DNA from: Deltaproteobacteria bacterium
GTDB taxonomy: Bacteria; Myxococcota; Kuafuiibacteriia; Kuafuiibacteriales; Kuafuiibacteriaceae
Assembly (NCBI GenBank): GCA_040218735.1
Contig: JAVJQW010000062.1
Location: 1 to 64,000, forward strand
DNA length: 64,000 bases
Direction: 5' to 3'
Every line of letters begins with the position of its first letter. Within the stretch, counting starts at the first letter, position 1. Of this stretch, positions 1 through 64,000 are shown one piece after another. The notes under the pieces are model-generated. The model did not search any database. It worked only from the letters and a program-made list of their open reading frames with translations, and was not told the DNA's origin. The position numbers and the translations under genes are program-made.

Positions 1-144
1 GGACGCCGGATCGGATGCGGACGCCGGATCGGATGCGGACGCCGGATCGGATGCGGACGCCGGATCGGATGCGGACGCCGGATCGGATGCGGACGCCGGA
101 TCGGATGCGGACGCCGGATCGGATGCGGACGCCGGACCGGATGC
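1..144. repeat. 18-bp coding tandem repeat (GGACGCCGGATCGGATGC)n encoding ASDPAS on the minus strand
   Basis: Seven perfect copies (1-126) plus one single-mismatch copy (127-144); it may continue beyond the edge. Degenerate SASE/SDSA-type repeats continue to about 1330. Confidence 0.95.
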
Positions 145-2934
145 GGAATCGGATTCGGATTCGGCAGCCGACGCGGAAGCGGACTCGGACTCGGACTCGG
201 ACTCGGACGCGGAAGCGGACTCGGAAGCGAAAGCGGAAGCGGACTCGGACGCGGCATCGGCAGCCGACACGGACGCGGAAGCGGACTCGGACGCCGACTC
301 ACGCGCAGACGCAACCGACGGCTCGACCCCGGACGCGGACTCGCGATCGGGCGCGGTGACCGACTCCGACGCGGAAGCGGAAGCGGCGACGGACTCGGAC
401 GCAGGCTCGCGTTCGGGCGCGGACGCAGACGCGGCGGCCGACATCGGATCCGGCGCGGAATCGGGGACCGACGCGGAGGCCGATTCGGACGCGCTCGCTT
501 CGGCGTCGGCACCCACCGGCGCGAGGACCTCGGTGTTCTTCGCAGCGTCGGCCCGCGACCTCGACGATGCGGCCACGGACTCGGTCGTCCGTGCGCCCGC
601 GTCGGACGCACCGACAGGCTCACCCTCGGAAAGGGGCGCGGCGGCGATGGATTCGGTCTTCGTCCCCGCATCGTCGTCCACGACGGACGCGGTCCCGGCG
701 GCAACGTCGTTCGACGCCGCCCCGGCCTTCGATTCGATGTCCGAAACGTCGCTCTCGGACGCCGTCGAGACGCCGAGCGCAGCGACGGCGTCGCTCTTCG
801 AATCGGTCGACGAGGAGGCCTCGGACGCCGCCAACGCGACGGCGGACGCAGTCGTCGAGGCGGGATCGGATCCGGAGACGGACGCGGGATCGGATTCGGA
901 GACCGACGCCGAATCGGAGCCCGAGGCCGATGCCGAATCGGAGCTCGAGTCCGACGCCGAATCGGAGCCGAACGCCAACGTAGCTCCGGAGTCGGACGCG
1001 GACGCAGTACCGAACGCCAACGTCGGAGTGGACTCAGACGCGGACGCGGACGCCGAAGCGGACTCGGACTCGGACTCGGACGCCGACGCCGACACGGACG
1101 AGGGCGCGGAGGCCAACGCCGAATCGGAGGCCGACGCCGAATCGGACTCCGACTCGGACTCCGAATCGGACTCAGACGCGGAACTGGACGCGGAGGCCGA
1201 CGCCGGATCGGAGGCGGACGCCGGATCGGAGGCCGACGCCGAATCGGAGGCCGACGCCGGATCGGATGCGGACGCGGAGGCCGACGCCAGATTCGCTTCG
1301 GAGGCGGATCCGGATGTTGCCACGGACTCGGCCGTCGACGATGCAGCCGACTCAGGAACCGCCTCGGACTCGGCCGCGGCCGCCAACGTCCCTGCGGACT
1401 CCACGACGGAATCGGCGCCCTCCGCCGCCGCCACCTCGCGATGCGGCTCGGCCGCTTCCGCCTCCGCAGCACCGCCCTCGCTCGCGTCCGCGCGCACCAC
1501 GGCCACCGGCTGCGTCGGCGCGTCCGCGCCGTTCTTCTTCGCGGCCCCCTTCGCCGACCACGTCGACTTCCTCGGCAGCGATCCGTTCGTCGGGGCGCTG
1601 CGATCCGGGACCTCGGTCTCCTCGGACCACTCCGACGCCGCCGCTTCGGCGCGGTACTGCGCGGCGATCGCCTCCGCCTCGGGGCCCGTGACGACGGGGG
1701 TCTCCTCCGTCGTGCGGCGCGAGGCCTCGCCCTCGGCGGCCTCCTTTGCGTTGGCCTTCGCCTCGGCGAGGCGCTGGATCCAGCCCTCGTTCGCCGGTCG
1801 CAGCGTCGTCGCCTCGGAGCCGACGAGCACGACGTCCTCCGACAGGTCCTCCAGCTCGTCGTAGGACGACTCGGGATCGGTGCCGCGCCGGGACGGATCG
1901 TCGCGTGCGTCCTCGACCGTCGGCACGATCCCCTCGGGGACCGGCGTGAGCGGCTCGGCCTGCGTCGTGACCTGCTCCGACATCGGCACCGGCGGCGACG
2001 CGCTCACGCCGTCCGTGAGCGACTCGAACACCGGCAGGGCGATCGGTCGGGACGGCTCCTCACCGGGCTGCGTCCACTGGCGGTCCGACGGGAGCTCCCA
2101 GGACGTCACCGCGAGCGGGTCCACCGACGGCAGCGGATCCGGCGCCGTCATCGCCGTCTCGCCCGTGTCCTCCGCGGTCGCCGCGCCATTCGCGTTGGCC
2201 TCCGGCTCGGGCGTCCCGATCCGCTCCAACAGCAGACGCGCCTCGTGGGCGTTGCTCGGGCGCTGGTCGGGATCCGCGTGCGCCAGGCGCCGCAGCCCCT
2301 CCTCGACCCGCGGCGGGAGCCGCGTCTTCGCCCCGAGCGCCAACAGCAGCGTCCCGAGCCGCCACAGATCCCCGCTCGGCTTCGTATCCTCGGGGCCCGT
2401 CTCCTCGGGCGCGAGCCGCACGCTGGGGGTCTTGTCGGAGCGCCACGTCTCGTCGATCGACACCGGCACCGCGACCACCTCGATCGCGCCGGTCTCCCCC
2501 ATCCTCAGGACGTGCTCGGTAAGAATGGGCTCGGTCTGACCGTCCGCGTGCCGCCGCGCCATCCGCCGCGCGAGCCCCACACCGATCGCGACGAGCTCCT
2601 CGACGCCGAGGGCCGCGCGCTCGACAAGCAGGGGCGCCTCGCCCCAGGGCAACGCCCAGAACAGGAAGCGCTCCCCGTCCGTCGCGTCCGCGCCACCGTG
2701 GGCGTGCACGACGAAGTCGCCGCCGGCCATGACCAGCTCCGCGGTCTGCCGCGCGATCTGCTTTTCGTGGTCGTGGCGGCGGCCCCGCTCCTCTTCGTCG
2801 GCGGGGGCGCGGAAGCGCGCGAGCTGCAGCAGCCGCCGCTCGCCGTCCGCGTCCCGCGCCTCGACCAACACGAGGCCCGGCGCGCGGGTGACTTCACGTA
2901 CGACTTCGAACGGCCCGACTCGGTCCGCGCTCAC
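1..2934 (-). CDS. Ser/Thr pseudokinase domain protein with long acidic Ser/Ala/Asp/Glu/Pro low-complexity tail (3'-truncated by window edge)
   Basis: Manual translation from GTG at 2934 (GAGGGGAG just upstream): VSADRVGPFEVVREVTRAPGLVLVEARD...RRLLQL...RLAPEETG...SGDLWRLGTLLL...LRRLAHADPDQRPSNAHEA. This follows the Hanks kinase subdomain layout without the Gly loop, catalytic Lys, HRD or DFG. The frame appears open to position 1 (978 codons); the ORF track lists no stop-terminated ORF in this frame. Confidence 0.8.
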   Translation of the reverse strand, partial: MSADRVGPFEVVREVTRAPGLVLVEARDADGERRLLQLARFRAPADEEERGRRHDHEKQIARQTAELVMAGGDFVVHAHGGADATDGERFLFWALPWGEAPLLVERAALGVEELVAIGVGLARRMARRHADGQTEPILTEHVLRMGETGAIEVVAVPVSIDETWRSDKTPSVRLAPEETGPEDTKPSGDLWRLGTLLLALGAKTRLPPRVEEGLRRLAHADPDQRPSNAHEARLLLERIGTPEPEANANGAATAEDTGETAMTAPDPLPSVDPLAVTSWELPSDRQWTQPGEEPSRPIALPVFESLTDGVSASPPVPMSEQVTTQAEPLTPVPEGIVPTVEDARDDPSRRGTDPESSYDELEDLSEDVVLVGSEATTLRPANEGWIQRLAEAKANAKEAAEGEASRRTTEETPVVTGPEAEAIAAQYRAEAAASEWSEETEVPDRSAPTNGSLPRKSTWSAKGAAKKNGADAPTQPVAVVRADASEGGAAEAEAAEPHREVAAAEGADSVVESAGTLAAAAESEAVPESAASSTAESVATSGSASEANLASASASASDPASASDSASASDPASASDPASASASSSASESDSESESESDSASASDSALASAPSSVSASASESESESASASASASESTPTLAFGTASASDSGATLAFGSDSASDSSSDSASASGSDSASVSESDPASVSGSDPASTTASAVALAASEASSSTDSKSDAVAALGVSTASESDVSDIESKAGAASNDVAAGTASVVDDDAGTKTESIAAAPLSEGEPVGASDAGARTTESVAASSRSRADAAKNTEVLAPVGADAEASASESASASVPDSAPDPMSAAASASAPEREPASESVAASASASESVTAPDRESASGVEPSVASARESASESASASVSAADAASESASAFASESASASESESESESASASAAESESDSASGPASASDPASASDPASASDPASASDPASASDPASASDPASASDPAS

Positions 2935-3182
2935 GGCTGCTCGCTCCCCTCGGGTCGAGGCTCGGCCAATGGGGGCGCCCCACGCACCCCGGCACCGTCC
3001 AGACCCGACCTCGCACGGTAGAAGCCCGATCCGCGACCTGCCCATCCGTCGATAGGCGCCCGACGCGGACAAGGCCTTACCCGCGCCCCCTGCCGTGTCG
3101 AACCCGCGTCTATGGGTTGACTCGGGTCCGCTGCTTCACTACCGAGCTTGTCGGCGCCCGTGCGCCAACCGCCGAGGAACTC

Positions 3183-3572
3183 ATGCCTTTCGATTTTGCC
3201 CAAGTCCTGATCTTCATGGTGGTCGCGGTCGGATTCGTCCTCGCCGCGCTCACGTTCTCGCGCCTCGTCGCGCCCCGGTTCCCCACCGTCGACAAGGGGG
3301 AGATCTACGAGTGCGGTGAGCGGCCGATCGGCGACGCGTGGTTCCAGTTCAACCCGCGGTTCTACATCATCGCGCTGATCTTCGTCGTGTTCGACGTCGA
3401 GATCGCGCTCACCTTCCCGGTCGCCGTCGTGTTCAAGGCGTGGAAGGAGAACGCCTCCGGGTTCGTCGCGCTCGGAGAGCTCTTGGTCTTCGTGTTCATC
3501 CTCCTCGCGGGCCTCGCCTATGTATGGAAGAAGGGCGACCTCGAGTGGATCAAGAACCTCCGGGCCGAGTAG
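3183..3572 (+). CDS. nuoA: NADH-quinone oxidoreductase subunit A
   Basis: YECGERP...[16 protein letters not shown]...[10 protein letters not shown] motifs; ATG 3183 after GAGGA. Confidence 0.95.
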
Positions 3573-3595
3573 CCGAGACGGAGGAAGGAAGCATC

Positions 3596-4111
3596 ATGAC
3601 GTCCGACGCCAACAGCATGATCGCAGGCGACGAGGGCATGGTCCTCGTCAGCAAGCTCGACAACCTCATCAACTGGAACCGCAAGTCCTCCATCTGGTAC
3701 CTGCTGTTCGGCCTCGCCTGCTGCGGGATCGAGCTGATGCAGACCGGCGGCCCGCGCAGCGACATCGACCGCTTCGGCGCCGTCCCGCGCGCCACGCCGC
3801 GCCAGGCGGACCTGATGATCGTGGCCGGCACGCTCACCTACAAGATGGCGCTGCGGACCAAGCTCCTCTACGACCAGATGCCCGACCCCAAGTACGTGAT
3901 CTCCATGGGGGCCTGCGCGACCTGCGGCGGCCTGTTCCAGCTCGCGTACTCGGTGTGCAAGGGCGTCGACAAGATCGTGCCGGTCGACATCTACGTCCCC
4001 GGCTGCCCCCCGCGCCCCGAGGCGCTCACGGAGGGCTTCATGCGCATCCAGGACAAGATGATGCGCGAGCGTTGGGTCGGGAAGCTCGGCAACCCGGCGC
4101 GCGCGGTCTGA
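3596..4111 (+). CDS. nuoB: NADH-quinone oxidoreductase subunit B
   Basis: [40 protein letters not shown]; ATG 3596 after GGAGGAAGG. Confidence 0.96.
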
Positions 4112-4124
4112 GGCGAGAGCGAAG

Positions 4125-4922
4125 ATGGCCAAAGCGAGCAAACAAGAAGAGGCCCGCGAGAAGTCGCCCACGCGACCCGTCGGGCAGAAGATCCACGAGG
4201 CGATCGCCGCGAAGTTCGGCGAGGCCGTCGAGCTGGTCGACGCCATCGATCCCTTCACCGTCGTGAAGGACGTCGTGCTGTTCTCGGAGGTGATGAAGTT
4301 CCTGCGTCACGACCCGTCGATGCAGTTCGACTTCCTGCGCTCCGTGACCGGCGTCGACTGGCCGGAGGACGGCTACATCGACTCGGTCTACCACCTCTAC
4401 AGCTACCCGCTGGAGCACGCGCACGTCGTGAAGTACCGCTGCCCGCGCGCGGCGCCCGAGGTGCCGAGCGTCGAAGGGCTGTGGCCGACGGCGAACTGGT
4501 TCGAGCGCGAGACGTTCGACCTCCTCGGCATCATCTACCTCAACCACTCCGACCTGCGCCGGATCATGCTCCCGGACGACTGGACGGGGCACCCGCTCCG
4601 GAAGGACTACACCGAGGAGCAGGACTACCGCGGGATCGGAACGACGCGCGCGTCGCCGCTCGCGGCGTTCAAGCAGATGGACGAGACCCGCGCGAAGGCG
4701 CGCGAGGAGCGCGGCGAAGATGCGCCAGCGCCGATCGTCTCCAACATCGAGCCGCCCGCGGACTGGGTCGATCCCAAGGAGAAGCGGAAGGCCGAGGCCG
4801 CCGCGAAGGCCAAGGCCGCCGCCGCCGCGAAGGCCGCCGAAGCCGCGAAGGCCGCCGAGGCCGCGAAGGCCCCCGAGGCCGCACCGCCGGCCGCGACCGA
4901 CGGTGAAGGAGAGAACGAATGA
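4125..4922 (+). CDS. nuoC: NADH-quinone oxidoreductase subunit C with Ala/Lys/Glu-rich C-terminal tail
   Basis: [40 protein letters not shown] signature; tail [21 protein letters not shown]. Confidence 0.94.
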
Positions 4923-6064
4923 GCGAAGCACTCGAACCGCTCCGCGCGCCGCAGCGCGAAGAGATGCTCCTCAACATGGGGCCGCAGCACCCGTCGACGC
5001 ACGGGGTGATCAACCTCCTCGTCGAGTCCGACGGCGAGGTGATCTCGCGGGTCATCCCCGAGGTGGGCTACCTCCATCGTTCCATTGAGAAGATTGGAGA
5101 GAAGGTCACCTACAACGGCTTCATGCCGTACACGGACCGCGTCGACTACGTCGCTGCGATGACCGCGAACGAGGGCTACGCGATGGCCGTCGAGCGGCTC
5201 CTCGGCGTCACGGCAGACATCCCACGGCGCGCCTCGTACTGCCGCACGATCGCGAGCGAGCTGTGCCGGATCGCGTCACACCACGTCTCCACGGGGACGA
5301 TGGTGATGGACGTCGGCGCGTTCTCGCCCTTCCTCTGGTGGCTCCGCGAGCGCGAGACGATCAACGACTTCATGGAGGAGCTCTGCGGCGCGCGCTTGAC
5401 GTACAACTACATGCGCATCGGCGGCGTCATGGCGGACATCCCGCGGGGCTTCGACCGGCGCGTGCTGCGCTGGCTCGATCACTTCGAGCCGATCATCGAC
5501 GAGTTCAACCGCGCCGCGTCGACGAACAAGATCTTCATCGAGCGGCTCGCCGACGTCGGCATCATCGACAAGGAGATGGCGATCGCGTGGGGCCTCGTCG
5601 GGCCGAACCTGCGCGCGTCGGGGCTGAAGTTCGACGTCCGCAAGAACATCCCGTACTCGGTGTATCCGGAGTTCGACTTCGACATCCCGATCGGCACGGG
5701 CTTCTACGGGACGGCGGGTGACAGCTACGACCGCTTCTACGTGCGCATCCTGGAGATGAAGGAGAGCTGCAAGATCCTGCGCCAGGCCCTCGAGGGGATT
5801 CCGGAGGGCGACTACATGGCGAAGGTGCCGCGCAAGATCAAACCGGAGCTCGACGAGGCGTACGCCGCCGTCGAGGCCGCGCGCGGCGAGATGGGCTACT
5901 ACGTCGTCTCGAACGGCGAAGAGAACGCGTGGCGCGTGAAGGTGCGGACCGGCAGCTTCACGGCGACACAGGTGATGCAACCGATCGCACCGGGGACGAT
6001 GATCGGTGACGTCGTGGCGATGTTCGCGTCGCTGGACGTCGTGGCCCCCGAGCTGGACCGCTGA
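4919..6064 (+). CDS. nuoD: NADH-quinone oxidoreductase subunit D
   Basis: [37 protein letters not shown]-terminal [11 protein letters not shown]; no NiFe CxxC motifs; ATGA overlap with nuoC. Confidence 0.96.
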
Positions 6065-6065
6065 C

Positions 6066-7655
6066 ATGAACTCCGAGCTACCTGCCCTTCAGAAAGTCGC
6101 CGACGCGATCATCGCGGCGGCGTTCGGCGTCGACCCCGCGACGTGGCCGCTCACCGAGCTGGTCTACCTCGCGTTCATGGGTGCGGCGGCGGGCGCCGTG
6201 TTCGGCTTCGCGCTGAACTTCGCCGGCTTCTTCATCTTCTTCGAGCGTCGCATCGCGGCGCGGATGCAGTCGCGCATCGGCCCGAACCGCGTCGGCCCGC
6301 AAGGCCTCTTGCAGTTCATGGTCGACGGGCTGAAGTGCCTCTTCAAGGAGGACCTCGTCCCGACGGAGGCCGACCAGCCGCTGTTCCGGATGGCGCCCTA
6401 CTTCGTGGTGCTCGGCATGGTGCTCGCGTTCGCGGCGATGCCGTTCTCGAGCGCGCTCATCGCGACCGACATCAACATCGGCATCCTCTTCGTGCTCGGC
6501 GTGACCTCGCTGGTGGTCATCGGCGTCCTGATGGGCGGCTGGGGCTCGAACAGCAAGTGGGCGCTCCTCGGCGGGATGCGCTCCGCGGCGCAGGTCATCT
6601 CGTACGAGATCCCGGCCGGGCTCGCGGCGATGACGGTCATCATCATCTCCGGCTCGCTGTCGATGCAGGACCTCATCGCGGCGCAGGGCGGCGACGGGAT
6701 CGTCAGCTGGGGCATCTTCCACTCGCCCTTCACCGTGGCGGCGTTCTTCGTGTTCTTCGTGGCGCAGCTCGCGGAGGGCAACCGCACCCCGTTCGACCTC
6801 CCGGAGGCGGAGTCGGAGCTCGTGTCCGGTTACAACACCGAGTACTCGGGGATGCGCTTCCTGATGTTCTTCCTCGGTGAGTTCGCGAACGTCTGGATCC
6901 TCTGCGCGGTGTCCGTGGCCCTGTTCCTCGGCGGCTGGCAGATCCCGTTCGGGACGTTGGAGGACGGCATGACCCCGAGCCCGTGGCTCGTGGGTGCGAC
7001 CGGCCCGCTCTTCGCGGTGATGCTCGCCGGCGCCTCGATCCCCGCGGCGTTCATCGGCGTGCAGATCTTCCGCTACCGCAGCCGCGCGCACGCGGCGATC
7101 GACCGCGCGAAGATCCCCGGCATGGCGCCCGGCCTCACGCGCATGGCGCTGCACGGCGGCCTCGACGGAGCGATGCTCGTCCACCTCCTCGCGGCGGTCG
7201 GGCTCGTCGGCGCCGCGGCGTTCCAGCTGAGCGGCGGCTTCGCCGAGACGTTCGAAGGCATCACGGGCTTCGCGTGGGCGGCCGTCCGCGCCCCCATCGC
7301 GATCAACGGCCTGCAGTTCGGTGTCTTCGTCGCGAAGACGCTGGGGCTGGTCTTCATCGTCATCCAGCTGCGCTGGACGCTCCCGCGCATCCGCGTCGAC
7401 CAGATGATGACGCTGTGCTGGAAGTACCTCGTCCCGATCTCCTTCGCCTGCATGCTGGGCGTGCTGGTCTGGGAGCTCGTCGTCTACGCCGTCCCGATCC
7501 TCGGGCTGATCATGCGGGTGGCGATGTTCTTCGTGGTGGTGGCCGTGTTCGCCATGTACGTGAAGAAGATCAAGGCGAGCTACGACGTGGACAAGGATAA
7601 CTACGAGAACTTCACGGGTGAATCGGCCTGGCACCCGCCGTGGAAGTTGGTCTGA
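6066..7655 (+). CDS. nuoH: NADH-quinone oxidoreductase subunit H, elongated (~529 aa)
   Basis: [74 protein letters not shown]; ~120-aa segment between GGWQIPF and LQFGVFVAK. Confidence 0.95.
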
Positions 7656-7658
7656 GCC

Positions 7659-8648
7659 ATGGCAGTCACGATCAAGAGCTACATCGACAACATCAAGGAC
7701 GCGGCGTCTTCGGTCTTCGAGGGCATGAGCGTCACGATGAGCTACATGTTCCGTCGCCCGTCGACGATCCAGTACCCCGACCGCATCCCGAAGCCGGTGC
7801 ACGAGATGCTCCCGGCGCGGTACCGCGGGTTCCTCGAGGTCGACATGGACATCTGCACGGCGTGCCTCGCGTGCGAGCGTGCGTGTCCGATCGAGTGCAT
7901 CAAGATCGACGCGGCCAAGGACAAGGAGACGCGGCGCCTGGTGATGTCGCGCTTCGACATCGACATCGCGAAGTGCATGTTCTGTGGGCTGTGCAGCGAG
8001 CCGTGCCCGACCGGCGCCATCACGCACACGCCGCACTTCGAAGCCGCGAACGCGTTCGTCGAGAACCTCACGTTCCGGTTCGTCCCGCAGGACTCGTCGG
8101 TCGAGGCGTTCAAGCCGTTCAAGGGCTACGACGCGCCCCGCAAGCGCCGCGGCGACGTCCTCGAAGCGATGGGCCTGGTGCACACCGCCGCTCGCACGCG
8201 CGCCTTCAAGCCGCCGCCCTTGGACCTCCCCCGCCTGCCGCCGCCGAAGGTCGCGGGTGTGGTCGACAAGGCCGCCAAGTTCGAGTTGCCGACCGACCGC
8301 GTGTCGTCGTTCGCCCCCAAGGTGATCGGCGCGACGAAGGAGAAGCTCGCCGTGGTCCTCGAAGAGGTCATGGCCGGCACCGACTGCGGCACGTGCGACT
8401 GGCCGACCTGCAAGGAGTACGCGGAGGCGTTGGCGTTCGGTAAGGACGACAACCCCCACAAGTGCGAGCCCGGCGGCGTCGACTCCAAGTACGAGGCCGA
8501 CGTGGTCCTGCGCTCCTGGAAGGCCGGCGCCCTGGTGCCCGAGGCCAAGGGCGAGGCCCCCCCGGCGGCGCCCGCCGAGGGCGCAGCCCCCGCGGAGGGC
8601 GCAGCCCCCGCCGAGGCCCCCGCGGCCGACACCCCCGCCGAGTCCTGA
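7659..8648 (+). CDS. nuoI: NADH-quinone oxidoreductase subunit I fused to a C-terminal RnfB-type Fe-S domain
   Basis: TIQYPD..LPARYRG, CTACLACERACP and CMFCGLCSEPCP, then GTDCGTCDWPTCKEYAEALAFGKDDNPHKCEPGG and APAEGA repeats. Confidence 0.93.
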   Translation: MAVTIKSYIDNIKDAASSVFEGMSVTMSYMFRRPSTIQYPDRIPKPVHEMLPARYRGFLEVDMDICTACLACERACPIECIKIDAAKDKETRRLVMSRFDIDIAKCMFCGLCSEPCPTGAITHTPHFEAANAFVENLTFRFVPQDSSVEAFKPFKGYDAPRKRRGDVLEAMGLVHTAARTRAFKPPPLDLPRLPPPKVAGVVDKAAKFELPTDRVSSFAPKVIGATKEKLAVVLEEVMAGTDCGTCDWPTCKEYAEALAFGKDDNPHKCEPGGVDSKYEADVVLRSWKAGALVPEAKGEAPPAAPAEGAAPAEGAAPAEAPAADTPAES

Positions 8649-8781
8649 CGGATCCGACGCTTCGCCGTCCCAAATCGCCAGCGCGTCGCGAATCGGTGAC
8701 GACCTGGGCCAACACATCTGAATCGGGGCGCCGCGCGGGCCGTCACACCCTCATCCTGTGCGGCGTGTTAATCTCGTGCGC

Positions 8782-9423
8782 GTGACGTTCCGTCCCTTCG
8801 CCCTGCTCCTCGCCGGCGCGTACCTCGTGGCGCCTATCGCGGCCGAGGCCGGCCCCTGGGAGGACCTCATGGGCGAAGGCAAGCCGCAGATCTGGACGGA
8901 CCCGAAGTCGCGCTTCTACCTGGACCTCCCCGTCGGCTGGAAGGCGAAGCCGAACCCCGACTACCCGGTCGTCGACTTCTGGAAGCAGCACCCCGACTAC
9001 GGCCACACGGCGCGCGTCTCGGTGGAGATGCGGACGCTCCCGCCGAACGTGAACACGCGCCACTTCGCGCTGTCCCACATCAACGACATCAAGAAGCGCG
9101 CGCCGCAGTTCCGGATGATCAAGGAGTCGCGGCTGCGGGTCTCCGGCGTGCCGGCGGTCCGGATGCACTTCACCTTCCAGGAGCGGAACAACGTCGCGCT
9201 CGTGAACGAGGTGACGCAGGTGATCCTCATCGTCGGCGAGCGCGCGTTCATCATCACGCTGCAGACCGCGTTCGGGGCGCGGGAGATCTTCCTGGAGGAC
9301 TTCAAGAAGATGGTGAAGGGCTTCACGGGGCGCGCGCCCGGCGAGGAGAGCCGCCCCACCCCGCGGCAACGCAAACGCGTGAAGTCCGGCGAGATGGTGA
9401 ACCCGGACGCCGTCGGATACTGA
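8782..9423 (+). CDS. Secreted PsbP/DcrB (Mog1p-like fold) family protein
   Basis: Signal-like N-terminus (FRPFALLLAGAYLVAPIAAEA), FYLDLPVGWK start motif, VSGVPAVRMHFTF...AFIITLQT...DFKKMVKGF pattern; start could be 8758-8782. Confidence 0.6.
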   Translation: MTFRPFALLLAGAYLVAPIAAEAGPWEDLMGEGKPQIWTDPKSRFYLDLPVGWKAKPNPDYPVVDFWKQHPDYGHTARVSVEMRTLPPNVNTRHFALSHINDIKKRAPQFRMIKESRLRVSGVPAVRMHFTFQERNNVALVNEVTQVILIVGERAFIITLQTAFGAREIFLEDFKKMVKGFTGRAPGEESRPTPRQRKRVKSGEMVNPDAVGY

Positions 9424-9435
9424 TACGGTCCGCGC

Positions 9436-10203
9436 GTGCTCCTCGCGCTCGACATCGGGAACACCAACCTCACGCTCGGGCTCTACGACGGTGAGACGCT
9501 CACTGACTCGTGGCGCCTCGAGACCGTCCACACCCGCACCGAGGACGAGTACGCGCTGCTGATCCGCCAGCTCCTCGCGGCGGACGCCATCGCGGTGTCG
9601 GCGATCGACGGCGTCATCCTGGCGTCCGTCGTCCCGATCCTGACCCAGACGGTGCGCGCGGCCGTGGAGCGGGTGTTCGACGTCAAGGCGAAGGTCGTGG
9701 GCCCCGGCTTCAAGACGAAGATGGTGGTGCTGTACAACCCGCCGAAGGACGTCGGCGCGGACCGCATCGTCAACGCGGTCGCGGCGTACGAGCGGTTCGG
9801 TACGGCGTGCATCGTCGTGGACTTCGGCACCGCGACCACGTTCGACAGCATCACCGCGAAGGGGGAGTACGCGGGCGGCGCCATCGCGCCCGGCATCCAC
9901 TCCTCGATGGCCGCCCTCTTCGAGCGGGCGGCCAAGCTCCCCAAGGTCGACTTCTCGCGGCCGTCGGCGGTGATCGGCAAGAGCACGGTCGAGTCCATCC
10001 AAAGCGGCGCCTTCTTCGGCTACGCGGCCCTGGTGGACGGGCTCGTGACGCGGATGAAGGCCGAAATGGGCGACGAGGTCATCCGGGTCATCGCGACCGG
10101 CGGCCTCGCCCCCACGATCGCGGACGCGTCCGAGACCATCGAGGCCGTCGACGCGGACCTCACGCTCGAAGGGCTCCGCCTCCTCTTCGTCCGCAGCGCC
10201 TAA
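9436..10203 (+). CDS. coaX: Type III pantothenate kinase
   Basis: LALDIGNTN, VGADRIVNA, VVDFGTATTFD, GGAIAPG, IATGG, LTLEGL. Confidence 0.96.
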   Translation: MLLALDIGNTNLTLGLYDGETLTDSWRLETVHTRTEDEYALLIRQLLAADAIAVSAIDGVILASVVPILTQTVRAAVERVFDVKAKVVGPGFKTKMVVLYNPPKDVGADRIVNAVAAYERFGTACIVVDFGTATTFDSITAKGEYAGGAIAPGIHSSMAALFERAAKLPKVDFSRPSAVIGKSTVESIQSGAFFGYAALVDGLVTRMKAEMGDEVIRVIATGGLAPTIADASETIEAVDADLTLEGLRLLFVRSA

Positions 10204-10223
10204 TGGGGCGCCCTCGGGCTACC

Positions 10224-10252
10224 TTGACGCCGTCCAACCCCCCGGATAGCGT
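10224..10252 (+). promoter_or_regulatory. Putative sigma70 promoter for the EF-G2 gene
   Basis: TTGACG-N17-TAGCGT, ending 34 nt before ATG 10287. Confidence 0.5.
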
Positions 10253-10286
10253 CCCCCCCTCTTTCCCCAGGGGGTAACGCTCGAGC

Positions 10287-12365
10287 ATGAAGGTCTTCGA
10301 ATCCAAGGACATCCGCAACGTCGGCCTGATCGGCCACAAGGCCTGTGGCAAGACATCCGTCGCCGAATCGGCCCTGTGGGCGGCCAAGGTGACCAACCGC
10401 CTCGGTCAGACGGCCGGCGGCACCAGCGCGCTCGACTTCGAGCCCGAAGAGGAGAAACGCGTGATGAGCGTATCGGTCTCCGTCGGGCAGCTGCCTTGGA
10501 AGAAGACCAAGATCAATCTCCTCGACACCCCCGGCGACGGCAACTTCCTCAAGGACACCCGCGTCGCGATGCAGGCGATGGACGGGGTCGTCCTGGTCGT
10601 CTCCGCGAAGGACGGCGTCGAGCCGATGACCGACCGCGTGTTCAACTGGGCCTCCGACATGGGGCTCATGCGGGCCATCCTGATCAGCAAGATGGACGCG
10701 GAGCACTCGTCGTTCGACAAGACGCTCGCGGACCTCAAGGAGAACCTGACCAGCGACTGCACTGCGGTGCAGATCCCGATCGGCAAGGAAGCCGGCTTCT
10801 CGGGGGTCGTGGATCTGCTATCGCAGAAGGCCTACATGTTCGGTGATGGCGACCAGGGCGCCATCAAGGAGACGGACATCCCCGCCGACATGGCGGACGC
10901 GGCCGAAGAGGCGCGCAACGCGCTCATCGAGGACATCGCGACCAACGACGAAGCGCTGATGGAGAAGTTCTTCGAGGGGACGCTGACGACCGAAGAGATC
11001 GTCGGCGGCCTGAAGAACGCGATGAGCGAGGGGCTGATCGTCCCGGTGTTCTGCGCGAGCGGCCTCTTGAACCGCGGCGTCACGACGCTCCTCGACTTCC
11101 TGGTCGACGCGTTCCCGAACCCGCTGGAGGCCAAGGCGTACGAGGCGCGCGAGGGCGACGCACGCGAGGCGAAGGCGGACGGCCCCGTCACGTGCCTGTG
11201 CTTCAAGACGGTCGTCGACCAGCACGCGGGCAAGATCTCCATCATGCGGGTGCTCTCGGGCACCGCCTCGAGCGACCCGACGCTCGAGAACAACACCCGC
11301 TCGAACGGCACGAAGGAGCGCCTCGGTTCCATGAACACGATCGTCGGCAAGAAGCTCGACGGCGTGGACAAGGCCCCGGTCGGCGACATCATCGCCGTCA
11401 CGAAGCTCAAGGACACCCATACGGGCGACACGCTCAGCGAGGACGGCTGGGTGGCCAAGACGATTCAGCTCGCCGCCCCGCTCATCTCACGCGCCGTGAG
11501 CGCTGCGGAGAAGGGGGCGGAGGACAAGATCAGCGCCGCGCTGAACCGCATCGTCGAGGAGGACCCGGGCCTCACGCTCACGCGTGACGAGCGCACGGGG
11601 CAGATCCTCCTCAACGGCACGGGCCAGCAGCACGTCGAGGTCGCCATCGAGAAGATGGAGCGGAAGTTCGGCGTGAAGGCGGAGCTGTCGCTGCCGCAGG
11701 TCCCGTACCTCGAGACGTTCACGGTCCCGGTGAAGAACGTCGAAGGGAAGCACAAGAAGCAGACCGGCGGCGCCGGCCAGTTCGGCGTGTGTTACCTCGA
11801 CTTCGAGCCGACCGAGCGTGGCTCCGGCTTCGTCTTCGAGGACGCGATCGTCGGCGGCTCGATCCCGCGCCAGTTCATCCCGTCCGTGGAGAAGGGTTGC
11901 GTCAGCGCGATGAAGCGCGGCGTGATCGCGGGCTTCCCGCTGGTGGACGTGAAGGTCCGCCTCTTCGACGGGAAGTATCACCCGGTGGATTCGAAGGACA
12001 TGGCGTTCCAGCTGGCGGCGTCGAAGGCCTTCAAGGCGGCGGCGCCCAAGGCGCGCGCCGTTCTGCTCGAGCCGATCATGAACATGGAGGTCATGGTCCC
12101 CGAGGAGAACATGGGCGACGTGATGGGTGACGTGAACACGCGGCGCGGACGCGTGCTCGGGTCGGAGCGCGTCGGCAAGTACATGTGCATCAAGGCGCAG
12201 ATCCCGTACGCGGAGATTCAGCAGTACGAGGCGACGCTCCGCTCGATGACGCAGGGTCGCGGCTCCTTCACGATGGAGAAGTCGCACATGGACGTTGTGC
12301 CGCCGAACATCCAGGACAAGATCATCAAGGAGTCCGGCTTCACCGACCAGGACGACGAGGATTGA
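10287..12365 (+). CDS. fusA2: Elongation factor G-like protein (EF-G2 type)
   Basis: Full EF-G architecture (692 aa): GHKACGKT, DTPGDGNF, SKMD, KHKKQTGGAGQFG, DGKYHPVDS..AF, LLEPIM, LRSMTQGRGSF. The G motifs are non-canonical. Confidence 0.9.
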   Translation: MKVFESKDIRNVGLIGHKACGKTSVAESALWAAKVTNRLGQTAGGTSALDFEPEEEKRVMSVSVSVGQLPWKKTKINLLDTPGDGNFLKDTRVAMQAMDGVVLVVSAKDGVEPMTDRVFNWASDMGLMRAILISKMDAEHSSFDKTLADLKENLTSDCTAVQIPIGKEAGFSGVVDLLSQKAYMFGDGDQGAIKETDIPADMADAAEEARNALIEDIATNDEALMEKFFEGTLTTEEIVGGLKNAMSEGLIVPVFCASGLLNRGVTTLLDFLVDAFPNPLEAKAYEAREGDAREAKADGPVTCLCFKTVVDQHAGKISIMRVLSGTASSDPTLENNTRSNGTKERLGSMNTIVGKKLDGVDKAPVGDIIAVTKLKDTHTGDTLSEDGWVAKTIQLAAPLISRAVSAAEKGAEDKISAALNRIVEEDPGLTLTRDERTGQILLNGTGQQHVEVAIEKMERKFGVKAELSLPQVPYLETFTVPVKNVEGKHKKQTGGAGQFGVCYLDFEPTERGSGFVFEDAIVGGSIPRQFIPSVEKGCVSAMKRGVIAGFPLVDVKVRLFDGKYHPVDSKDMAFQLAASKAFKAAAPKARAVLLEPIMNMEVMVPEENMGDVMGDVNTRRGRVLGSERVGKYMCIKAQIPYAEIQQYEATLRSMTQGRGSFTMEKSHMDVVPPNIQDKIIKESGFTDQDDED

Positions 12366-12376
12366 CCGAGGAGCGC

Positions 12377-13501
12377 ATGAGCGAGACCGAGCAGGCGGGT
12401 TGTCCGATCCCCGAAGGGGACCTGAGCCCGAACGTCCTCAAGAACGTCGGCGCGAAGGCGCCCGGGCCGTTGAAGATGATGACGGCGCGGGGCCTCGCTC
12501 CGCTGCCGCCGCGTGACCTGGTCACGGCGCAGTTCGTCCTGACGTTCGACGCCGACGAGAAGATCGCGCAGTCGGCGTCCGGCTCGCTCTCGAACCTCGA
12601 CGCTCGCATCGCCAACGCGGTGCTAGCCGACCAGGCCGTCAGCCCGCACGTCCTGGGGTTCTTGGCGCAGGCGCTCGCGACGAACGACGCCTACGCGGAG
12701 AAGCTCCTCCTCAACCCGAAGACGCCGTCGTTGGCGTTCGTGCAGGTCGCCGAGGTCTGCTCGGAGGCCATCGCGGAGATCATCGCGAACAACCAGGCGC
12801 GCATCCTGGAGGTGCCGGAGATCGCGCGGGGGTTGTCGAAGAACCCGAACGCTCTCAAGTCGAGCATCGACCGCGTCATCGACTTCCTCGTCCGCAACGG
12901 CGTCATCCTCGACGGGCTGCGCCAGTTCGAGGAGGCCCTGCTCCGCCTCAACGGTGACGAGCGCGCGAAGGCCGCGGCGAAGGTCGCGCTGCCGTCGCAC
13001 CTGGTCGACGAGCAGTTCCTCACGGAAGAGGAAAAGCGCGAGCGCCGACTGATCGACGACGACGAAGAGGCGCCGGAGGAAGAGCAGGAGTCGCTGCACA
13101 ACCTCCTGCGCAACATGAGCGCCGCGCAGAAGGTGGCGGCCGCGACCAAGGGCACCAAGGCGGTGCGCTCCGAGTGCCTCCGCGACACCAACCGCCTCGT
13201 CGCCCTCGCGGCGATCACGTCGCCGGCGATCACCGAGCAAGAGGTCATCGCCGCGGCGCAGTCGCGCACGGTCCACCAGGATGTCATCGCGCACATCTGC
13301 CGCGACAAGCAGAACAACTGGGTGCGGAACTACCAGGTGAAGAACGCGCTGGTGAACAACCCCAAGACGCCGCTTCCGGAGGCGATGCGTCTCGTACCCT
13401 CGCTCAACCCGCGCGACCTGCGCATGGCGGCGAAGTCCCGCAACATCCCCGCGGGCGTGCGGAACCTCGCCTCGAAGCTGGTCAAGACGAAGACGCGCTG
13501 A
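12377..13501 (+). CDS. Conserved Myxococcota alpha-helical-repeat hypothetical protein, possibly SgmO (MXAN_4150)-like
   Basis: ARGLAPLPP, LLLNPKTP, IANNQARIL, NYQVKNALVNNPKTP repeats. Its position between coaX and convergent frzS matches my recollection of the M. xanthus sgmO locus (unverified). Confidence 0.6.
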   Translation: MSETEQAGCPIPEGDLSPNVLKNVGAKAPGPLKMMTARGLAPLPPRDLVTAQFVLTFDADEKIAQSASGSLSNLDARIANAVLADQAVSPHVLGFLAQALATNDAYAEKLLLNPKTPSLAFVQVAEVCSEAIAEIIANNQARILEVPEIARGLSKNPNALKSSIDRVIDFLVRNGVILDGLRQFEEALLRLNGDERAKAAAKVALPSHLVDEQFLTEEEKRERRLIDDDEEAPEEEQESLHNLLRNMSAAQKVAAATKGTKAVRSECLRDTNRLVALAAITSPAITEQEVIAAAQSRTVHQDVIAHICRDKQNNWVRNYQVKNALVNNPKTPLPEAMRLVPSLNPRDLRMAAKSRNIPAGVRNLASKLVKTKTR

Positions 13502-13616
13502 GCGGCGCCGGGGCGCCTGCCCTCCCTCGTCCAAGCCCCGTCTAAGCCGTAAGGGTCCCTCGCTTCGCGAGTGGCCTTGGCACAGCCTTCGGACCGGCCG
13601 CATTCGCGACCGGCCT

Positions 13617-15143
13617 CTAGGCGTCGGCTTCCTCGATGACGTCGTCGGCGTCGACCAGCGACGGCTCGGAGTCCTGAAGCAGCGACACCGCGATGGCGAG
13701 CGCCTCGCGCGTCTTGGCGCGGGTCTCCTCGTCCTCGCGGATGCGGGCGTACGCGCGCGACGCGCGATCCTCGGCGTCCCGCAGCTGGCCCTGGAGGGTC
13801 CGGATCTCGGTCTTCTTGTTCTCGACGTCGAGCTCGAGGCCGTCGATCGTGGTCGACAGCTCGGCGACCCGAGCCTCCTTGTCCGAGAGCTGCTGGCGCA
13901 GCGAGTCGGACTCGGCGGTGGACGCAGACAGCTCGTTCGTCACGCGCGTGATCTCGGCGTTGAGGGTCTGCTGCGTGCGCTTGTGCTCCGCGATCTCGGC
14001 GTCTCGCTCGCCGACGGTGTCGGTGAGCGCCTGGACCTCCTCCAGCTTGCTGTTGAGCGCGCCGTCCAGCTCCGCCTCGTGCGCGGCGGCCTGACTCAGC
14101 TGCCGGTTGAGGTCTTCGATCTGCGCGCTGGAGCTCTTCTCGAGCTCCGAGGCGCGCGTCTCGGCCGCGGCGATCTTCCCCTCGGCCTCGATGCGGGCTT
14201 GGTCGGCCGCCTCGGCGTCCTCCTGGGCCTGCACGACGCGACCCTCGAGCTCCATCTCCTTGTCGCGGAGCGCGACGATCTGCTTGTCCTTCTCGTGGAC
14301 CTTGTCGCCGAGCTCGAGGAGCTCGTGCTCCTTGGCGTTGAGCTGCTTCTTGACCTCGAGGAGCTCACGCGACTGCTGCGCGGCCGTCGGCGGCGTGCTG
14401 GCGTTCATCGCCTGCGCTTGGGCCGCGGCGGCCTTCTCGTTCGCGATCGCGATGTCGCGCTCGCGCTCGGCGTTTGCGCGCGCCTCGCGCTCGGTCTGCA
14501 GCTGCTTCTTGAGATCCGCAAGATCCTGCGAGCTGTTGGCGTCCTCCATCGGCGGGCGGCCGACGGTGGTCATCAGCTCGTCCTCCTCGAAGCGGTCCTT
14601 CAGGCCCGCGCCGCCCTCCAGATCGATCGGCGGCGGCTGCTGCTCAAGCTGTTCGATCGCGCTGTCGAGCGCGCCCACCGGCATGTCGCCGGCGGACATC
14701 GCAATCGTCTCGTCGGCGGAGAACGCTTCGTCGTCCTGCAGTGTCGTCGGAATGGTCCCGTTCTGCTTGGGACCGACGTCGACGTAGTTGCGCAGCAGCT
14801 CCACGAGCACGTCCGGCTCGAACGGCTTCTTGAGGTACTCCTCGGCGCGCGTCTTGAGCTTCTTGTGATGCTCGAACGTCTCCTGCGTGGCCTCGGCGCT
14901 GGTGATGATCAACGGCACGCCCTTGAGCGTCGCGTCCTTCTTCAGCTTCGCGCAGATCGAGTAGCCCGACATGCGCGGCAGCTCCACGCACAGGACGATC
15001 GCGTCCGGGATGTTGATGTGCGCCATGTCCAGGCCGGCCTTGCCGTCACTGGTGAGCGTCGGCTCCACGCCGTGCGCGCGGACCTCGTCCGCGAGCCGCT
15101 GTGCGAAGTCTTCTTCGGCGTCGATGATGAGAACGGAACCCAT
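13617..15143 (-). CDS. frzS: FrzS-like protein: atypical receiver domain plus long coiled coil
   Basis: DGK..PDAIVLCVEL..GYSICAKLKKDATLKGVP..FEHHKKLKTRAEEYLKKP resembles the M. xanthus FrzS receiver. An extended coiled coil follows, and the gene lies downstream of an ECF sigma and anti-sigma as in M. xanthus rpoE1-orf5-frzS. Confidence 0.8.
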   Translation of the reverse strand: MGSVLIIDAEEDFAQRLADEVRAHGVEPTLTSDGKAGLDMAHINIPDAIVLCVELPRMSGYSICAKLKKDATLKGVPLIITSAEATQETFEHHKKLKTRAEEYLKKPFEPDVLVELLRNYVDVGPKQNGTIPTTLQDDEAFSADETIAMSAGDMPVGALDSAIEQLEQQPPPIDLEGGAGLKDRFEEDELMTTVGRPPMEDANSSQDLADLKKQLQTEREARANAERERDIAIANEKAAAAQAQAMNASTPPTAAQQSRELLEVKKQLNAKEHELLELGDKVHEKDKQIVALRDKEMELEGRVVQAQEDAEAADQARIEAEGKIAAAETRASELEKSSSAQIEDLNRQLSQAAAHEAELDGALNSKLEEVQALTDTVGERDAEIAEHKRTQQTLNAEITRVTNELSASTAESDSLRQQLSDKEARVAELSTTIDGLELDVENKKTEIRTLQGQLRDAEDRASRAYARIREDEETRAKTREALAIAVSLLQDSEPSLVDADDVIEEADA

Positions 15144-15213
15144 GGTGGATCGGCCGGAGGCTAAGCCGCGCCCTACCCGGTGTCAAAACGCGGCGAGCCC
15201 CCTGGGGCCGGGC

Positions 15214-15987
15214 TCAGCGGTCGGTCGAGACGGCGAGGTCGATCAGCTCGCTGGCGTCGACGTCGGAGACCAGCGAATACACCGTCTGGCCCTGGGACCA
15301 CGTGACGACGTTGTAGCCGCGGTGCTGACCGACGAGGAGGGGCTGGCCGTGGACCTGGCGCTCCTCGAAGCCCGGGGGCGTACCGAAGCGCTTGGGCTTG
15401 GGGTACGCAAACAGGGAGATCCGCGCGCCCCGGTGGTCGTACATCACATACGCGGCGTCCTGGTTGGCGATGTTGGACAGCCGCGCGCCGACGAGGCGGA
15501 CGTTGGACCGGGGTGTCTGCGGCCGCGGGACGGCGACGCGGTACTTCAGGTTCTTCTCGAAGAACCGGTGCACCTCGCGCTCGCTGCCGCGCGCACGCAC
15601 CTCCGGCGGGAGATTCTTGGTGTGGCGACGCACCGGATCCTCCGGATCCAGCGTCGCCTCGCTCTGCGGACTCCAGATCACCAACAACAGCGCGGCCGCC
15701 GCGACCGAGACCGGGACGAGGCGCCGCCACGGGACGCGGCCCGAGGTGTGCGCTTCGTGGTGGATCTGGGTGGCGATGCGGGCGCGGAGGTCGTTGGGGA
15801 GCTCGATGTTGTCCGACGTGGACTGAAGCTTGGCTCTGAGCTGAGCCTGATACCAACTGCGGCCAGAGACGGAGTTCTTACAGCCCGGACACTTCGCGAG
15901 GTGGGCCTCGAGGTCGGCCTTGTCACTCGCATCGATCTCGCCATCCAGGGAAAGCTCCGCGAGCCTTTCGATGTCTCGACACTCCAT
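15214..15987 (-). CDS. Zinc-finger (zf-HC2/ZAS) transmembrane anti-sigma factor
   Basis: MECRD...LDGEI...LEAHLAKCPGC, one TM segment, periplasmic LVGARL...AAYVMY...YSLVSD (PrtR-like). Confidence 0.88.
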   Translation of the reverse strand: MECRDIERLAELSLDGEIDASDKADLEAHLAKCPGCKNSVSGRSWYQAQLRAKLQSTSDNIELPNDLRARIATQIHHEAHTSGRVPWRRLVPVSVAAAALLLVIWSPQSEATLDPEDPVRRHTKNLPPEVRARGSEREVHRFFEKNLKYRVAVPRPQTPRSNVRLVGARLSNIANQDAAYVMYDHRGARISLFAYPKPKRFGTPPGFEERQVHGQPLLVGQHRGYNVVTWSQGQTVYSLVSDVDASELIDLAVSTDR

Positions 15988-16010
15988 GCGTTTCGTGAGC
16001 CCGGTTTGCT

Positions 16011-16037
16011 AACCCGCGAAGGGGCCGGCTTCATCCC
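16011..16037 (-). promoter_or_regulatory. Candidate ECF promoter upstream of the anti-sigma gene
   Basis: GGGATGAA-N16-GTT on the minus strand, with the same geometry as the motif at 16769-16795. Confidence 0.3.
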
Positions 16038-16085
16038 GAGAGCGATGGGTGTGATCGAACGAAAGGTGCGGGCAAAAGGCAAGAT

Positions 16086-16736
16086 TCAGGCAGACTTCTT
16101 CTTCCGCTGCCGGAACGACTCCAGATCGATCGGCTGACCCTGCTCATCCATGTCCGGCGAGATGATGCCTTCGCGGATGGCGTAGCCGTACAGCTGCTTC
16201 TGCAGGATTCGGCGGCCTCGGAAGAGGCGGCTCATCACGGTGCCCACCGGGCACCCGACGATCTCCGCGATCTCCTTATATGAGAACCCCTGAATGTCAG
16301 CCAGGATGACGACCATGCGGAAGTCGACCGGGACCTGATCGAGGGCTTCGATGACCTCGTCGGACAGCAAGCGGCCGAAGAAGTCCCCCTCGGGGTCCTG
16401 CAGCGCGCGCACTTGGTCCGAAGAGACGAAGCGGTCGAGCACGATGTCCTCGGGCGGCGCCTCGGCGACCTCGCGCTCCTTCACCTTGCGGCGGTACTTG
16501 TTGATGAACGTGTTCGTCTGGATCTTGAAGAGCCAGGCCTTGATGTTCGTCCCCTTCTCGAAGCTGTCGAAGAAGCGGAACGCTTTGAGGAAGGTGTCCT
16601 GGACGAGGTCTTCCGCGTCCTTGGGGCTCCGCGTGAGCCGAAGGGCCGCGCCGTACAGCGCGTCCATGTGCTCGAGCGTCAGCCGCTCGAACTCGCTCTT
16701 ATCGGTCTTGCTGGTGTTTCGACTGAATCCGAACAT
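16086..16736 (-). CDS. ECF RNA polymerase sigma factor (RpoE1/SigH/SigR-like)
   Basis: [48 protein letters not shown] (region 2); [24 protein letters not shown] (region 4). Confidence 0.95.
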
Positions 16737-16768
16737 TCCCCTAGTACTCCCTGGCCTTGGCCCGACTG

Positions 16769-16795
16769 AACCGCACGCCGCTTCTCCGTTTACCC
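16769..16795 (-). promoter_or_regulatory. Candidate autoregulatory ECF promoter
   Basis: GGGTAAAC-N16-GTT on the minus strand, about 32 nt upstream of the sigma ATG; matches the generic ECF AAC...GTT pattern. Confidence 0.4.
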
Positions 16796-17012
16796 ACGTT
16801 GGTCGCCGCGTGAAGTGCTTTTTATTGTCTGCATCCTTCGGACCATGATGCCCGTCAGCGGAAGAGGCCCCGCTTCGGCCGAGTTATGCGATGTGCCCTT
16901 TTTGACGTGGTGCTTTTCACCCCGCCATGTTGTCAGCAGGTGTGAAGAGATTGTTCCACTTCGGTGAGCTGTCCGCATGACCCTGCACGAGATCAACGCA
17001 CGAGCCGGGAAA

Positions 17013-18128
17013 ATGTTTCGAGGATTCTTCGCGATTTTGGCCTTGGGTCTTGCGGGGTTCGCCGCCCAGGAGCGCGCCGAGGCGGCCCCCTCGCCGTCGA
17101 TTGCCGAATTGTCACGCCGCGTCGCCAAGCTGTCCGGCGCGCGGGTGGATCCGGCCCTCGCCCAGGCCGCCCAGCGCCACGCGCGGGCCGTGGCCGAGGA
17201 CACCACGCGGGCCACCCGCAGCGAGCTCGAGCGCGCCGTGGGTCGGGAGGGGCTGGCGGACGCCCTCATCGTCCCGTTCTCGATCGTCGGCGCCCGGCGC
17301 GCAGCGCTCGACTTGGCGCTCCTGGCGTTCACCCGCGACACCGCGAAGGGGCGCGCGCCGACCCACGTGGGCGTCGCGCTCGCCCACCGCGGGGGCCGCC
17401 TGGCCCTCGTCGCGCTCTTCTCCCGGCGGCTCGTCGAGCTCGCCCCCCTCCCCGCTCGCCTGAAGCCCACCCGCTACACGCTCCGCGGGCGCGCCGCGAG
17501 CCCCGACCCGGTGTCCGCGTGGGTCCTGGGCCCCTGCCGCGAGACCTGCGGCGCGGTCCGCGGCGCGACGGTCGTGCGCAAAAAGGACGTCCTCGCGGTC
17601 GAGGTCGATCTGACCCGACGCGGCTGGTACCTCGTGGAGCTGTTCGTCGACGGCGCGCGGGGCCCCGAGCCCGCGGCGCTGTGGCGCGTGGCCGTGGGCA
17701 AGGCGGGCAAGGTGGGCCCCTGGCCCGGCGACACGGTGCCCAACACCCCACCGTCGTACCAGATCGGCCGGGCGCGCCGCGCCGCCGATCTCGCGCCGCT
17801 CGTCGCGAGCGCGACGCTGTCGAAGGCCGCGCAGGGCCACGCCGAAGCGGTGTGCCGCTCTGGCCTCGCCGTTCACGTCCTGAAGCCGGGCGACACGCCC
17901 ACGACGCGCGCACGCGCGGCGGGCTTCGAGGGGGACGTTACGGAGAACGTCGCCATCGCCACCACCGCGCCGCAGGCCCACCACAACATCATGTGGAGCC
18001 CAGGGCACCGCCGAAACGTGATGGACCCGACCGCCACCTACCTGGGGATCGGGATCGCCACGCGCCCCGCGGCGCCGGGCGTCGCCCCGAGCACCTGCCT
18101 CGTCGAGCTGTTCGGTCAGACCTTGTAG
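17013..18128 (+). CDS. Secreted CAP (SCP/PR-1) domain protein
   Basis: Signal peptide; C-terminal LSKAAQGHA...ENVA...HHNIMWSPGHRRNVMDP...GIGIA; a degenerate second CAP-like region at the N-terminus. Confidence 0.85.
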   Translation: MFRGFFAILALGLAGFAAQERAEAAPSPSIAELSRRVAKLSGARVDPALAQAAQRHARAVAEDTTRATRSELERAVGREGLADALIVPFSIVGARRAALDLALLAFTRDTAKGRAPTHVGVALAHRGGRLALVALFSRRLVELAPLPARLKPTRYTLRGRAASPDPVSAWVLGPCRETCGAVRGATVVRKKDVLAVEVDLTRRGWYLVELFVDGARGPEPAALWRVAVGKAGKVGPWPGDTVPNTPPSYQIGRARRAADLAPLVASATLSKAAQGHAEAVCRSGLAVHVLKPGDTPTTRARAAGFEGDVTENVAIATTAPQAHHNIMWSPGHRRNVMDPTATYLGIGIATRPAAPGVAPSTCLVELFGQTL

Positions 18129-18165
18129 GTCGGTCAGACCTTGTAGGTCGGTCAGGCCTTGTAAA
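18112..18165. repeat. 18-bp tandem triplication at a convergent gene junction
   Basis: TCGGTCAGACCTTGTAGG x2 (18112-18147) plus TCGGTCAGGCCTTGTAAA (18148-18165). Confidence 0.9.
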
Positions 18166-18841
18166 AGGTGTAGAGGACGTCGCCGAGGACGTTGCAGTAG
18201 GCGTGGAAGCCGACGGCGCCGACGATGCTGCCGGTGCGCGTCCGAAGCCAACCGAACAGCAGCGCCGGGAAGAACGGCCCCAGGCGGTCCGGCCGGTACT
18301 CGCCGACGAAGTGCGCGAGCGCGAACACCGCGGCGGCGCCCACGATCGCCGCGCCGAAGGGGACGCCGAACAACCTTCGCTTCGCCGGCCACAGGGCCTC
18401 CATCCGCATCTGGAGGTAGCCGCGGAAGAACAGCTCCTCCGAGAGCCCGACCACGAAGACCTGAATCGCGAGCATTTCCAGGAAGTCGGAGGGCAGGCGC
18501 CACGTGAAGGTTCGGCCGAACAGGCTCGACTGCCAGAAGTGATGCCCGAGCGCGAAGGGGATCGTGACGATCAGCGCCCACACGGCGACCCCCGCGAGGT
18601 CCCGCTTCCAGTGGTCGAGCGTCAGGCCGAGCTTCACCTTCGTGAGGCCGCGGCGCCCGATGAGGAGGATCGGGACGTACAACTGCACCGCCGCCGCGAT
18701 CGTGAAGCTGTGGCGCCCGACGACCGGAACGAACGCGCCGATGTGTTTCACCGCGCCGAGCACGACGAGTATCCCCACCGACGCGAGGACGACCTCGCGA
18801 ACGATCTGCTCGCGGGACAGCGGTTCGGGCTCAGCTTCCAC
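18152..18841 (-). CDS. CPBP-family glutamic intramembrane protease, myxosortase (MrtX/MrtC)-like
   Basis: EELFFRGYLQ, FALAH, RLGPFFPALLFGWLRTRTGS, FHAYCN; multi-TM; overlaps a trypsin-like gene. Confidence 0.8.
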   Translation of the reverse strand: MEAEPEPLSREQIVREVVLASVGILVVLGAVKHIGAFVPVVGRHSFTIAAAVQLYVPILLIGRRGLTKVKLGLTLDHWKRDLAGVAVWALIVTIPFALGHHFWQSSLFGRTFTWRLPSDFLEMLAIQVFVVGLSEELFFRGYLQMRMEALWPAKRRLFGVPFGAAIVGAAAVFALAHFVGEYRPDRLGPFFPALLFGWLRTRTGSIVGAVGFHAYCNVLGDVLYTFYKA

Positions 18842-19517
18842 CGAGCACCACCCTCGACAGGAACGGCATCACGTCGCGGATCGGCATCACACGAACACGC
18901 CGACGTCCACGGGCGATCGCGATGCCGACCAGCGCGCCGTCGGCGGCGAGGACGGGACGACCGGGCGCCCCGGGCACCTCGACCCACGCCGTGCGGCGGC
19001 CGTCCTTGCCGCGCTTCGGAGCCGACGCCACGACGCCAGCATGCGGTTCGGCGCGCCCCTTCTTGTCGTGGCCGAGGATGACGACCCAGGTCTCCGGGTA
19101 CAGCGGATCGTCGCGCTGGGCCCGCAGCGGGAGGCGGTCGAGGTGGTCGACGATGCCGACGCCGAGGCCCAGCGTTCGGTCGAAGCCGAGGAGGCGCCCC
19201 GCGTGTTCGATGCCTTCATCGGTCCGCACCGAGAGCGCGGCGGTGGGCGCGCGTTCGAGCCCGAACACAAACTCCCCGTTGGCGCCGATGACGAAGCCCG
19301 TCACCCACTCGGGGCGGTCCGTGCGCACCTTCACACGCACGAGCGCTGCACGATGTTTGGAGAAAACACGTCCAAATGCCGAAGGACCGAGGGGACGCGT
19401 CCGCGGTGGCGCGGCATACCCCGAGAAAGGACCGCCCGTGAAAAGAACGAAACCGATCGCGAGGAGGAACGTTGAACGGAGTGTGCTGGCAGCCACTTCG
19501 GCGGTCCGGACCCGCAA
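18831..19517 (-). CDS. Trypsin-like (HtrA protease-domain fold) protein lacking the catalytic triad
   Basis: TGFVIGANGEFV, LLGFDRTLGLGV, WVVILGH, PGAPGRPVLAADGALVGI align by eye to HtrA motifs without His, Asp or Ser; the start is uncertain. Confidence 0.7.
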   Translation of the reverse strand: MRVRTAEVAASTLRSTFLLAIGFVLFTGGPFSGYAAPPRTRPLGPSAFGRVFSKHRAALVRVKVRTDRPEWVTGFVIGANGEFVFGLERAPTAALSVRTDEGIEHAGRLLGFDRTLGLGVGIVDHLDRLPLRAQRDDPLYPETWVVILGHDKKGRAEPHAGVVASAPKRGKDGRRTAWVEVPGAPGRPVLAADGALVGIAIARGRRRVRVMPIRDVMPFLSRVVLGGS

Positions 19518-19544
19518 CGACTATACTCGACGGGAGGTACGTTC

Positions 19545-20507
19545 ATGAACCGCGTTCGACACTTGGCTTGGCTTTTCGGGACGTCCCTCCTCCTGGGCGC
19601 TGCGCCGCCGGCGAAGTCGACGCCGAAGACGGTGCAGCCGCTGAAGCGCCCGCAGCTGTTGGGGCGGCTCCGCCCCGACCTGCGAAAGCGTACGGCGCGC
19701 AAGCGTGTCGTCCCGAAGGCGAAGCGGGAGGCGCTCCCGAAGTGTGAAGGGATGGCCGTGCTGCCGACGCACGATACGCGCCCCTTCGCGATCGGCGAGG
19801 AGCTGTCGTACGAGCTGACGGTGGCCGGTGCGTACCTCGGTCGCTTCGAGACGAAGGTCGGCAAGCCCCGCCGCGTGGGCGGGGAGACGGTCATCCCGCT
19901 GTTCGGACGCGCGCGGACGAACTCGTTCGTGTCGGCGATCCAGCCGTTCGCCGGGCGCTACATGGCGATGGTGAACCCCGAGACGCTGCGCCCAGTCGGG
20001 CTGCGCGTGGAGGCGAAGTTCGGGGACGACGATCGCTGGGAGAAGGTGAAGTTCTCGAAGGACCTCGAGAAGGCGACGGTCGACTACCGCCTCAAGGGAC
20101 ACGAGCGTCGGCGCGACTGGATGACGGACCACCAGCTGACGGACCTGCTGTCGATGCTCTACGCGGCGCGCTCCGTCCGCATCACGCCCGGCGCGACGGC
20201 GTGTCAGGACGTCTTCGGGGCGCGGCGGCTGTGGCGCATGGACGCGAAGGTCGAGGGGATCGAGAAGGTCGACACGCCGGTGGGGAAGAAGGACGCGTTC
20301 AAGGTCGCGACCAAGTTCCTCCGGAAGAACCACCGCACGCTGAGCCGGACGAACCGCCCGCGCGCGGAGGTCGACATCTACTTCGCTGCGGACGGGTCGC
20401 AGACCCCGCTGAAGTTCGTGGTGCGTAGCCAGGGCGTGGAGGCGACGGGCACGCTGGTGCGCTGGTCGCTCGAGGGCGGATCGAGCGAGGACACCTGGGG
20501 GATCTGA
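19545..20507 (+). CDS. DUF3108-like secreted protein
   Basis: Signal peptide; PFAIGEELSYE, DLLSMLYAAR, GIEKVDTPVGKKDAFKV, IYFAAD..TPLKF; TATACT and GGAGG upstream. Confidence 0.75.
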   Translation: MNRVRHLAWLFGTSLLLGAAPPAKSTPKTVQPLKRPQLLGRLRPDLRKRTARKRVVPKAKREALPKCEGMAVLPTHDTRPFAIGEELSYELTVAGAYLGRFETKVGKPRRVGGETVIPLFGRARTNSFVSAIQPFAGRYMAMVNPETLRPVGLRVEAKFGDDDRWEKVKFSKDLEKATVDYRLKGHERRRDWMTDHQLTDLLSMLYAARSVRITPGATACQDVFGARRLWRMDAKVEGIEKVDTPVGKKDAFKVATKFLRKNHRTLSRTNRPRAEVDIYFAADGSQTPLKFVVRSQGVEATGTLVRWSLEGGSSEDTWGI

Positions 20508-20652
20508 CCCAAGCCGGGCCTTCGGAACGAATTTCGCGCGCGAGGCGATTGCGGCGCACGGCTAGGCTCAGGGCCTCGGGCGCGCGCCGGTTGCGGCTGT
20601 CGAACGAATTTCGACGCATTGTCGTCACCTCGGTGGGCGATAATCCGGGTCG

Positions 20653-21825
20653 ATGTCTCGCACGGTCCGCACCGACGACGCCCAGCGCGCGCTCGCCCGC
20701 CTCATCCGCGACGATCTCGACGCCGCCTCTCCGAACAACGACCTCGTCTCCAAGGACGAAGCCACGGCGCTCGACCCGTTCGTCCGCCGCGCCGAGGGTG
20801 CGGTCCGCGACGGCAAGCCGCGCTACGGTCGCGTCACGAAGAACGAGGTCGTCGACCGCGCGATGACCGACGCGATGGCGGCGTGGAACGGCGTCAACCC
20901 GCGCTCGAAGCCACGGGACCACCGCACGCTCGCACAGAGCGAGATACGCGCGCTCGCCGACCGCGACCCGGAGCTCGGCGCGCTCACGCGACGTGCGTAC
21001 GACGTCGTGCGCGGCGGGGTGGATCGGCCGACGGCGGTGCGTGCTGCGATCGAGGCGCAGCCGGGGATCGGCGCGCTGCTACGGAGGACGAGCTCTTTCG
21101 GCACCCGCATCGACGCCCGCGAAGGCCAAGCAGGGCGTGCGGATCTCCCGGCGTCGGTGGTGTCGGCGTTCGACGCGCACTTCGTGACGGAGGCGACGGA
21201 CCGTGGCGCGGCGACGCTCAAGCGCTTCGCGCTCGGCGGCGGCGACGTCTTCGCGCTCTACACGACCAGCGACGGCGACGACGCGATCCTCGAGCTGTTC
21301 GACACCAACGGCGCCGCGCTCGCGTCCGCGCGGTTCTTCGGCGACCGGTTCCTCCGCTGGGACGAGCACTTCGGCGGCGGGCGCTTCTTGGGGGTCTTCG
21401 GGCGCTCGGACCACCCGCACGTGGACGGCTACTCGTCGGCCGACGAGCAGCGCGCCACCGGCCAGATCGTCCGGGCGGAGTGGCAGCCCGACGCGGTCGT
21501 CCGCGACATCGCGGTGGAGCGGGACGGCAGCACGATCACCGCGGTCCGGACTCGAACCGATCTGACCCCCGCGCAGGACGAGGTCTTCCGCGCCGTCATC
21601 GCCCTCGCCTATCAGCGCACCACGCGCATCGCCGGCCCGGCGACGGGCAACTTCGACATGGGCCAATTCGGACGCGTCCGCGTCGGCACGCACCACGACC
21701 CGGTCGGCGGACGCGACTTCATCGTCGGCGACTGGATCGACCACGACGACGGCTCGTACACGTTCTACTTCAACCGCGACGCACACGGCCGGCTGGGGAT
21801 CGAGCGCGAGCAGGTGAACGGCTGA
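20653..21825 (+). CDS. Hypothetical protein (no signal peptide)
   Basis: 390-aa ORF with genome-typical codon usage and protein-like composition; no recognisable enzymatic motif. Confidence 0.75.
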   Translation: MSRTVRTDDAQRALARLIRDDLDAASPNNDLVSKDEATALDPFVRRAEGAVRDGKPRYGRVTKNEVVDRAMTDAMAAWNGVNPRSKPRDHRTLAQSEIRALADRDPELGALTRRAYDVVRGGVDRPTAVRAAIEAQPGIGALLRRTSSFGTRIDAREGQAGRADLPASVVSAFDAHFVTEATDRGAATLKRFALGGGDVFALYTTSDGDDAILELFDTNGAALASARFFGDRFLRWDEHFGGGRFLGVFGRSDHPHVDGYSSADEQRATGQIVRAEWQPDAVVRDIAVERDGSTITAVRTRTDLTPAQDEVFRAVIALAYQRTTRIAGPATGNFDMGQFGRVRVGTHHDPVGGRDFIVGDWIDHDDGSYTFYFNRDAHGRLGIEREQVNG

Positions 21826-21839
21826 CCCCCGCGTTTGCT

Positions 21840-22388
21840 TCACCCGGTGCCGGTGTCCTCCGAGTCCGTGCGCCCCGACTTCCTTCGTTGCGCGCGGCGT
21901 CCGGCGGCGATCCCACCGATCCCGATGACCGATCCCACGAAGGCGCCCGCGAAGATGTCCGTCGGGTAGTGCACGCCGAGCTGCACGCGCGAGAAGGCCA
22001 CGGCGCTCGCAGCAGGTAGGTAGATGGCCCACCCGTACGGCACCGCGCGCGCCGCCGGGACGTAGAACGCAAACGCGACCGTCGCGTGGCCGGACGGGAA
22101 GCTCTTTCCGACGCCGCAGCTCGACACCTTCACGAGGCCGTCCAACGTTCGGCAGGGGCGCTCGCGGGCGAAGGTCGGCTTGAGGATCCGCGCGGTGACG
22201 ACATCGCCAACGCCCATCGACAGCGCGATGCTCGCGACCGCCATGAAGCGCCGCTTGTAGAGCAGGTACAGCGCGGTCGGGGTGCAGATGAGCACGACCA
22301 TCCACGGCGACGACGCGAAGTTGGCCCAGCCCGCGACCCAGGGATCGGACGACCACGCGTTGACGGCCCTGACGATCGCCTCGTCCAT
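21840..22388 (-). CDS. PAP2-family membrane phosphatase
   Basis: KPTFARERP, SFPSGHA, SRVQLGVHYPTD motifs; ATG 22388. Confidence 0.92.
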   Translation of the reverse strand: MDEAIVRAVNAWSSDPWVAGWANFASSPWMVVLICTPTALYLLYKRRFMAVASIALSMGVGDVVTARILKPTFARERPCRTLDGLVKVSSCGVGKSFPSGHATVAFAFYVPAARAVPYGWAIYLPAASAVAFSRVQLGVHYPTDIFAGAFVGSVIGIGGIAAGRRAQRRKSGRTDSEDTGTG

Positions 22389-22593
22389 CGCGCGGCGCGA
22401 CGGTCCTACGCCGTGCGCGCGAACACAAGCGCACCCGTCACCCGGCGTGACCGGTAACACGTACGACGCGGCCGCTCGCCGGCCGCGCGAGGGCAGGTGC
22501 ACGATGATCAAAAGCCATTACAATGTTCCCCGATTCGTGCTACCGCGCGCTGAACGCGGGCAATACCGCGTGGTTCGTCGCTCGAGAGGAGAT

Positions 22594-25500
22594 ATGCGTA
22601 TGCTCAGGCAGCGCCTGGCTTTCACCACCTACGTCTGCGGATTCACAGTGGCCACCGCCCTCGCCACCGGTTGCGCGCGCGACCTGACGCTCGAAGACCC
22701 GGTCAACCCGGCCGACGTCACGATCGCGCAGTTCGATCCCACCAACCCGATCCCCGTGCTTCAGTTGATCCCCGCGCCGACCGCCCTGGCGCAGATCCCC
22801 GGCACGAAGCTGATCAACAAGGCCGCCGTCGCGCCCGAGCCGTGTGAGCTCCCGACGATCGCGCAGTGCCTCGCGTTCGTGGACGGCTGGTCGACGACCA
22901 CCTACCCCACGCTCTACTTCTCCAAGGCGCCCGACCAGGCCTCGCTTCAGCAGGGCATCATCTGGTTGGAGGTCGGCGCGACGGGCATTCAGCCGGTCGA
23001 GTTCACCGCGGTGATCCGGGAGCGCGACGCGATCAACCCGGCGTGCATGAGCGGTGACAACGGGAGCAACCCGGCCCAGACCTATACGGCTGACGACGTC
23101 CCGGCCGGGGTGCAGGTCAACCTGATCCCGACCTCCCCGCTCAAGCCCGGCACGCAGTACCTGATGGCGCTCGTGAGCAACGAGGGCGGCGGTCTGCGCG
23201 GCCCCGACGGCGACCAGGTGTACCCGTCGGCGCTCTTCGCCATCCTCAACACGGACGACCCGCCGGTCGCGCAGGACGGCACGATCACCGACGGCCTCCT
23301 CCGCAGCCAGGCGCAGGGCGCCGCCATCGCGCGCCTGTACCCGAACACCTCGCCCGAAGAGCTCGACGCCGACCAGCAGGCCGCCGTCGCCGCCGCGGTC
23401 GCCGCGAGCGGCGAGACCCTCGTCGGCCTCTACGCCTTCATCTCGCAGGTGAGCTCGGCGTTCCTCGACGCGGGCCTGGTCATGGACCGCAACGACCTCG
23501 TGTTCGTGAACTCCTGGGACACCGGCGAAGCGGCTGCGGCGATCGAGTTCGACCCGCAGGCGGGCATCGTCCCGATCCCCAACACGCAGCTGCTCACGGT
23601 CGAAAACGAAAACACCCCCACGGGCCTGCAGGTCAGCTTCCCGCGCGACCCGTCGAACCCCACGCGTGACGCGCTCATCGGGGGCCTCAACACCCTCGAC
23701 GGCTTCGGGCTCAGCCGCCCCGTCATGACGGTCTCCGTGAACGCGGTCCTCGACGCGTCGACGCTCCAGGACAACATCGCGATGTACGCCGTGAACAGCG
23801 AAGGCAACGCGACGGGCCCGTCGGTGCCGCTCGCGTTCCAGACGACCACGACCACGACCGCGACGACGGCGAGCACGACGATCAACATCGTCGCCTTCGG
23901 CCCGCTCCCGCAGAGCACCGACTTCGCAGTGGTCCTCAAGCGCGGCATCATGGCCGCGGACGGCCGCGAGGTGCAGCGCAACTCGACGTTCAACCTCCTC
24001 GCCCTCGACGACAACCCGTTCGTCGACGAGAGCGGAGCCGTTCAGAACCCCGTCATCGAGCAGGCGCTCCAGTGCCAGCCCGTCCCCGTGACCGGGATGC
24101 TCGCCCAGGACCCCGAGGTGCGTGGCACCGCGGCGGCGCTCGAGACGCTCCTCAACCACGCCGGTTGGACCACGACGCTGACCGCGCTCGAAAACCACAC
24201 CGACCCGGCCGAGGCCGTGGCGCGTGAGGACATCATCATGGCGTGGGGGTACACGACCCAGACGCTCACCGGCGCGGTCGGCACCGCCAAGCAGCTCATC
24301 CAGAGCGGGACCTGGGACATGGCCGTCCCCGGCCCGAAGGCGCTCGGACCGCTCCCGCCCTCCCCGATCGTCGGCACCGCGAGCATCGCGGCGACGGTTC
24401 AGGTCGTCCCGCAGTTCTGCGTACCGATCTGCGAGGTCGGCACGATGGAGCCCGGCATCGACCGCGACGACTGCGTCACGCGCGACATGGAGGGCAACAT
24501 CACCTCGATCAACCCGGCGCTCCCGGGCAACCAGTTCTGCCAGCTCGCCGTGAACATCATCGCGGGCAACCTGAACAACGCGTCGCTGTACGCGGTGAAG
24601 AGCTACGAGCTGCGTGCCGGCAACCCGTACGTCGCGGGCACCTTCGACCCGGCGAAGTTCGCCGCGCCGGATGCGTCCACGCTCCTGGTCTGGGTCATCG
24701 AGCCGAACGGCACGCCGCCGGCCGAGGGTTGGCCGGTCGTGATGTTCCAGCACGGCATCGGGCAGTTCAAGGAGACCGGCTTCTACCTCGCGAACTCGAT
24801 GGCGAACCTCGGCATCGCGACGGTGCTGATGGACCTGCCGCTGCACGGCTCGCGTGCGTCGGACCTCGCGATGCTCGTCGACACCCCGCTCGGCCCGCAG
24901 GAGGTGCCCTGCACCGACGCGAACGGCATCCCGAACATCGATCCGGCGGACGTCATGTGTGACCCGGCGACCGGCATGTGCCAGGGCGGCTGCGACGGCG
25001 TGCGGGACTCGTCGGCGACGGGTTTCCTGTCGACGAACCTCTTCGGGACCCGCGACAACCTGCGCCAGGCGACGATCGACCAGCTCGCGCTGATCGACGC
25101 CATCCAGGAGGCCTCCATGACCGGCGGACCGCTCGAGCGCCTCGACGGCACGAGCATCGGCTACATCGGGCAGTCCCTCGGCGCGATCACCGGCGGTAAC
25201 CTCGCCGCGTACGCGGACGGCCTCGGCGCTTCGGTGCTGAACGTCGGCGGCGGTGACTGGGTGACGATCCTCGAGCAGACGGTGCCGCAGATCTCGGCGC
25301 CGCTCTTCGTCGGCCTGGCGAACGCCGGCGTCTGCACGCTCATCAACCCGGCGAACCCGGGCGAAGGCTGCGTGCGCAACGCCGCGTACCTGGAGTTCCT
25401 CAACACCCTCCGCTGGATTCTCGAGCCTGCGGATCCGGTGCCGCTGTCGCAGGCGGTCCCGGACGGCCTGGGTCTGGACAACGTCCTCATCCAGATGGCG

Positions 25501-25839
25501 ACCGACGATCCGGTGGTTCCGAACGCCGCGACGGCGCTCCTGGCGGCGTCCTACGGCCTGGCGGATCTCGACCTTCGGACGGGGACGGCGACGCCGACCT
25601 CCGACCGGTTCCAGATCTACGACTTCACCGCGCTCCCGCAGTCGCGGATCGGCAGCGGCTGCCACGGTTGGATCCTCCAGCCGACGTGCGGCGGCTTCGA
25701 CATGAACGGCGACCTCGACGTTGCGGACGCACTCTGCAACTCGATCGGCGCTCAGCTGCAGGCGGGTGAGTTCCTTCTCAACCAGATGTCGGTGGCGGAT
25801 CAGCGCCCCGCGACCGTGTCGGGCATTCCGTGCCCGTAG
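22594..25839 (+). CDS. Large surface lipoprotein lipase/phospholipase (Pla-1/Cef/VolA-like alpha/beta hydrolase) with duplicated N-terminal module
   Basis: GAGAGGAG RBS, lipobox LATGC, VMFQHGIG, MDLPLHGSR, TRDNLRQ..IDQL, nucleophile GQSLG (25168-25182), DDPVVPN and GCHGWIL. Confidence 0.85.
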   Translation: MRMLRQRLAFTTYVCGFTVATALATGCARDLTLEDPVNPADVTIAQFDPTNPIPVLQLIPAPTALAQIPGTKLINKAAVAPEPCELPTIAQCLAFVDGWSTTTYPTLYFSKAPDQASLQQGIIWLEVGATGIQPVEFTAVIRERDAINPACMSGDNGSNPAQTYTADDVPAGVQVNLIPTSPLKPGTQYLMALVSNEGGGLRGPDGDQVYPSALFAILNTDDPPVAQDGTITDGLLRSQAQGAAIARLYPNTSPEELDADQQAAVAAAVAASGETLVGLYAFISQVSSAFLDAGLVMDRNDLVFVNSWDTGEAAAAIEFDPQAGIVPIPNTQLLTVENENTPTGLQVSFPRDPSNPTRDALIGGLNTLDGFGLSRPVMTVSVNAVLDASTLQDNIAMYAVNSEGNATGPSVPLAFQTTTTTTATTASTTINIVAFGPLPQSTDFAVVLKRGIMAADGREVQRNSTFNLLALDDNPFVDESGAVQNPVIEQALQCQPVPVTGMLAQDPEVRGTAAALETLLNHAGWTTTLTALENHTDPAEAVAREDIIMAWGYTTQTLTGAVGTAKQLIQSGTWDMAVPGPKALGPLPPSPIVGTASIAATVQVVPQFCVPICEVGTMEPGIDRDDCVTRDMEGNITSINPALPGNQFCQLAVNIIAGNLNNASLYAVKSYELRAGNPYVAGTFDPAKFAAPDASTLLVWVIEPNGTPPAEGWPVVMFQHGIGQFKETGFYLANSMANLGIATVLMDLPLHGSRASDLAMLVDTPLGPQEVPCTDANGIPNIDPADVMCDPATGMCQGGCDGVRDSSATGFLSTNLFGTRDNLRQATIDQLALIDAIQEASMTGGPLERLDGTSIGYIGQSLGAITGGNLAAYADGLGASVLNVGGGDWVTILEQTVPQISAPLFVGLANAGVCTLINPANPGEGCVRNAAYLEFLNTLRWILEPADPVPLSQAVPDGLGLDNVLIQMATDDPVVPNAATALLAASYGLADLDLRTGTATPTSDRFQIYDFTALPQSRIGSGCHGWILQPTCGGFDMNGDLDVADALCNSIGAQLQAGEFLLNQMSVADQRPATVSGIPCP

Positions 25840-25866
25840 GTGGATGACAGGAAGGTGGAGCAACCG

Positions 25867-27165
25867 ATGTCCAACATGAAGAAGATGCCCTGGGCCGCGA
25901 CAATCGCGGCCACCCTTGTCGCGAGCCCCGCGTTCGGCGCGGGCTTTCAGGTCAACGAGCACTCGGCGCCCAACACCGGGCGCGCGAGCTCGGTGACCGC
26001 GACCGTCGACGACCCGTCCGCGATCTTCCACAACCCCGCCGGTCTCACGCAGACCGAGGGGACGGAGTTCCAGGGCGGCGTCACGTTCATCATCCCGCGC
26101 GGCACGTACACCGGGCCGGGCAACGATCCGAACGGTGAGGTCGTCTCGCAGAGCACCACGAGCCCCGTGGTTCCGGTGCCCAACGCGTACATCTCGCGCG
26201 CGCTGTCGTCGAAGGCGTACGTCGGGTTCGGCTTCTACGCGCCGTACGGCCTCGGAATCGCGTGGGCCAACCCCGACGACTTCATCGGCCGCACGGTGGT
26301 GCAGGAGCTGAGCCTCCGCTCGTTCTTCCTCACCCCGTCGATCGCGCTGAAGCTGTCGGACATGGTGAGCGTCGCGGTCGGCGTGTCGCTCGTCCCGGCG
26401 ACCGTCTACCTGAAGCGCGTGCTCGGCGCGACGGACAACGGCCAGACGCTGTTCCCGACGTCCCGGTACTCGCAAGAGGGCACGGTGGAGATCGCCGGTA
26501 GCGCCTTCGGCGTCGGCGCAAACGCGGGCGTTCAGCTCACCCTGATCGACAACCTGAAGATCGGCCTCGCGCTCCGCTCGGCCGTCGACCTGTCGTTCTC
26601 GGGTGACGCCGACTTCGAGCTCCCGCCGGAGGCGGCCCCGGAGATCCAGGCGAACTTCCCCGACCAGGGCGGCTCCGCCAACCTGACGCTTCCGCACTCG
26701 ATCTCGTTCGGGATCGGCTGGGTGCAGGACTCGCTGACGGTGGAGGCTTCGACGCAGGTGACGCTGTGGAACTCGTACGACGAGCTCCGCCTCAACTTCG
26801 AGACGGGTCGCCCCACGCCGTCCTCCGCGTCGCCGCGCGACTGGACGGTCGTGCCGATGTTCCGCCTCGGCGGCCAGTACATGCTGGACGACCTCGCGGT
26901 TCGGGCGGGCGTCGCGTACGACATCTCGCCCGCGCCGGACGAGACGGTCGACCCGACCCTCCCGGACAACGACCGTTTCATCTTCTCGGCGGGCGCCGGC
27001 TACGACTTCGGGTTCCTGCGCGCGGATGTCGCGTACATGGGCCTGTATGTCTTCGGTCGCGACGTCCCGGCGGGAACGAACCTCAACTTCGCGCGTCAGT
27101 CCGACAGCACGTACGAGGGTGGCTTCGTCCACGTCATCTCGACGTCGCTCGGGGTGAAGATCTAG
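25867..27165 (+). CDS. fadL: OmpP1/FadL-family long-chain fatty acid outer-membrane transporter
   Basis: Signal peptide, then AGFQVNEHSA..TGRA, DDPSAIFHNPAGL, APYGL, PTLPDNDR. Confidence 0.92.
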   Translation: MSNMKKMPWAATIAATLVASPAFGAGFQVNEHSAPNTGRASSVTATVDDPSAIFHNPAGLTQTEGTEFQGGVTFIIPRGTYTGPGNDPNGEVVSQSTTSPVVPVPNAYISRALSSKAYVGFGFYAPYGLGIAWANPDDFIGRTVVQELSLRSFFLTPSIALKLSDMVSVAVGVSLVPATVYLKRVLGATDNGQTLFPTSRYSQEGTVEIAGSAFGVGANAGVQLTLIDNLKIGLALRSAVDLSFSGDADFELPPEAAPEIQANFPDQGGSANLTLPHSISFGIGWVQDSLTVEASTQVTLWNSYDELRLNFETGRPTPSSASPRDWTVVPMFRLGGQYMLDDLAVRAGVAYDISPAPDETVDPTLPDNDRFIFSAGAGYDFGFLRADVAYMGLYVFGRDVPAGTNLNFARQSDSTYEGGFVHVISTSLGVKI

Positions 27166-27221
27166 CGCGATCGCCGCCACCGCTGCGGTGAAGTGACCTG
27201 GGCGCAGGAGGTCAACGAACC

Positions 27222-29210
27222 ATGGACAACCGTGACAACCAGAGGCTCATCGTTCGGATGGGCCTCCTCGCTCCCCTCCTCTTCTTCGCATGCAGTGGTG
27301 ACGACGGCGACGACGATGCTCCGCCGCCGCCGCCGCCGCCCGTCACGAACCTGAAGATCGACGCTTCGGATCCGTGCACCGCCGACGTCCCGACGCCGAC
27401 GGACCTGTTCACGAACGACGACGGCACCACGGAGCAAGGCGACTGCCCCCTCCCCTCGGATCCGCTGGAGGCCGCGATGGCCGACGCGTTCCGAAACATG
27501 GGCGCAGCGACCGACGCCGAGATCCTGATCCCGGTGAACGGTTCGCTCGACCCGCTGTCGCTGTCGTCGACGACGACGTTTGCGCTGACCGGCTCCAACA
27601 CGGGCGGCCCGCCGCCGGTGGTGATGATCGCGCTGACGGGCAGCGCGACGGCCGCGAGCGGCTGGGAGGTCGTGGCGGCGGACGTCCGCTACGTCGAGCC
27701 GAACATCACGATCCGACCGCGCGCGACGCTCGCCGAGGCCCAGTACCACGTCGTCGTCACGACGAACGCGATGCGGGACAACGAGGGCATGAACGCACGC
27801 GTGCAGGTCAGGCCGATCTTCGCGCTGCTCACGGGCACGGAGGCCATCACGGCGTCGTCGCTCGAAGACCTCGACGCGGCGACCGCGGAGCGGCTCGAGC
27901 GCGAGCGCCAGCGGCTACAGCCCGCGTTGGAGATCCTCGAAGCGGGCTCGCCGCCGATTCCGCGCGACAGCATCACGTCGATTCAGGGCTTCACGACCGA
28001 CCCGGGCTACGGGCGGTTCCAGCGGCTCGTCGAGCTGTATTACGACGCGCTGGACGCCGGCACCTACGCGACGGGCACGACCCACGCCACGGTGCCCCGC
28101 GAGGACGTCTTCCTCGGCAATCCGAACGACTACCCGAACGTCGCCGAGGTGCACTACGGCACGGTGACCGCGCCGCGCCTGCTCGGCGACGACGGGCGCA
28201 TCCGCCCCAACTGGCATCTCAACGCCGAGACGATCGAGATCCCGTTCTCGTTCACGGTGCCGACGGGCGAGGACCGCTACCCCGTGCTGCTGTTCACGCC
28301 CGGCTACGGCCGCGGACGCATCGACGTCCGGAGCATCGCGCAGATCGCCTCGGAGACGGGCGCGGCCGGCGTGATGGCGCTCGAGCTGCGCTGCCACGGC
28401 AACCGCTCGCCGGAGCTCGATGGCATCTGCGGCGAGAACCGCTCCGAGGCCGAGGTCGACGCCCTGCTCGACGCGCAGCCCAACAACGGCAACATGCAGA
28501 TCCAGGGCGCCGACGGCATCCCGGACGACAGCGGCCAGGGTTACTTCCCCGGCGACGCCGTGGCCCTACGTGACTCGCAGATGGCGGCGGCGATCGAGCT
28601 GCTCCACGTCATCCGCACGTTGCGGAACCCGTCGAACTTCGACGGGCTGCAGCCGAACGCGGGGCAGATCCACCTCATCGCCCACGGCCAGACGGCGCCA
28701 GCCGCGGTGCTCGCGATCGCCGAGACGGAGTACCCGACGACCAACCTGACGATGTCGATGCCGGCGGGCGGCGGGGACTACAAGAGCCTCGTCCTCGACG
28801 GCCCGAACGCGCTGACGGACGCGTGGGTTGCGTCGCTCCCGCACGGCCTCCTCGAGGCCCAGGGCAGCGCGTACTTCGACTTCGCGAACGACACGCTGTT
28901 CCGTGCAATCGATCTCTCCGTCGCCGGTCCGCGCGCCGCGGACCGCCTCCGCAACGGCCAGACCTTCCGGCGAGGCCTGCTGTCGCACGGGACGGTCCCC
29001 ACGGCCGTGCCGGTCGTCGCGCGTGACGCGCTGGTCGACGCGCTCGGGCTCCCGTCGAACCGCGTGAGCCAGCACGCGCCGCAGTGCGATGACTTCTTCC
29101 TGTTCCCGTGTCCGTTCGGCGACAACCCGTTGCGGCAGGAGGAGTCGATCCGCCAGATGGTGGTGTTCGTGAACTCCGGCGGTAACACGGTGACCACGCC
29201 GTCGCCGTGA
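27222..29210 (+). CDS. Lipoprotein paralog of the upstream lipase, predicted catalytically inactive
   Basis: Lipobox FFAC; collinear motifs LFTPGYG, ALELRCHGNR, DGIPDDSGQGYF..LRDSQ; AHGQT in place of GQSLG and QCDDFFLFP in place of GCHGWILQP. Confidence 0.8.
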   Translation: MDNRDNQRLIVRMGLLAPLLFFACSGDDGDDDAPPPPPPPVTNLKIDASDPCTADVPTPTDLFTNDDGTTEQGDCPLPSDPLEAAMADAFRNMGAATDAEILIPVNGSLDPLSLSSTTTFALTGSNTGGPPPVVMIALTGSATAASGWEVVAADVRYVEPNITIRPRATLAEAQYHVVVTTNAMRDNEGMNARVQVRPIFALLTGTEAITASSLEDLDAATAERLERERQRLQPALEILEAGSPPIPRDSITSIQGFTTDPGYGRFQRLVELYYDALDAGTYATGTTHATVPREDVFLGNPNDYPNVAEVHYGTVTAPRLLGDDGRIRPNWHLNAETIEIPFSFTVPTGEDRYPVLLFTPGYGRGRIDVRSIAQIASETGAAGVMALELRCHGNRSPELDGICGENRSEAEVDALLDAQPNNGNMQIQGADGIPDDSGQGYFPGDAVALRDSQMAAAIELLHVIRTLRNPSNFDGLQPNAGQIHLIAHGQTAPAAVLAIAETEYPTTNLTMSMPAGGGDYKSLVLDGPNALTDAWVASLPHGLLEAQGSAYFDFANDTLFRAIDLSVAGPRAADRLRNGQTFRRGLLSHGTVPTAVPVVARDALVDALGLPSNRVSQHAPQCDDFFLFPCPFGDNPLRQEESIRQMVVFVNSGGNTVTTPSP

Positions 29211-29824
29211 CCGTCCGCCCCCTCCTCGTCGCGTTGACGCTGTCGCTCGTCGCCTGTAGCGGCGACGACGACGACAGCACACCCCTCCCGATGGACGGCA
29301 ACGTCATCGTCGGCATGGACCGCGACGGCGGTCCGCGGGACGCCGGGCCCCCGCGCGACGCCGGTCCGCGACCCGACGCCGGGTTTAGGGACGGCGGCAA
29401 CCGCGACGGCGGGGAACGCGACGGCGGACCCGCTCGCGACGGCGGACCCGCCGACGCCGGTGACGTCTGCAACGTCATGCCCACCGCCACGCTGACGGCC
29501 GAACAGGCGCTTACGGAAGCATCGATGCGCGACGGGACGATCGTCGAGGTCGTCGGGACCGCGACGCGCACGCCGTACGCGTGCACGGACATCCCCTGTC
29601 CGAAGGAGAACCCGTGCTGCAACACGTGTTCGGCGGACATCTCCGTCGAAGGGGTGCTGCCGCTCGCCGCCGACGCCTGCTTCGGACCGCGCGTCGGCTG
29701 CGCGGGCACGGAGTGCGCGCAGACCTGCCAACCCGCGCTGCTCGGGCTGCCGAATCGCTTCGTCGGGCGTATCGTAGACGGGATGCCGCCCCGCCTCGAC
29801 CTGTACCGCGTGACCACCCCGTGA
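29207..29824 (+). CDS. Small Cys-rich lipoprotein with RDGG/RDAG linker repeats
   Basis: Lipobox LVAC, CTDIPCPKENPCCNTC motif; GTGA overlaps at both ends. Confidence 0.85.
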   Translation: MTVRPLLVALTLSLVACSGDDDDSTPLPMDGNVIVGMDRDGGPRDAGPPRDAGPRPDAGFRDGGNRDGGERDGGPARDGGPADAGDVCNVMPTATLTAEQALTEASMRDGTIVEVVGTATRTPYACTDIPCPKENPCCNTCSADISVEGVLPLAADACFGPRVGCAGTECAQTCQPALLGLPNRFVGRIVDGMPPRLDLYRVTTP

Positions 29825-32800
29825 GGCGGACGCTCGCTGCGATCGCCTGCGTGGGGTTGGTGGCGTGTGAGTCACTCGAGCCCCGCGTCCCCGCCGACCG
29901 TCCGACGATCCTCATCGACGCGCCGATCGACGGCGACGAGGTGGAGATCAACGCGACGTTCTCGCTGACCGGTGTCGTGCGTGCGCCCGCGGGTGGGACG
30001 CTCCGGGACGCGCGCATCGTGTTGTCCGGCGCCGCGAACGAGGAACGCACGGTCCCGCTGTCCGGGCGGAACGCCGAGCTGAACGAGGAGCTCACGGTCG
30101 CGCGCGATCGCTTCGCGGGCGTCGACGGGCGCCCGATCGATCTCGTGGTCGTCGCGACCGCGATCGTGGGGACGCAGATCGTCGACAGCGAACCGGTGGG
30201 GCGCACGCTCACGCTCGTGGACCGCACGCCACCTCAGGTCTCGCTGCGACTCACCCCCGGCCTCGGCCGCGACGGGGACTTCGACGAGCGTTACGCCGCG
30301 GGCATGCCCTTCGTGCTCGAGGTCGACGCGGAAGACCGCATCGGCGGCGTGCACCGCATCCGCCTCGAAGCCCCCGCCCACCTCGGCGGTGCGCGTGAGG
30401 TGACGTTCAGCGGCGAGCCGGTCGTGTCGACCGCCTTCAGCTTCGAGCCGGCCGCGCGCGACGACATCACGCTGTCGGTCTTCGTCGACGACGTAGCGCA
30501 GCGCCCCAACTCAACAGGCCAAGCGGTGCGCGTGCAGGTCGGCGAGGGCCCGCTCGACACCGAGCCCCCGCAGGTGGAGCTCGTTCGCCCCCACGTCCTC
30601 GCGTGCGGGCGCACCTCGACCGTCGCGCTCGTCGCGCGCGACTCGGGCGTGGGCGTCGACCGGGTCCTGTTCACCGCGCCCCAGTCGGAGGCGGTCTACT
30701 TCGCGCCGTCGGCGCGCGCGACGTTCGCCGTCACCGCGACGGTCGTCGCGCCGCGCTCGGGGACGATCGAGCTGTCGGCGTCCGCCGTCGACGCCGTGGG
30801 CAACACCAGCTCGGCGACGACGGCGCGGTACACGATCGCCGACACACTCCCGCCGAGCCTGGACCGCGCCGACGTCCTCGCGGCCGCCATCGCGCCCGGT
30901 GAAGACCTCGACGTCGCGCTCACGGCGATGGACGCGTGCACCGACCTCGACGTCTTCGAGATCGCCTTCAACGACGCGCGCGGTGTCCAGCGCACCGGCA
31001 CCGTCCCGCTCGGCGCGCCCTCCGTGGACGCGACGGTGTTCGTCCCCGTGCCGCCCGACCTGTGCGCGCTGGAGCCGATCGCCCTGTCGCCGCGGGTGCG
31101 CGACGCGACGGGGCTCGTCACGACGGGCTTCAGCACCGTGCTCCCCGGCGAGGACCGAACGCGGCCAACGATTCAGGTGAACACGCTGGTGCCGAGCGGT
31201 GGCCTGGAGCCCGGTCAGATCCTCTCGGCCGACGTCGTGCTCTTCGATCCCCAGTCGGGCGTCCGCACCGCGACGATCACCGTGCGCGGGCAGGACCTCG
31301 GTGTCGCGAACCCGCTGTTCGTGCAGGTCGTCGACTTCGCCGTCGCGAACTGCGACGACGTCATGCCGCAGGTCGCGGCGGTGCGAAACCTCATCCCGGC
31401 CGACATTCCATTCAATGGACCCACGGCCGCGCTCATCATCGACGTCGTCGCCGAGGATGGCGCGGGGCTCGTGAACACCGCGCAGGCGTCGGTGCCCCTC
31501 ACCTCCTCGCAGCCCCCCGAGGTGCGTTTCCTCGCGCCCCCCGCCGGCCTCGCGTACGCACCCGGCGCGAGTGAGACGGTCGAGGTGTTCGTGGCCGACG
31601 CGGGCCACCCGGTCGACACGCTGAGCCTCTCCGTGCGCGGGCCGGCGACGCTGCAAGGTGCGGCGAGCTCGACGGTGGCCGTGCTCGCGCGCTCCGCGAC
31701 CGTGGCGTTCACGCTCACCGTCGACGCCAACGCCCCCGCCGACGCCGACGTCGAGCTCATCGCCACGGCCTACGACGGCGCGACGCCGCCCAACGTCGCG
31801 CAAGCGCGCCGCGCGCTGCGGACCTGCGGCAGCGCATCGATCGCGAGTGTGTCCCCTGCGCTCGGCCCGGTCGCGGGCGACCAGATCGTCACGCTCGTCG
31901 GCGACGGCTTCGGCCCACAGATGACCGTGGCGATCGGCGCGTCCTCGCTCGTGGACGTCACCGTCGCGAGCGCCACCGTCGCGACGGCGCGGATCCCCGC
32001 GGGCACCTACCTGGCCGGCACGAACGACGTCACCGTCGCGTGTGACGGCGCGGCGACCTCGGCGACGCTCGCGGACGGATACCGGTTCGTCGCACCCCCG
32101 GTCGTCACGTTGATTCAACCGGAGCCCGGCCTCGTCGTCGCGCCCGGCGCGGACCTGCACGTCGCGATGTCGGCGCGCGCCGACGGCGTTCAGCTCGCGC
32201 TGCTCGAGCTGGCGGGACCCGCGTCGGTGCAGAAGGCACTGAGCGCCCCGTTCGACGTGTTCGACGCGCAGCTCCCAGCGCCGCAGAGCCCCGGGACCGT
32301 GACGATCACGGGATCCGCCACCGACGACCTCGGGCAGACCTCGATCGCGCAGCGCCTCGTCTCGGTGGAGGTGCCGCAACCGGTGAGCCTCGAGCTCCTC
32401 ACCTCCTCGTCGACGGTGGCGACCGGCGCGACGGTCGGCGTACACGTGTTGGTCACGCTGACGGACGGGACCGTCGTGGACCGAACTCCGCAGGCCTCGG
32501 TGACCGTGACCTCGACCGCCGCCTCTGTCGTCGACTCGAGCCGATTGGTTACGGTGTCGCCCGGCGAGGTCACCATCAACGCGACCCTCGGAGCGCTCGC
32601 GACCTCGTCATCGATCGTCGTCGTCGACGACGCCCTCGAGTTCGTGCACCCGCCGCTGTTCATGTCATTCCCGGCCGGGGCGTCGGCCGAGGTCGAGGTG
32701 CACCGATTCAGCCTGGGCAATCGGACCGATGTCACCTCGCAGGTCACGCTGAGCTCCGACGACCCGGCGGTGGTCGACGTCGTTCAGGGCCTCCTGGTCG

Positions 32801-33756
32801 CGACGGGCGTCGGCGACGCCACGATCACCGCTGCGCTCTCGTCGACGATGACCGACACCCTCCACGTTCGCGTACGACGCGACCTCGATGTGGAGAGCGG
32901 CGAGGTCTTCGCGCTCCCGAACAATCAGGCCTTCGCTTCGGGTCGGATCGATGGCCGCGTCGAGGCCCACTGGACCTCCACTGGCGTGACCGCGTTCCGC
33001 TCGAACGCTACGGGCAGCGGCGTCCTCGTGATCAACGGAGCGTTTGTGGCGCACGGGCGCCCCGGTGGCCCCGCCGACGGCGGGCGCGGCGGCTTCGGCG
33101 GCGGCGGCGGGGGAGCCCGCAGCGGTTCTCCGGGCGGAGTCGGCGGCGACGGCGTACCCCCGGGTGATTCCACGGCCTCGAACCCCGCACCCATGTCGCC
33201 GGCCGGGTCCGGCGGCGGGTTCGGCACCGGCGGCCAAGGGGCGCGCGTCGAGGCCACCAGCGCGGGCGCGGGCGGCGGTGCACTCGGCCGAGGCGGCGAC
33301 GGCGGAGGAATTGTCGTCGCGTTCGGCGGCGCCATGTCCACGGTCGTTGGCTCCGGCGGGGGGGGTGGCGGCCACGGCGCGGGTGGCGGCGGCGCGGGCT
33401 CGTCCGTGACCTTCACGTGGAGCCGCGTCGTGCTCGACGGTGTACTCGACTTGCGCGGGGCACCGGGGGGAAGCGCCAACAGCGGTACCCCGGGTGGCGG
33501 CGGCGCCGGAGGCTTCGCGCGCTTCTGGAACGAGCTCGAGGGCAGCGGTGAGGTGATCGTCGCCGGGGGCCCAGGAGGATCTGGCAGCATCAGCGGCGGT
33601 GGCGGCGGGGCCGCCGGACGGATGGTGCTGCTCTTGGGGACACCCGACAGCGCCGCGCACCTCGTACGCGTCCACTATCGCGGAGGTCGCGCGGGTGAAG
33701 GGCCCCTCCCGGGCGAAGCCGGCGCGGCGGGCGGAACCTATCGATCCAGCTTTTGA
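29821..33756 (+). CDS. Giant surface lipoprotein: tandem Ig-like domains, IPT/TIG, Big_2-like repeats, C-terminal glycine-rich domain
   Basis: GTG 29821, lipobox LVAC, repeated D.TPP.V Ig boundaries, SVSPALGPVAGDQIVTLVGDGF (IPT), DVTSQVTLSSDDPAVVDV (Big_2-like), GGGGAGG-rich C-terminus. Confidence 0.85.
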   Translation: MRRTLAAIACVGLVACESLEPRVPADRPTILIDAPIDGDEVEINATFSLTGVVRAPAGGTLRDARIVLSGAANEERTVPLSGRNAELNEELTVARDRFAGVDGRPIDLVVVATAIVGTQIVDSEPVGRTLTLVDRTPPQVSLRLTPGLGRDGDFDERYAAGMPFVLEVDAEDRIGGVHRIRLEAPAHLGGAREVTFSGEPVVSTAFSFEPAARDDITLSVFVDDVAQRPNSTGQAVRVQVGEGPLDTEPPQVELVRPHVLACGRTSTVALVARDSGVGVDRVLFTAPQSEAVYFAPSARATFAVTATVVAPRSGTIELSASAVDAVGNTSSATTARYTIADTLPPSLDRADVLAAAIAPGEDLDVALTAMDACTDLDVFEIAFNDARGVQRTGTVPLGAPSVDATVFVPVPPDLCALEPIALSPRVRDATGLVTTGFSTVLPGEDRTRPTIQVNTLVPSGGLEPGQILSADVVLFDPQSGVRTATITVRGQDLGVANPLFVQVVDFAVANCDDVMPQVAAVRNLIPADIPFNGPTAALIIDVVAEDGAGLVNTAQASVPLTSSQPPEVRFLAPPAGLAYAPGASETVEVFVADAGHPVDTLSLSVRGPATLQGAASSTVAVLARSATVAFTLTVDANAPADADVELIATAYDGATPPNVAQARRALRTCGSASIASVSPALGPVAGDQIVTLVGDGFGPQMTVAIGASSLVDVTVASATVATARIPAGTYLAGTNDVTVACDGAATSATLADGYRFVAPPVVTLIQPEPGLVVAPGADLHVAMSARADGVQLALLELAGPASVQKALSAPFDVFDAQLPAPQSPGTVTITGSATDDLGQTSIAQRLVSVEVPQPVSLELLTSSSTVATGATVGVHVLVTLTDGTVVDRTPQASVTVTSTAASVVDSSRLVTVSPGEVTINATLGALATSSSIVVVDDALEFVHPPLFMSFPAGASAEVEVHRFSLGNRTDVTSQVTLSSDDPAVVDVVQGLLVATGVGDATITAALSSTMTDTLHVRVRRDLDVESGEVFALPNNQAFASGRIDGRVEAHWTSTGVTAFRSNATGSGVLVINGAFVAHGRPGGPADGGRGGFGGGGGGARSGSPGGVGGDGVPPGDSTASNPAPMSPAGSGGGFGTGGQGARVEATSAGAGGGALGRGGDGGGIVVAFGGAMSTVVGSGGGGGGHGAGGGGAGSSVTFTWSRVVLDGVLDLRGAPGGSANSGTPGGGGAGGFARFWNELEGSGEVIVAGGPGGSGSISGGGGGAAGRMVLLLGTPDSAAHLVRVHYRGGRAGEGPLPGEAGAAGGTYRSSF

Positions 33757-33765
33757 GGCGGGCGG

Positions 33766-36339
33766 CTACTTCGCTGCGTAACCCGTGTGCTCGATGAGCA
33801 CCGTCTCCAGCTCCGCCTCGGTCAGCTTCGCGGAGTGTTTCCACACGACCTCGCCCTGCGGCGAGATGAGCACCGTGTAGGGGAGCGAACCGTCGAAGGC
33901 GAGCTTCGGGTCCACCTCGGCCTCCGTGTAGTCGTCCGAGATGCGCAAGGCCGAGGTCGTGGGGACCTGGATCGATTGCATGAACGTCTTCGCGGCGTCG
34001 AGGCCGTCGGCGTCCTCGACCGCGACGACCGTGAAGCGCTGCCCGCGGGCCTCGAACTTGTTGCCGACGCGCGCCATGAAGTCCTTCAGCTCCAGCTTGC
34101 AGGGCGCGCACCACGTGGCCCAGAGGTTCACGAGCGTCCACTTGCCGGGCGCGATGGCGCAGGTCGCGGCGCCGTCCGAGAGGCGCTCCGCGACGAGCTT
34201 CACCTTACCCGAGCAGACGTCCGTGCCGGCCTTCGCGAGCTTCGGCTCCGACGCGGCGGGTGATGCAGCTTCGTTCTTGGCGATCGAATCCAGGAGGAAC
34301 TGCCGGAACTCCTCCGGGTCGTTCGTCGAGCTGGCGAAGGTCCCGAGCACAGTCCCGTCCGCGCGCTCCACCGAGTAGTGCGGCAGCGCCGCCGTCTGGA
34401 AGCGTTCCACCTGCGACAGGCGGTTTCGCTTGTGCTCGTCGCGCCGGCCGTCCGTGTACAGCTCCACCAGCACCATCGTGTTCAGCACACTCGCGATCTC
34501 GGGCCGCGGGAAGACGCCGCCCTCCATGTACCGGCAGTTGGTGCAGTTGAAGCCGGTGTAGTTCACGAAGACGAGCTTGCCCTGCGCCTTCGCGAGGCCG
34601 CGCCCCTCGTCGAGGTCGTGCACCCACGCGAGGGTCGGCTGCGCCGCCGCGCCCCCGCCGCCCCCGCGCGCGACGGCCACCTGGTTCGCGGGCGGCAGCC
34701 ACCCGTCGATCCACCCGCCGAACGTCCGCGCGTTGAACAGCCCCACCGCGAGGTAGATCGACAGCGTGAACATCGCCGCGCCCGAGAGGACCTGCGGCAC
34801 CGACACGCCGGCGTCGGGGCTCGACACGGCCTCGTGGCCGATGCGGATCTTGCCGATGAGGAACAGGCCGCACAGCACGAACAGCGGGATCCAGATCGAG
34901 AGCACGAGATCGCGCGTGAGGATCTCCGTCTCCCAGACGAGATCCGCGTTGCTGAGGAACTTCGTCGCCGCCGCCATCTCCAGGAAGCCAAGCGTCACGC
35001 GCGTCGCCGAGAGCCAGCCGCCCGCCTTGCCCTGCAGCCGCTTCGCGGCCTGCGGGAACATCGCGAGGAAGAAGAAGGGCAGCGCAAACGCCGTCGAGAA
35101 CGAGAGCATCCCGACCGTCGGCCAGACCCACTCACCCTGCGCCGCTTGCACGAGCACGAGCCCGACGAAGCCGACCGTGCACGTGAAGAACACCGTCGTC
35201 GCGGTGAGCGCGGCGATCGCGACGACGAGGTAGTCCCCGATCCCGCCGCCCTTCTTCTGGGCCCCGACGCCGAGCGCCGCGGCGCGGCCGAACTTCATCT
35301 CGAGTTTGTTGACGCCCGACACCAAGAACGCCGGCGGGCGAATCTCGAACAGCCCGAGCAGGTTCAGCGCGAAGAACACCAGCACCGCGCCGAGCACGAG
35401 GTTGAACACCGGGTGACCCGCGAAGTCGCTCACCCCGGTGACGCCGAAGAGGATGGAGATGAGGACACCCGCCGCCGTGTACGCGAGCACCATCGTCAGC
35501 GCGTAGACGCCCGCGAGCCGCGCGCCGCGCGCGAAGTTCTCCTCCGAGTACTTGGAGAAGAACGAGATCGTGAGCGGAATGGCCGGGAAGACACACGGCG
35601 TCGCGAGCGCCGCGAGCCCGAAGCCGAACGCGGCGAGCAGGAACGCGAGCAGGCCGCCCTCCCCCGGCGACGCCTTCTTGGGCTGTTGCGTCGCGACCTT
35701 CGCGGGCTCGGACGGCGGCGCACGCACCACCATCGCCGCGACGGTGAGCTTGCCCCCCGTCAGGGTCGGCGCCGCGGCGCCGGTCGCGAAGTCCGCGACA
35801 GTGAACGCGAGCGGCACCCGCTTGTTCTGCGGGATGCAGCGGCCTTCGTTGCAGATCTGGCCGTCAATCAGGACGTGCGTGCTGGCTTCACCGGAGGCGG
35901 CGTCGTTCGCGACCTGGAAGTGACGCGACAGCGCGACCTTCCCCTCCTTGTACTGCGCGCGGTCGCCCTCGAAGCCGCGGTCGTAGACCATCACCGGCGT
36001 GTCGCCGTGCCAGTCGCCGACGAGCGTGCCCGGCGCGCCCTCCTCGATCGACAGCTCGAGCGGCTGCGGCCCTTCCCCGGGATCGAGGCTCCACAGGTGC
36101 CACCCCTCGGGGACGTCGATCGTCAGATCGAGACGCCCCGTCTCCCCCGGGCCCAGCGCCGAGGGCTCGACCTTCGCGTCGACCGAGATGCTGGGATCCG
36201 CCGCCCACGCCGAAGGCGCCGCGAGCAGTCCCAGGAGCGCAAGAATGGAGGCTCGACCACACACCGCGCTCCACGATCGCCCTTTGGGCCATCGGGAGCA
36301 ACCGTCGAGACGACCCTGGCTGACCCTGACACTGGACAT
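33766..36339 (-). CDS. dsbD: DsbD-type thiol:disulfide interchange protein with extra C-terminal TlpA-like thioredoxin
   Basis: N-domain (PEGWHLWS...QICNEGRCIP), TM domain (TPCVFP...FTCT), thioredoxin NCTNCRYME, second thioredoxin NLWATWCAPCK. The true start may lie further downstream. Confidence 0.87.
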   Translation of the reverse strand: MSSVRVSQGRLDGCSRWPKGRSWSAVCGRASILALLGLLAAPSAWAADPSISVDAKVEPSALGPGETGRLDLTIDVPEGWHLWSLDPGEGPQPLELSIEEGAPGTLVGDWHGDTPVMVYDRGFEGDRAQYKEGKVALSRHFQVANDAASGEASTHVLIDGQICNEGRCIPQNKRVPLAFTVADFATGAAAPTLTGGKLTVAAMVVRAPPSEPAKVATQQPKKASPGEGGLLAFLLAAFGFGLAALATPCVFPAIPLTISFFSKYSEENFARGARLAGVYALTMVLAYTAAGVLISILFGVTGVSDFAGHPVFNLVLGAVLVFFALNLLGLFEIRPPAFLVSGVNKLEMKFGRAAALGVGAQKKGGGIGDYLVVAIAALTATTVFFTCTVGFVGLVLVQAAQGEWVWPTVGMLSFSTAFALPFFFLAMFPQAAKRLQGKAGGWLSATRVTLGFLEMAAATKFLSNADLVWETEILTRDLVLSIWIPLFVLCGLFLIGKIRIGHEAVSSPDAGVSVPQVLSGAAMFTLSIYLAVGLFNARTFGGWIDGWLPPANQVAVARGGGGGAAAQPTLAWVHDLDEGRGLAKAQGKLVFVNYTGFNCTNCRYMEGGVFPRPEIASVLNTMVLVELYTDGRRDEHKRNRLSQVERFQTAALPHYSVERADGTVLGTFASSTNDPEEFRQFLLDSIAKNEAASPAASEPKLAKAGTDVCSGKVKLVAERLSDGAATCAIAPGKWTLVNLWATWCAPCKLELKDFMARVGNKFEARGQRFTVVAVEDADGLDAAKTFMQSIQVPTTSALRISDDYTEAEVDPKLAFDGSLPYTVLISPQGEVVWKHSAKLTEAELETVLIEHTGYAAK

Positions 36340-36375
36340 GGCTTGCGTTCCACCATAACCGGGTGATCCGCGAAC

Positions 36376-37617
36376 GTGTTCCCACCCGACGACAACGAGC
36401 CGCGGCTGCTCACCTGGACCCGGAACCCCGAGGTTCGGCAGACGCTGATCACCACCTGGCGGCGGGTGCGCAGGACCTCGATCCTCGTGGGTCTGTGGCT
36501 GTTCCTGGCGGTGGTCCTCGTGTGGTTCCGCGGGGTTCTGCTCCCGTTCGGCCTCGCGTTCCTCCTCGCGTTCATCCTCGACCCCGCGGTCGACTTCCTC
36601 TCGAAGCGCCCCTTCGCCGGCCGCCGGTTCCCGCGCGTCGCGTGGGTCATCGGCATCTACGTGGTCGCCATCAGCTTCCTCGCGGTGTTCGGGGCCTGGG
36701 CCATCGCGCAGATCGGCCGGGAGCTGGCGGGGCTCGGACAGGTCACCAAGACCATCGTCGCGGACGTCACGGCCCTCGCGACCAACCTCCTCGACGCCGC
36801 CGAGCGCTTCGCCGAGACCAACGCCCTCCCCGTCGACCGCGAAGCCATCGAAGCGGTGATTCAGAAGAACATCCGCGGCTTCGCGGCCGAGGTCAGCCAG
36901 AACGCGACCTCACTCGTGAGCCTCGGCTCCAACATCGTCGGCGTCACGTTCCGCGCCGTCTTCGGCAGCTTCCTCGTCCTGATGCTCACCGCGTTCATCA
37001 GCATCGACCGCGCGCGCATCCTGAAGTTCTTCTACTCACTCGTCCCGCCCGAGGTCCGCGGCTCCTACCGCACGATCCTCAAGGGGATGAGCGTCGGTCT
37101 CGCGGGGGTCGTGCGCGGCCAAGCGATGATCTGCCTCGCCAACGGCGTGCTCACGTTCGTCGGCCTGTGGCTCCTCGACGTGAAGCTCCCGCTGATCCTC
37201 GCGTCGATCGCGACGGTCTTCTCGCTCATCCCGATCTTCGGCTCGATCCTCTCCACGATCCCCATCGTGACGATGGCGATCACCGACTCCTTCGCGAAGG
37301 GGGTCTTCGCCCTCCTGTGGATCATCGGCATCCACCTCGTGGAGGCCAACTTCCTCAACCCGAAGATCATGGGCGACGCCGCCAAGATCCACCCGGTCAT
37401 CGTGGTGTTCGTGCTGATCGTCGGGGAGTCGACCGCCGGCCTGATCGGGGCGCTCTTCGCGGTGCCGATCGCCGCCGTGGTCATCACGGTCTTCAAGTTC
37501 CTGCACCGCCGCGCGCTCGCGAACGACGCCGGCACCGCGCGCTCGCCCTCCGTCTACGACGGCGTGCCCCCGACCCTCTCCACCCCGAGCGCGCCCCAAG
37601 AGCCCGCTTCGAAGTAG
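36376..37617 (+). CDS. AI-2E (PerM) family transporter
   Basis: LLPFGLAFLLAFILDPAV, VRGQ, SLIPIFG, EANFLNPKIMG...IHPV, GALFAVPIAA. Confidence 0.92.
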   Translation: MFPPDDNEPRLLTWTRNPEVRQTLITTWRRVRRTSILVGLWLFLAVVLVWFRGVLLPFGLAFLLAFILDPAVDFLSKRPFAGRRFPRVAWVIGIYVVAISFLAVFGAWAIAQIGRELAGLGQVTKTIVADVTALATNLLDAAERFAETNALPVDREAIEAVIQKNIRGFAAEVSQNATSLVSLGSNIVGVTFRAVFGSFLVLMLTAFISIDRARILKFFYSLVPPEVRGSYRTILKGMSVGLAGVVRGQAMICLANGVLTFVGLWLLDVKLPLILASIATVFSLIPIFGSILSTIPIVTMAITDSFAKGVFALLWIIGIHLVEANFLNPKIMGDAAKIHPVIVVFVLIVGESTAGLIGALFAVPIAAVVITVFKFLHRRALANDAGTARSPSVYDGVPPTLSTPSAPQEPASK

Positions 37618-37624
37618 ACTGGTC

Positions 37625-40102
37625 GTGGTGTCGCGCAGGGCCCTCGGACTCGCCGCGCTCATCGGGCTGCTCTTCGGCTGTCCGACGCCCGAGTACGTCT
37701 ACCCGCCGGGGCCCCCCGCGATCCTCCGGCTCGACGTCGTCCCGAACGTCTTCGATCCCGGCGAGGTCGTCCTCGTCCGCTGGAGAGTGCAGGACGCCGA
37801 CAGCGTGCAGCTCACGCTCGGCGACGCCGCGGCGATCGGCGTCGGCGCCGAGGGTGAGATGTCCTTCACCCCGAGCACCAGCGGCGACGTCGTGCTCGTC
37901 GCGACCAGCGCGGGCGGCGAACGACGCGGGCGCGTCGCGTACACCCTCCGCAACCCGTCGCCGGTGCAGGTGCTCCGGTTCCTCGCCGAGCCACAGCTCG
38001 TACGCCCGGGCGAGCCGGTCACGCTGCGGTGGGAGACGCAGAACGCGACGCACATCCGCATTCGCAGCAGCGACGGCGAGTCGTACTACGACGGCAACGA
38101 CGCATCGAGCGCCCTGACGATCCGCCCGACGCGGAGCCTGCAGATCACCCTCACGGCCGAAGGCTTCGGCGGTCCCGTGGTCAGCGCGTTGTCGATCTCG
38201 ACCGAAGAGGGGCTCCCGTTCATCTACAACTTCTCCGCGGATCCGCCCGTCATCTCCTCACGCGACACGCCGCGCGTCGCGTGGCTCACCGGCCGCGCGA
38301 CCCGCGTCGAGCTCAGCGAGCGCATCGACGACGCCTGGGTCGTCCTCCACAGCGAACCCGCTTCCCTGCAGACGGTCTGGTACGCGCTCGACGCCACACC
38401 CGGCACGCGGCGCTTCCGACTCGAGGCGAGGAACGCGAGCGGCTCCACCTTCGCGGAGGCGACGGCCGTGGTGCTCGAGACCCGCGAGCCGATCATCCAG
38501 ACGTTCACCGCGACCCCGACCGTGAACGGCTTCGGCGGCACTGTTCGACTCGCCTGGGGCGCCGTCGGCGCGAGTGACGTCCGCATCGACGCTGCGGGTC
38601 AGCAGGTCGCCGGCAACCTTCCGCTCTACGGGAGCCGCGCGTTCATGCTGTTCGACGACGTGGAGCTCGTCCTGATCGCGCGCGACGACTTCGGCGCGCA
38701 GACCTCCTCCATCGCGTCGATCACCATCGACACCAGCCGGCCGCGCATCCAGCAGTTCCTCGTCAACCCGACGCACGTCGTCCACGGCGAGCCGGTGCAG
38801 CTGCGCCACTTCGTCGACGGCGCCGACGCGGTCGAGGTGCGAACGGAGGAAGGCGTCGTCATCCCGCTCGACCCGAGCGGCCTCACGACTTGGGTGCCCG
38901 ACCGGACCACGATCCTCACCCTCCGCGCGCGCAACGCGTTCGGGCCGACGGTCATCGAGCGCCGCGTCTCGGTGGGCGCGCTCCCCGCCATCGAACAGTT
39001 CACCGTCGACGACCTCGTGGTCCGCAACGGACGCGAGACCGAAGCGCGGTGGCGAACCCAAAACGCCATCTCGACGCGGCTCCTCCTCCGCGGGTTCGCC
39101 AACCCGGTGGATCCGGACAGCGGCTCCGCCCGCATTTTTGTGAGCAGCGCCGAGCCCGTCCCGTTGGAGCTACAGGTGTCCGGCGCCGGGGGCTACATCG
39201 TCACGGCCACCGTGACCGTCGATGGCCTCGAGGCCGTGCAGGGCCCGGGCGTCGAAGTCGAACCGAACGACGGTCCGACGACGGCCCACGTCCTCGACCC
39301 GACCGAATCTCCGACCGTCACGGGCACCGTCGCCGCGAGCGACGAAGACTGGTTCTTCGTCAGCACCGGTTTTGGGCGGCGCCTCCAGAGCTTCGACACC
39401 GCGCCCGCCGGCGGGCAGTGCCCGGGGCTCCGAGTCTCATTCTTCGTCGACGACGAAACCGGCAACGCGCTCGGCCCGCTGGGGGTCTTCGGCGGGCCCG
39501 GCGTCTGCCCCGCCGCCACCGCGCACGAGCTCCCGTTGCTCGCGGACCTCCCGCTCGGGTTCCTCGTTCGCATCGACCGACCGCCCGGCGCACTCACGAG
39601 CACGAGCTCGTATGCCTTCACGCTGACGACGGCGATCAGCCGATGCTCCGACCTGGTGCTCGACCGCGCCGAGACCTGCGACGACGGCAACGTCCAGCCG
39701 AACGACGGCTGCGACGACGAGTGCCACGACGAGAGCTCGGACGAACAGGAGCCGAACTTCACGACGACGCTCGCGGATCCGCTCGTCGTTGCGACGCCGC
39801 TGTTCGGTCGCCTGGCTCCGGATGACGTCGACCTCTTCTACTTCGACGTGGAGCCGAATCAAGGCGGCCCCGTCTCGGTGACGCTGACGTCGCTGAACGG
39901 CTCGTGCGGCATCGACGCATCGCTCGAGCTGTTCAACGACTTCGGCCAGCTCCTCCTGCGGCGTGAAGACGTCAACGGCTGCACCACGCTCGACGGTCCG
40001 TTCGCCGTGCTCCCCGAGGGGCGGTACTTCGTCCAGATCGAAGCCGGGCTCGGCGCCGTCCTTCCGGTCCGCGCCTCGTATCGCCTCACCCTACAGAGGT
40101 AG
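37625..40102 (+). CDS. Surface lipoprotein with Ig-like repeats, PPC-like domains and a Myxococcus Cys-rich (DUF4215-like) repeat
   Basis: Lipobox LFGC; repeated F.A.P..V..GE.V.L.W units; EVEPND / EQEPNF; ETCDDGNVQPNDGCDDEC. Confidence 0.85.
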   Translation: MVSRRALGLAALIGLLFGCPTPEYVYPPGPPAILRLDVVPNVFDPGEVVLVRWRVQDADSVQLTLGDAAAIGVGAEGEMSFTPSTSGDVVLVATSAGGERRGRVAYTLRNPSPVQVLRFLAEPQLVRPGEPVTLRWETQNATHIRIRSSDGESYYDGNDASSALTIRPTRSLQITLTAEGFGGPVVSALSISTEEGLPFIYNFSADPPVISSRDTPRVAWLTGRATRVELSERIDDAWVVLHSEPASLQTVWYALDATPGTRRFRLEARNASGSTFAEATAVVLETREPIIQTFTATPTVNGFGGTVRLAWGAVGASDVRIDAAGQQVAGNLPLYGSRAFMLFDDVELVLIARDDFGAQTSSIASITIDTSRPRIQQFLVNPTHVVHGEPVQLRHFVDGADAVEVRTEEGVVIPLDPSGLTTWVPDRTTILTLRARNAFGPTVIERRVSVGALPAIEQFTVDDLVVRNGRETEARWRTQNAISTRLLLRGFANPVDPDSGSARIFVSSAEPVPLELQVSGAGGYIVTATVTVDGLEAVQGPGVEVEPNDGPTTAHVLDPTESPTVTGTVAASDEDWFFVSTGFGRRLQSFDTAPAGGQCPGLRVSFFVDDETGNALGPLGVFGGPGVCPAATAHELPLLADLPLGFLVRIDRPPGALTSTSSYAFTLTTAISRCSDLVLDRAETCDDGNVQPNDGCDDECHDESSDEQEPNFTTTLADPLVVATPLFGRLAPDDVDLFYFDVEPNQGGPVSVTLTSLNGSCGIDASLELFNDFGQLLLRREDVNGCTTLDGPFAVLPEGRYFVQIEAGLGAVLPVRASYRLTLQR

Positions 40103-40143
40103 GACTCGACAACGGCCAGACGCCGTGGGAAGCCCGTGGGCGC

Positions 40144-40560
40144 GTGATCTCGACGGTCGAGAAAGTCCTCTTCTTGAAGTCGATCGATCTGTTCAGCCAG
40201 ATCCCCGGCGAAGATCTCGCGCGGGTCGCGCAGATCGCGGAGGAGATCGACTTCGAGCCCTCCGACGTCGTCATCACCGAGGGTGAGATCGGCGACTCGA
40301 TGTACCTGATCGTGGACGGCCGCGTTCAGGTCTACAAAGGCGACCGCCTCGTCGTGGAGCTCGGGGAGCGCGAGTGCGTCGGCGAGATGGCCATCCTCGA
40401 CAGCGAGCCGCGCAGCGCGACCGTGAAGACGCAGTCGGCGGTCCGCGCGCTGAAGATCGAGCGCGAGGACTTCTACGACCTGATGAACGAAAAGCTCGAG
40501 ATCGCGCAGGGCATCATCAAGGTCCTCACGCGTCGGCTCCGTAAGACCACCGCGCGTTGA
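40144..40560 (+). CDS. Stand-alone cyclic-nucleotide-binding domain protein
   Basis: FLKSIDLF, ITEGEIGDSMYLIVDGRV, GEMAILDSEPRSATV; no HTH. Confidence 0.92.
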   Translation: MISTVEKVLFLKSIDLFSQIPGEDLARVAQIAEEIDFEPSDVVITEGEIGDSMYLIVDGRVQVYKGDRLVVELGERECVGEMAILDSEPRSATVKTQSAVRALKIEREDFYDLMNEKLEIAQGIIKVLTRRLRKTTAR

Positions 40561-40686
40561 TCCCCCCGGGTTGATCCCCTTCCGTCGGCCGTTAGAGACC
40601 TGACACCCGTCGGACATTGTCACCACCGTCGGTCGGTTTTTCGTTGGGTGGTGGATTGGGTCTGTCCTGTGCAACCCTATCTGCCC

Positions 40687-42756
40687 GTGCGTGCCCGCCT
40701 CGCCGCCCTGTTCGTTGGCCTCACGCTGGGCGGATGCAGCTGCGATGGCGACGTGGTGGTGGGCGGCACGTCCTCGCTCGCGTCGGACCGCCTGGTCCTC
40801 GACTTCGGCCGGGTCTTCATCGGCCAGAGCCGCACCCAGACGCTCCTGTTGTCGGCCCCCGGCGAGCTGCCGGTGACCTTCGAGGGGACCTTCCTCGGCA
40901 ACGCGGGCGGCTTCGCGGCAGGCCCGGCCAACGGGGTCGTCGCCGCGAACAACGCGGTCGAGGTCGCCGTGACGTTTGCTCCGATGGTCGCGGGCGAGCG
41001 CGCGGCGGCGCTGATCTTCACCAGCGACGCGACGCGGAGCGCGACCGTCGGCATCGAGCTGCGCGCGCTCGCTGCGTCCCCGCCGGACTGTGAGGACGGC
41101 AACGGCTGCACCGTCGACACGTTCGACCTGAACACCGGCGTCTGCGTCCACCGCGCCGAGCGGCTCGCGTGCGACGACTTCGACGCCTGCACGATCTCCG
41201 ACACCTGTGTCGAGGCCGTGTGCCTCGGTGAGTCGCGCAGCTGCGACGACGGCAACGCGTGCACCGACGACTTCTGCGACGCACGCGAGGGCTGCATCAA
41301 CGTCGTCACCACCAACTGCGACGACAACAACCCTTGCACCGAGGACATCTGCCGACCCGACGGCGGCTGCGACAACATCGTCCTCGACGACGGGACCCCC
41401 TGCAACGACCTCGAACAGTGCACCGTCGCGGACATCTGCGTGGCGGGGTTCTGCGTCGGCGTCCCCGAGGGCATCGAGTGCGACGACGGGGACCCGTGCT
41501 CGAAGATGGAGGCCTGCTTCGACGGCGAGTGCCTCGACCCGACCTACGAGCCGCCGGGCTTCGGCGATGTGAAGTTCGCGACCGACCTCGGCCGCCTCCC
41601 CCCGGGCGCCGGCAGCAACGTGATCCTCGACCGCACGGACAACCTCTTCGTGGCGACGTCCTCGGGCGTCGCGGCGATCGACGAGTGCGGCGAGGTCGTG
41701 TGGACGAACGACACGCTCGGCCCGTCGAGCTTCGGCGCGGCGGTCTCCTTCCCCGGCCTGTTGTCGCTCCCGATCGACGGCCGCATCGTCGACATCGACA
41801 CCTCGACCGGCTCGGTGCTCCGCGAGATCGTCTTCGACGACGTCTTCGAAACGATCGGCACCGCGACCACCGCCACGATCGCCATCGCCGTGCACGACGT
41901 CGCGGTGCGCGCGTCCGGGAGCCTCGTCGTGTCGGTCAGCCGCACGATCGACGACGGGATCGCGACGACGTTCGAGGGCGTGCTCGCGGAGGTCGATCCC
42001 ACGCACTCGATCAGCACGCTGTTCCTGAACCTCGGCGAACGTTGGGCGCGTCGTGTCGCGATCGACGCGGACGAAGGCGTCGTGGCGATCGTCGAACGCG
42101 GCCGACCCGGCGACGCCACCTCCGTCGCGCAGGTCCTCCGCCTCGGCGTCGGCGCGGTCCCCGGTGACACGTGGTCGTCGTCCGAGATCGACGCGGCCCG
42201 CACGGACCTCGCGATCGGCGAGGGGAGCGAGGTGTGGTGGTCGGCGGGGCTGCAGGCGTTCTCGAAGGACGGCGTGCCCTACGGGTTGATACCGGCGCCG
42301 CTCGACCCCGCCGCCGTGCACGCGGGGTCCCCACTCGCGGTCGGCGAGCGCGTGCACGTGGTCGTGCGTCGCGAAGACTCCGCCAACTTCGCGCCGGGCG
42401 GCGTGTATCACCTGCTCACGATCTCGGCGACGACCGGTGAGACGCTGTCCGACATCATGTTCATGGACCCGGTCGTGGGGATGAGCCCGGTGGTCGACCT
42501 CGTCGGTAACGTCTACGTGCTGACCGGGCGCGGGACGCTGTTCGGCTTCACCGAGCTCGGGCAGCTCCTGTTCGCCACCGACCTGCCGATCGACACATCG
42601 CGTCGTCTCGACGACATCGCCCTGGCCATCACGTCCAAGGGCGTCGTCGTCGGTGCAGCCGGGGGGCATGCATTCGGCGTACAATCGAACTTCCCCATGT
42701 CGGGCGCCGCTTGGCCGCGGCACCGACGGGACAACCTGGCCACGGGACACCGATGA
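40687..42756 (+). CDS. Lipoprotein: ASH/choice-of-anchor-D Ig domain, Dictyostelium-type Cys repeats and beta-propeller
   Basis: LGGCSC lipobox, LDFGRVFIG, repeated CDD.N.CT.D.C, C-terminal WPRHRRDNLATG; start 40648-40687. Confidence 0.85.
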   Translation: MRARLAALFVGLTLGGCSCDGDVVVGGTSSLASDRLVLDFGRVFIGQSRTQTLLLSAPGELPVTFEGTFLGNAGGFAAGPANGVVAANNAVEVAVTFAPMVAGERAAALIFTSDATRSATVGIELRALAASPPDCEDGNGCTVDTFDLNTGVCVHRAERLACDDFDACTISDTCVEAVCLGESRSCDDGNACTDDFCDAREGCINVVTTNCDDNNPCTEDICRPDGGCDNIVLDDGTPCNDLEQCTVADICVAGFCVGVPEGIECDDGDPCSKMEACFDGECLDPTYEPPGFGDVKFATDLGRLPPGAGSNVILDRTDNLFVATSSGVAAIDECGEVVWTNDTLGPSSFGAAVSFPGLLSLPIDGRIVDIDTSTGSVLREIVFDDVFETIGTATTATIAIAVHDVAVRASGSLVVSVSRTIDDGIATTFEGVLAEVDPTHSISTLFLNLGERWARRVAIDADEGVVAIVERGRPGDATSVAQVLRLGVGAVPGDTWSSSEIDAARTDLAIGEGSEVWWSAGLQAFSKDGVPYGLIPAPLDPAAVHAGSPLAVGERVHVVVRREDSANFAPGGVYHLLTISATTGETLSDIMFMDPVVGMSPVVDLVGNVYVLTGRGTLFGFTELGQLLFATDLPIDTSRRLDDIALAITSKGVVVGAAGGHAFGVQSNFPMSGAAWPRHRRDNLATGHR

Positions 42757-44930
42757 AGAGCACCCTTCGACGCCTCGCGCCCTGCGGTCTGCTGCTCGTC
42801 GCGAGCTGTAGCGGCTGCGAGGACACCGGCGGCTTCGTGAGCCTCGAGCCGGGGCTCTCGGTGAACCCGCTCGTGCTGGACCTCGGCGAGGTGCCGCTCG
42901 GCGTGCGAGCGCAGGGGGTCTTCACGGTGCGCAGCCGGGGCGACGCTCCCTTGATGATCAGCCGCCTCGAGCTCGAAGAGACGGACATCTTCCAGATCGT
43001 GAACGAGACGGCGCGCGCCCTCGCGCCCGCGCAGAGCGACGTGGTGCAGGTCGCGGCGCGCCCGATGACACTCGGCATGCACGAGACCGTGTTGGTGATC
43101 GAGTCGAACGACTCCGAGGCCCCGCGCCTCGACATCCCGGTGCGCGTGACCGCGGTGGAGCAGCCGCCGTGCGACGACCTCAACGTCTGCACGACGGACG
43201 TCTTCGACACGGAGCTCGCGCGCTGCACACACAGCTTCGCCGACGGGACGGCATGTGAGGCGGCCGACAAGTGCATCATCAACGCCGTCTGCTCGCAGGG
43301 CGTCTGCCTCGGCGCGTCGAAGACCTGCGACGACGGAAGCGTCTGCACGCGCGACCTGTGCCGCCAGATCGACGGGGAGTGCATCTTCATCGACAACGAG
43401 CTCGCGTGTGAGGACGACAACCCGTGCACGGCGGACCTCTGCGGTCCGACGGGCTGCGAGCACGTGGCGCTCTCCAACGGCACCGCCTGCGACGACGGCG
43501 ACCTCTGCACGCAGGGCGACGCGTGTTTCGCGGGCGCGTGCGTCGGCACCGGGATGCCGGACGGGACGGCGTGTGACGACCTCGACTCCTGCACCGTCGA
43601 AGACACGTGCCGGGCCGGCGTTTGCTCGGGGACCTCGATCGTCGCATCGAAGGCGGAGGGCGAGCACGTCTTCACCTACGACCTCACCGCGTGGCCGGAG
43701 CGCGCGTTCCTCCACCGGCGTGAAGTCAGCATGTCCGACGACGGCGTCTTCTACGGGCTCGACCACCTCAACCTGCCGAACAACCAGGGGCTCACGCACG
43801 TCGTCTTCGCGTTCTCGCAGTGCGGCACGCCGGTGTACGAGTTCGCGTATCGGCCGCCGGACGCGCACGTGCTCGTGAGCTACGTGCGGCGCGCGATGCA
43901 GATCGGCGCGAACGACGAGGTCCGGATGGTGGTCGGCGTCCGCCAGCAGCCGCAGAACGGCTTCGAGCCGCAGACCACGACCTACCTCCTCGACGACACC
44001 GGGCAGGTCCTCCTCTCGGGCGTCCAAGCGCTCGGCGGCGAGACCGGGCGAGCGCTGCTCCCCGACGGCTCGTACATCTTCGGGACCATCTGGCCGCTGT
44101 CCTCGCACATCCCGTCGCCCGAGAACCCGTCGCGCCAGAACCTCGTCGTGGTGCGCGAGGACGTCTCCGGCAACGTGCTGTGGCGCCACGAGCGCGAGTC
44201 GGGGCCCTGGGCCGAGTTCCTCGGCGTCGCGGGCCCGCGCGTCCTCTTCTGGGCGCTCGGCCGCTTCGGCGCGCTGGACTTCAACACGGGCGCGACGGTG
44301 TGGTCGCAGGAGACGCCGTTCATCACCAAGGAGATGGCGCTCGCGACCGGCCTCAACCTCGGCGTCGCGCGTGCGAACGATCAGCTCATCGGCGTAGAGA
44401 TATTGAATGGAACGCAGGTGTTCCGGTTCCCGGAGGCCGCTTCGTTCGAGTACGTCGCACGCACGGACCCGGTCATCTCGGCGGACGGACGGGTCCTGGT
44501 CATGATGGAGCGCCGCAACACCGAGACGTTCCAGCCCGAGACCCTGTCGTGGGTCGTGCTCGACGCTCAGGGCCAGGTCGTCAACGAGACGCCCCTCCCG
44601 TACGTCTTCCCGGCCGACTACGCCGAGACGCGCCACGAAGACTACTTCGACGACCCCTCCCCCACCGTCGCGGACGACGGCGTGGCGTACATCGGCTACG
44701 GCGACACGTTCTGGGCGATCGACCCCACCGGCAACATCCGCTGGACGTACACGTCGACGGTCGAGAACGCGTTCACCGGCACCGTCCCGCTCTTGCGCGA
44801 CGACGGCGTCATGCTGATCAACGAGACGAGCCGCCGCATCATCGGCATCCGCACCAACGGCGGGCAGATGAGCGACGACGGGTGGGCGAGCTTCCGTCAC
44901 GACAACGAGCGCACGAACTTCACGCCCTGA
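42753..44930 (+). CDS. Paralogous lipoprotein: Ig domain, Cys repeats and PQQ-like beta-propeller
   Basis: ATGA overlap, VASCSGC, LDLGEVPLG, CDD.N.CT.D.C repeats, WAIDPTGNIRWTY, WASFRHDNERT. Confidence 0.87.
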   Translation: MKSTLRRLAPCGLLLVASCSGCEDTGGFVSLEPGLSVNPLVLDLGEVPLGVRAQGVFTVRSRGDAPLMISRLELEETDIFQIVNETARALAPAQSDVVQVAARPMTLGMHETVLVIESNDSEAPRLDIPVRVTAVEQPPCDDLNVCTTDVFDTELARCTHSFADGTACEAADKCIINAVCSQGVCLGASKTCDDGSVCTRDLCRQIDGECIFIDNELACEDDNPCTADLCGPTGCEHVALSNGTACDDGDLCTQGDACFAGACVGTGMPDGTACDDLDSCTVEDTCRAGVCSGTSIVASKAEGEHVFTYDLTAWPERAFLHRREVSMSDDGVFYGLDHLNLPNNQGLTHVVFAFSQCGTPVYEFAYRPPDAHVLVSYVRRAMQIGANDEVRMVVGVRQQPQNGFEPQTTTYLLDDTGQVLLSGVQALGGETGRALLPDGSYIFGTIWPLSSHIPSPENPSRQNLVVVREDVSGNVLWRHERESGPWAEFLGVAGPRVLFWALGRFGALDFNTGATVWSQETPFITKEMALATGLNLGVARANDQLIGVEILNGTQVFRFPEAASFEYVARTDPVISADGRVLVMMERRNTETFQPETLSWVVLDAQGQVVNETPLPYVFPADYAETRHEDYFDDPSPTVADDGVAYIGYGDTFWAIDPTGNIRWTYTSTVENAFTGTVPLLRDDGVMLINETSRRIIGIRTNGGQMSDDGWASFRHDNERTNFTP

Positions 44931-44937
44931 AGTCGCC

Positions 44938-45609
44938 TCAGAGGAACATGCCCGCCTCGAGCTGCCGGAAGGGCTTCGGATCCGTGAACAGCTCCGGCCG
45001 ACAGCCGCCGACGCTGGCGCACTCTTCGAGGAGCGCAGGGTCCATCGGACGATTCACCGGACACGGCGCCGCGCAGTCCGTCGTGCACGGGCAGTACGCG
45101 CTGTACCCGCCGCAGTAGCATCCGACCCCCGGCTGCTTGCCGGAGTAGCAGATACAGCCCTCCTCGTCCGCGCGATCGAAGAGGCTGAGATCGATCATGA
45201 GCCCGATACAGTCCTTCCGCTCCGCCTGGTCGGGGTACGGCAGGTAGAGCAACGGTGTGTCCGCGCCCTCGATCGCGATCGCACGAGCCCCACGTTTGGA
45301 GAGCCACTTCTTGGCGGCGATGACCTCCTTCAGATCCTTGGAGCGGTCGAAGAACTTCGCGCGCTCGAGGAGCTCGATCGCCTTAGCGCCTGTGATGACC
45401 TTGCCGGCGCGCTCCCTCGCGATCAGCGCGTTCTTGCCGTGGAGCTGCCGCGTCACCTCGCCGATGACCGTCCGCAGCTGACCGAGCGTCTGCGCGTAGA
45501 CGACGGCCTCCGCGCCGGCGTCGCCTTGGCTCGGAGTCTTGCAGCCCTCCAGCGCCATGACCGCGACCGCAGCCGAGAAGATGAGTGTTCGGTTCGTGGT
45601 TGTGTTCAT
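44938..45609 (-). CDS. Hypothetical lipoprotein with Cys-dense C-terminal domain
   Basis: Lipobox LEGC; ten Cys in GCICY..GCYC..YCPC..DC..PC..EC..GC. Confidence 0.8.
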   Translation of the reverse strand: MNTTTNRTLIFSAAVAVMALEGCKTPSQGDAGAEAVVYAQTLGQLRTVIGEVTRQLHGKNALIARERAGKVITGAKAIELLERAKFFDRSKDLKEVIAAKKWLSKRGARAIAIEGADTPLLYLPYPDQAERKDCIGLMIDLSLFDRADEEGCICYSGKQPGVGCYCGGYSAYCPCTTDCAAPCPVNRPMDPALLEECASVGGCRPELFTDPKPFRQLEAGMFL

Positions 45610-45621
45610 GCGCGGCGTGAG

Positions 45622-45638
45622 TGCACCGCGTATGCCAG
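45622..45638 (-). promoter_or_regulatory. Putative sigma54 (-24/-12) promoter
   Basis: CTGGCATACGCGGTGCA (GG-N10-GC) on the minus strand, ending 12 nt before ATG 45609. Confidence 0.55.
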
Positions 45639-45715
45639 TCGCGCAGCCTGCTCCGCCGACGTGATTGTCCCGTGGGTCACCGTGCGAGCACGTGCACGGC
45701 CGAGCGCCGCACGCG

Positions 45716-47821
45716 CTACGGCGCCGGAGGCACCGCGAGGAGCCGCTCCGCTTCCTCGATGTTGAGGCGCGCGGCCGCCTCGTCGCCGTTCAGCAACGCG
45801 TCCGCGGCCGAGTTCGTGTACTGCCACACGGTGTTCGGGATCGGGCGCTGGTTCGCCTGGCGCTGTTTGATCTCGGCGCTTATCGCTCCGTACCGACTCC
45901 GCAAGTCAGCTTGCGCCCGGTCGCCCGACTTGATCTTCGCGACCACCGTCCCGATACCGATGCCCACGGCGATCGCGAACAAGAGCAGCCCGGCGAGCAG
46001 CATGAGGTTCCGGCTCGCCGAGGAGTTGCGTTTTTGGGGGCGAGCCTTCTGCGCGCTGCCCGTCGCGCGCGACGGGCGCTGCGGCGTCGCCACCGGCGCC
46101 GGGGCGCTCACCCGCGCCTTCGCGCGCGGCGCCGACGGTTCACTCTTCGACTTCTTCTCCTGAATCGCGCGCGGCGCGGAGCGTGAAGGCCGGAACGTCG
46201 GATCCAAGGCCCCGTCCTCGGGCCCCGGCGACGACGACGAACCCACCGGCTTCACGATCACCGAGTCCGGGTTGCTGCGACGCTGACGCGCCGAAGTGCC
46301 GCCGTTGGGCGGGATGGAGCCGTTGGTCTTCGCGGGGGCGCTCGGCAACGCCAGCGCGGGGCCGCTCGCGGGATCCGGGTTCGTGATGCCGCCCGGCGCG
46401 AACGAATCGAGGTTCTTCGCGAAGCCCGCACCGCGATCGATGAAGCCGGGGAGCTGCGTCTCCGCGTCGCCGTCGGACGTGTCGATGTCGAGCAGGCCGA
46501 CGTTCTTGCCGGTGGTCGGGAGCGGCGCGTCGAGGCCCAGGTCCGGGAACATCGAGACGGCGCGGGTCGGCATCCCGTCGTCGTCCTCGTCGAGCTCCGA
46601 GACGTGCGCGACGTTCGCGGCCATCGTCACGTCGCTGGGGCCGGTGCCCTCGCCGTCGAACGTCGGCGCCGGGCGCCCGCCGATCTGCGCGACGGCGGAG
46701 TGAATCTCGTCCTCCACCAGGTCGAGCTCGGTGCCCTGGTGTTCGTCGAACACCGCCGTCTCGAGGTCCTTCGGCCCCTCCAACCGCGACCCAGCGCGCG
46801 GGCGCGCGAGCACCACGGTGCCCTCCGACTGGACGACGTACTCCTCGATGTCGATCTGCACGATGCGATCGCGCTCCTCGAGCTCCTCACCCTTCTCCGC
46901 TTCGAACAGCTTGCCGAGCCAGTGCCCGACCGCCGTCCGCGGCACGAGGAGGCCCGCGTTGCGCGCGTCGTTGGTGAGCTGCGCGAGCAGCTTCGCCGCG
47001 TCCTGCGGGCGCCGCGACGGGTCCTTGTCGAGGAGCCGGTGCACGAACGACACGAGCCACGGCGGCAGGTCCGGCCGCAGATCCGACAGCGGCCGCACCG
47101 TCTCCGAGAGCACCTTCAGCAGCACCTCGGCGGTCGTGCCCTGGTGCGGCGCGACGCCCGTGAGGAACCGGTACATCACTGCGCCGAGGCCATACAGATC
47201 CGACGCGGGCGACGCCGGCTCGCCGCGGATGACCTCCGGTGCGAGGTAGTGCGGCGTCCCGAGGATCTCGCCGTGGTTGGTCAGGTTGCTGCCCTCGGTG
47301 AGCAGCGACTTCGCCAGCCCGAAGTCGGCGACCCGCGCGATCCCGTCGTAGCCGACCAGCACATTCCCGGGCGTGACGTCGCGGTGCACCAGCTTCAGTG
47401 GCTTGCCGTCGGGCTCCCGGACGCCGTGCACGTAGCCCAGCCCCGCGAGTGTATCGATCAGGAGGCGAATCGCGACCGCCGCGGGTCCGCCCTGCCCGCG
47501 CTCGCGCAGCCGGTCCGCGACGATGCCGGTGTCCTTGCCCATCACGAGCACCGACGCGACGTACAGCTGCCCCTCGACCGAGCCGACGTCGAGGGTCCCG
47601 ACGACGTGCTGGTGCGACAGGCGCACCGCGAGCTCCGATTCGTGCTGAAAGCGCTCGGCGAACGTGGGGACACGCGCCACATCCGGCCGCAGCCGCTTCA
47701 CGGCCGCGAGCGGGTTTTCGTCCCACGGGGTGCGGGCGATGAAGACTTCGCCCATCCCCCCACGGCCGAGTGTTCGGACGATCAGGAACGGCCCGAAGCG
47801 ATGGAGGCTCGGATCCAACAC
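45716..47821 (-). CDS. Membrane-anchored Hanks-type Ser/Thr protein kinase
   Basis: GRGGMGEV, AVKRL, HRDVTPGN, ADFGLAK, GTPHYLAPE, SDLYGLG; acidic linker and TM segment near the C-terminus. Confidence 0.95.
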   Translation of the reverse strand: MLDPSLHRFGPFLIVRTLGRGGMGEVFIARTPWDENPLAAVKRLRPDVARVPTFAERFQHESELAVRLSHQHVVGTLDVGSVEGQLYVASVLVMGKDTGIVADRLRERGQGGPAAVAIRLLIDTLAGLGYVHGVREPDGKPLKLVHRDVTPGNVLVGYDGIARVADFGLAKSLLTEGSNLTNHGEILGTPHYLAPEVIRGEPASPASDLYGLGAVMYRFLTGVAPHQGTTAEVLLKVLSETVRPLSDLRPDLPPWLVSFVHRLLDKDPSRRPQDAAKLLAQLTNDARNAGLLVPRTAVGHWLGKLFEAEKGEELEERDRIVQIDIEEYVVQSEGTVVLARPRAGSRLEGPKDLETAVFDEHQGTELDLVEDEIHSAVAQIGGRPAPTFDGEGTGPSDVTMAANVAHVSELDEDDDGMPTRAVSMFPDLGLDAPLPTTGKNVGLLDIDTSDGDAETQLPGFIDRGAGFAKNLDSFAPGGITNPDPASGPALALPSAPAKTNGSIPPNGGTSARQRRSNPDSVIVKPVGSSSSPGPEDGALDPTFRPSRSAPRAIQEKKSKSEPSAPRAKARVSAPAPVATPQRPSRATGSAQKARPQKRNSSASRNLMLLAGLLLFAIAVGIGIGTVVAKIKSGDRAQADLRSRYGAISAEIKQRQANQRPIPNTVWQYTNSAADALLNGDEAAARLNIEEAERLLAVPPAP

Positions 47822-47869
47822 GAGGGAAAGCTCACGGGGAGTCTAGTGTAGTCCCCTCGGCGACTCCAC

Positions 47870-48598
47870 TCATTGGATCGCTTCGTCGCGCTCCTGGTTC
47901 CACATCGCCCACTGCAGGTCTGCACCGGCGTCCGTGAAGTCCTCGGCGGGCGCGATCTCACCCAGCGCCGTGACCTTCACCTGCTTCATCGCGGTCGCGA
48001 TGACCTCTTCCCACTGCTTCTTGTCGATGCGGGAAGGGCCCGCCACCTGCGTCCGCGCGCGGCGACGGTACGGGTTCTCGTTCTTCTTCACGCCGACAGT
48101 GCCGGTGTAGACCTTCACGAGGCTCGACAGGTCGGTGTTCGCGACGACGGTGAACGACGTCCCGCGTACCCCTGCGACGGCATTGTCGGTCTGGACCTCG
48201 AACTTGCTGCCGCCCGACATGCGCTTCGCGACCTTCGCCCACAGGCGTCCCACCCAGACCCGAACCGAGACGGTGCGCTGCTTGCCCTTCATCCGAGCCT
48301 GCGACAACGCGAGCGTGGTCTTCTCGTCCACGCGGATCCGCGAACCGTCGCCGAGCTTCAGCTCCAGCCGCGCGTCCGCCGCGGTGCGCACCGCGGCGCC
48401 CTCCGCGAGCTTCGCGCCCTTCTTCAGCGCCTTCCACGGCGCCTTCGCCGCGATCTGGCCGTCCTTCGTGTGTTTCGCCGCGTTGGGCAGATACTCCGTC
48501 TTGCCCTTCGCGTACGTCACCTTCGTCGGCGCCGCCGCCGCGACCTGAGCCGTCAGGAGCAGCGCCAACGCCGCCCCCGCTGCCATGACGCTCCGCAT
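47870..48598 (-). CDS. Secreted FecR-domain protein
   Basis: Signal peptide; VRTAADARLELKLGDGSRIRV, GRLWAKV, FEVQTDNAVAGVRGTSF. Confidence 0.88.
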   Translation of the reverse strand: MRSVMAAGAALALLLTAQVAAAAPTKVTYAKGKTEYLPNAAKHTKDGQIAAKAPWKALKKGAKLAEGAAVRTAADARLELKLGDGSRIRVDEKTTLALSQARMKGKQRTVSVRVWVGRLWAKVAKRMSGGSKFEVQTDNAVAGVRGTSFTVVANTDLSSLVKVYTGTVGVKKNENPYRRRARTQVAGPSRIDKKQWEEVIATAMKQVKVTALGEIAPAEDFTDAGADLQWAMWNQERDEAIQ

Positions 48599-48603
48599 CG
48601 AAG

Positions 48604-49776
48604 TCACCGCTTCAGCGCGACGACGACCTTCGAGCGCGTCACGTCCTCGACCTCGACGGAGAATCCTTCGAACGTCTTGTTCTCCAGGTCGTACCCGAAG
48701 TCCGACGCCCGCGCGCGTACGCGTACCGCGAGGTACGCGCTGCCGCCCTTGCGACGGCGCACCCGCACGGACTCGACGCCGCGCACCTGCTCCTTGATGA
48801 CCTTCTGGAGCTTGCGCACCATCGACGACGACTTCGCGCCGCGCGCCACGAGCTCGATGTCCCGCGCGCTGGCGGCTTCGGCCGTCCACTTGGTGAGGAT
48901 CTTCTTCTCGAGGTCCGCGGAGATCTTCTTGCCGAGCGCCTTGATCGCGAGGCGCCCGCCCATGTTCGGGTCGATGTGCGGCGCCACGCCGGTGTCTTCC
49001 TTCACCGCGATGATCTCGCCGGTGTCGATCGACAGCACACGCAGGTTGCCGACCGCGTGGAACGAGTGCATCCGCACCCCGTCCATCACCGGCCCCGCGT
49101 CACTCACGAGGACCTGGCCGACGATCGCGATGTCGGCGTCCGCATCGCGCCCGAGGGTCACGGCCATGTTGTTGTCCACGCCGGGTTTGCGCATCGCGCC
49201 CTGCACCTGGAGCTTGTCGGAGAGGAGCGCCGGGTCGATGAACTTGTAGCCGCGCGGCTGCCACTGCTCGATCAGCGCGGTCTGCATGAGGCCCATGTCG
49301 GAGACGAAGCCCGAGTTGCCCCACCAGTACGAAAAGCCCTTCGAGCCTACGTTCTGCTCCGCGATCATCACGATCACGCGCGGCTTGGTCGCGAAGATCT
49401 GCTCGAGGTCCTCGGCGACACGCGCGGTGTCGACCGTCGCCTCGATCTTCACGTGGTAGACGCCCTCTTCCTTGTACTCCGCGATGATCTTGTAGTTCTT
49501 CACGAAGCCGCTGGCGCGGGCGTAGATCTTGTCTTCGACCAGCTGGAAGTTCTCGGTGATGCTCTGCGCCGAGACCTGCGTCCCGGCGACCTGCTCCACG
49601 GCCTTCCGCTTGGCGTCGTCGAGCGCGCGGTCGCGCGCCGTCGCGATGTCGTCGTTGATGACCGCCGCGACGCCCTCGACCTTGATCGTCTGCGTCTCGG
49701 CGCTCGCGGCCGGCGCAGCGATCGTCACCGCCGCCGCCGCCAGGATCGGAATCACGAACCCTCGGTGCTCCTGCAT
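48604..49776 (-). CDS. FlgT N-terminal-domain-containing secreted protein
   Basis: Signal peptide; VEGVAAV...ARDRALDDAKRKAVEQVAG.QVSAQS...ASGFVKNY; CAGGAG RBS before ATG 49776. Confidence 0.8.
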   Translation of the reverse strand: MQEHRGFVIPILAAAAVTIAAPAASAETQTIKVEGVAAVINDDIATARDRALDDAKRKAVEQVAGTQVSAQSITENFQLVEDKIYARASGFVKNYKIIAEYKEEGVYHVKIEATVDTARVAEDLEQIFATKPRVIVMIAEQNVGSKGFSYWWGNSGFVSDMGLMQTALIEQWQPRGYKFIDPALLSDKLQVQGAMRKPGVDNNMAVTLGRDADADIAIVGQVLVSDAGPVMDGVRMHSFHAVGNLRVLSIDTGEIIAVKEDTGVAPHIDPNMGGRLAIKALGKKISADLEKKILTKWTAEAASARDIELVARGAKSSSMVRKLQKVIKEQVRGVESVRVRRRKGGSAYLAVRVRARASDFGYDLENKTFEGFSVEVEDVTRSKVVVALKR

Positions 49777-49793
49777 GCTGTACTCCTGTTTCC

Positions 49794-50609
49794 TCACGGT
49801 CCGTCCGTCACGATGACGACCCGCGCCTCCGCGAGGAACGTCTGGTTCACGTTGCGAAGCGCCGCGGCGTCCTCACCCGAGATCTGGATGTCCGACGCCA
49901 CCTCGCCGAGCGCCGACGCCTTCACGACGAGCGGGCTCTTGCCGACGAGCTGGTTCTGCTTCGCTTCGTCCACCGTGCGCGCGTAGGACGCGGTCCCGCG
50001 CTGCCGGAGCACGCTCGGCCCGACCATCGCGGCCTCGTAGACGGGCTCGCCCTTGTCGTCGAGGACCCGCGGCTTGAGGGCCGGCTTCGCCGTGGTGCCC
50101 ACCGCGTCGATGATGAGACCCGTGTACTTGGCCTCACCGTCCATCTTGACCTTCTTGTAGGACTTCACGGGCGACAGGGTCGTCGCGAGCCCACCGTCGA
50201 GCGCGCAACGCACCACGACGTCCACGCCGCCGTCCGAGTAGTAACGGGTGTCGACCGTCTTGCAGCCGCGCAAGATCCCTTGCACCTGCGCGCGGACCTG
50301 CGCGTTCTCCAGCGCTTTCGACCCCGGCTCGCCCGCCGTGATCTTCACGCCCTTGAGCGCCTCGAGCACGTTCCGATACGCGTCGACCTTGGCGGCGCGC
50401 TCGGCGTTGAGCCGCACCGCGGCCACGTTCTCCAGCTTGAGGTTGGGCGCCCCCGAGCCGGTGGCGACGACGGTCTTCGTCGTCCAGTTCACCTCACCGT
50501 GCTCGAGCTTTTCGACGATGGGGTCGTCCGCCGCGGCGGCGACCGACGACAGACCGAGAATGACCAGCGCGGGGATCCAACCCACACGCGCGCAACGAAC
50601 GTCCGACAT
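49794..50609 (-). CDS. LPP20-like secreted protein
   Basis: Signal peptide; GEVNWT...ATGSG...AERAAKVDAYRNVLE..KGVKI, YTGLIIDA...PALKPRV. It is the 3' part of the track's 859-aa ORF. Confidence 0.75.
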   Translation of the reverse strand: MSDVRCARVGWIPALVILGLSSVAAAADDPIVEKLEHGEVNWTTKTVVATGSGAPNLKLENVAAVRLNAERAAKVDAYRNVLEALKGVKITAGEPGSKALENAQVRAQVQGILRGCKTVDTRYYSDGGVDVVVRCALDGGLATTLSPVKSYKKVKMDGEAKYTGLIIDAVGTTAKPALKPRVLDDKGEPVYEAAMVGPSVLRQRGTASYARTVDEAKQNQLVGKSPLVVKASALGEVASDIQISGEDAAALRNVNQTFLAEARVVIVTDGP

Positions 50610-50741
50610 ACCTTGAAAGACTTCCCCTCCGGGTCCTTGGGACGTGGACCCATGGGAGAAATTCACCGGGTATGCGTTTTTTTTCGACCCCGGCCGCAAC
50701 CACTGGAAATCTCCCGGTTTCGTGGCATCCTTCCCCACGCG

Positions 50742-52451
50742 ATGGTGCTCCCCCGCGAGGTCTTTCTCCGCCACCACGACGGCGCCGCCGTCGGGCCGCT
50801 CCTGACGCGAGACCTCGAAGTCCTCTTCGACAGCCGCGTCGTCGACGAGGGGACGTGGGTCTCGCACGACGGCACCGCCTTCAAGACGCTCCGCGAGTGG
50901 CCGGAGCTCCTCGCGCGCCTGCTCGAGGTCAAGGAGATGCTCGGCATCGGCGGCGACCCTTGGGCCAACGCCGAAGACCTCGATAGCGGCCCGCGCACGG
51001 CGGCCGACGACGACGCGAGCCTCCTCCGCGTCCTCCTCGACACCGCCATCAGCAAGGCCAGCGGACACCTGATGCTCGAGGACGGCGACGGCAAGCTCAC
51101 CGTCACCTTCAAGGACGGGAAGGTCGGCACCATCGACACCGACATCCCCGCGCTGTCGCTCGAGTCCTACCTCCTCAAACACAAGATCTGCGACGCCGAC
51201 GCCATCGCGACCGGCAAGGAGCGCGCGCCCGCGATGGGCGGCGACCTCGGCGCCGCGCTGATCTCCACCGGCGCCGTGCAACCGCACGAGTGGTTCGAGA
51301 AGCTCGTCGCCTGGGCGTACGAGACCCTCGCGAGCGCGGTGAGCCGCGAATTCGACCGACGCAGCTTCGAAGCCGCCGACGTCCCCGCCCCCCCGGTGCC
51401 GCTCGGGATGGACCGGCTCGGCGTCTCGTTCGAGCTCGTCCGGCGCCTCGAAAACGCGCGCCTGGTCGAGCTCGTCGAAGCGTCCGGCGGGTGCCCGGTG
51501 ATCCCGTCGCAGGTGGAGGGGGTCACGATCGAGGACACCAAACCCAAGCCGCGCGAGCTCCGCGTCCTCAACGCGATCGACGGCGTGAAGACGGTCGACG
51601 AGCTCCTCGAAGCCAACGGAGGCGACGAGAAGGCCACGCGCTGGGTTCGCCAGGCCATCTACTACGCGGTGCGGACGGGCTTCGCCGTGCTCGGCGAGGA
51701 CCCGCGCCTCAAGAAGGAGCGGGAGGAAGCCGTCGCGCTCCTCGAGAAGTACGAGCGCATGCGCGAGCAGACGATGTTCGACCTCCTCAACGTCACGGAG
51801 AAGTCGACCGACGAGGAGGTCCGCGCCCGGTACACCGAGTACGCGAAGCTGTACCACCCCGACACGTTGCGCTCGAACGCCGCCGAGGAGCTGCTCGAAG
51901 CGCGCAAGCGAGTCTTCGAGCTGATCGGCGAGGCATTCGAGGCCGTCGACACCGAGGACAAACGCTTTCAGTACGCGCACGACCTCGAGCAGGGGCTCGT
52001 CGGCTCCAGCCAGGACCTTCAGAAGGTGCAAGACGCCTTGCAGTCGGAGACGCTGTTCAAGAAGGCGGAGATCCTGCTGCGCGTGAAGAAGTACAAGGAG
52101 GCGTTGCAGCACATCGAACAGGCGATTCAGCTCAACGACGACGACATCGAGTTCAAGGTCCTCCGTTCGTACATCGTCTACCTCGACGCGGCGAAACAGG
52201 GGGACGCCGTCCCGGCCGCGACCGCCGCGATCAAACACATCCTCGCGTTGATGAAGAACAACGCGAACATTGCGAGCGGCTACCTCTACCTCGGCCACCT
52301 CAACAAGGTCGTCGACAAGGGCCCGCTCGCGATCAAGTACTTCGAGAAGGTCCTCGAGTACGACGAGAACCATCCGGAGGCGCTCCGCGAGGTCCGCATC
52401 GCGCGTCTGCGCGAGAGCAAGAAGAAGAAGAAGAAACGTTGGCCGCTCTGA
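50742..52451 (+). CDS. Multidomain J-domain protein (GYF_2-like, DUF4388-like, J domain, TPR)
   Basis: N-terminal VGP...WVSHDG..F..L..WPEL; FDLLNV...YAKLYHPD; TPR-like helices; KKKKKKR tail. Confidence 0.85.
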   Translation: MVLPREVFLRHHDGAAVGPLLTRDLEVLFDSRVVDEGTWVSHDGTAFKTLREWPELLARLLEVKEMLGIGGDPWANAEDLDSGPRTAADDDASLLRVLLDTAISKASGHLMLEDGDGKLTVTFKDGKVGTIDTDIPALSLESYLLKHKICDADAIATGKERAPAMGGDLGAALISTGAVQPHEWFEKLVAWAYETLASAVSREFDRRSFEAADVPAPPVPLGMDRLGVSFELVRRLENARLVELVEASGGCPVIPSQVEGVTIEDTKPKPRELRVLNAIDGVKTVDELLEANGGDEKATRWVRQAIYYAVRTGFAVLGEDPRLKKEREEAVALLEKYERMREQTMFDLLNVTEKSTDEEVRARYTEYAKLYHPDTLRSNAAEELLEARKRVFELIGEAFEAVDTEDKRFQYAHDLEQGLVGSSQDLQKVQDALQSETLFKKAEILLRVKKYKEALQHIEQAIQLNDDDIEFKVLRSYIVYLDAAKQGDAVPAATAAIKHILALMKNNANIASGYLYLGHLNKVVDKGPLAIKYFEKVLEYDENHPEALREVRIARLRESKKKKKKRWPL

Positions 52452-53041
52452 GGGTCGCGGCCGTCGCCCTCACCGCGTTCGCCTCGACGGGCTGTACGGA
52501 CTGGCGTGAGAAGGTGCGGCCGGGCCTCGCTTCCGGCCCGGTCCAGACCCCCGTGGAGGCCGTGCCCTCCGCGCTGCAGTTCGGCGCGACGAAGGCTTCG
52601 CTGCTCGCGCGTGCGCACTACGAGACGACCGCGTGGGTCGTCGCCGTCGACGACGACTTCGACGATGGCCTCGAAGAGGTGATGCCGCTCGACGTCGCGC
52701 TCGCGTGGGGGCCCCTCGGCAACCCGGACATCCTCGAGACGATGTCGTTCCACCTCGCGCGGCGGTACGTCTCCGCGCGATGGGACGGTGAGATGCCGCT
52801 CGCGAACGACGTCGTGATGCAGCACCTCTCGAACCACCACCTCGTGTTCTCCAGCGAGGCCCTGCGCGCGCAGCTCGAAGACGTCGAGCCGGGAGAGCTG
52901 CTCGAGCTCGAGGGGCACCTCGTCGACATCGACCTCGGGCACCGAAAGGTCCGCACCAGCCTCAGCCGCAAGGACAAGGGTAACGGCGCGTGTGAGGTGC
53001 TCTTCGTCGAGCGCGCCGTGCGCTCGCGCCCCGGTCACTGA
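52439..53041 (+). CDS. Hypothetical lipoprotein
   Basis: TTG start overlapping the J-protein stop, STGC lipobox, PLDVALAWG, SNHHLV, GHLVD, TSLSRKDKGNGACEV. Confidence 0.7.
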   Translation: MAALRVAAVALTAFASTGCTDWREKVRPGLASGPVQTPVEAVPSALQFGATKASLLARAHYETTAWVVAVDDDFDDGLEEVMPLDVALAWGPLGNPDILETMSFHLARRYVSARWDGEMPLANDVVMQHLSNHHLVFSSEALRAQLEDVEPGELLELEGHLVDIDLGHRKVRTSLSRKDKGNGACEVLFVERAVRSRPGH

Positions 53042-53415
53042 ACGTCGGCGAGCACCCGGGTGTCGGTGAACTGATCGAAGCGAACGATGCGCCCGTCCTC
53101 CACGCGGTAGGCGTGCGCGAAGGGGACCTCCACGGTCCGCCCGGCACCGTCGACGAGCACGTAGCGCCCCAGCGCGACGACGCGATCCCCGTCGGCGACC
53201 AGCTCGTCGACCCGCGCCGCGAAGTCCTTCCACCGGCGGCGGTTCCCGCGCAGCACCCCCTCCAGCACCTCGGCGCGCCCCCGGCGCACGTCGCCACCGG
53301 GGAATCCGGCCATCTGGGCCCAGACGACCTCGGAGTGCAGGAGCGCTTCGATCTTCGGTTCGTCACGCGCGGCGAACGCCTCGTACAGGTGGCTCACGAT
53401 GTCTCGATTCGTCAT
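53035..53415 (-). CDS. SnoaL-like/NTF2 family protein
   Basis: IVSHLYEAFAARD, VVW...FPGGDV, GDRVVALGRY, FAHAYRVEDGRIVRFDQFTDT. Confidence 0.88.
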   Translation of the reverse strand: MTNRDIVSHLYEAFAARDEPKIEALLHSEVVWAQMAGFPGGDVRRGRAEVLEGVLRGNRRRWKDFAARVDELVADGDRVVALGRYVLVDGAGRTVEVPFAHAYRVEDGRIVRFDQFTDTRVLADVQ

Positions 53416-53484
53416 GCAAGGTAGCTTGCGCCCCGGCGCGGCGATCGACACGTGCCGAGTCGGCAAGGCGGGGTTGCGTTTAGC

Positions 53485-54390
53485 TCAAGTGACGGCGCGA
53501 GCGACTTGCGTGCGCAGCCACCGGTGGGCCGGGTCGTTTCGGAAGATCTCGTGCCAGCCCATGCTCATCGTGAAGCCCCGAATCTCGACAGGCGCGCGGA
53601 GCACACGCAGGGGGTGGTTCGCCGCGAGGTACCGCCCCCACCGCCTCGGCACGGCGGCGACGCGCGCGGTGCCGACGAGGAGGTGAGGCACCATCAGGAA
53701 CGACGTCGCGAGCACCGACACCCGACGCGTCACCTCGAGCTCGGCGAGCGCGTCGTCGACCACCCCGCCCCGCTCGCCGCGCGGCGCGACCAACACATGA
53801 TCGAGCGCCGCGTACCCCTTCGGCGTGAGGCGACGAGCGGGGTGGTCGGCCGCCACGAGACACACGTAGTCCTCGGCGTACAACGGGGTCCACACCACGC
53901 CCGCGCTGGACGTGTGTCGCGGGTAGATCGACAGATCCAGCGTCCCGGCGTCGAGCTCGCGGTCGGTGCGCGGGCTGCGGTGGTGCAGCTCGATCTCCAC
54001 GTGCGGCGCTTCGTCGGCGAACCGCGCGATCATCGGTCCGAGCAAGGCGGCTTGCACGTAGTCGACGCCGGCGATCCGAAAACGGCGGTCGGAGGTCGCC
54101 GGGTCGAACGTCGGCGCGCTCGTAACCAGGCGCTCGACCTCCGCGAGGAGCTGCGCGAGCGGCGCGGCGAGCGCCTCCGCCCGCTGCGTCGGCGTCAGCC
54201 CGCGGCCGGTGCGCACGAACAGCTCGTCGTCGAGCAGGACCCGGAGACGCGCGAGCGCACGGCTCACTCCGGACGGCGTCTGGTTCAAACGACGCGCAGC
54301 CGACGTGACACCCCCCTCTTCGAGCAGCGCGGAGAGCACGACGAGGAGGTTGAGGTCGATTCCGGAGAGTTGCGCCATCCGCAACATCAT
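53485..54390 (-). CDS. LysR-family transcriptional regulator (NodD/MexT-like)
   Basis: IDLNLLVVL.ALLEEGGVTSAARRLNQTPSGVSRALARLR..DDELFVR, FDPATS, DPAHRWLR; start 54378-54390. Confidence 0.93.
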   Translation of the reverse strand: MMLRMAQLSGIDLNLLVVLSALLEEGGVTSAARRLNQTPSGVSRALARLRVLLDDELFVRTGRGLTPTQRAEALAAPLAQLLAEVERLVTSAPTFDPATSDRRFRIAGVDYVQAALLGPMIARFADEAPHVEIELHHRSPRTDRELDAGTLDLSIYPRHTSSAGVVWTPLYAEDYVCLVAADHPARRLTPKGYAALDHVLVAPRGERGGVVDDALAELEVTRRVSVLATSFLMVPHLLVGTARVAAVPRRWGRYLAANHPLRVLRAPVEIRGFTMSMGWHEIFRNDPAHRWLRTQVARAVT

Positions 54391-54426
54391 CGGACTACCC
54401 TTGCGTCTGCAGCAACACTCGACACG

Positions 54427-54963
54427 ATGCCCGCACCGACCGATGCTGTGTCCATGCCCTGGTACCGCGGCCCCGAGACCGAGCGCCTCATCCTCCGCGC
54501 CGCGACCGTGGACGACGCGCCCGCGCTGTACGTGATGAACAGCGACCCCGAGGTCATGCGTTACACCGGCGAGCCCATGCCCGCGTCGGTCGACGTGATG
54601 CGAAAGATGATCGCCGACTACCCGGACTTCGAACGCCACGGCTACGGCCGCTGGGTGTGCGAGGAGAAGGCGACCGGCGAGGTCATCGGCTTCGCGGGGC
54701 TCAAGTACCTCGAAGACTTCGGCGAGGTCGACGTGGGCTACCGCCTCCGCCGCACCTGGTGGGGCCGCGGCCTCGCGACGGAGGCGGCGCGCGCGTGCCT
54801 CGACTTCGGGTTCGAGGCGATCGGCCTCGAAGAGATCGTGGCGTTCGTCGAGCCGGAGAACGCCGCGTCCGTGCGCGTCGCCGAGAAGCTCGGGATGCAG
54901 CTCGCCGGCCCCTTCGACTACGACGGCACCCCGTGCCTGCGCTACGTGCGGCGGCGGCGCTAG
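54427..54963 (+). CDS. GNAT (RimJ/RimL-type) N-acetyltransferase
   Basis: ETERLILR, VDVGYRL...WWGRGLATEAA, NAASVRVAEKLGM; start 54427 or 54454. Confidence 0.92.
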   Translation: MPAPTDAVSMPWYRGPETERLILRAATVDDAPALYVMNSDPEVMRYTGEPMPASVDVMRKMIADYPDFERHGYGRWVCEEKATGEVIGFAGLKYLEDFGEVDVGYRLRRTWWGRGLATEAARACLDFGFEAIGLEEIVAFVEPENAASVRVAEKLGMQLAGPFDYDGTPCLRYVRRRR

Positions 54964-57956
54964 GGCGGCGGCGCGGCGTCGACGTCCTGGGTCGCGGCGT
55001 CGAAGCGCTCGAAGTACTCCAACCCGTCGCGGTACTGCCCGTCGTAGTACGTGATGCGCCCGGCGTAGTAGAGCACCGACGGGTTCGCGGCGACGAAGGT
55101 GTCGTCGTTGACGACCTTCTCGATGAGGTAGGTCGCGTCGATGAAGCGGTCGCGGCGGTAGCAGAGGAACGCGTATAGGAAGCGATGCGCGAGGCTCTTG
55201 TCCTCGACGCCGTCCTCCGACTCCAGGATCGCGAGCGCGTCGCGGTCGTTGCCGCGCATCATCGTGTACGCCGCGAGCACGTAGTTTTCGTCGTCCTTCG
55301 TGGTGGCGTCGGCGACCACCACGGCCTGGCTGTCCGCTTCGTCGACGTAGCCGATCATTCGGCGGAGGAACGTCACGTCCGCGCCCTCCAGGCGCGCCTC
55401 CTCCGCGAAGCGCTTCGCGTCCTTCAAGCGCCCCTGCCCCAACAACGCGCGCGCCGCTTCGGCGTAGAACCGCGGGTCGGCGTCGAACCCCACGAAGTAC
55501 CGCCCCATCTGATCCAGCCGCGCGCCCTCCATCTGCACGATGAACGGCAGGTCCGGGTCCGACGACGCAAACGTCAACAAGTCGCGCGGCGCCGCGTACT
55601 CGATCAGGGAGTTGTCGTCCGTGTTGAGCGGACCGGGTCCGACGAGGCGCGGGATGTCTTCGCCACCCACGAGGAACAGCCCGATCATGTCCTCGGGCCG
55701 CCGCACCTCCGCGCGCTCCAGCTCCTTGCGCAGCGCGGGGTCGTCGAGCATCGCGGAGAGCCGCTTGCGGTCGAGCTTCAGCGGGTGGCGTGCCCCGACG
55801 AGGAACGTGTCGTTGCTCCGCGGGTCCGGCGTGAACATCACGACGTACTCGAACGACGCGTGGAACGTTCGGATCAGCGCGTGGATGTTGTCGGGGCCGA
55901 GCTCGTAGAGCTGGAGCCACTGCAGGAAGACGCCGTCCTTCGCGAGGCGGGACTTCGCGATCGCGAAGAAGTCCTGCGTGAACAAGCTCGCGGCGCCCGT
56001 CATCCACGGGTTCGACGGCTCGCTGATGATCACGTCGAAGCGCCGCTCCGGGTTGCGGAGCAGGAAGTTCCGGCCGTCGTCGACGACGAGCGACGCGCGC
56101 GGGTCGTCGAAGGGGCGGTGGTTCACGTGCGCGAAGTGAGTGTTCGACGCCTCGTAAACCGCCGACTCGATCTCCGCGACCGTCACCTTGTCGACCGGCG
56201 CCTGCAGCACCGCCCCCGGCGTCACGCCGGAACCGTACCCGATCACGAGGACGTCCTTCGGGTCGGGGTGCAACATCACCGGCAGCAGCCCCGAGAGGAT
56301 CTGCGTGGGCATGTCGCCGATGTCGCTCGCGTCGACCTTGCCGTTGACCTTCAGCGAGACGCCGACGCCGTCGTCCTGGCGCTCGACGGTGACGGACGTC
56401 GCGACGCCGTCCTCGTGAAAGACGACCTGTCCGTGCGGCGACCAGCCGTCGCGATAGACGTTCGTCGCGAGGTACATGCGGAACAGCCCCGCCGTCCACG
56501 AACGCACGTCCCACCGCGGCCCGAACGCGATCAGGGCCGCGCCGAGCGCCGCGACGACGGCGACGCGTTTCAGGGTCTTCGGGCGCTCCATCGCGAGCGC
56601 GACGCCGAGCACGATGCTCGTCGCGGCCGCCACGTGGATGCCGCGCTCCACGCCGAGAACCGGCAGCATCACGAACCCGCCGAGGAAGCTGCCGACGATC
56701 GAGCCCAGCGTGTTCAGCGCGTACGCCTTCCCGACGATCGGTCCGGCGTGATCGACGCCGGTCGGGGCGATGATTCGCACCACGAGCGGCATCACCGCGC
56801 CGAGCGCGATCGTCGCCGGTAACATCACGGCCGCAGCGATGAGGAAGTTCGTGAAGTAGATCTGCGTCATCGTGACGCCAGCGGAGCGCGCGACCGCGTG
56901 GAGCCACAGCGGTAAACGATCCGCGAAGGCGGTGGTCAGGATCGCGGTGATGCCCACGATGACCTCCACGGCCGCGAGCCACGACACAGGATCACGCAGG
57001 CGATCGATGCGCCTCGTCATCCAGGCGGCGCCGACCGCCAACCCGACGAGGAAGGTCGTGAGGATCAGCGTGAACGAATAGGTGCTCGCGCCGATCACTA
57101 CGCCCACCAGACGCGAGCACAGCACTTCGAGCGCCATCGCCGCCGCGCCCGACACGCCGAACCCGAGGAGCGCGAGCTTGCGTTCGCGCGACGACACCTC
57201 GATGACCGGCGCTTCGATGATCTCGTGCAGCACGTCGTCCGGGCGGTCGCGCTTCAGCCGCAGTAGGAGCGCCTCGCCGCCGATGGAGCCGAGCGCGACG
57301 ACCGCGACCGCGACGAACAGATCGATCGCCGCGGCCAGGTACACCGTGGTCGTGATGCCGAGCGCAGGGATGAGGACGAACCCCGCACCGAAGGCCCCCG
57401 CCACGGCGCCGAAGGTGTTGGCGGCGTAGAGGCGCCCGACGTCCGAGGCGATCTGCTCAGAGCGCTTCACGACCCCCTCCGCGAGGATCGGGAGGGTCGC
57501 CCCCATCGCCGTGGTGGGGATGATCAGGATGAGCGCGACGAAGCCGAAGCGCGCGACGGCGTACGCCCAGAACCCCGAGTCGGCGGACGTCACGGAGGCG
57601 AGGAGCGCCGGCATGAACCCGAGCAGCGTCGGCACCAACAGGCCGTAGAGCCCCACCGACGTCTCCAGAACCGCGAACGCCAACAGGGGACGCCGAAGCC
57701 GCGGCGCGTAACGGCCGCCGAGGTGGCTCCCCAGCGCGAGGCCGCCCATGAACACAGTGAGCGTCGTGGAGATCGCAAGCGCGGTTGCACCAAAGACGTG
57801 CCCGAGCATGCGGGTCCAGAGCACCTGCAGGATTAGCGCAGCCGCGCCCGAGAGGAAGAAGCAGATCGCGACCGGCACGCCCGGCGGCGAGCTTGGCACG
57901 GATGGCGGTTCGCGTCTCGTGCCTCCGGTTGACGTCGGTTCGCCCGTTATGAGCAC
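54960..57956 (-). CDS. Fused MFS-like membrane domain / spermidine-synthase-like methyltransferase with TPR-like tail
   Basis: FFLSGAAAL..QVLWTR, MGATLP, GRLYAANTFGA duplicated; LKVNGKVDAS, VIGYGSGVT, DDGRNFL, DVIISEPSNPW; start uncertain. Confidence 0.9.
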   Translation of the reverse strand: MLITGEPTSTGGTRREPPSVPSSPPGVPVAICFFLSGAAALILQVLWTRMLGHVFGATALAISTTLTVFMGGLALGSHLGGRYAPRLRRPLLAFAVLETSVGLYGLLVPTLLGFMPALLASVTSADSGFWAYAVARFGFVALILIIPTTAMGATLPILAEGVVKRSEQIASDVGRLYAANTFGAVAGAFGAGFVLIPALGITTTVYLAAAIDLFVAVAVVALGSIGGEALLLRLKRDRPDDVLHEIIEAPVIEVSSRERKLALLGFGVSGAAAMALEVLCSRLVGVVIGASTYSFTLILTTFLVGLAVGAAWMTRRIDRLRDPVSWLAAVEVIVGITAILTTAFADRLPLWLHAVARSAGVTMTQIYFTNFLIAAAVMLPATIALGAVMPLVVRIIAPTGVDHAGPIVGKAYALNTLGSIVGSFLGGFVMLPVLGVERGIHVAAATSIVLGVALAMERPKTLKRVAVVAALGAALIAFGPRWDVRSWTAGLFRMYLATNVYRDGWSPHGQVVFHEDGVATSVTVERQDDGVGVSLKVNGKVDASDIGDMPTQILSGLLPVMLHPDPKDVLVIGYGSGVTPGAVLQAPVDKVTVAEIESAVYEASNTHFAHVNHRPFDDPRASLVVDDGRNFLLRNPERRFDVIISEPSNPWMTGAASLFTQDFFAIAKSRLAKDGVFLQWLQLYELGPDNIHALIRTFHASFEYVVMFTPDPRSNDTFLVGARHPLKLDRKRLSAMLDDPALRKELERAEVRRPEDMIGLFLVGGEDIPRLVGPGPLNTDDNSLIEYAAPRDLLTFASSDPDLPFIVQMEGARLDQMGRYFVGFDADPRFYAEAARALLGQGRLKDAKRFAEEARLEGADVTFLRRMIGYVDEADSQAVVVADATTKDDENYVLAAYTMMRGNDRDALAILESEDGVEDKSLAHRFLYAFLCYRRDRFIDATYLIEKVVNDDTFVAANPSVLYYAGRITYYDGQYRDGLEYFERFDAATQDVDAAPPP

Positions 57957-57964
57957 GTCGCCGC

Positions 57965-59092
57965 GTGCGTTTCGGGGTCTACGTCGCGACCTTCGCCGCC
58001 CTCGCCGGAGGGTGTCGCGACGCGTCGAAGAAGAGCGGAGGCCAACGGCCAGCGGCCGTCTCGGTCACCGCGATCGAACGCGGGAGCATCGCGCTGTCGC
58101 GCACCCTCAGCGGGACGCTGCAGGCCCCGGACGCAATCGTCGTCGCGGCCCAGACCGAAGGGCTCGTCGTCGAGGTCACCGCCGACCTCGGTGACACGAT
58201 CGAATCGGGCCGCGTGCTCGTGCGCCTCGACGACCGTCCGCAGCGCCAGCTCGTCTCCCAGGCGACGGCGGAGCGCGCCGTGGCGGAGGCCAACCACGCC
58301 GAAGCGCAGCGCGCGCTCGCGCTCGCCAAGCGGGATCTTCAGCGCGTCGAGAAGCTCGCGCAGCGCGGGGTCAGCTCCGAGGCCCAGCTGGACGCAGCGC
58401 GCGCGAACGACAACGCGAAGTCGGCGCAGGTCGAGGTCACGGCGGCGCACGTGAAGCGCGCGACGGCGGCGCTCGAGGCGGCGCGGATCGCGCTGAGCCA
58501 GACGAAGATCGCAGCGACGTGGTCCGGCGACGCGAAGCGTGTCGTGGCGGAGCGGTTCGTCGACGTCGGCGCGTTGGTCTCGGCGAACAGTCGCCTGATG
58601 TCCGTGGTGCAGCTCGACCCGATCGAAGCGGTCGTCTTCGTCGCGGAGAAGGACTACGCGCGGCTCCGCGTCGGACTCCGCGCGCAGCTCGTCGTCGACG
58701 CGTTCCCGCAGGAGAAGTTCGAAGCACGGGTCGCGCGCATCGCGCCGGTGTTCTCGGAGTCTTCGAGGCAGGCGCGCGTCGAGCTGTCGGTGGACAACGC
58801 CGAGGGGCGCCTCAAGCCGGGTATGTTCGTGCGCGCGACGATCGGGCTGGCGGAGGTCGACGACACCCTCCTCGTCCCCGTCGAGGCGATCACCACCCGC
58901 GATACGAAGACCGGCGTGTTCCTCCTGACCGACGACGACACCGTCGCGTGGCGACCGGTGAAGATCGGAATCGGCGACGGGCGTCGCGTTCAGCTCCTCG
59001 ACGGCCCGGACCGCGGGCGAGTCGTGACGCTCGGGCACCAACTCCTCGACGACGGATCGAAGGTCACGATCCCCGACGGCGCCGCCCCGTGA
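57965..59092 (+). CDS. RND efflux periplasmic adaptor (MFP)
   Basis: Lipobox [21 protein letters not shown], alpha-hairpin, LKPGMFVRA. Confidence 0.92.
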
Positions 59093-62000
59093 ACCTGCCT
59101 GGCTTCTCCGTTCGGCGTCCGGTGCTGACGTCGATGGTCACGTCGATCGTCGCGCTCCTCGGCTTCGTCGCGGTTCAGCGCCTGCAGATCGATCTGCTCC
59201 CGAACATCGAGCTGCCGACCGTCTCCGTGCGCACCGAGTACGCCGGCGCGAGCCCCGAGGTGATGGAGCGGCTCGTCACGCAGATCGTCGAGGAGATCGT
59301 CGCGACGGTGCCGGGCGTGGTGGAGCTGAGGTCGCAATCGGCGCAGGGCAACAGCGAGGTCCAGGTGACGTTCGGCTGGGGCACGGACGTCAACGCCGCG
59401 GCGCTCGACCTGCAGGGCACGCTCGAAGACGAGATCAACGAGCTGCCCGAGGAGATCACGCGACCGAACGTTCGCAAGTTCGACATCGCGAGCTTCCCGG
59501 TCGTGCTGCTCGGCATCAGCAGCAAGCTCGACCCGATCGAGCTCACGGAGATCGTCGAGAACCAGCTCCGCCACCGCTTCTCCCGCATCCCCGACATCGC
59601 GCAGGTCGACCTGTGGGGCGGCTACCCGCGCGAGGTCCGCATCGAGCTCGACCCGGAGCGCGTGAAGGCGCTCGCCCTCCCCCTCGACCAGATCCTCGGC
59701 GCGATCGGCGACGCCAACCTCGACCTCCCCGCCGGCAAGCTCGAAGCCGGCCGCCTCGAGGTCACGCTGCGCGCCCCGGCCGAGTACCAGAGCGTCGAAG
59801 AGATCCGTCAGACGGTGGTCGCGACCTCCAACGGCGCGGCGGTGACGCTCGGGCAGATCGCCCGCATCCACGACACCTACGAGAAGCTCACCCGCATCGT
59901 CCGGGTGAACGGCGACCTCGGCATCCGGCTCGCGATCCGCAAGCAGGCCAACGCCAACACCGTCGAGGTGTCGCGGCGGGTGCTGGAGGTCGCGGACCAG
60001 ATCAACGCCGAGTTCCCGCAGGTGAAGATCGTCCCGGTCATCAACCAGGGCAACTTCATCGAGCGGTCGATCGAAAACGTCGCGAAGTCCGTCCTCTACG
60101 GCGGCCTCCTCGCGGTCTTCATCCTGCTGTTCTTCCTCGCGAGCCTCCGGAGCACCGGCGTCATCGGCGTGTCGATCCCGGTTTCGATCCTCGCGACGCT
60201 CGCGATGATCTACTTCGCCGGCCTCACCATCAACCTGACCACGCTCGGCGGGCTCGCGCTCGGCGTCGGCATGATGGTCGACAGCTCGATCGTCGTCCTG
60301 GAGAACGTCTTCCGGCGCCGCGACGAGGACCGCGAGACCCTCGTCGTCGCCTCCGTCACCGGCGCGCGCGAGGTCGCGGGTGCGATCGTCGCGAGCACGA
60401 TCACCACCCTCGTCGTCTTCCTCCCGCTCGCGTTCGTGCGCGGCGTGTCGGGGCTGCTGTTCTCCGAGCTCGCGTACGTCGTCGTGTTCTCGCTGGTGTG
60501 TTCGCTGGTGGTGTCGCTGACGTTGCTGCCGATGCTCGCGTCGCGCCTCCTCGCGAGTGAGACCGAGCCGCCGCCGTGGGCGCAGCGCGCGAAGCTCCTG
60601 CTGCAGCGCCTCAACGTCGCGTACCTCCGTGTCCTCGAGCGCGCGCTGACGCGACCCCGCCTCGCCATCGGGAGCGCCGTCGCGCTCCTCGCGGCGAGCC
60701 TCCTGCTCGCGCCGCTGATCGGCACCGAGTTCCTCCCGCCGAGCGACGAAGGTGAGGTCCGGATCCAAGGCGAGATGGAGGTCGGGACACGCCTGTCGCT
60801 CGTCGACCGGCAGACACAGAAGATGGAGCGCATCGTCACGCCGGCGGTGCCCGAGGCGATCGCGTCCGTCGTGAACGTCGGCGCGTCGGGGCGGCGCCCG
60901 GAGCAGGCGTCGCAGGGGCAGATCCAGCTGTCGATCGGCTCCGCCGCGGATCGGGATCGCTCGAACACCGAGATCGCGGCCGATCTCCGCAAGCGGCTCG
61001 AAGGTCAGATCCCCGGGATGCGCATCCGCGTCCGTGCGCCACAGGGTAGCTTCATCCTGGAGCGGGTGCTCGGCGGCGAGGAGGGGCTCGCGATCGAGAT
61101 CCGCGGGTTCGATCTCGAACGCCTCGACGCCCTCGGTCAGGTCGTCGCGGCGGCGGTGCGCGACGTCGACGGGATCACCGACGTCGAGGTCACCCGCGAG
61201 GCCGGCATCCCGCAGGAGGAGATCCATATCGACCGCGCGAAGGTCGCCGACCTCGGGCTCACGGTGCGCGACGTGACGCAGGCGATCCAGACCGCCGTGG
61301 CCGGCTCCGAAGCGGGGGAGTACCGCAAAGAGGGCAACTCGTACCGCATCCTCGTGCAGCTCGCGGACGTCGAGGAGCTCTCCCTCGACGAGGTGCTCGG
61401 CCTGACGCTCCGCACCGCGAACGGCGAGGCGGTCACGATCGGGAGCGTCGTCGACACCCGGGCTTCGCTCGGACCGCTCGTCATCCACCGCAAGAACCAG
61501 CAGCGCATCGTGACGGTGAACGCCAACGTCGCGGGGCGGGACCTCGGCTCCGTCGCGAGCGACGTCGAGGCGCGCCTCGCGCAGGTGCCGCGCCCGGCCG
61601 GCTACGAGGTCACGGTGTCGGGCGCGTTCGAGGAGCAGGAGAAGGCGTTCTCGGAGCTCCTGGTCTCGCTCGCGCTCGCGCTGTTGCTCGTCTACATGGT
61701 CCTCGCGTCGCAGTACGAGTCGCTGCGCGATCCGCTGATCGTGATGCTGTCGGTCCCGCTCGCGACGATCGGCGTGTTGGTCACGCTGTTCCTCACCGGC
61801 ACGACGCTCAACGTGCAGTCGTACATCGGGTGCATCATGTTGGGCGGCATCGTCGTGAACAACGCGATCCTGCTGGTGGATCAAGCGGGCGCCTTGATGC
61901 GCGACGGACGCTCGTCACGGGAGGCCGCGACGGAGGCCGGGCGTCGCCGCCTCCGCCCGATCCTGATGACCACCGCGACGACGATCCTCGGGCTGCTCCC

Positions 62001-62145
62001 CCTCGCGCTCGGCATCGGCGAAGGCGCCGACGCGCAGGCGCCGCTCGCGCGCGCGGTGATCGGTGGGCTCCTCGGGTCGACGCCCGTGACCCTCGTGCTC
62101 ATCCCCGCCGTGTTCATGCTCGTGCACCGCAAGGACGCGTCGTGA
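59089..62145 (+). CDS. RND efflux permease (AcrB/AcrD/AcrF family)
   Basis: [48 protein letters not shown]; GTGA overlap. Confidence 0.95.
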
Positions 62146-63668
62146 GGTCCCTCGCCCTCTGCGCCGTCGCGCTGTGCGCGTGCGCGACGTCGACCCCCGA
62201 GCCCTACCCGCTCACGAAGGTCGAGCCCGTGGTCCTCGCGCCGCCGCCCACGCGGACGACGACGGTGAGCGGGACGGTCGCGATGTCGATCGAAGACGCG
62301 ATCTACGAAGCGCTCGCGAACAACCGTGACCTTCGCATCCAGCGCTTCGGTCCGGTCCTCGCAGGGACGTTCGAGCAGATCGAGCGCGGGGTGTTCGACC
62401 CCGAGGTCTTCGCCGAGCTCCGGCTGCAACGCGAACGCGCCTCGCAGGTCGCGCGCGCGACGGGCGAACGGTTCGACGTCACGGGCACGAACGCCGACAC
62501 GGTGCTCGGGGTTCGGCAGCGCCTCCCGACCGGGACGACGCTGGAGGCGACGGCGTCCCACGGCTACGACGACTCGGACCGCACCCCTCGCCAGCAGGCG
62601 GTGCGGCTCGGCCTCAGCGTCACGCAGTCGCTGCTGCGGGGCTTCGGCCCGGCGGTGAACCTCGCCCGGCTCGACCAGGCGCGACTGGACTTCGACGCGA
62701 GCGTGCACGAGCTCGAAGGCTACGCACAGGCGGTGATCGCGGCGGCGGAGATCGCGTACTGGCGGTTCGTGATGCGCACCGCGGAGATCGCGATTCACAC
62801 GCGCTCGCTGGAGGTCGCCGAGAGTCAGGAGAACGAGGTCGCGCAGCGCATCGATGTCGGCCTCCTTCCGCCGCTCGAAGCGGCCGCCGCGCAGGCGGAG
62901 GTCGCGCGCCGCAAGCAGGCGGTGATCGACGCCAAGAGCCTCCGTCGCGCGGCCGAGCTCCAGCTCGCCCGGATGATCCTCCCCGATGTCGAGAACGCGG
63001 TCAGCATCGACGCGACGAGCGCGCCTCGAACGACCACCCCGGCGTTGTCAGAAGCCGAAGCGCACGTCGCGCTCGCGCTGAAGACCCGGCCGGAGATCGA
63101 GGAGGCCCAGACACGCCTCGAGCAGCGGCGGCTCGACACCGTCGTCACCGAGAACGGCATCCTCCCGCGCCTCGACTTCTTCGTCGCGCTGGGGAAGACC
63201 GGCTTCGACAGCTCCGCGCGCGGCAGCATCGCGGCGCTCACGAGTGAGACCTACGACGTCGTCGCGGGGCTGCAGCTCTCCGACGTGCTGGGGCATCGCG
63301 CGACGAACGCGATCGACCGCGCGGCGCGCGTGGATCGACGCCGCAGCGAAGAGGCGGTCGCCAACCTACGGCAGGCGGTGTCACTCGAGGTGCGCCTCGC
63401 GCTGAACGAGGTCGAGCGTGCGCGCGCGCAGATCGACGCGACGGCCGCGACGCGTTCGCTTCAAGAGAAGGCGGTCGCCGCCGAGAAGGAGCGCTTCGAC
63501 GTCGGCGACTCGACCGCCCTCCTCGTTGCGTCCGCGCAGCGCGACTTGTTGATGAGCGAGATCGACGAGGTGCGCGCCGTCGTCGACTACCGCATCGCGC
63601 TGGTGAACCTCTACCGCTCCGAAGGCACGCTGCTGGCGCGACGCGGCATCACGCTCTCGGCGCCGTGA
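62142..63668 (+). CDS. TolC-family outer-membrane efflux lipoprotein
   Basis: Lipobox [44 protein letters not shown]; GTGA overlap. Confidence 0.92.
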
Positions 63669-63710
63669 GTTTGTTGGCAGCGATTCGCGCACCGCTCTGT
63701 CCAAGGCAGC

Positions 63711-64000
63711 GTGAGACTCGAGACTGCGGTCCTGGCCGCACTGATCACCCTGGGGTGTGAAACCGCCCCCGAAACCCTCGCGACGTCGCGCGACGAGATC
63801 AACGCGTGCCCCGAGACGCCGGAGCGCCAGCTGTTGTGGGGCGACCTCCACGTCCACACGAGCTGGTCGTTCGACGCGAACATCGCCGGCACGACCGCCG
63901 ATCCGAGCGACGCGTATGCGTTCGCGAAGGCCTCGACACCGTCGAGATCGCCACCGAAACGGGTCCGCGGATCCCGATGCACATCGGCCCGCCGCTGCAG
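63711..64000 (+). CDS. DUF3604-like (PHP-fold) lipoprotein, 5' fragment with apparent frameshift near 63930
   Basis: Manual translation: lipobox [22 protein letters not shown]...DAYAFAK. It runs off the window and is not in the ORF track. Confidence 0.75.

Follow-up and report, generated by a model that had tools for sequence, protein, structure and literature searches.

We found that a block of five co-directional genes in an uncultured marine myxobacterium, named A to E here (positions 22594-33756, + strand), opens with a lipase gene followed by a FadL gene, a pair that is widespread in Myxococcota, and continues with three lipoprotein genes that occur only within a single family of uncultured Myxococcota. 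On balance, the locus is probably a lineage-specific elaboration of this fatty-acid scavenging pair, working like VolA and FadL of Vibrio. The window, that is, the whole stretch of DNA analysed, measures 64,000 nucleotides, and its ORF listing and translations gave the following genes and flanking genes.

PAP2-family lipid phosphatase, 21840-22511, - strand: Pfam PAP2; divergent, upstream of gene A
Gene A, 22594-25839, + strand: 1081-aa lipoprotein, predicted serine lipase/phospholipase, distant VolA/Pla-1 relative
Gene B, 25867-27165, + strand: FadL-family 14-strand outer-membrane channel with signal peptide
Gene C, 27222-29210, + strand: 662-aa lipoprotein, predicted non-catalytic paralog of A (pseudo-lipase)
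Gene D, 29207-29824, + strand: 205-aa lipoprotein with an acidic disordered tether and a predicted C-terminal OB-fold domain with 10 cysteines
Gene E, 29821-33756, + strand: lipoprotein of 1311 aa; Ig-like/TIG repeats, Gly-rich region at the C-terminus; variable accessory gene
DsbD-like thiol:disulfide reductase (857 aa), 33766-36339, - strand: Pfam; convergent, downstream of gene E

The gap between genes A and B is 27 nt when B starts at the ATG at 25867, that between B and C is 56 nt, and GTGA overlaps are present at both the C/D and the D/E junctions. A Shine-Dalgarno-like run (GAGAGGAG) lies just 5' of the ATG of gene A at 22594, and the five genes may be co-transcribed. An alternative start of gene B, a GTG at 25840, would directly abut the stop codon of gene A. 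Lipoboxes were read from the translations of four of the five genes (A, C, D and E), the fifth, B, being the FadL barrel. The PAP2 gene matched Pfam PAP2 (E value of 5.5e-19) and gave weak NCBIfam matches to undecaprenyl-diphosphatase and PgpB, while the DsbD-like protein matched DsbD_TM, DsbD_N, Thioredoxin_7 and AhpC-TSA of Pfam and carries extra thioredoxin-fold domains. The preliminary description of this DNA had reported the five co-directional genes with these gaps and overlaps, the four predicted lipoproteins with one FadL barrel and the divergent PAP2 phosphatase, and all of these were confirmed. The arrangement of the block is not due to chance, because the same order and orientation recur in relatives whose proteins are 26-87% identical.

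Gene A encodes a distant lipase of the VolA/Pla-1 type that is predicted to be active. Its match to the VolA/Pla-1 family model TIGR03502 had an E value of 3.3e-38 and a score of 131.4 bits, below the curated cutoff of 383.9, the best stretch placing residues 707-875 on model positions 440-572. The triad Ser861-Asp972-His1024 is intact, with S861 within GQSLG (G859-Q-S861-L-G863), and S861, D972, H1024 and the oxyanion residues H720-G721 were invariant in 8 of 8 orthologs. The lipobox LATG/C (residues 23-27) was kept in all 14 orthologs with printed N-termini, and the protein has 18 cysteines beyond the lipid-anchor Cys27. At the sequence level, these results uphold the active lipase of the preliminary description. 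Its comparison of gene A with PF12262 (Lipase_bact_N) had to be given up, since this model matched neither gene A nor gene C, even at E values up to 10.

Gene B was identified as the expected FadL barrel by its match to Pfam PF03349 (Toluene_X/FadL/OMPP1/TodX), with an E value of 2.8e-64 and 217.6 bits against a gathering cutoff of 29.7, and by its NPA motif. The match covered the full barrel, from residue 16 to residue 401 and from position 2 to 388 of the 421 in the model, while that to NF007988, the E. coli FadL equivalog, reached 132.9 bits (E value of 1.2e-38), below the equivalog cutoff of 585. The signal peptide (PAFG/AGFQVNEHS) leaves a mature N-terminus of AGFQVNEHS. The NPA motif is a hallmark of FadL, and in the N-terminal hatch of gene B its residues N56 and A58 were invariant in 19 of 19 sequences and P57 in 16 of 16. 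The product of gene A would be anchored to the outer membrane on the side facing the medium, where it would free fatty acids from extracellular acyl lipids, and gene B would carry these fatty acids across the outer membrane.

Relatives of the lipase domain were found in 182 of 301 genomes of the phylum. In the 11 best-scoring loci outside the family of the window (L059-L069, of f9 and f21), a FadL gene was always directly downstream of the VolA-like lipase gene on the same strand; one locus of f14 (L073) had the same order, which brings the examined loci outside the family to 12 of 12. The lipase-FadL pair is near-universal in some families (90 of 115 in f9, 35 of 40 in f14), as would also be expected of a housekeeping function instead of nutrition or predation, in which gene A clears mislocalised or damaged phospholipids from the cell's own outer membrane, FadL recycles their fatty acids and PAP2 acts on the lipid phosphates that result. 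In E. coli, PldA, FadL and FadD are linked to outer-membrane lipid signalling, and PAP2 was found upstream of A in 8 of the 20 genomes that we sampled in the order of the window (6 divergent, 2 co-directional). However, the flanks fetched for the remaining genomes had no PAP2, and its orientation was inconsistent. The genome of the window also has a second locus, arranged lipase-FadL-lipase and including a 702-aa lipase-like lipoprotein with a weak PF12262 match (E value of 0.0015, below the cutoff), and this second locus fits the scavenging of varied substrates better. The Vibrio precedent is nutritional (PMC3656444), and we find a role in outer-membrane lipid homeostasis distinctly improbable.

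The scavenging pair that we favour is followed in the window by gene C, which the alignments identify as a true paralog of gene A that lacks the catalytic residues. Comparison of genes A and C by BLASTP gave an E value of 4e-5, and comparison of their profiles by hhalign gave a probability of 99.3% and an E value of 2.7e-20, with positions 320-1059 of A aligned with 40-665 of C. The AF2 model of gene C (pLDDT of 85.7, pTM of 0.85) retrieved alpha/beta hydrolases, namely acetyl xylan esterases and lipases, in Foldseek at E values of 7e-8 to 3e-6. Among 19 family members, the nucleophile-elbow column held Gly 18 times and Ala once, the column of the catalytic His held Asp 16 times and Ser, Glu and a gap once each, and the position of the oxyanion His was Pro in 18, while the alpha/beta-hydrolase fold and 36 invariant positions were kept. 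The dead lipase paralog proposed earlier is thus supported by a loss of catalytic residues that extends to all 19 members. The lipobox (LFFA/C) was canonical in 7 of the 8 orthologs with printed N-termini, the other having Arg at -1. In genome G006, gene C has a TAG codon within its reading frame and also changes frame.

Gene D carries the lipobox SLVA/C, which was canonical in 17 of 18 orthologs with printed N-termini, and an acidic, disordered tether of about 70 residues (about 18-85) with a conserved DGNVIVG motif. AF2 gave pLDDT values above 90 for residues 88-205 and below 50 for the tether, and the modelled domain is predicted to be a disulfide-rich OB fold with a five-stranded barrel, outside every Pfam model. 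All of the 50 VIA-align matches listed for this domain were OB folds, with Z scores of 5.8-8.2, a middling range, and the Foldseek matches were of the OB class too, although weak (E values of about 0.02). Gene D had no match in Pfam or NCBIfam, and 19 of 20 sampled relatives of its domain had no Pfam match over the domain; one distant relative matched PF12869 (tRNA_anti-like) weakly (E value of 9e-4). Across 30 aligned sequences, 7 of the 10 cysteines of the domain were invariant and 3 nearly so, and the lipobox and 10-Cys domain together bear out the Cys-rich lipoprotein of the preliminary description. The domain family comprised 452 representative clusters matching at E values up to 0.001, and full-length orthologs of gene D were found in 18 of the 19 other genomes of the order.

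Genes C, D and E were not equally linked to the lipase-FadL pair. Among the 20 genomes of the order, A-B-C-D was complete in 8 loci, and in one more (G001) the contig begins inside A; G016 has C-D on a contig fragment, 6 genomes have A-B-D without C, G013 has B-D, and G007 and G015 have A-B without D, a D-like gene being located elsewhere in G015. In 17 of 20 genomes, spread over 11 of 12 genera, gene D came directly after FadL or C, with D identities down to 26%, whereas gene C was present in 10 genomes and only 4 had gene E behind D. What is conserved is therefore A-B-(C)-D, to which E is an accessory, and the earlier view of five genes forming one conserved unit was not sustained: the synteny claimed for the last three genes held for D, for C in half of the genomes, and largely failed for E. 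Because 6 genomes are without C, 16 are without E and G007 and G015 are without D, none of the three is obligatory.

Since C, D and E are limited to one family, their linkage could in part be due to shared ancestry, for two further genes downstream, those of DsbD and an AI-2E transporter, are conserved neighbours of the cluster as well. If this were the whole explanation, only A and B would be functional, in the manner of VolA and FadL, and C, D and E would be unrelated envelope lipoproteins. The absence of C from 10 of the 20 genomes and of E from 16 would agree with this, as would the A-B loci of G007 and G015, in which DsbD directly follows FadL. So would the conservation of DsbD, which is located downstream of the cluster in convergent orientation in 12 of 20 genomes and has no evident lipid role, and the presence of a D-type domain within an unrelated CUB/Kazal/P-domain lipoprotein. 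However, C is a paralog of A and therefore not an unrelated gene, the ends of C and D overlap or lie 1-58 nt apart in the 8 measured loci, and D keeps its place at identities down to 26% and also where the flanks differ, the block being retained in two loci (L014 and L016) that lack both PAP2 and DsbD. We judge it unlikely that the functional unit is limited to A and B. PAP2 and DsbD are themselves putative members of the lipase-FadL system.

In the elaborated scavenging system, gene D, the family-defining addition, may assist the lipase/FadL pair by binding a ligand or a partner, and gene C, in the half of the family that has it, may be a subunit without catalytic activity that binds lipids or pairs with the lipase. 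Immunity proteins of Tle-Tli pairs are periplasmic lipoproteins, and a small, Cys-rich, lipid-anchored protein encoded downstream of a lipase could shield its producer from an antibacterial phospholipase, with D (or C) as the inhibitor and the dead paralog C as a possible decoy. However, FadL intervenes between the lipase and D, lipase-FadL occurs without D in G007, in G015 and in all of the loci examined in other families, and no secretion-system or toxin-delivery genes were found among the scanned neighbours; we regard such an effector-immunity pair as extremely unlikely.

Gene E has the lipobox GLVA/C, Pfam matches to TIG (E value of 4.1e-7) and Big_7 (0.0014), an NCBIfam match to an OmpL47-type Ig-like domain (6.2e-7) and a C-terminal region of about 270 aa that is 34% Gly, in keeping with the giant Ig/Gly-rich lipoprotein described before. 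Relatives from other genera also have the conserved Gly-rich tail, which matched no family and no solved structure; the Atlas look-alikes of gene E scored below 0.9, and an index of 5.8 billion proteins yielded only 6 relatives of full length. As an accessory at the level of the genus, gene E has a weak functional tie to genes A to D.

The gathering of hydrophobic substrates and their delivery to FadL are poorly understood beyond the two-gene VolA-FadL system. This lineage fixed two extra lipoproteins beside FadL, a conserved pseudo-lipase and an undescribed Cys-rich OB-fold domain family, and both C and D are specific candidates for subunits that capture substrate or act as partners. As the lipase-FadL pairing is general in Myxococcota, the question can be tested in cultured relatives. 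We attach little credence to a larger design, a surface machine for lipids built around FadL from A to D and, in some genera, E as well, with C and D capturing acyl lipids or membranes and passing them to A and then FadL, as a lipid counterpart of the utilisomes of Bacteroidota, possibly on the membranes of prey or particles. A Sus-like machine working in contact with prey is speculation.

Comparison with the SusCD utilisomes and BamG-BamH of Bacteroidota showed a likeness in idea, an outer-membrane barrel encoded alongside several lipoproteins. BamG is, like gene B, a FadL homologue, and binds a surface lipoprotein via its extracellular loops (PMC12578637). A physical complex of the proteins encoded here is conceivable. 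However, gene B has every feature of a canonical transporting FadL, the present system belongs to Myxococcota, and neither a SusC-type TonB-dependent transporter nor SusD was found among the seven proteins scanned with Pfam and NCBIfam, so that the Sus-like organisation suggested earlier is a mere analogy.

The domain of gene D superposes on YgiW of the YgiW/BOF family (Z score of 7.9, rmsd of 2.9 A over 79 residues) and shares its fold with the tRNA_anti-like periplasmic OB lipoproteins. It differs from both by the lack of a sequence-family match, its 10-Cys pattern and its long acidic tether, and the 10-Cys pattern comes with an insert placed like the zinc ribbon in the OB domains of MCM.

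Closer likenesses concern the pair itself. The two-gene loci of f9, f14 and f21 have a lipase lipoprotein roughly 1000 aa long and then FadL, in the order and on the strand seen here, but lipase identity is 24-32%, mainly in the hydrolase domain, and unrelated genes rather than C, D or E follow FadL. Gene A, at 1081 aa, differs from the VolA/Pla-1/Cef lipases of TIGR03502 in scoring below the cutoff and in lacking PF12262. The operon of Vibrio has two genes, whereas C, D and sometimes E are added behind FadL here, and the lipase comes first, the reverse of the Vibrio order as given in PMC3656444. Pride et al. (2013, PMC3656444) describe VolA as a lysophospholipase that is a lipoprotein of the cell surface, and show that volA and fadL are adjacent, co-transcribed and functionally coupled and that growth on lysophosphatidylcholine requires FadL. 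As in V. cholerae VolA (VCA0863) and FadL (VCA0862), a lipid-anchored GxSxG serine lipase adjoins a co-directional FadL gene across a short gap, which justifies the analogy drawn in the preliminary description, and the two systems likely share a common logic of extracellular fatty-acid release followed by uptake through FadL (PMC3656444).

Genes A to E were defined by listing and translating the open reading frames of the region, and the layout of the locus and of its immediate flanks is as follows.

21840-22511, - strand: PAP2 gene, upstream of A and divergent from it
22594-25839, + strand: gene A, putative lipase-type lipoprotein, 1081 aa
25867-27165, + strand: gene B, predicted FadL channel, 432 aa
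27222-29210, + strand: gene C, predicted inactive paralog of the lipase, 662 aa
29207-29824, + strand: gene D, predicted Cys-rich OB-fold lipoprotein, 205 aa
29821-33756, + strand: gene E, predicted giant lipoprotein, Ig-like and Gly-rich, 1311 aa
33766-36339, - strand: DsbD-like gene, downstream of E and convergent with it

The spacing between A and B is 27 nt when the ATG at 25867 is taken as the start of B (an alternative in-frame GTG at 25840 would abut the stop of A), that between B and C is 56 nt, and GTGA overlaps occur at both the C/D and the D/E junctions. The ATG of A at 22594 is preceded by the SD-like GAGAGGAG. Signal peptides with a terminal lipobox Cys were found in A, C, D and E, and B carries a type-I signal peptide with AGFQVNEHS as the mature N-terminus. 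The translated ORFs and their family matches therefore showed that the preliminary description of the locus was accurate as regards the five + strand genes, their spacing, the lipoboxes and the divergent PAP2 gene. The G+C content of the region is about 70% with no break in composition; at this value both the promoter scan, which returned no sigma-70-like site (0.5 expected), and the terminator scan, which returned 8 terminator-like sites against 4.0 ± 1.9 expected, are uninformative, and the single terminator-like site of the + strand is weak and lies within B.

Upstream of the PAP2 gene are the gene of a DUF3108 protein (19545-20507, +; E 4.5e-21) and a 390-aa ORF (20653-21825, +) without a Pfam match. 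The C-terminus of the DsbD-like protein (857 aa) carries additional Thioredoxin_7 and AhpC/TlpA-like domains, and the gene of this protein is followed by that of an AI-2E family transporter (36376-37617, +); AI-2E-like ORFs, judged by eye from their N-termini, also adjoin DsbD in several relatives.

Gene A gave no Pfam match at E <= 0.01, and at E up to 10 its single match in Pfam was a weak one to Big_5. The TIGR03502 model (VolA/Pla-1 family phospholipase) matched A with an E value of 3.3e-38 and 131.4 bits, short of its cutoff of 383.9, and a search of the A sequence against solved structures returned nothing below E 0.1. The preliminary description had taken this gene for a PF12262-like lipase; the prediction of an active lipase was supported, since the oxyanion H720-G721, S861 (GQSLG), D972 and H1024 are invariant in an alignment of eight orthologs, but PF12262 did not match A even at E up to 10. 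Because both the score cutoff and the PF12262 test failed, A is classed on its sequence as a distant relative of VolA/Pla-1 rather than as a member of that family. The 18 Cys of A besides the lipid-anchor Cys27 are as expected for a protein predicted to be exported. Full-length orthologs of A (profile positions ~1-1067) were found in the window's own family only, in 18 of the 19 other genomes, and relatives of its hydrolase domain, in proteins of ~1000 aa, were found in 182 of the 301 sampled genomes of the phylum.

Gene B matched the Pfam FadL/Toluene_X model with an E value of 2.8e-64, far above the cutoff, and the E. coli FadL equivalog model with an E value of 1.2e-38, below that model's cutoff. 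The NPA motif is kept in B, models of the BamG and PorV types match it weakly, and B looks like a transporting FadL type, not a BamG- or PorV-type relative. At the loci outside the window's family, which are best matches and not a random sample, a FadL gene lies directly downstream of the lipase and on the same strand at all 11 of the best-scoring lipase loci (10 in family f9 and 1 in family f21 of the Myxococcota), and likewise at a locus of family f14. No relative of C, D or E was found after FadL at the four of these loci that were extended. A gene for a seemingly competent, lipid-anchored serine lipase directly precedes that of a canonical FadL, and this order is retained throughout the phylum.

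On contig 39 of the window's own genome (G000) lies another lipid locus (L075:3729-9472, -), made up of a VolA-like lipase, a 393-aa FadL and a 702-aa lipoprotein in that order. This lipase is 28% identical to A across the hydrolase domain. An acidic tether and a GISQG motif are seen in the 702-aa lipoprotein, whose N-terminus weakly matches TIGR03502 (E 2.4e-4) and PF12262 (E 0.0015); comparison of this lipoprotein with C by hhalign gave a probability of 10%, and homology to C was not established.

The window's order comprises 20 species-level genomes in one family, and the relatives of the locus come from MAGs of uncultured Myxococcota, Myxococcales or Deltaproteobacteria. Metagenome runs from aquaculture and sponges contain the stretch at positions 24800-30800 with shares of 0.53-0.70, counted from shared 31-mers only (3 runs from 2 studies, a possible source run being excluded), and no RNA run was among those listed for it. 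Seven proteins of the window were placed on the fetched loci by tblastn.

Arrangement of genes A to D in the 20 genomes of the window's order
A-B-C-D, contiguous and co-directional: G000, G004, G011, G002, G006, G005, G019, G014 (8 genomes)
A-B-C-D, contig beginning within A: G001 (1 genome)
C-D, contig beginning within C and A on a separate contig: G016 (1 genome)
A-B-D without C, B-D gaps of 23 to ~150 nt: G018, G012, G003, G008, G010, G017 (6 genomes)
B-D: G013 (1 genome)
A-B followed by convergent DsbD, without D: G007, G015 (2 genomes; a D-like gene lies elsewhere in G015)
Neither A nor full D found: G009 (1 genome, 91% complete)

Synteny of the last three genes with the lipase-fadL pair had been named as a test of the five-gene arrangement, and this neighbourhood comparison upheld it for D, which lies directly behind B or C in 17/20 genomes, upheld it by half for C, which was found in 10/20, and largely went against it for E, which follows D in 4/20 (G000, G001, G011 and, in pieces, G006, from three genera). 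One genus (g5) is mixed for C, with three genomes having it and two lacking it. The ortholog of C in G006 (L017 9257-11189) is interrupted by an in-frame TAG and also changes frame, and the ortholog of A in G012 (L031 10338-13509) is split over two frames; each may reflect decay or an assembly error.

The flanking genes are less regular. PAP2 lies upstream of A in 8/20 genomes, of which 6 have it divergent and 2 co-directional, and the A-B-C-D order is kept without flanking PAP2 or DsbD at loci L014 and L016. A convergent DsbD follows the cluster in 12/20 genomes, the D-less pair G007 and G015 included. Because DsbD stays put even in the D-less genomes, the idea that it works together with the Cys-rich proteins was set aside: its position beside the cluster reflects local synteny and is no evidence of a tie to these proteins.

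Sequence searches with C gave no match in Pfam, NCBIfam or PDB. BLASTP of C against A gave an E value of 4e-5 with 23% identity across the hydrolase core, and a profile-profile comparison of the A orthologs with 19 C-family sequences gave a probability of 99.3% and an E value of 2.7e-20. This alignment spans residues 320-1059 of A and 40-665 of C, which indicates that C is in essence A without roughly its first 320 residues. The AF2 model of C is confident (pLDDT 85.7, pTM 0.85), and Foldseek matched its C-terminal half to alpha/beta hydrolases with E values of 7e-8 to 3e-6. The column aligned to S861, at the strand-helix elbow of the model, holds Gly in 18 and Ala in 1 of the 19 sequences, that aligned to H1024 holds Asp in 16, Ser in 1, Glu in 1 and a gap in 1, and the position of the oxyanion His is Pro in 18/19, with 36 columns invariant throughout the family. 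Since the catalytic positions are replaced across all 19 members, C is predicted to be a conserved pseudo-enzyme. A word-indexed search of 5.8 billion proteins, in which the best 8000 candidates only were scored, returned at least 12 members of the C family, all unnamed or 'hypothetical' and all from Myxococcota or Deltaproteobacteria MAGs.

Gene D matched no family in Pfam or NCBIfam. Residues 18-85, after the lipid anchor, are predicted to be disordered (AF2 pLDDT < 50) and are rich in Asp, Gly and Pro, and a motif of the DGNVIVG type is conserved in them; a beta-rich domain is modelled with confidence at residues 88-205 (AF2 pLDDT > 90). The Foldseek matches of D were weak (E ~0.02) and every one was of the OB-fold type. 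VIA-align, which is independent of Foldseek, listed 50 matches for the domain, all OB folds, with Z values of 5.8-8.2; among them were the MCM N-terminal OB with its zinc-ribbon insert, YgiW (Z 7.9), the anticodon-binding domains of AsnRS/AspRS, RPA and CcmE. Because VIA-align rates such Z values as middling, we claim for the modelled domain the OB fold class and no finer assignment. Among 30 sequences, 7 of the 10 Cys of the domain are invariant and 3 nearly so, and in the exported protein they presumably form disulfides.

An exhaustive HMMER search with the D-domain profile returned 452 representative clusters at E <= 0.001, 128 at E <= 1e-10 and 25 at E <= 1e-30, and ~75 of the clusters have the architecture of D itself. 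None of 20 sampled relatives has a Pfam model over the domain (one gave a weak match to tRNA_anti-like, an OB family), so by this sampling it is an uncurated family. The best ESM Atlas score of the domain was 0.83, with OB-fold families at ~0.8; being below 0.9, these matches are leads only. In a 634-aa lipoprotein of G000 (contig 42, L039:3802-5706, -), a Cys-rich OB domain of the D type occurs together with CUB, Kazal and proprotein-convertase P domains, which indicates that the D domain is a predicted extracytoplasmic module not unique to lipid loci; it is also found inside ORFs of ~630-680 aa in G004, G006, G008, G010 and G011. Stand-alone genes of the D family occur at L038 (G017 contig 1, 7965-8579), so that G017 has two D paralogs, and at L036 (G015 contig 333, 8254-8904), with no lipase or FadL near either within the fetched flanks. 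The part of the D profile that covers the signal peptide and the Asp/Gly/Pro-rich tether (29207-29460) matched other ORFs 57 times in G000 and 51 times in G001, so that a long tether, acidic and disordered, next to the lipobox seems to be a common lipoprotein design in this lineage.

Gene E has Ig-like domains of the TIG (E 4.1e-7), Big_7 and OmpL47 types, and Gly makes up 34% of a 271-residue C-terminal region. Six full-length relatives were found in the index of 5.8 billion proteins, the remaining matches having just the TIG domain in common. The Gly-rich tail is conserved in the relatives from other genera, has no paralog in G000 and matched no family or solved structure; sequence searches of both C and the whole of E against solved structures returned nothing at all. 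The best ESM Atlas score of the tail was 0.88, in phage-rich unnamed clusters, and is a lead only since it lies below 0.9. The D/E overlap is found in the window's genus only, with a gap of several hundred nt elsewhere, and it is doubtful that E is part of the locus unit.

A FadL-family barrel can carry a surface lipoprotein on its loops, as described for BamG-BamH (PMC12578637). An alignment of FadLs from D-containing, D-less and distant loci showed an insertion in all members of the family, the D-less G007 and G015 included, and no D-specific loop. Complex prediction of FadL residues 24-432 (alignment of B sequences) with mature D 18-205 (alignment of D sequences) gave a score of 0.01 against a mark of 0.32, which lends a complex no support and does not speak against one. 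For surface export in Bacteroidota, the paper on BamG-BamH gives a rule of at least two acidic residues within six after the lipid Cys (PMC12578637). This rule would cover C (CSGDDGD), D (CSGDDDD) and E (CESLEP); A (CARDLTL), with one acidic residue, falls short of it. We count this as no more than a hint of surface export of C, D and E, because the rule stems from Bacteroidota and may not hold in Myxococcota.

The tight coupling of C and D, their strict placement after FadL and their conserved fold and Cys argue that both are selected accessories. The five-gene machine of tether, binder, hydrolase and channel for prey lipids envisaged in the preliminary description is unsupported and has a low probability. 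To our knowledge, VolA-FadL of V. cholerae is the only studied lipase-FadL case of this kind. VolA is a surface-exposed lipoprotein lysophospholipase whose gene is transcribed together with fadL, and FadL is needed for growth on lysophosphatidylcholine (PMC3656444). By analogy, A would free fatty acids extracellularly and B would import them; in the window's family D has joined this pair and, in every second genome, so has C as a decayed copy of A. Binding roles, for substrate or partner, may be proposed for both additions because C is a hydrolase scaffold without the chemistry and D joins a small fold of the binding type to a flexible tether of some length. The literature searched gave no account of an inactive paralog or an OB-fold lipoprotein alongside a lipase-FadL pair. 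What appears to be new is the addition of C and D, and what is already known is the lipase-FadL core, which would work like VolA-FadL of V. cholerae.
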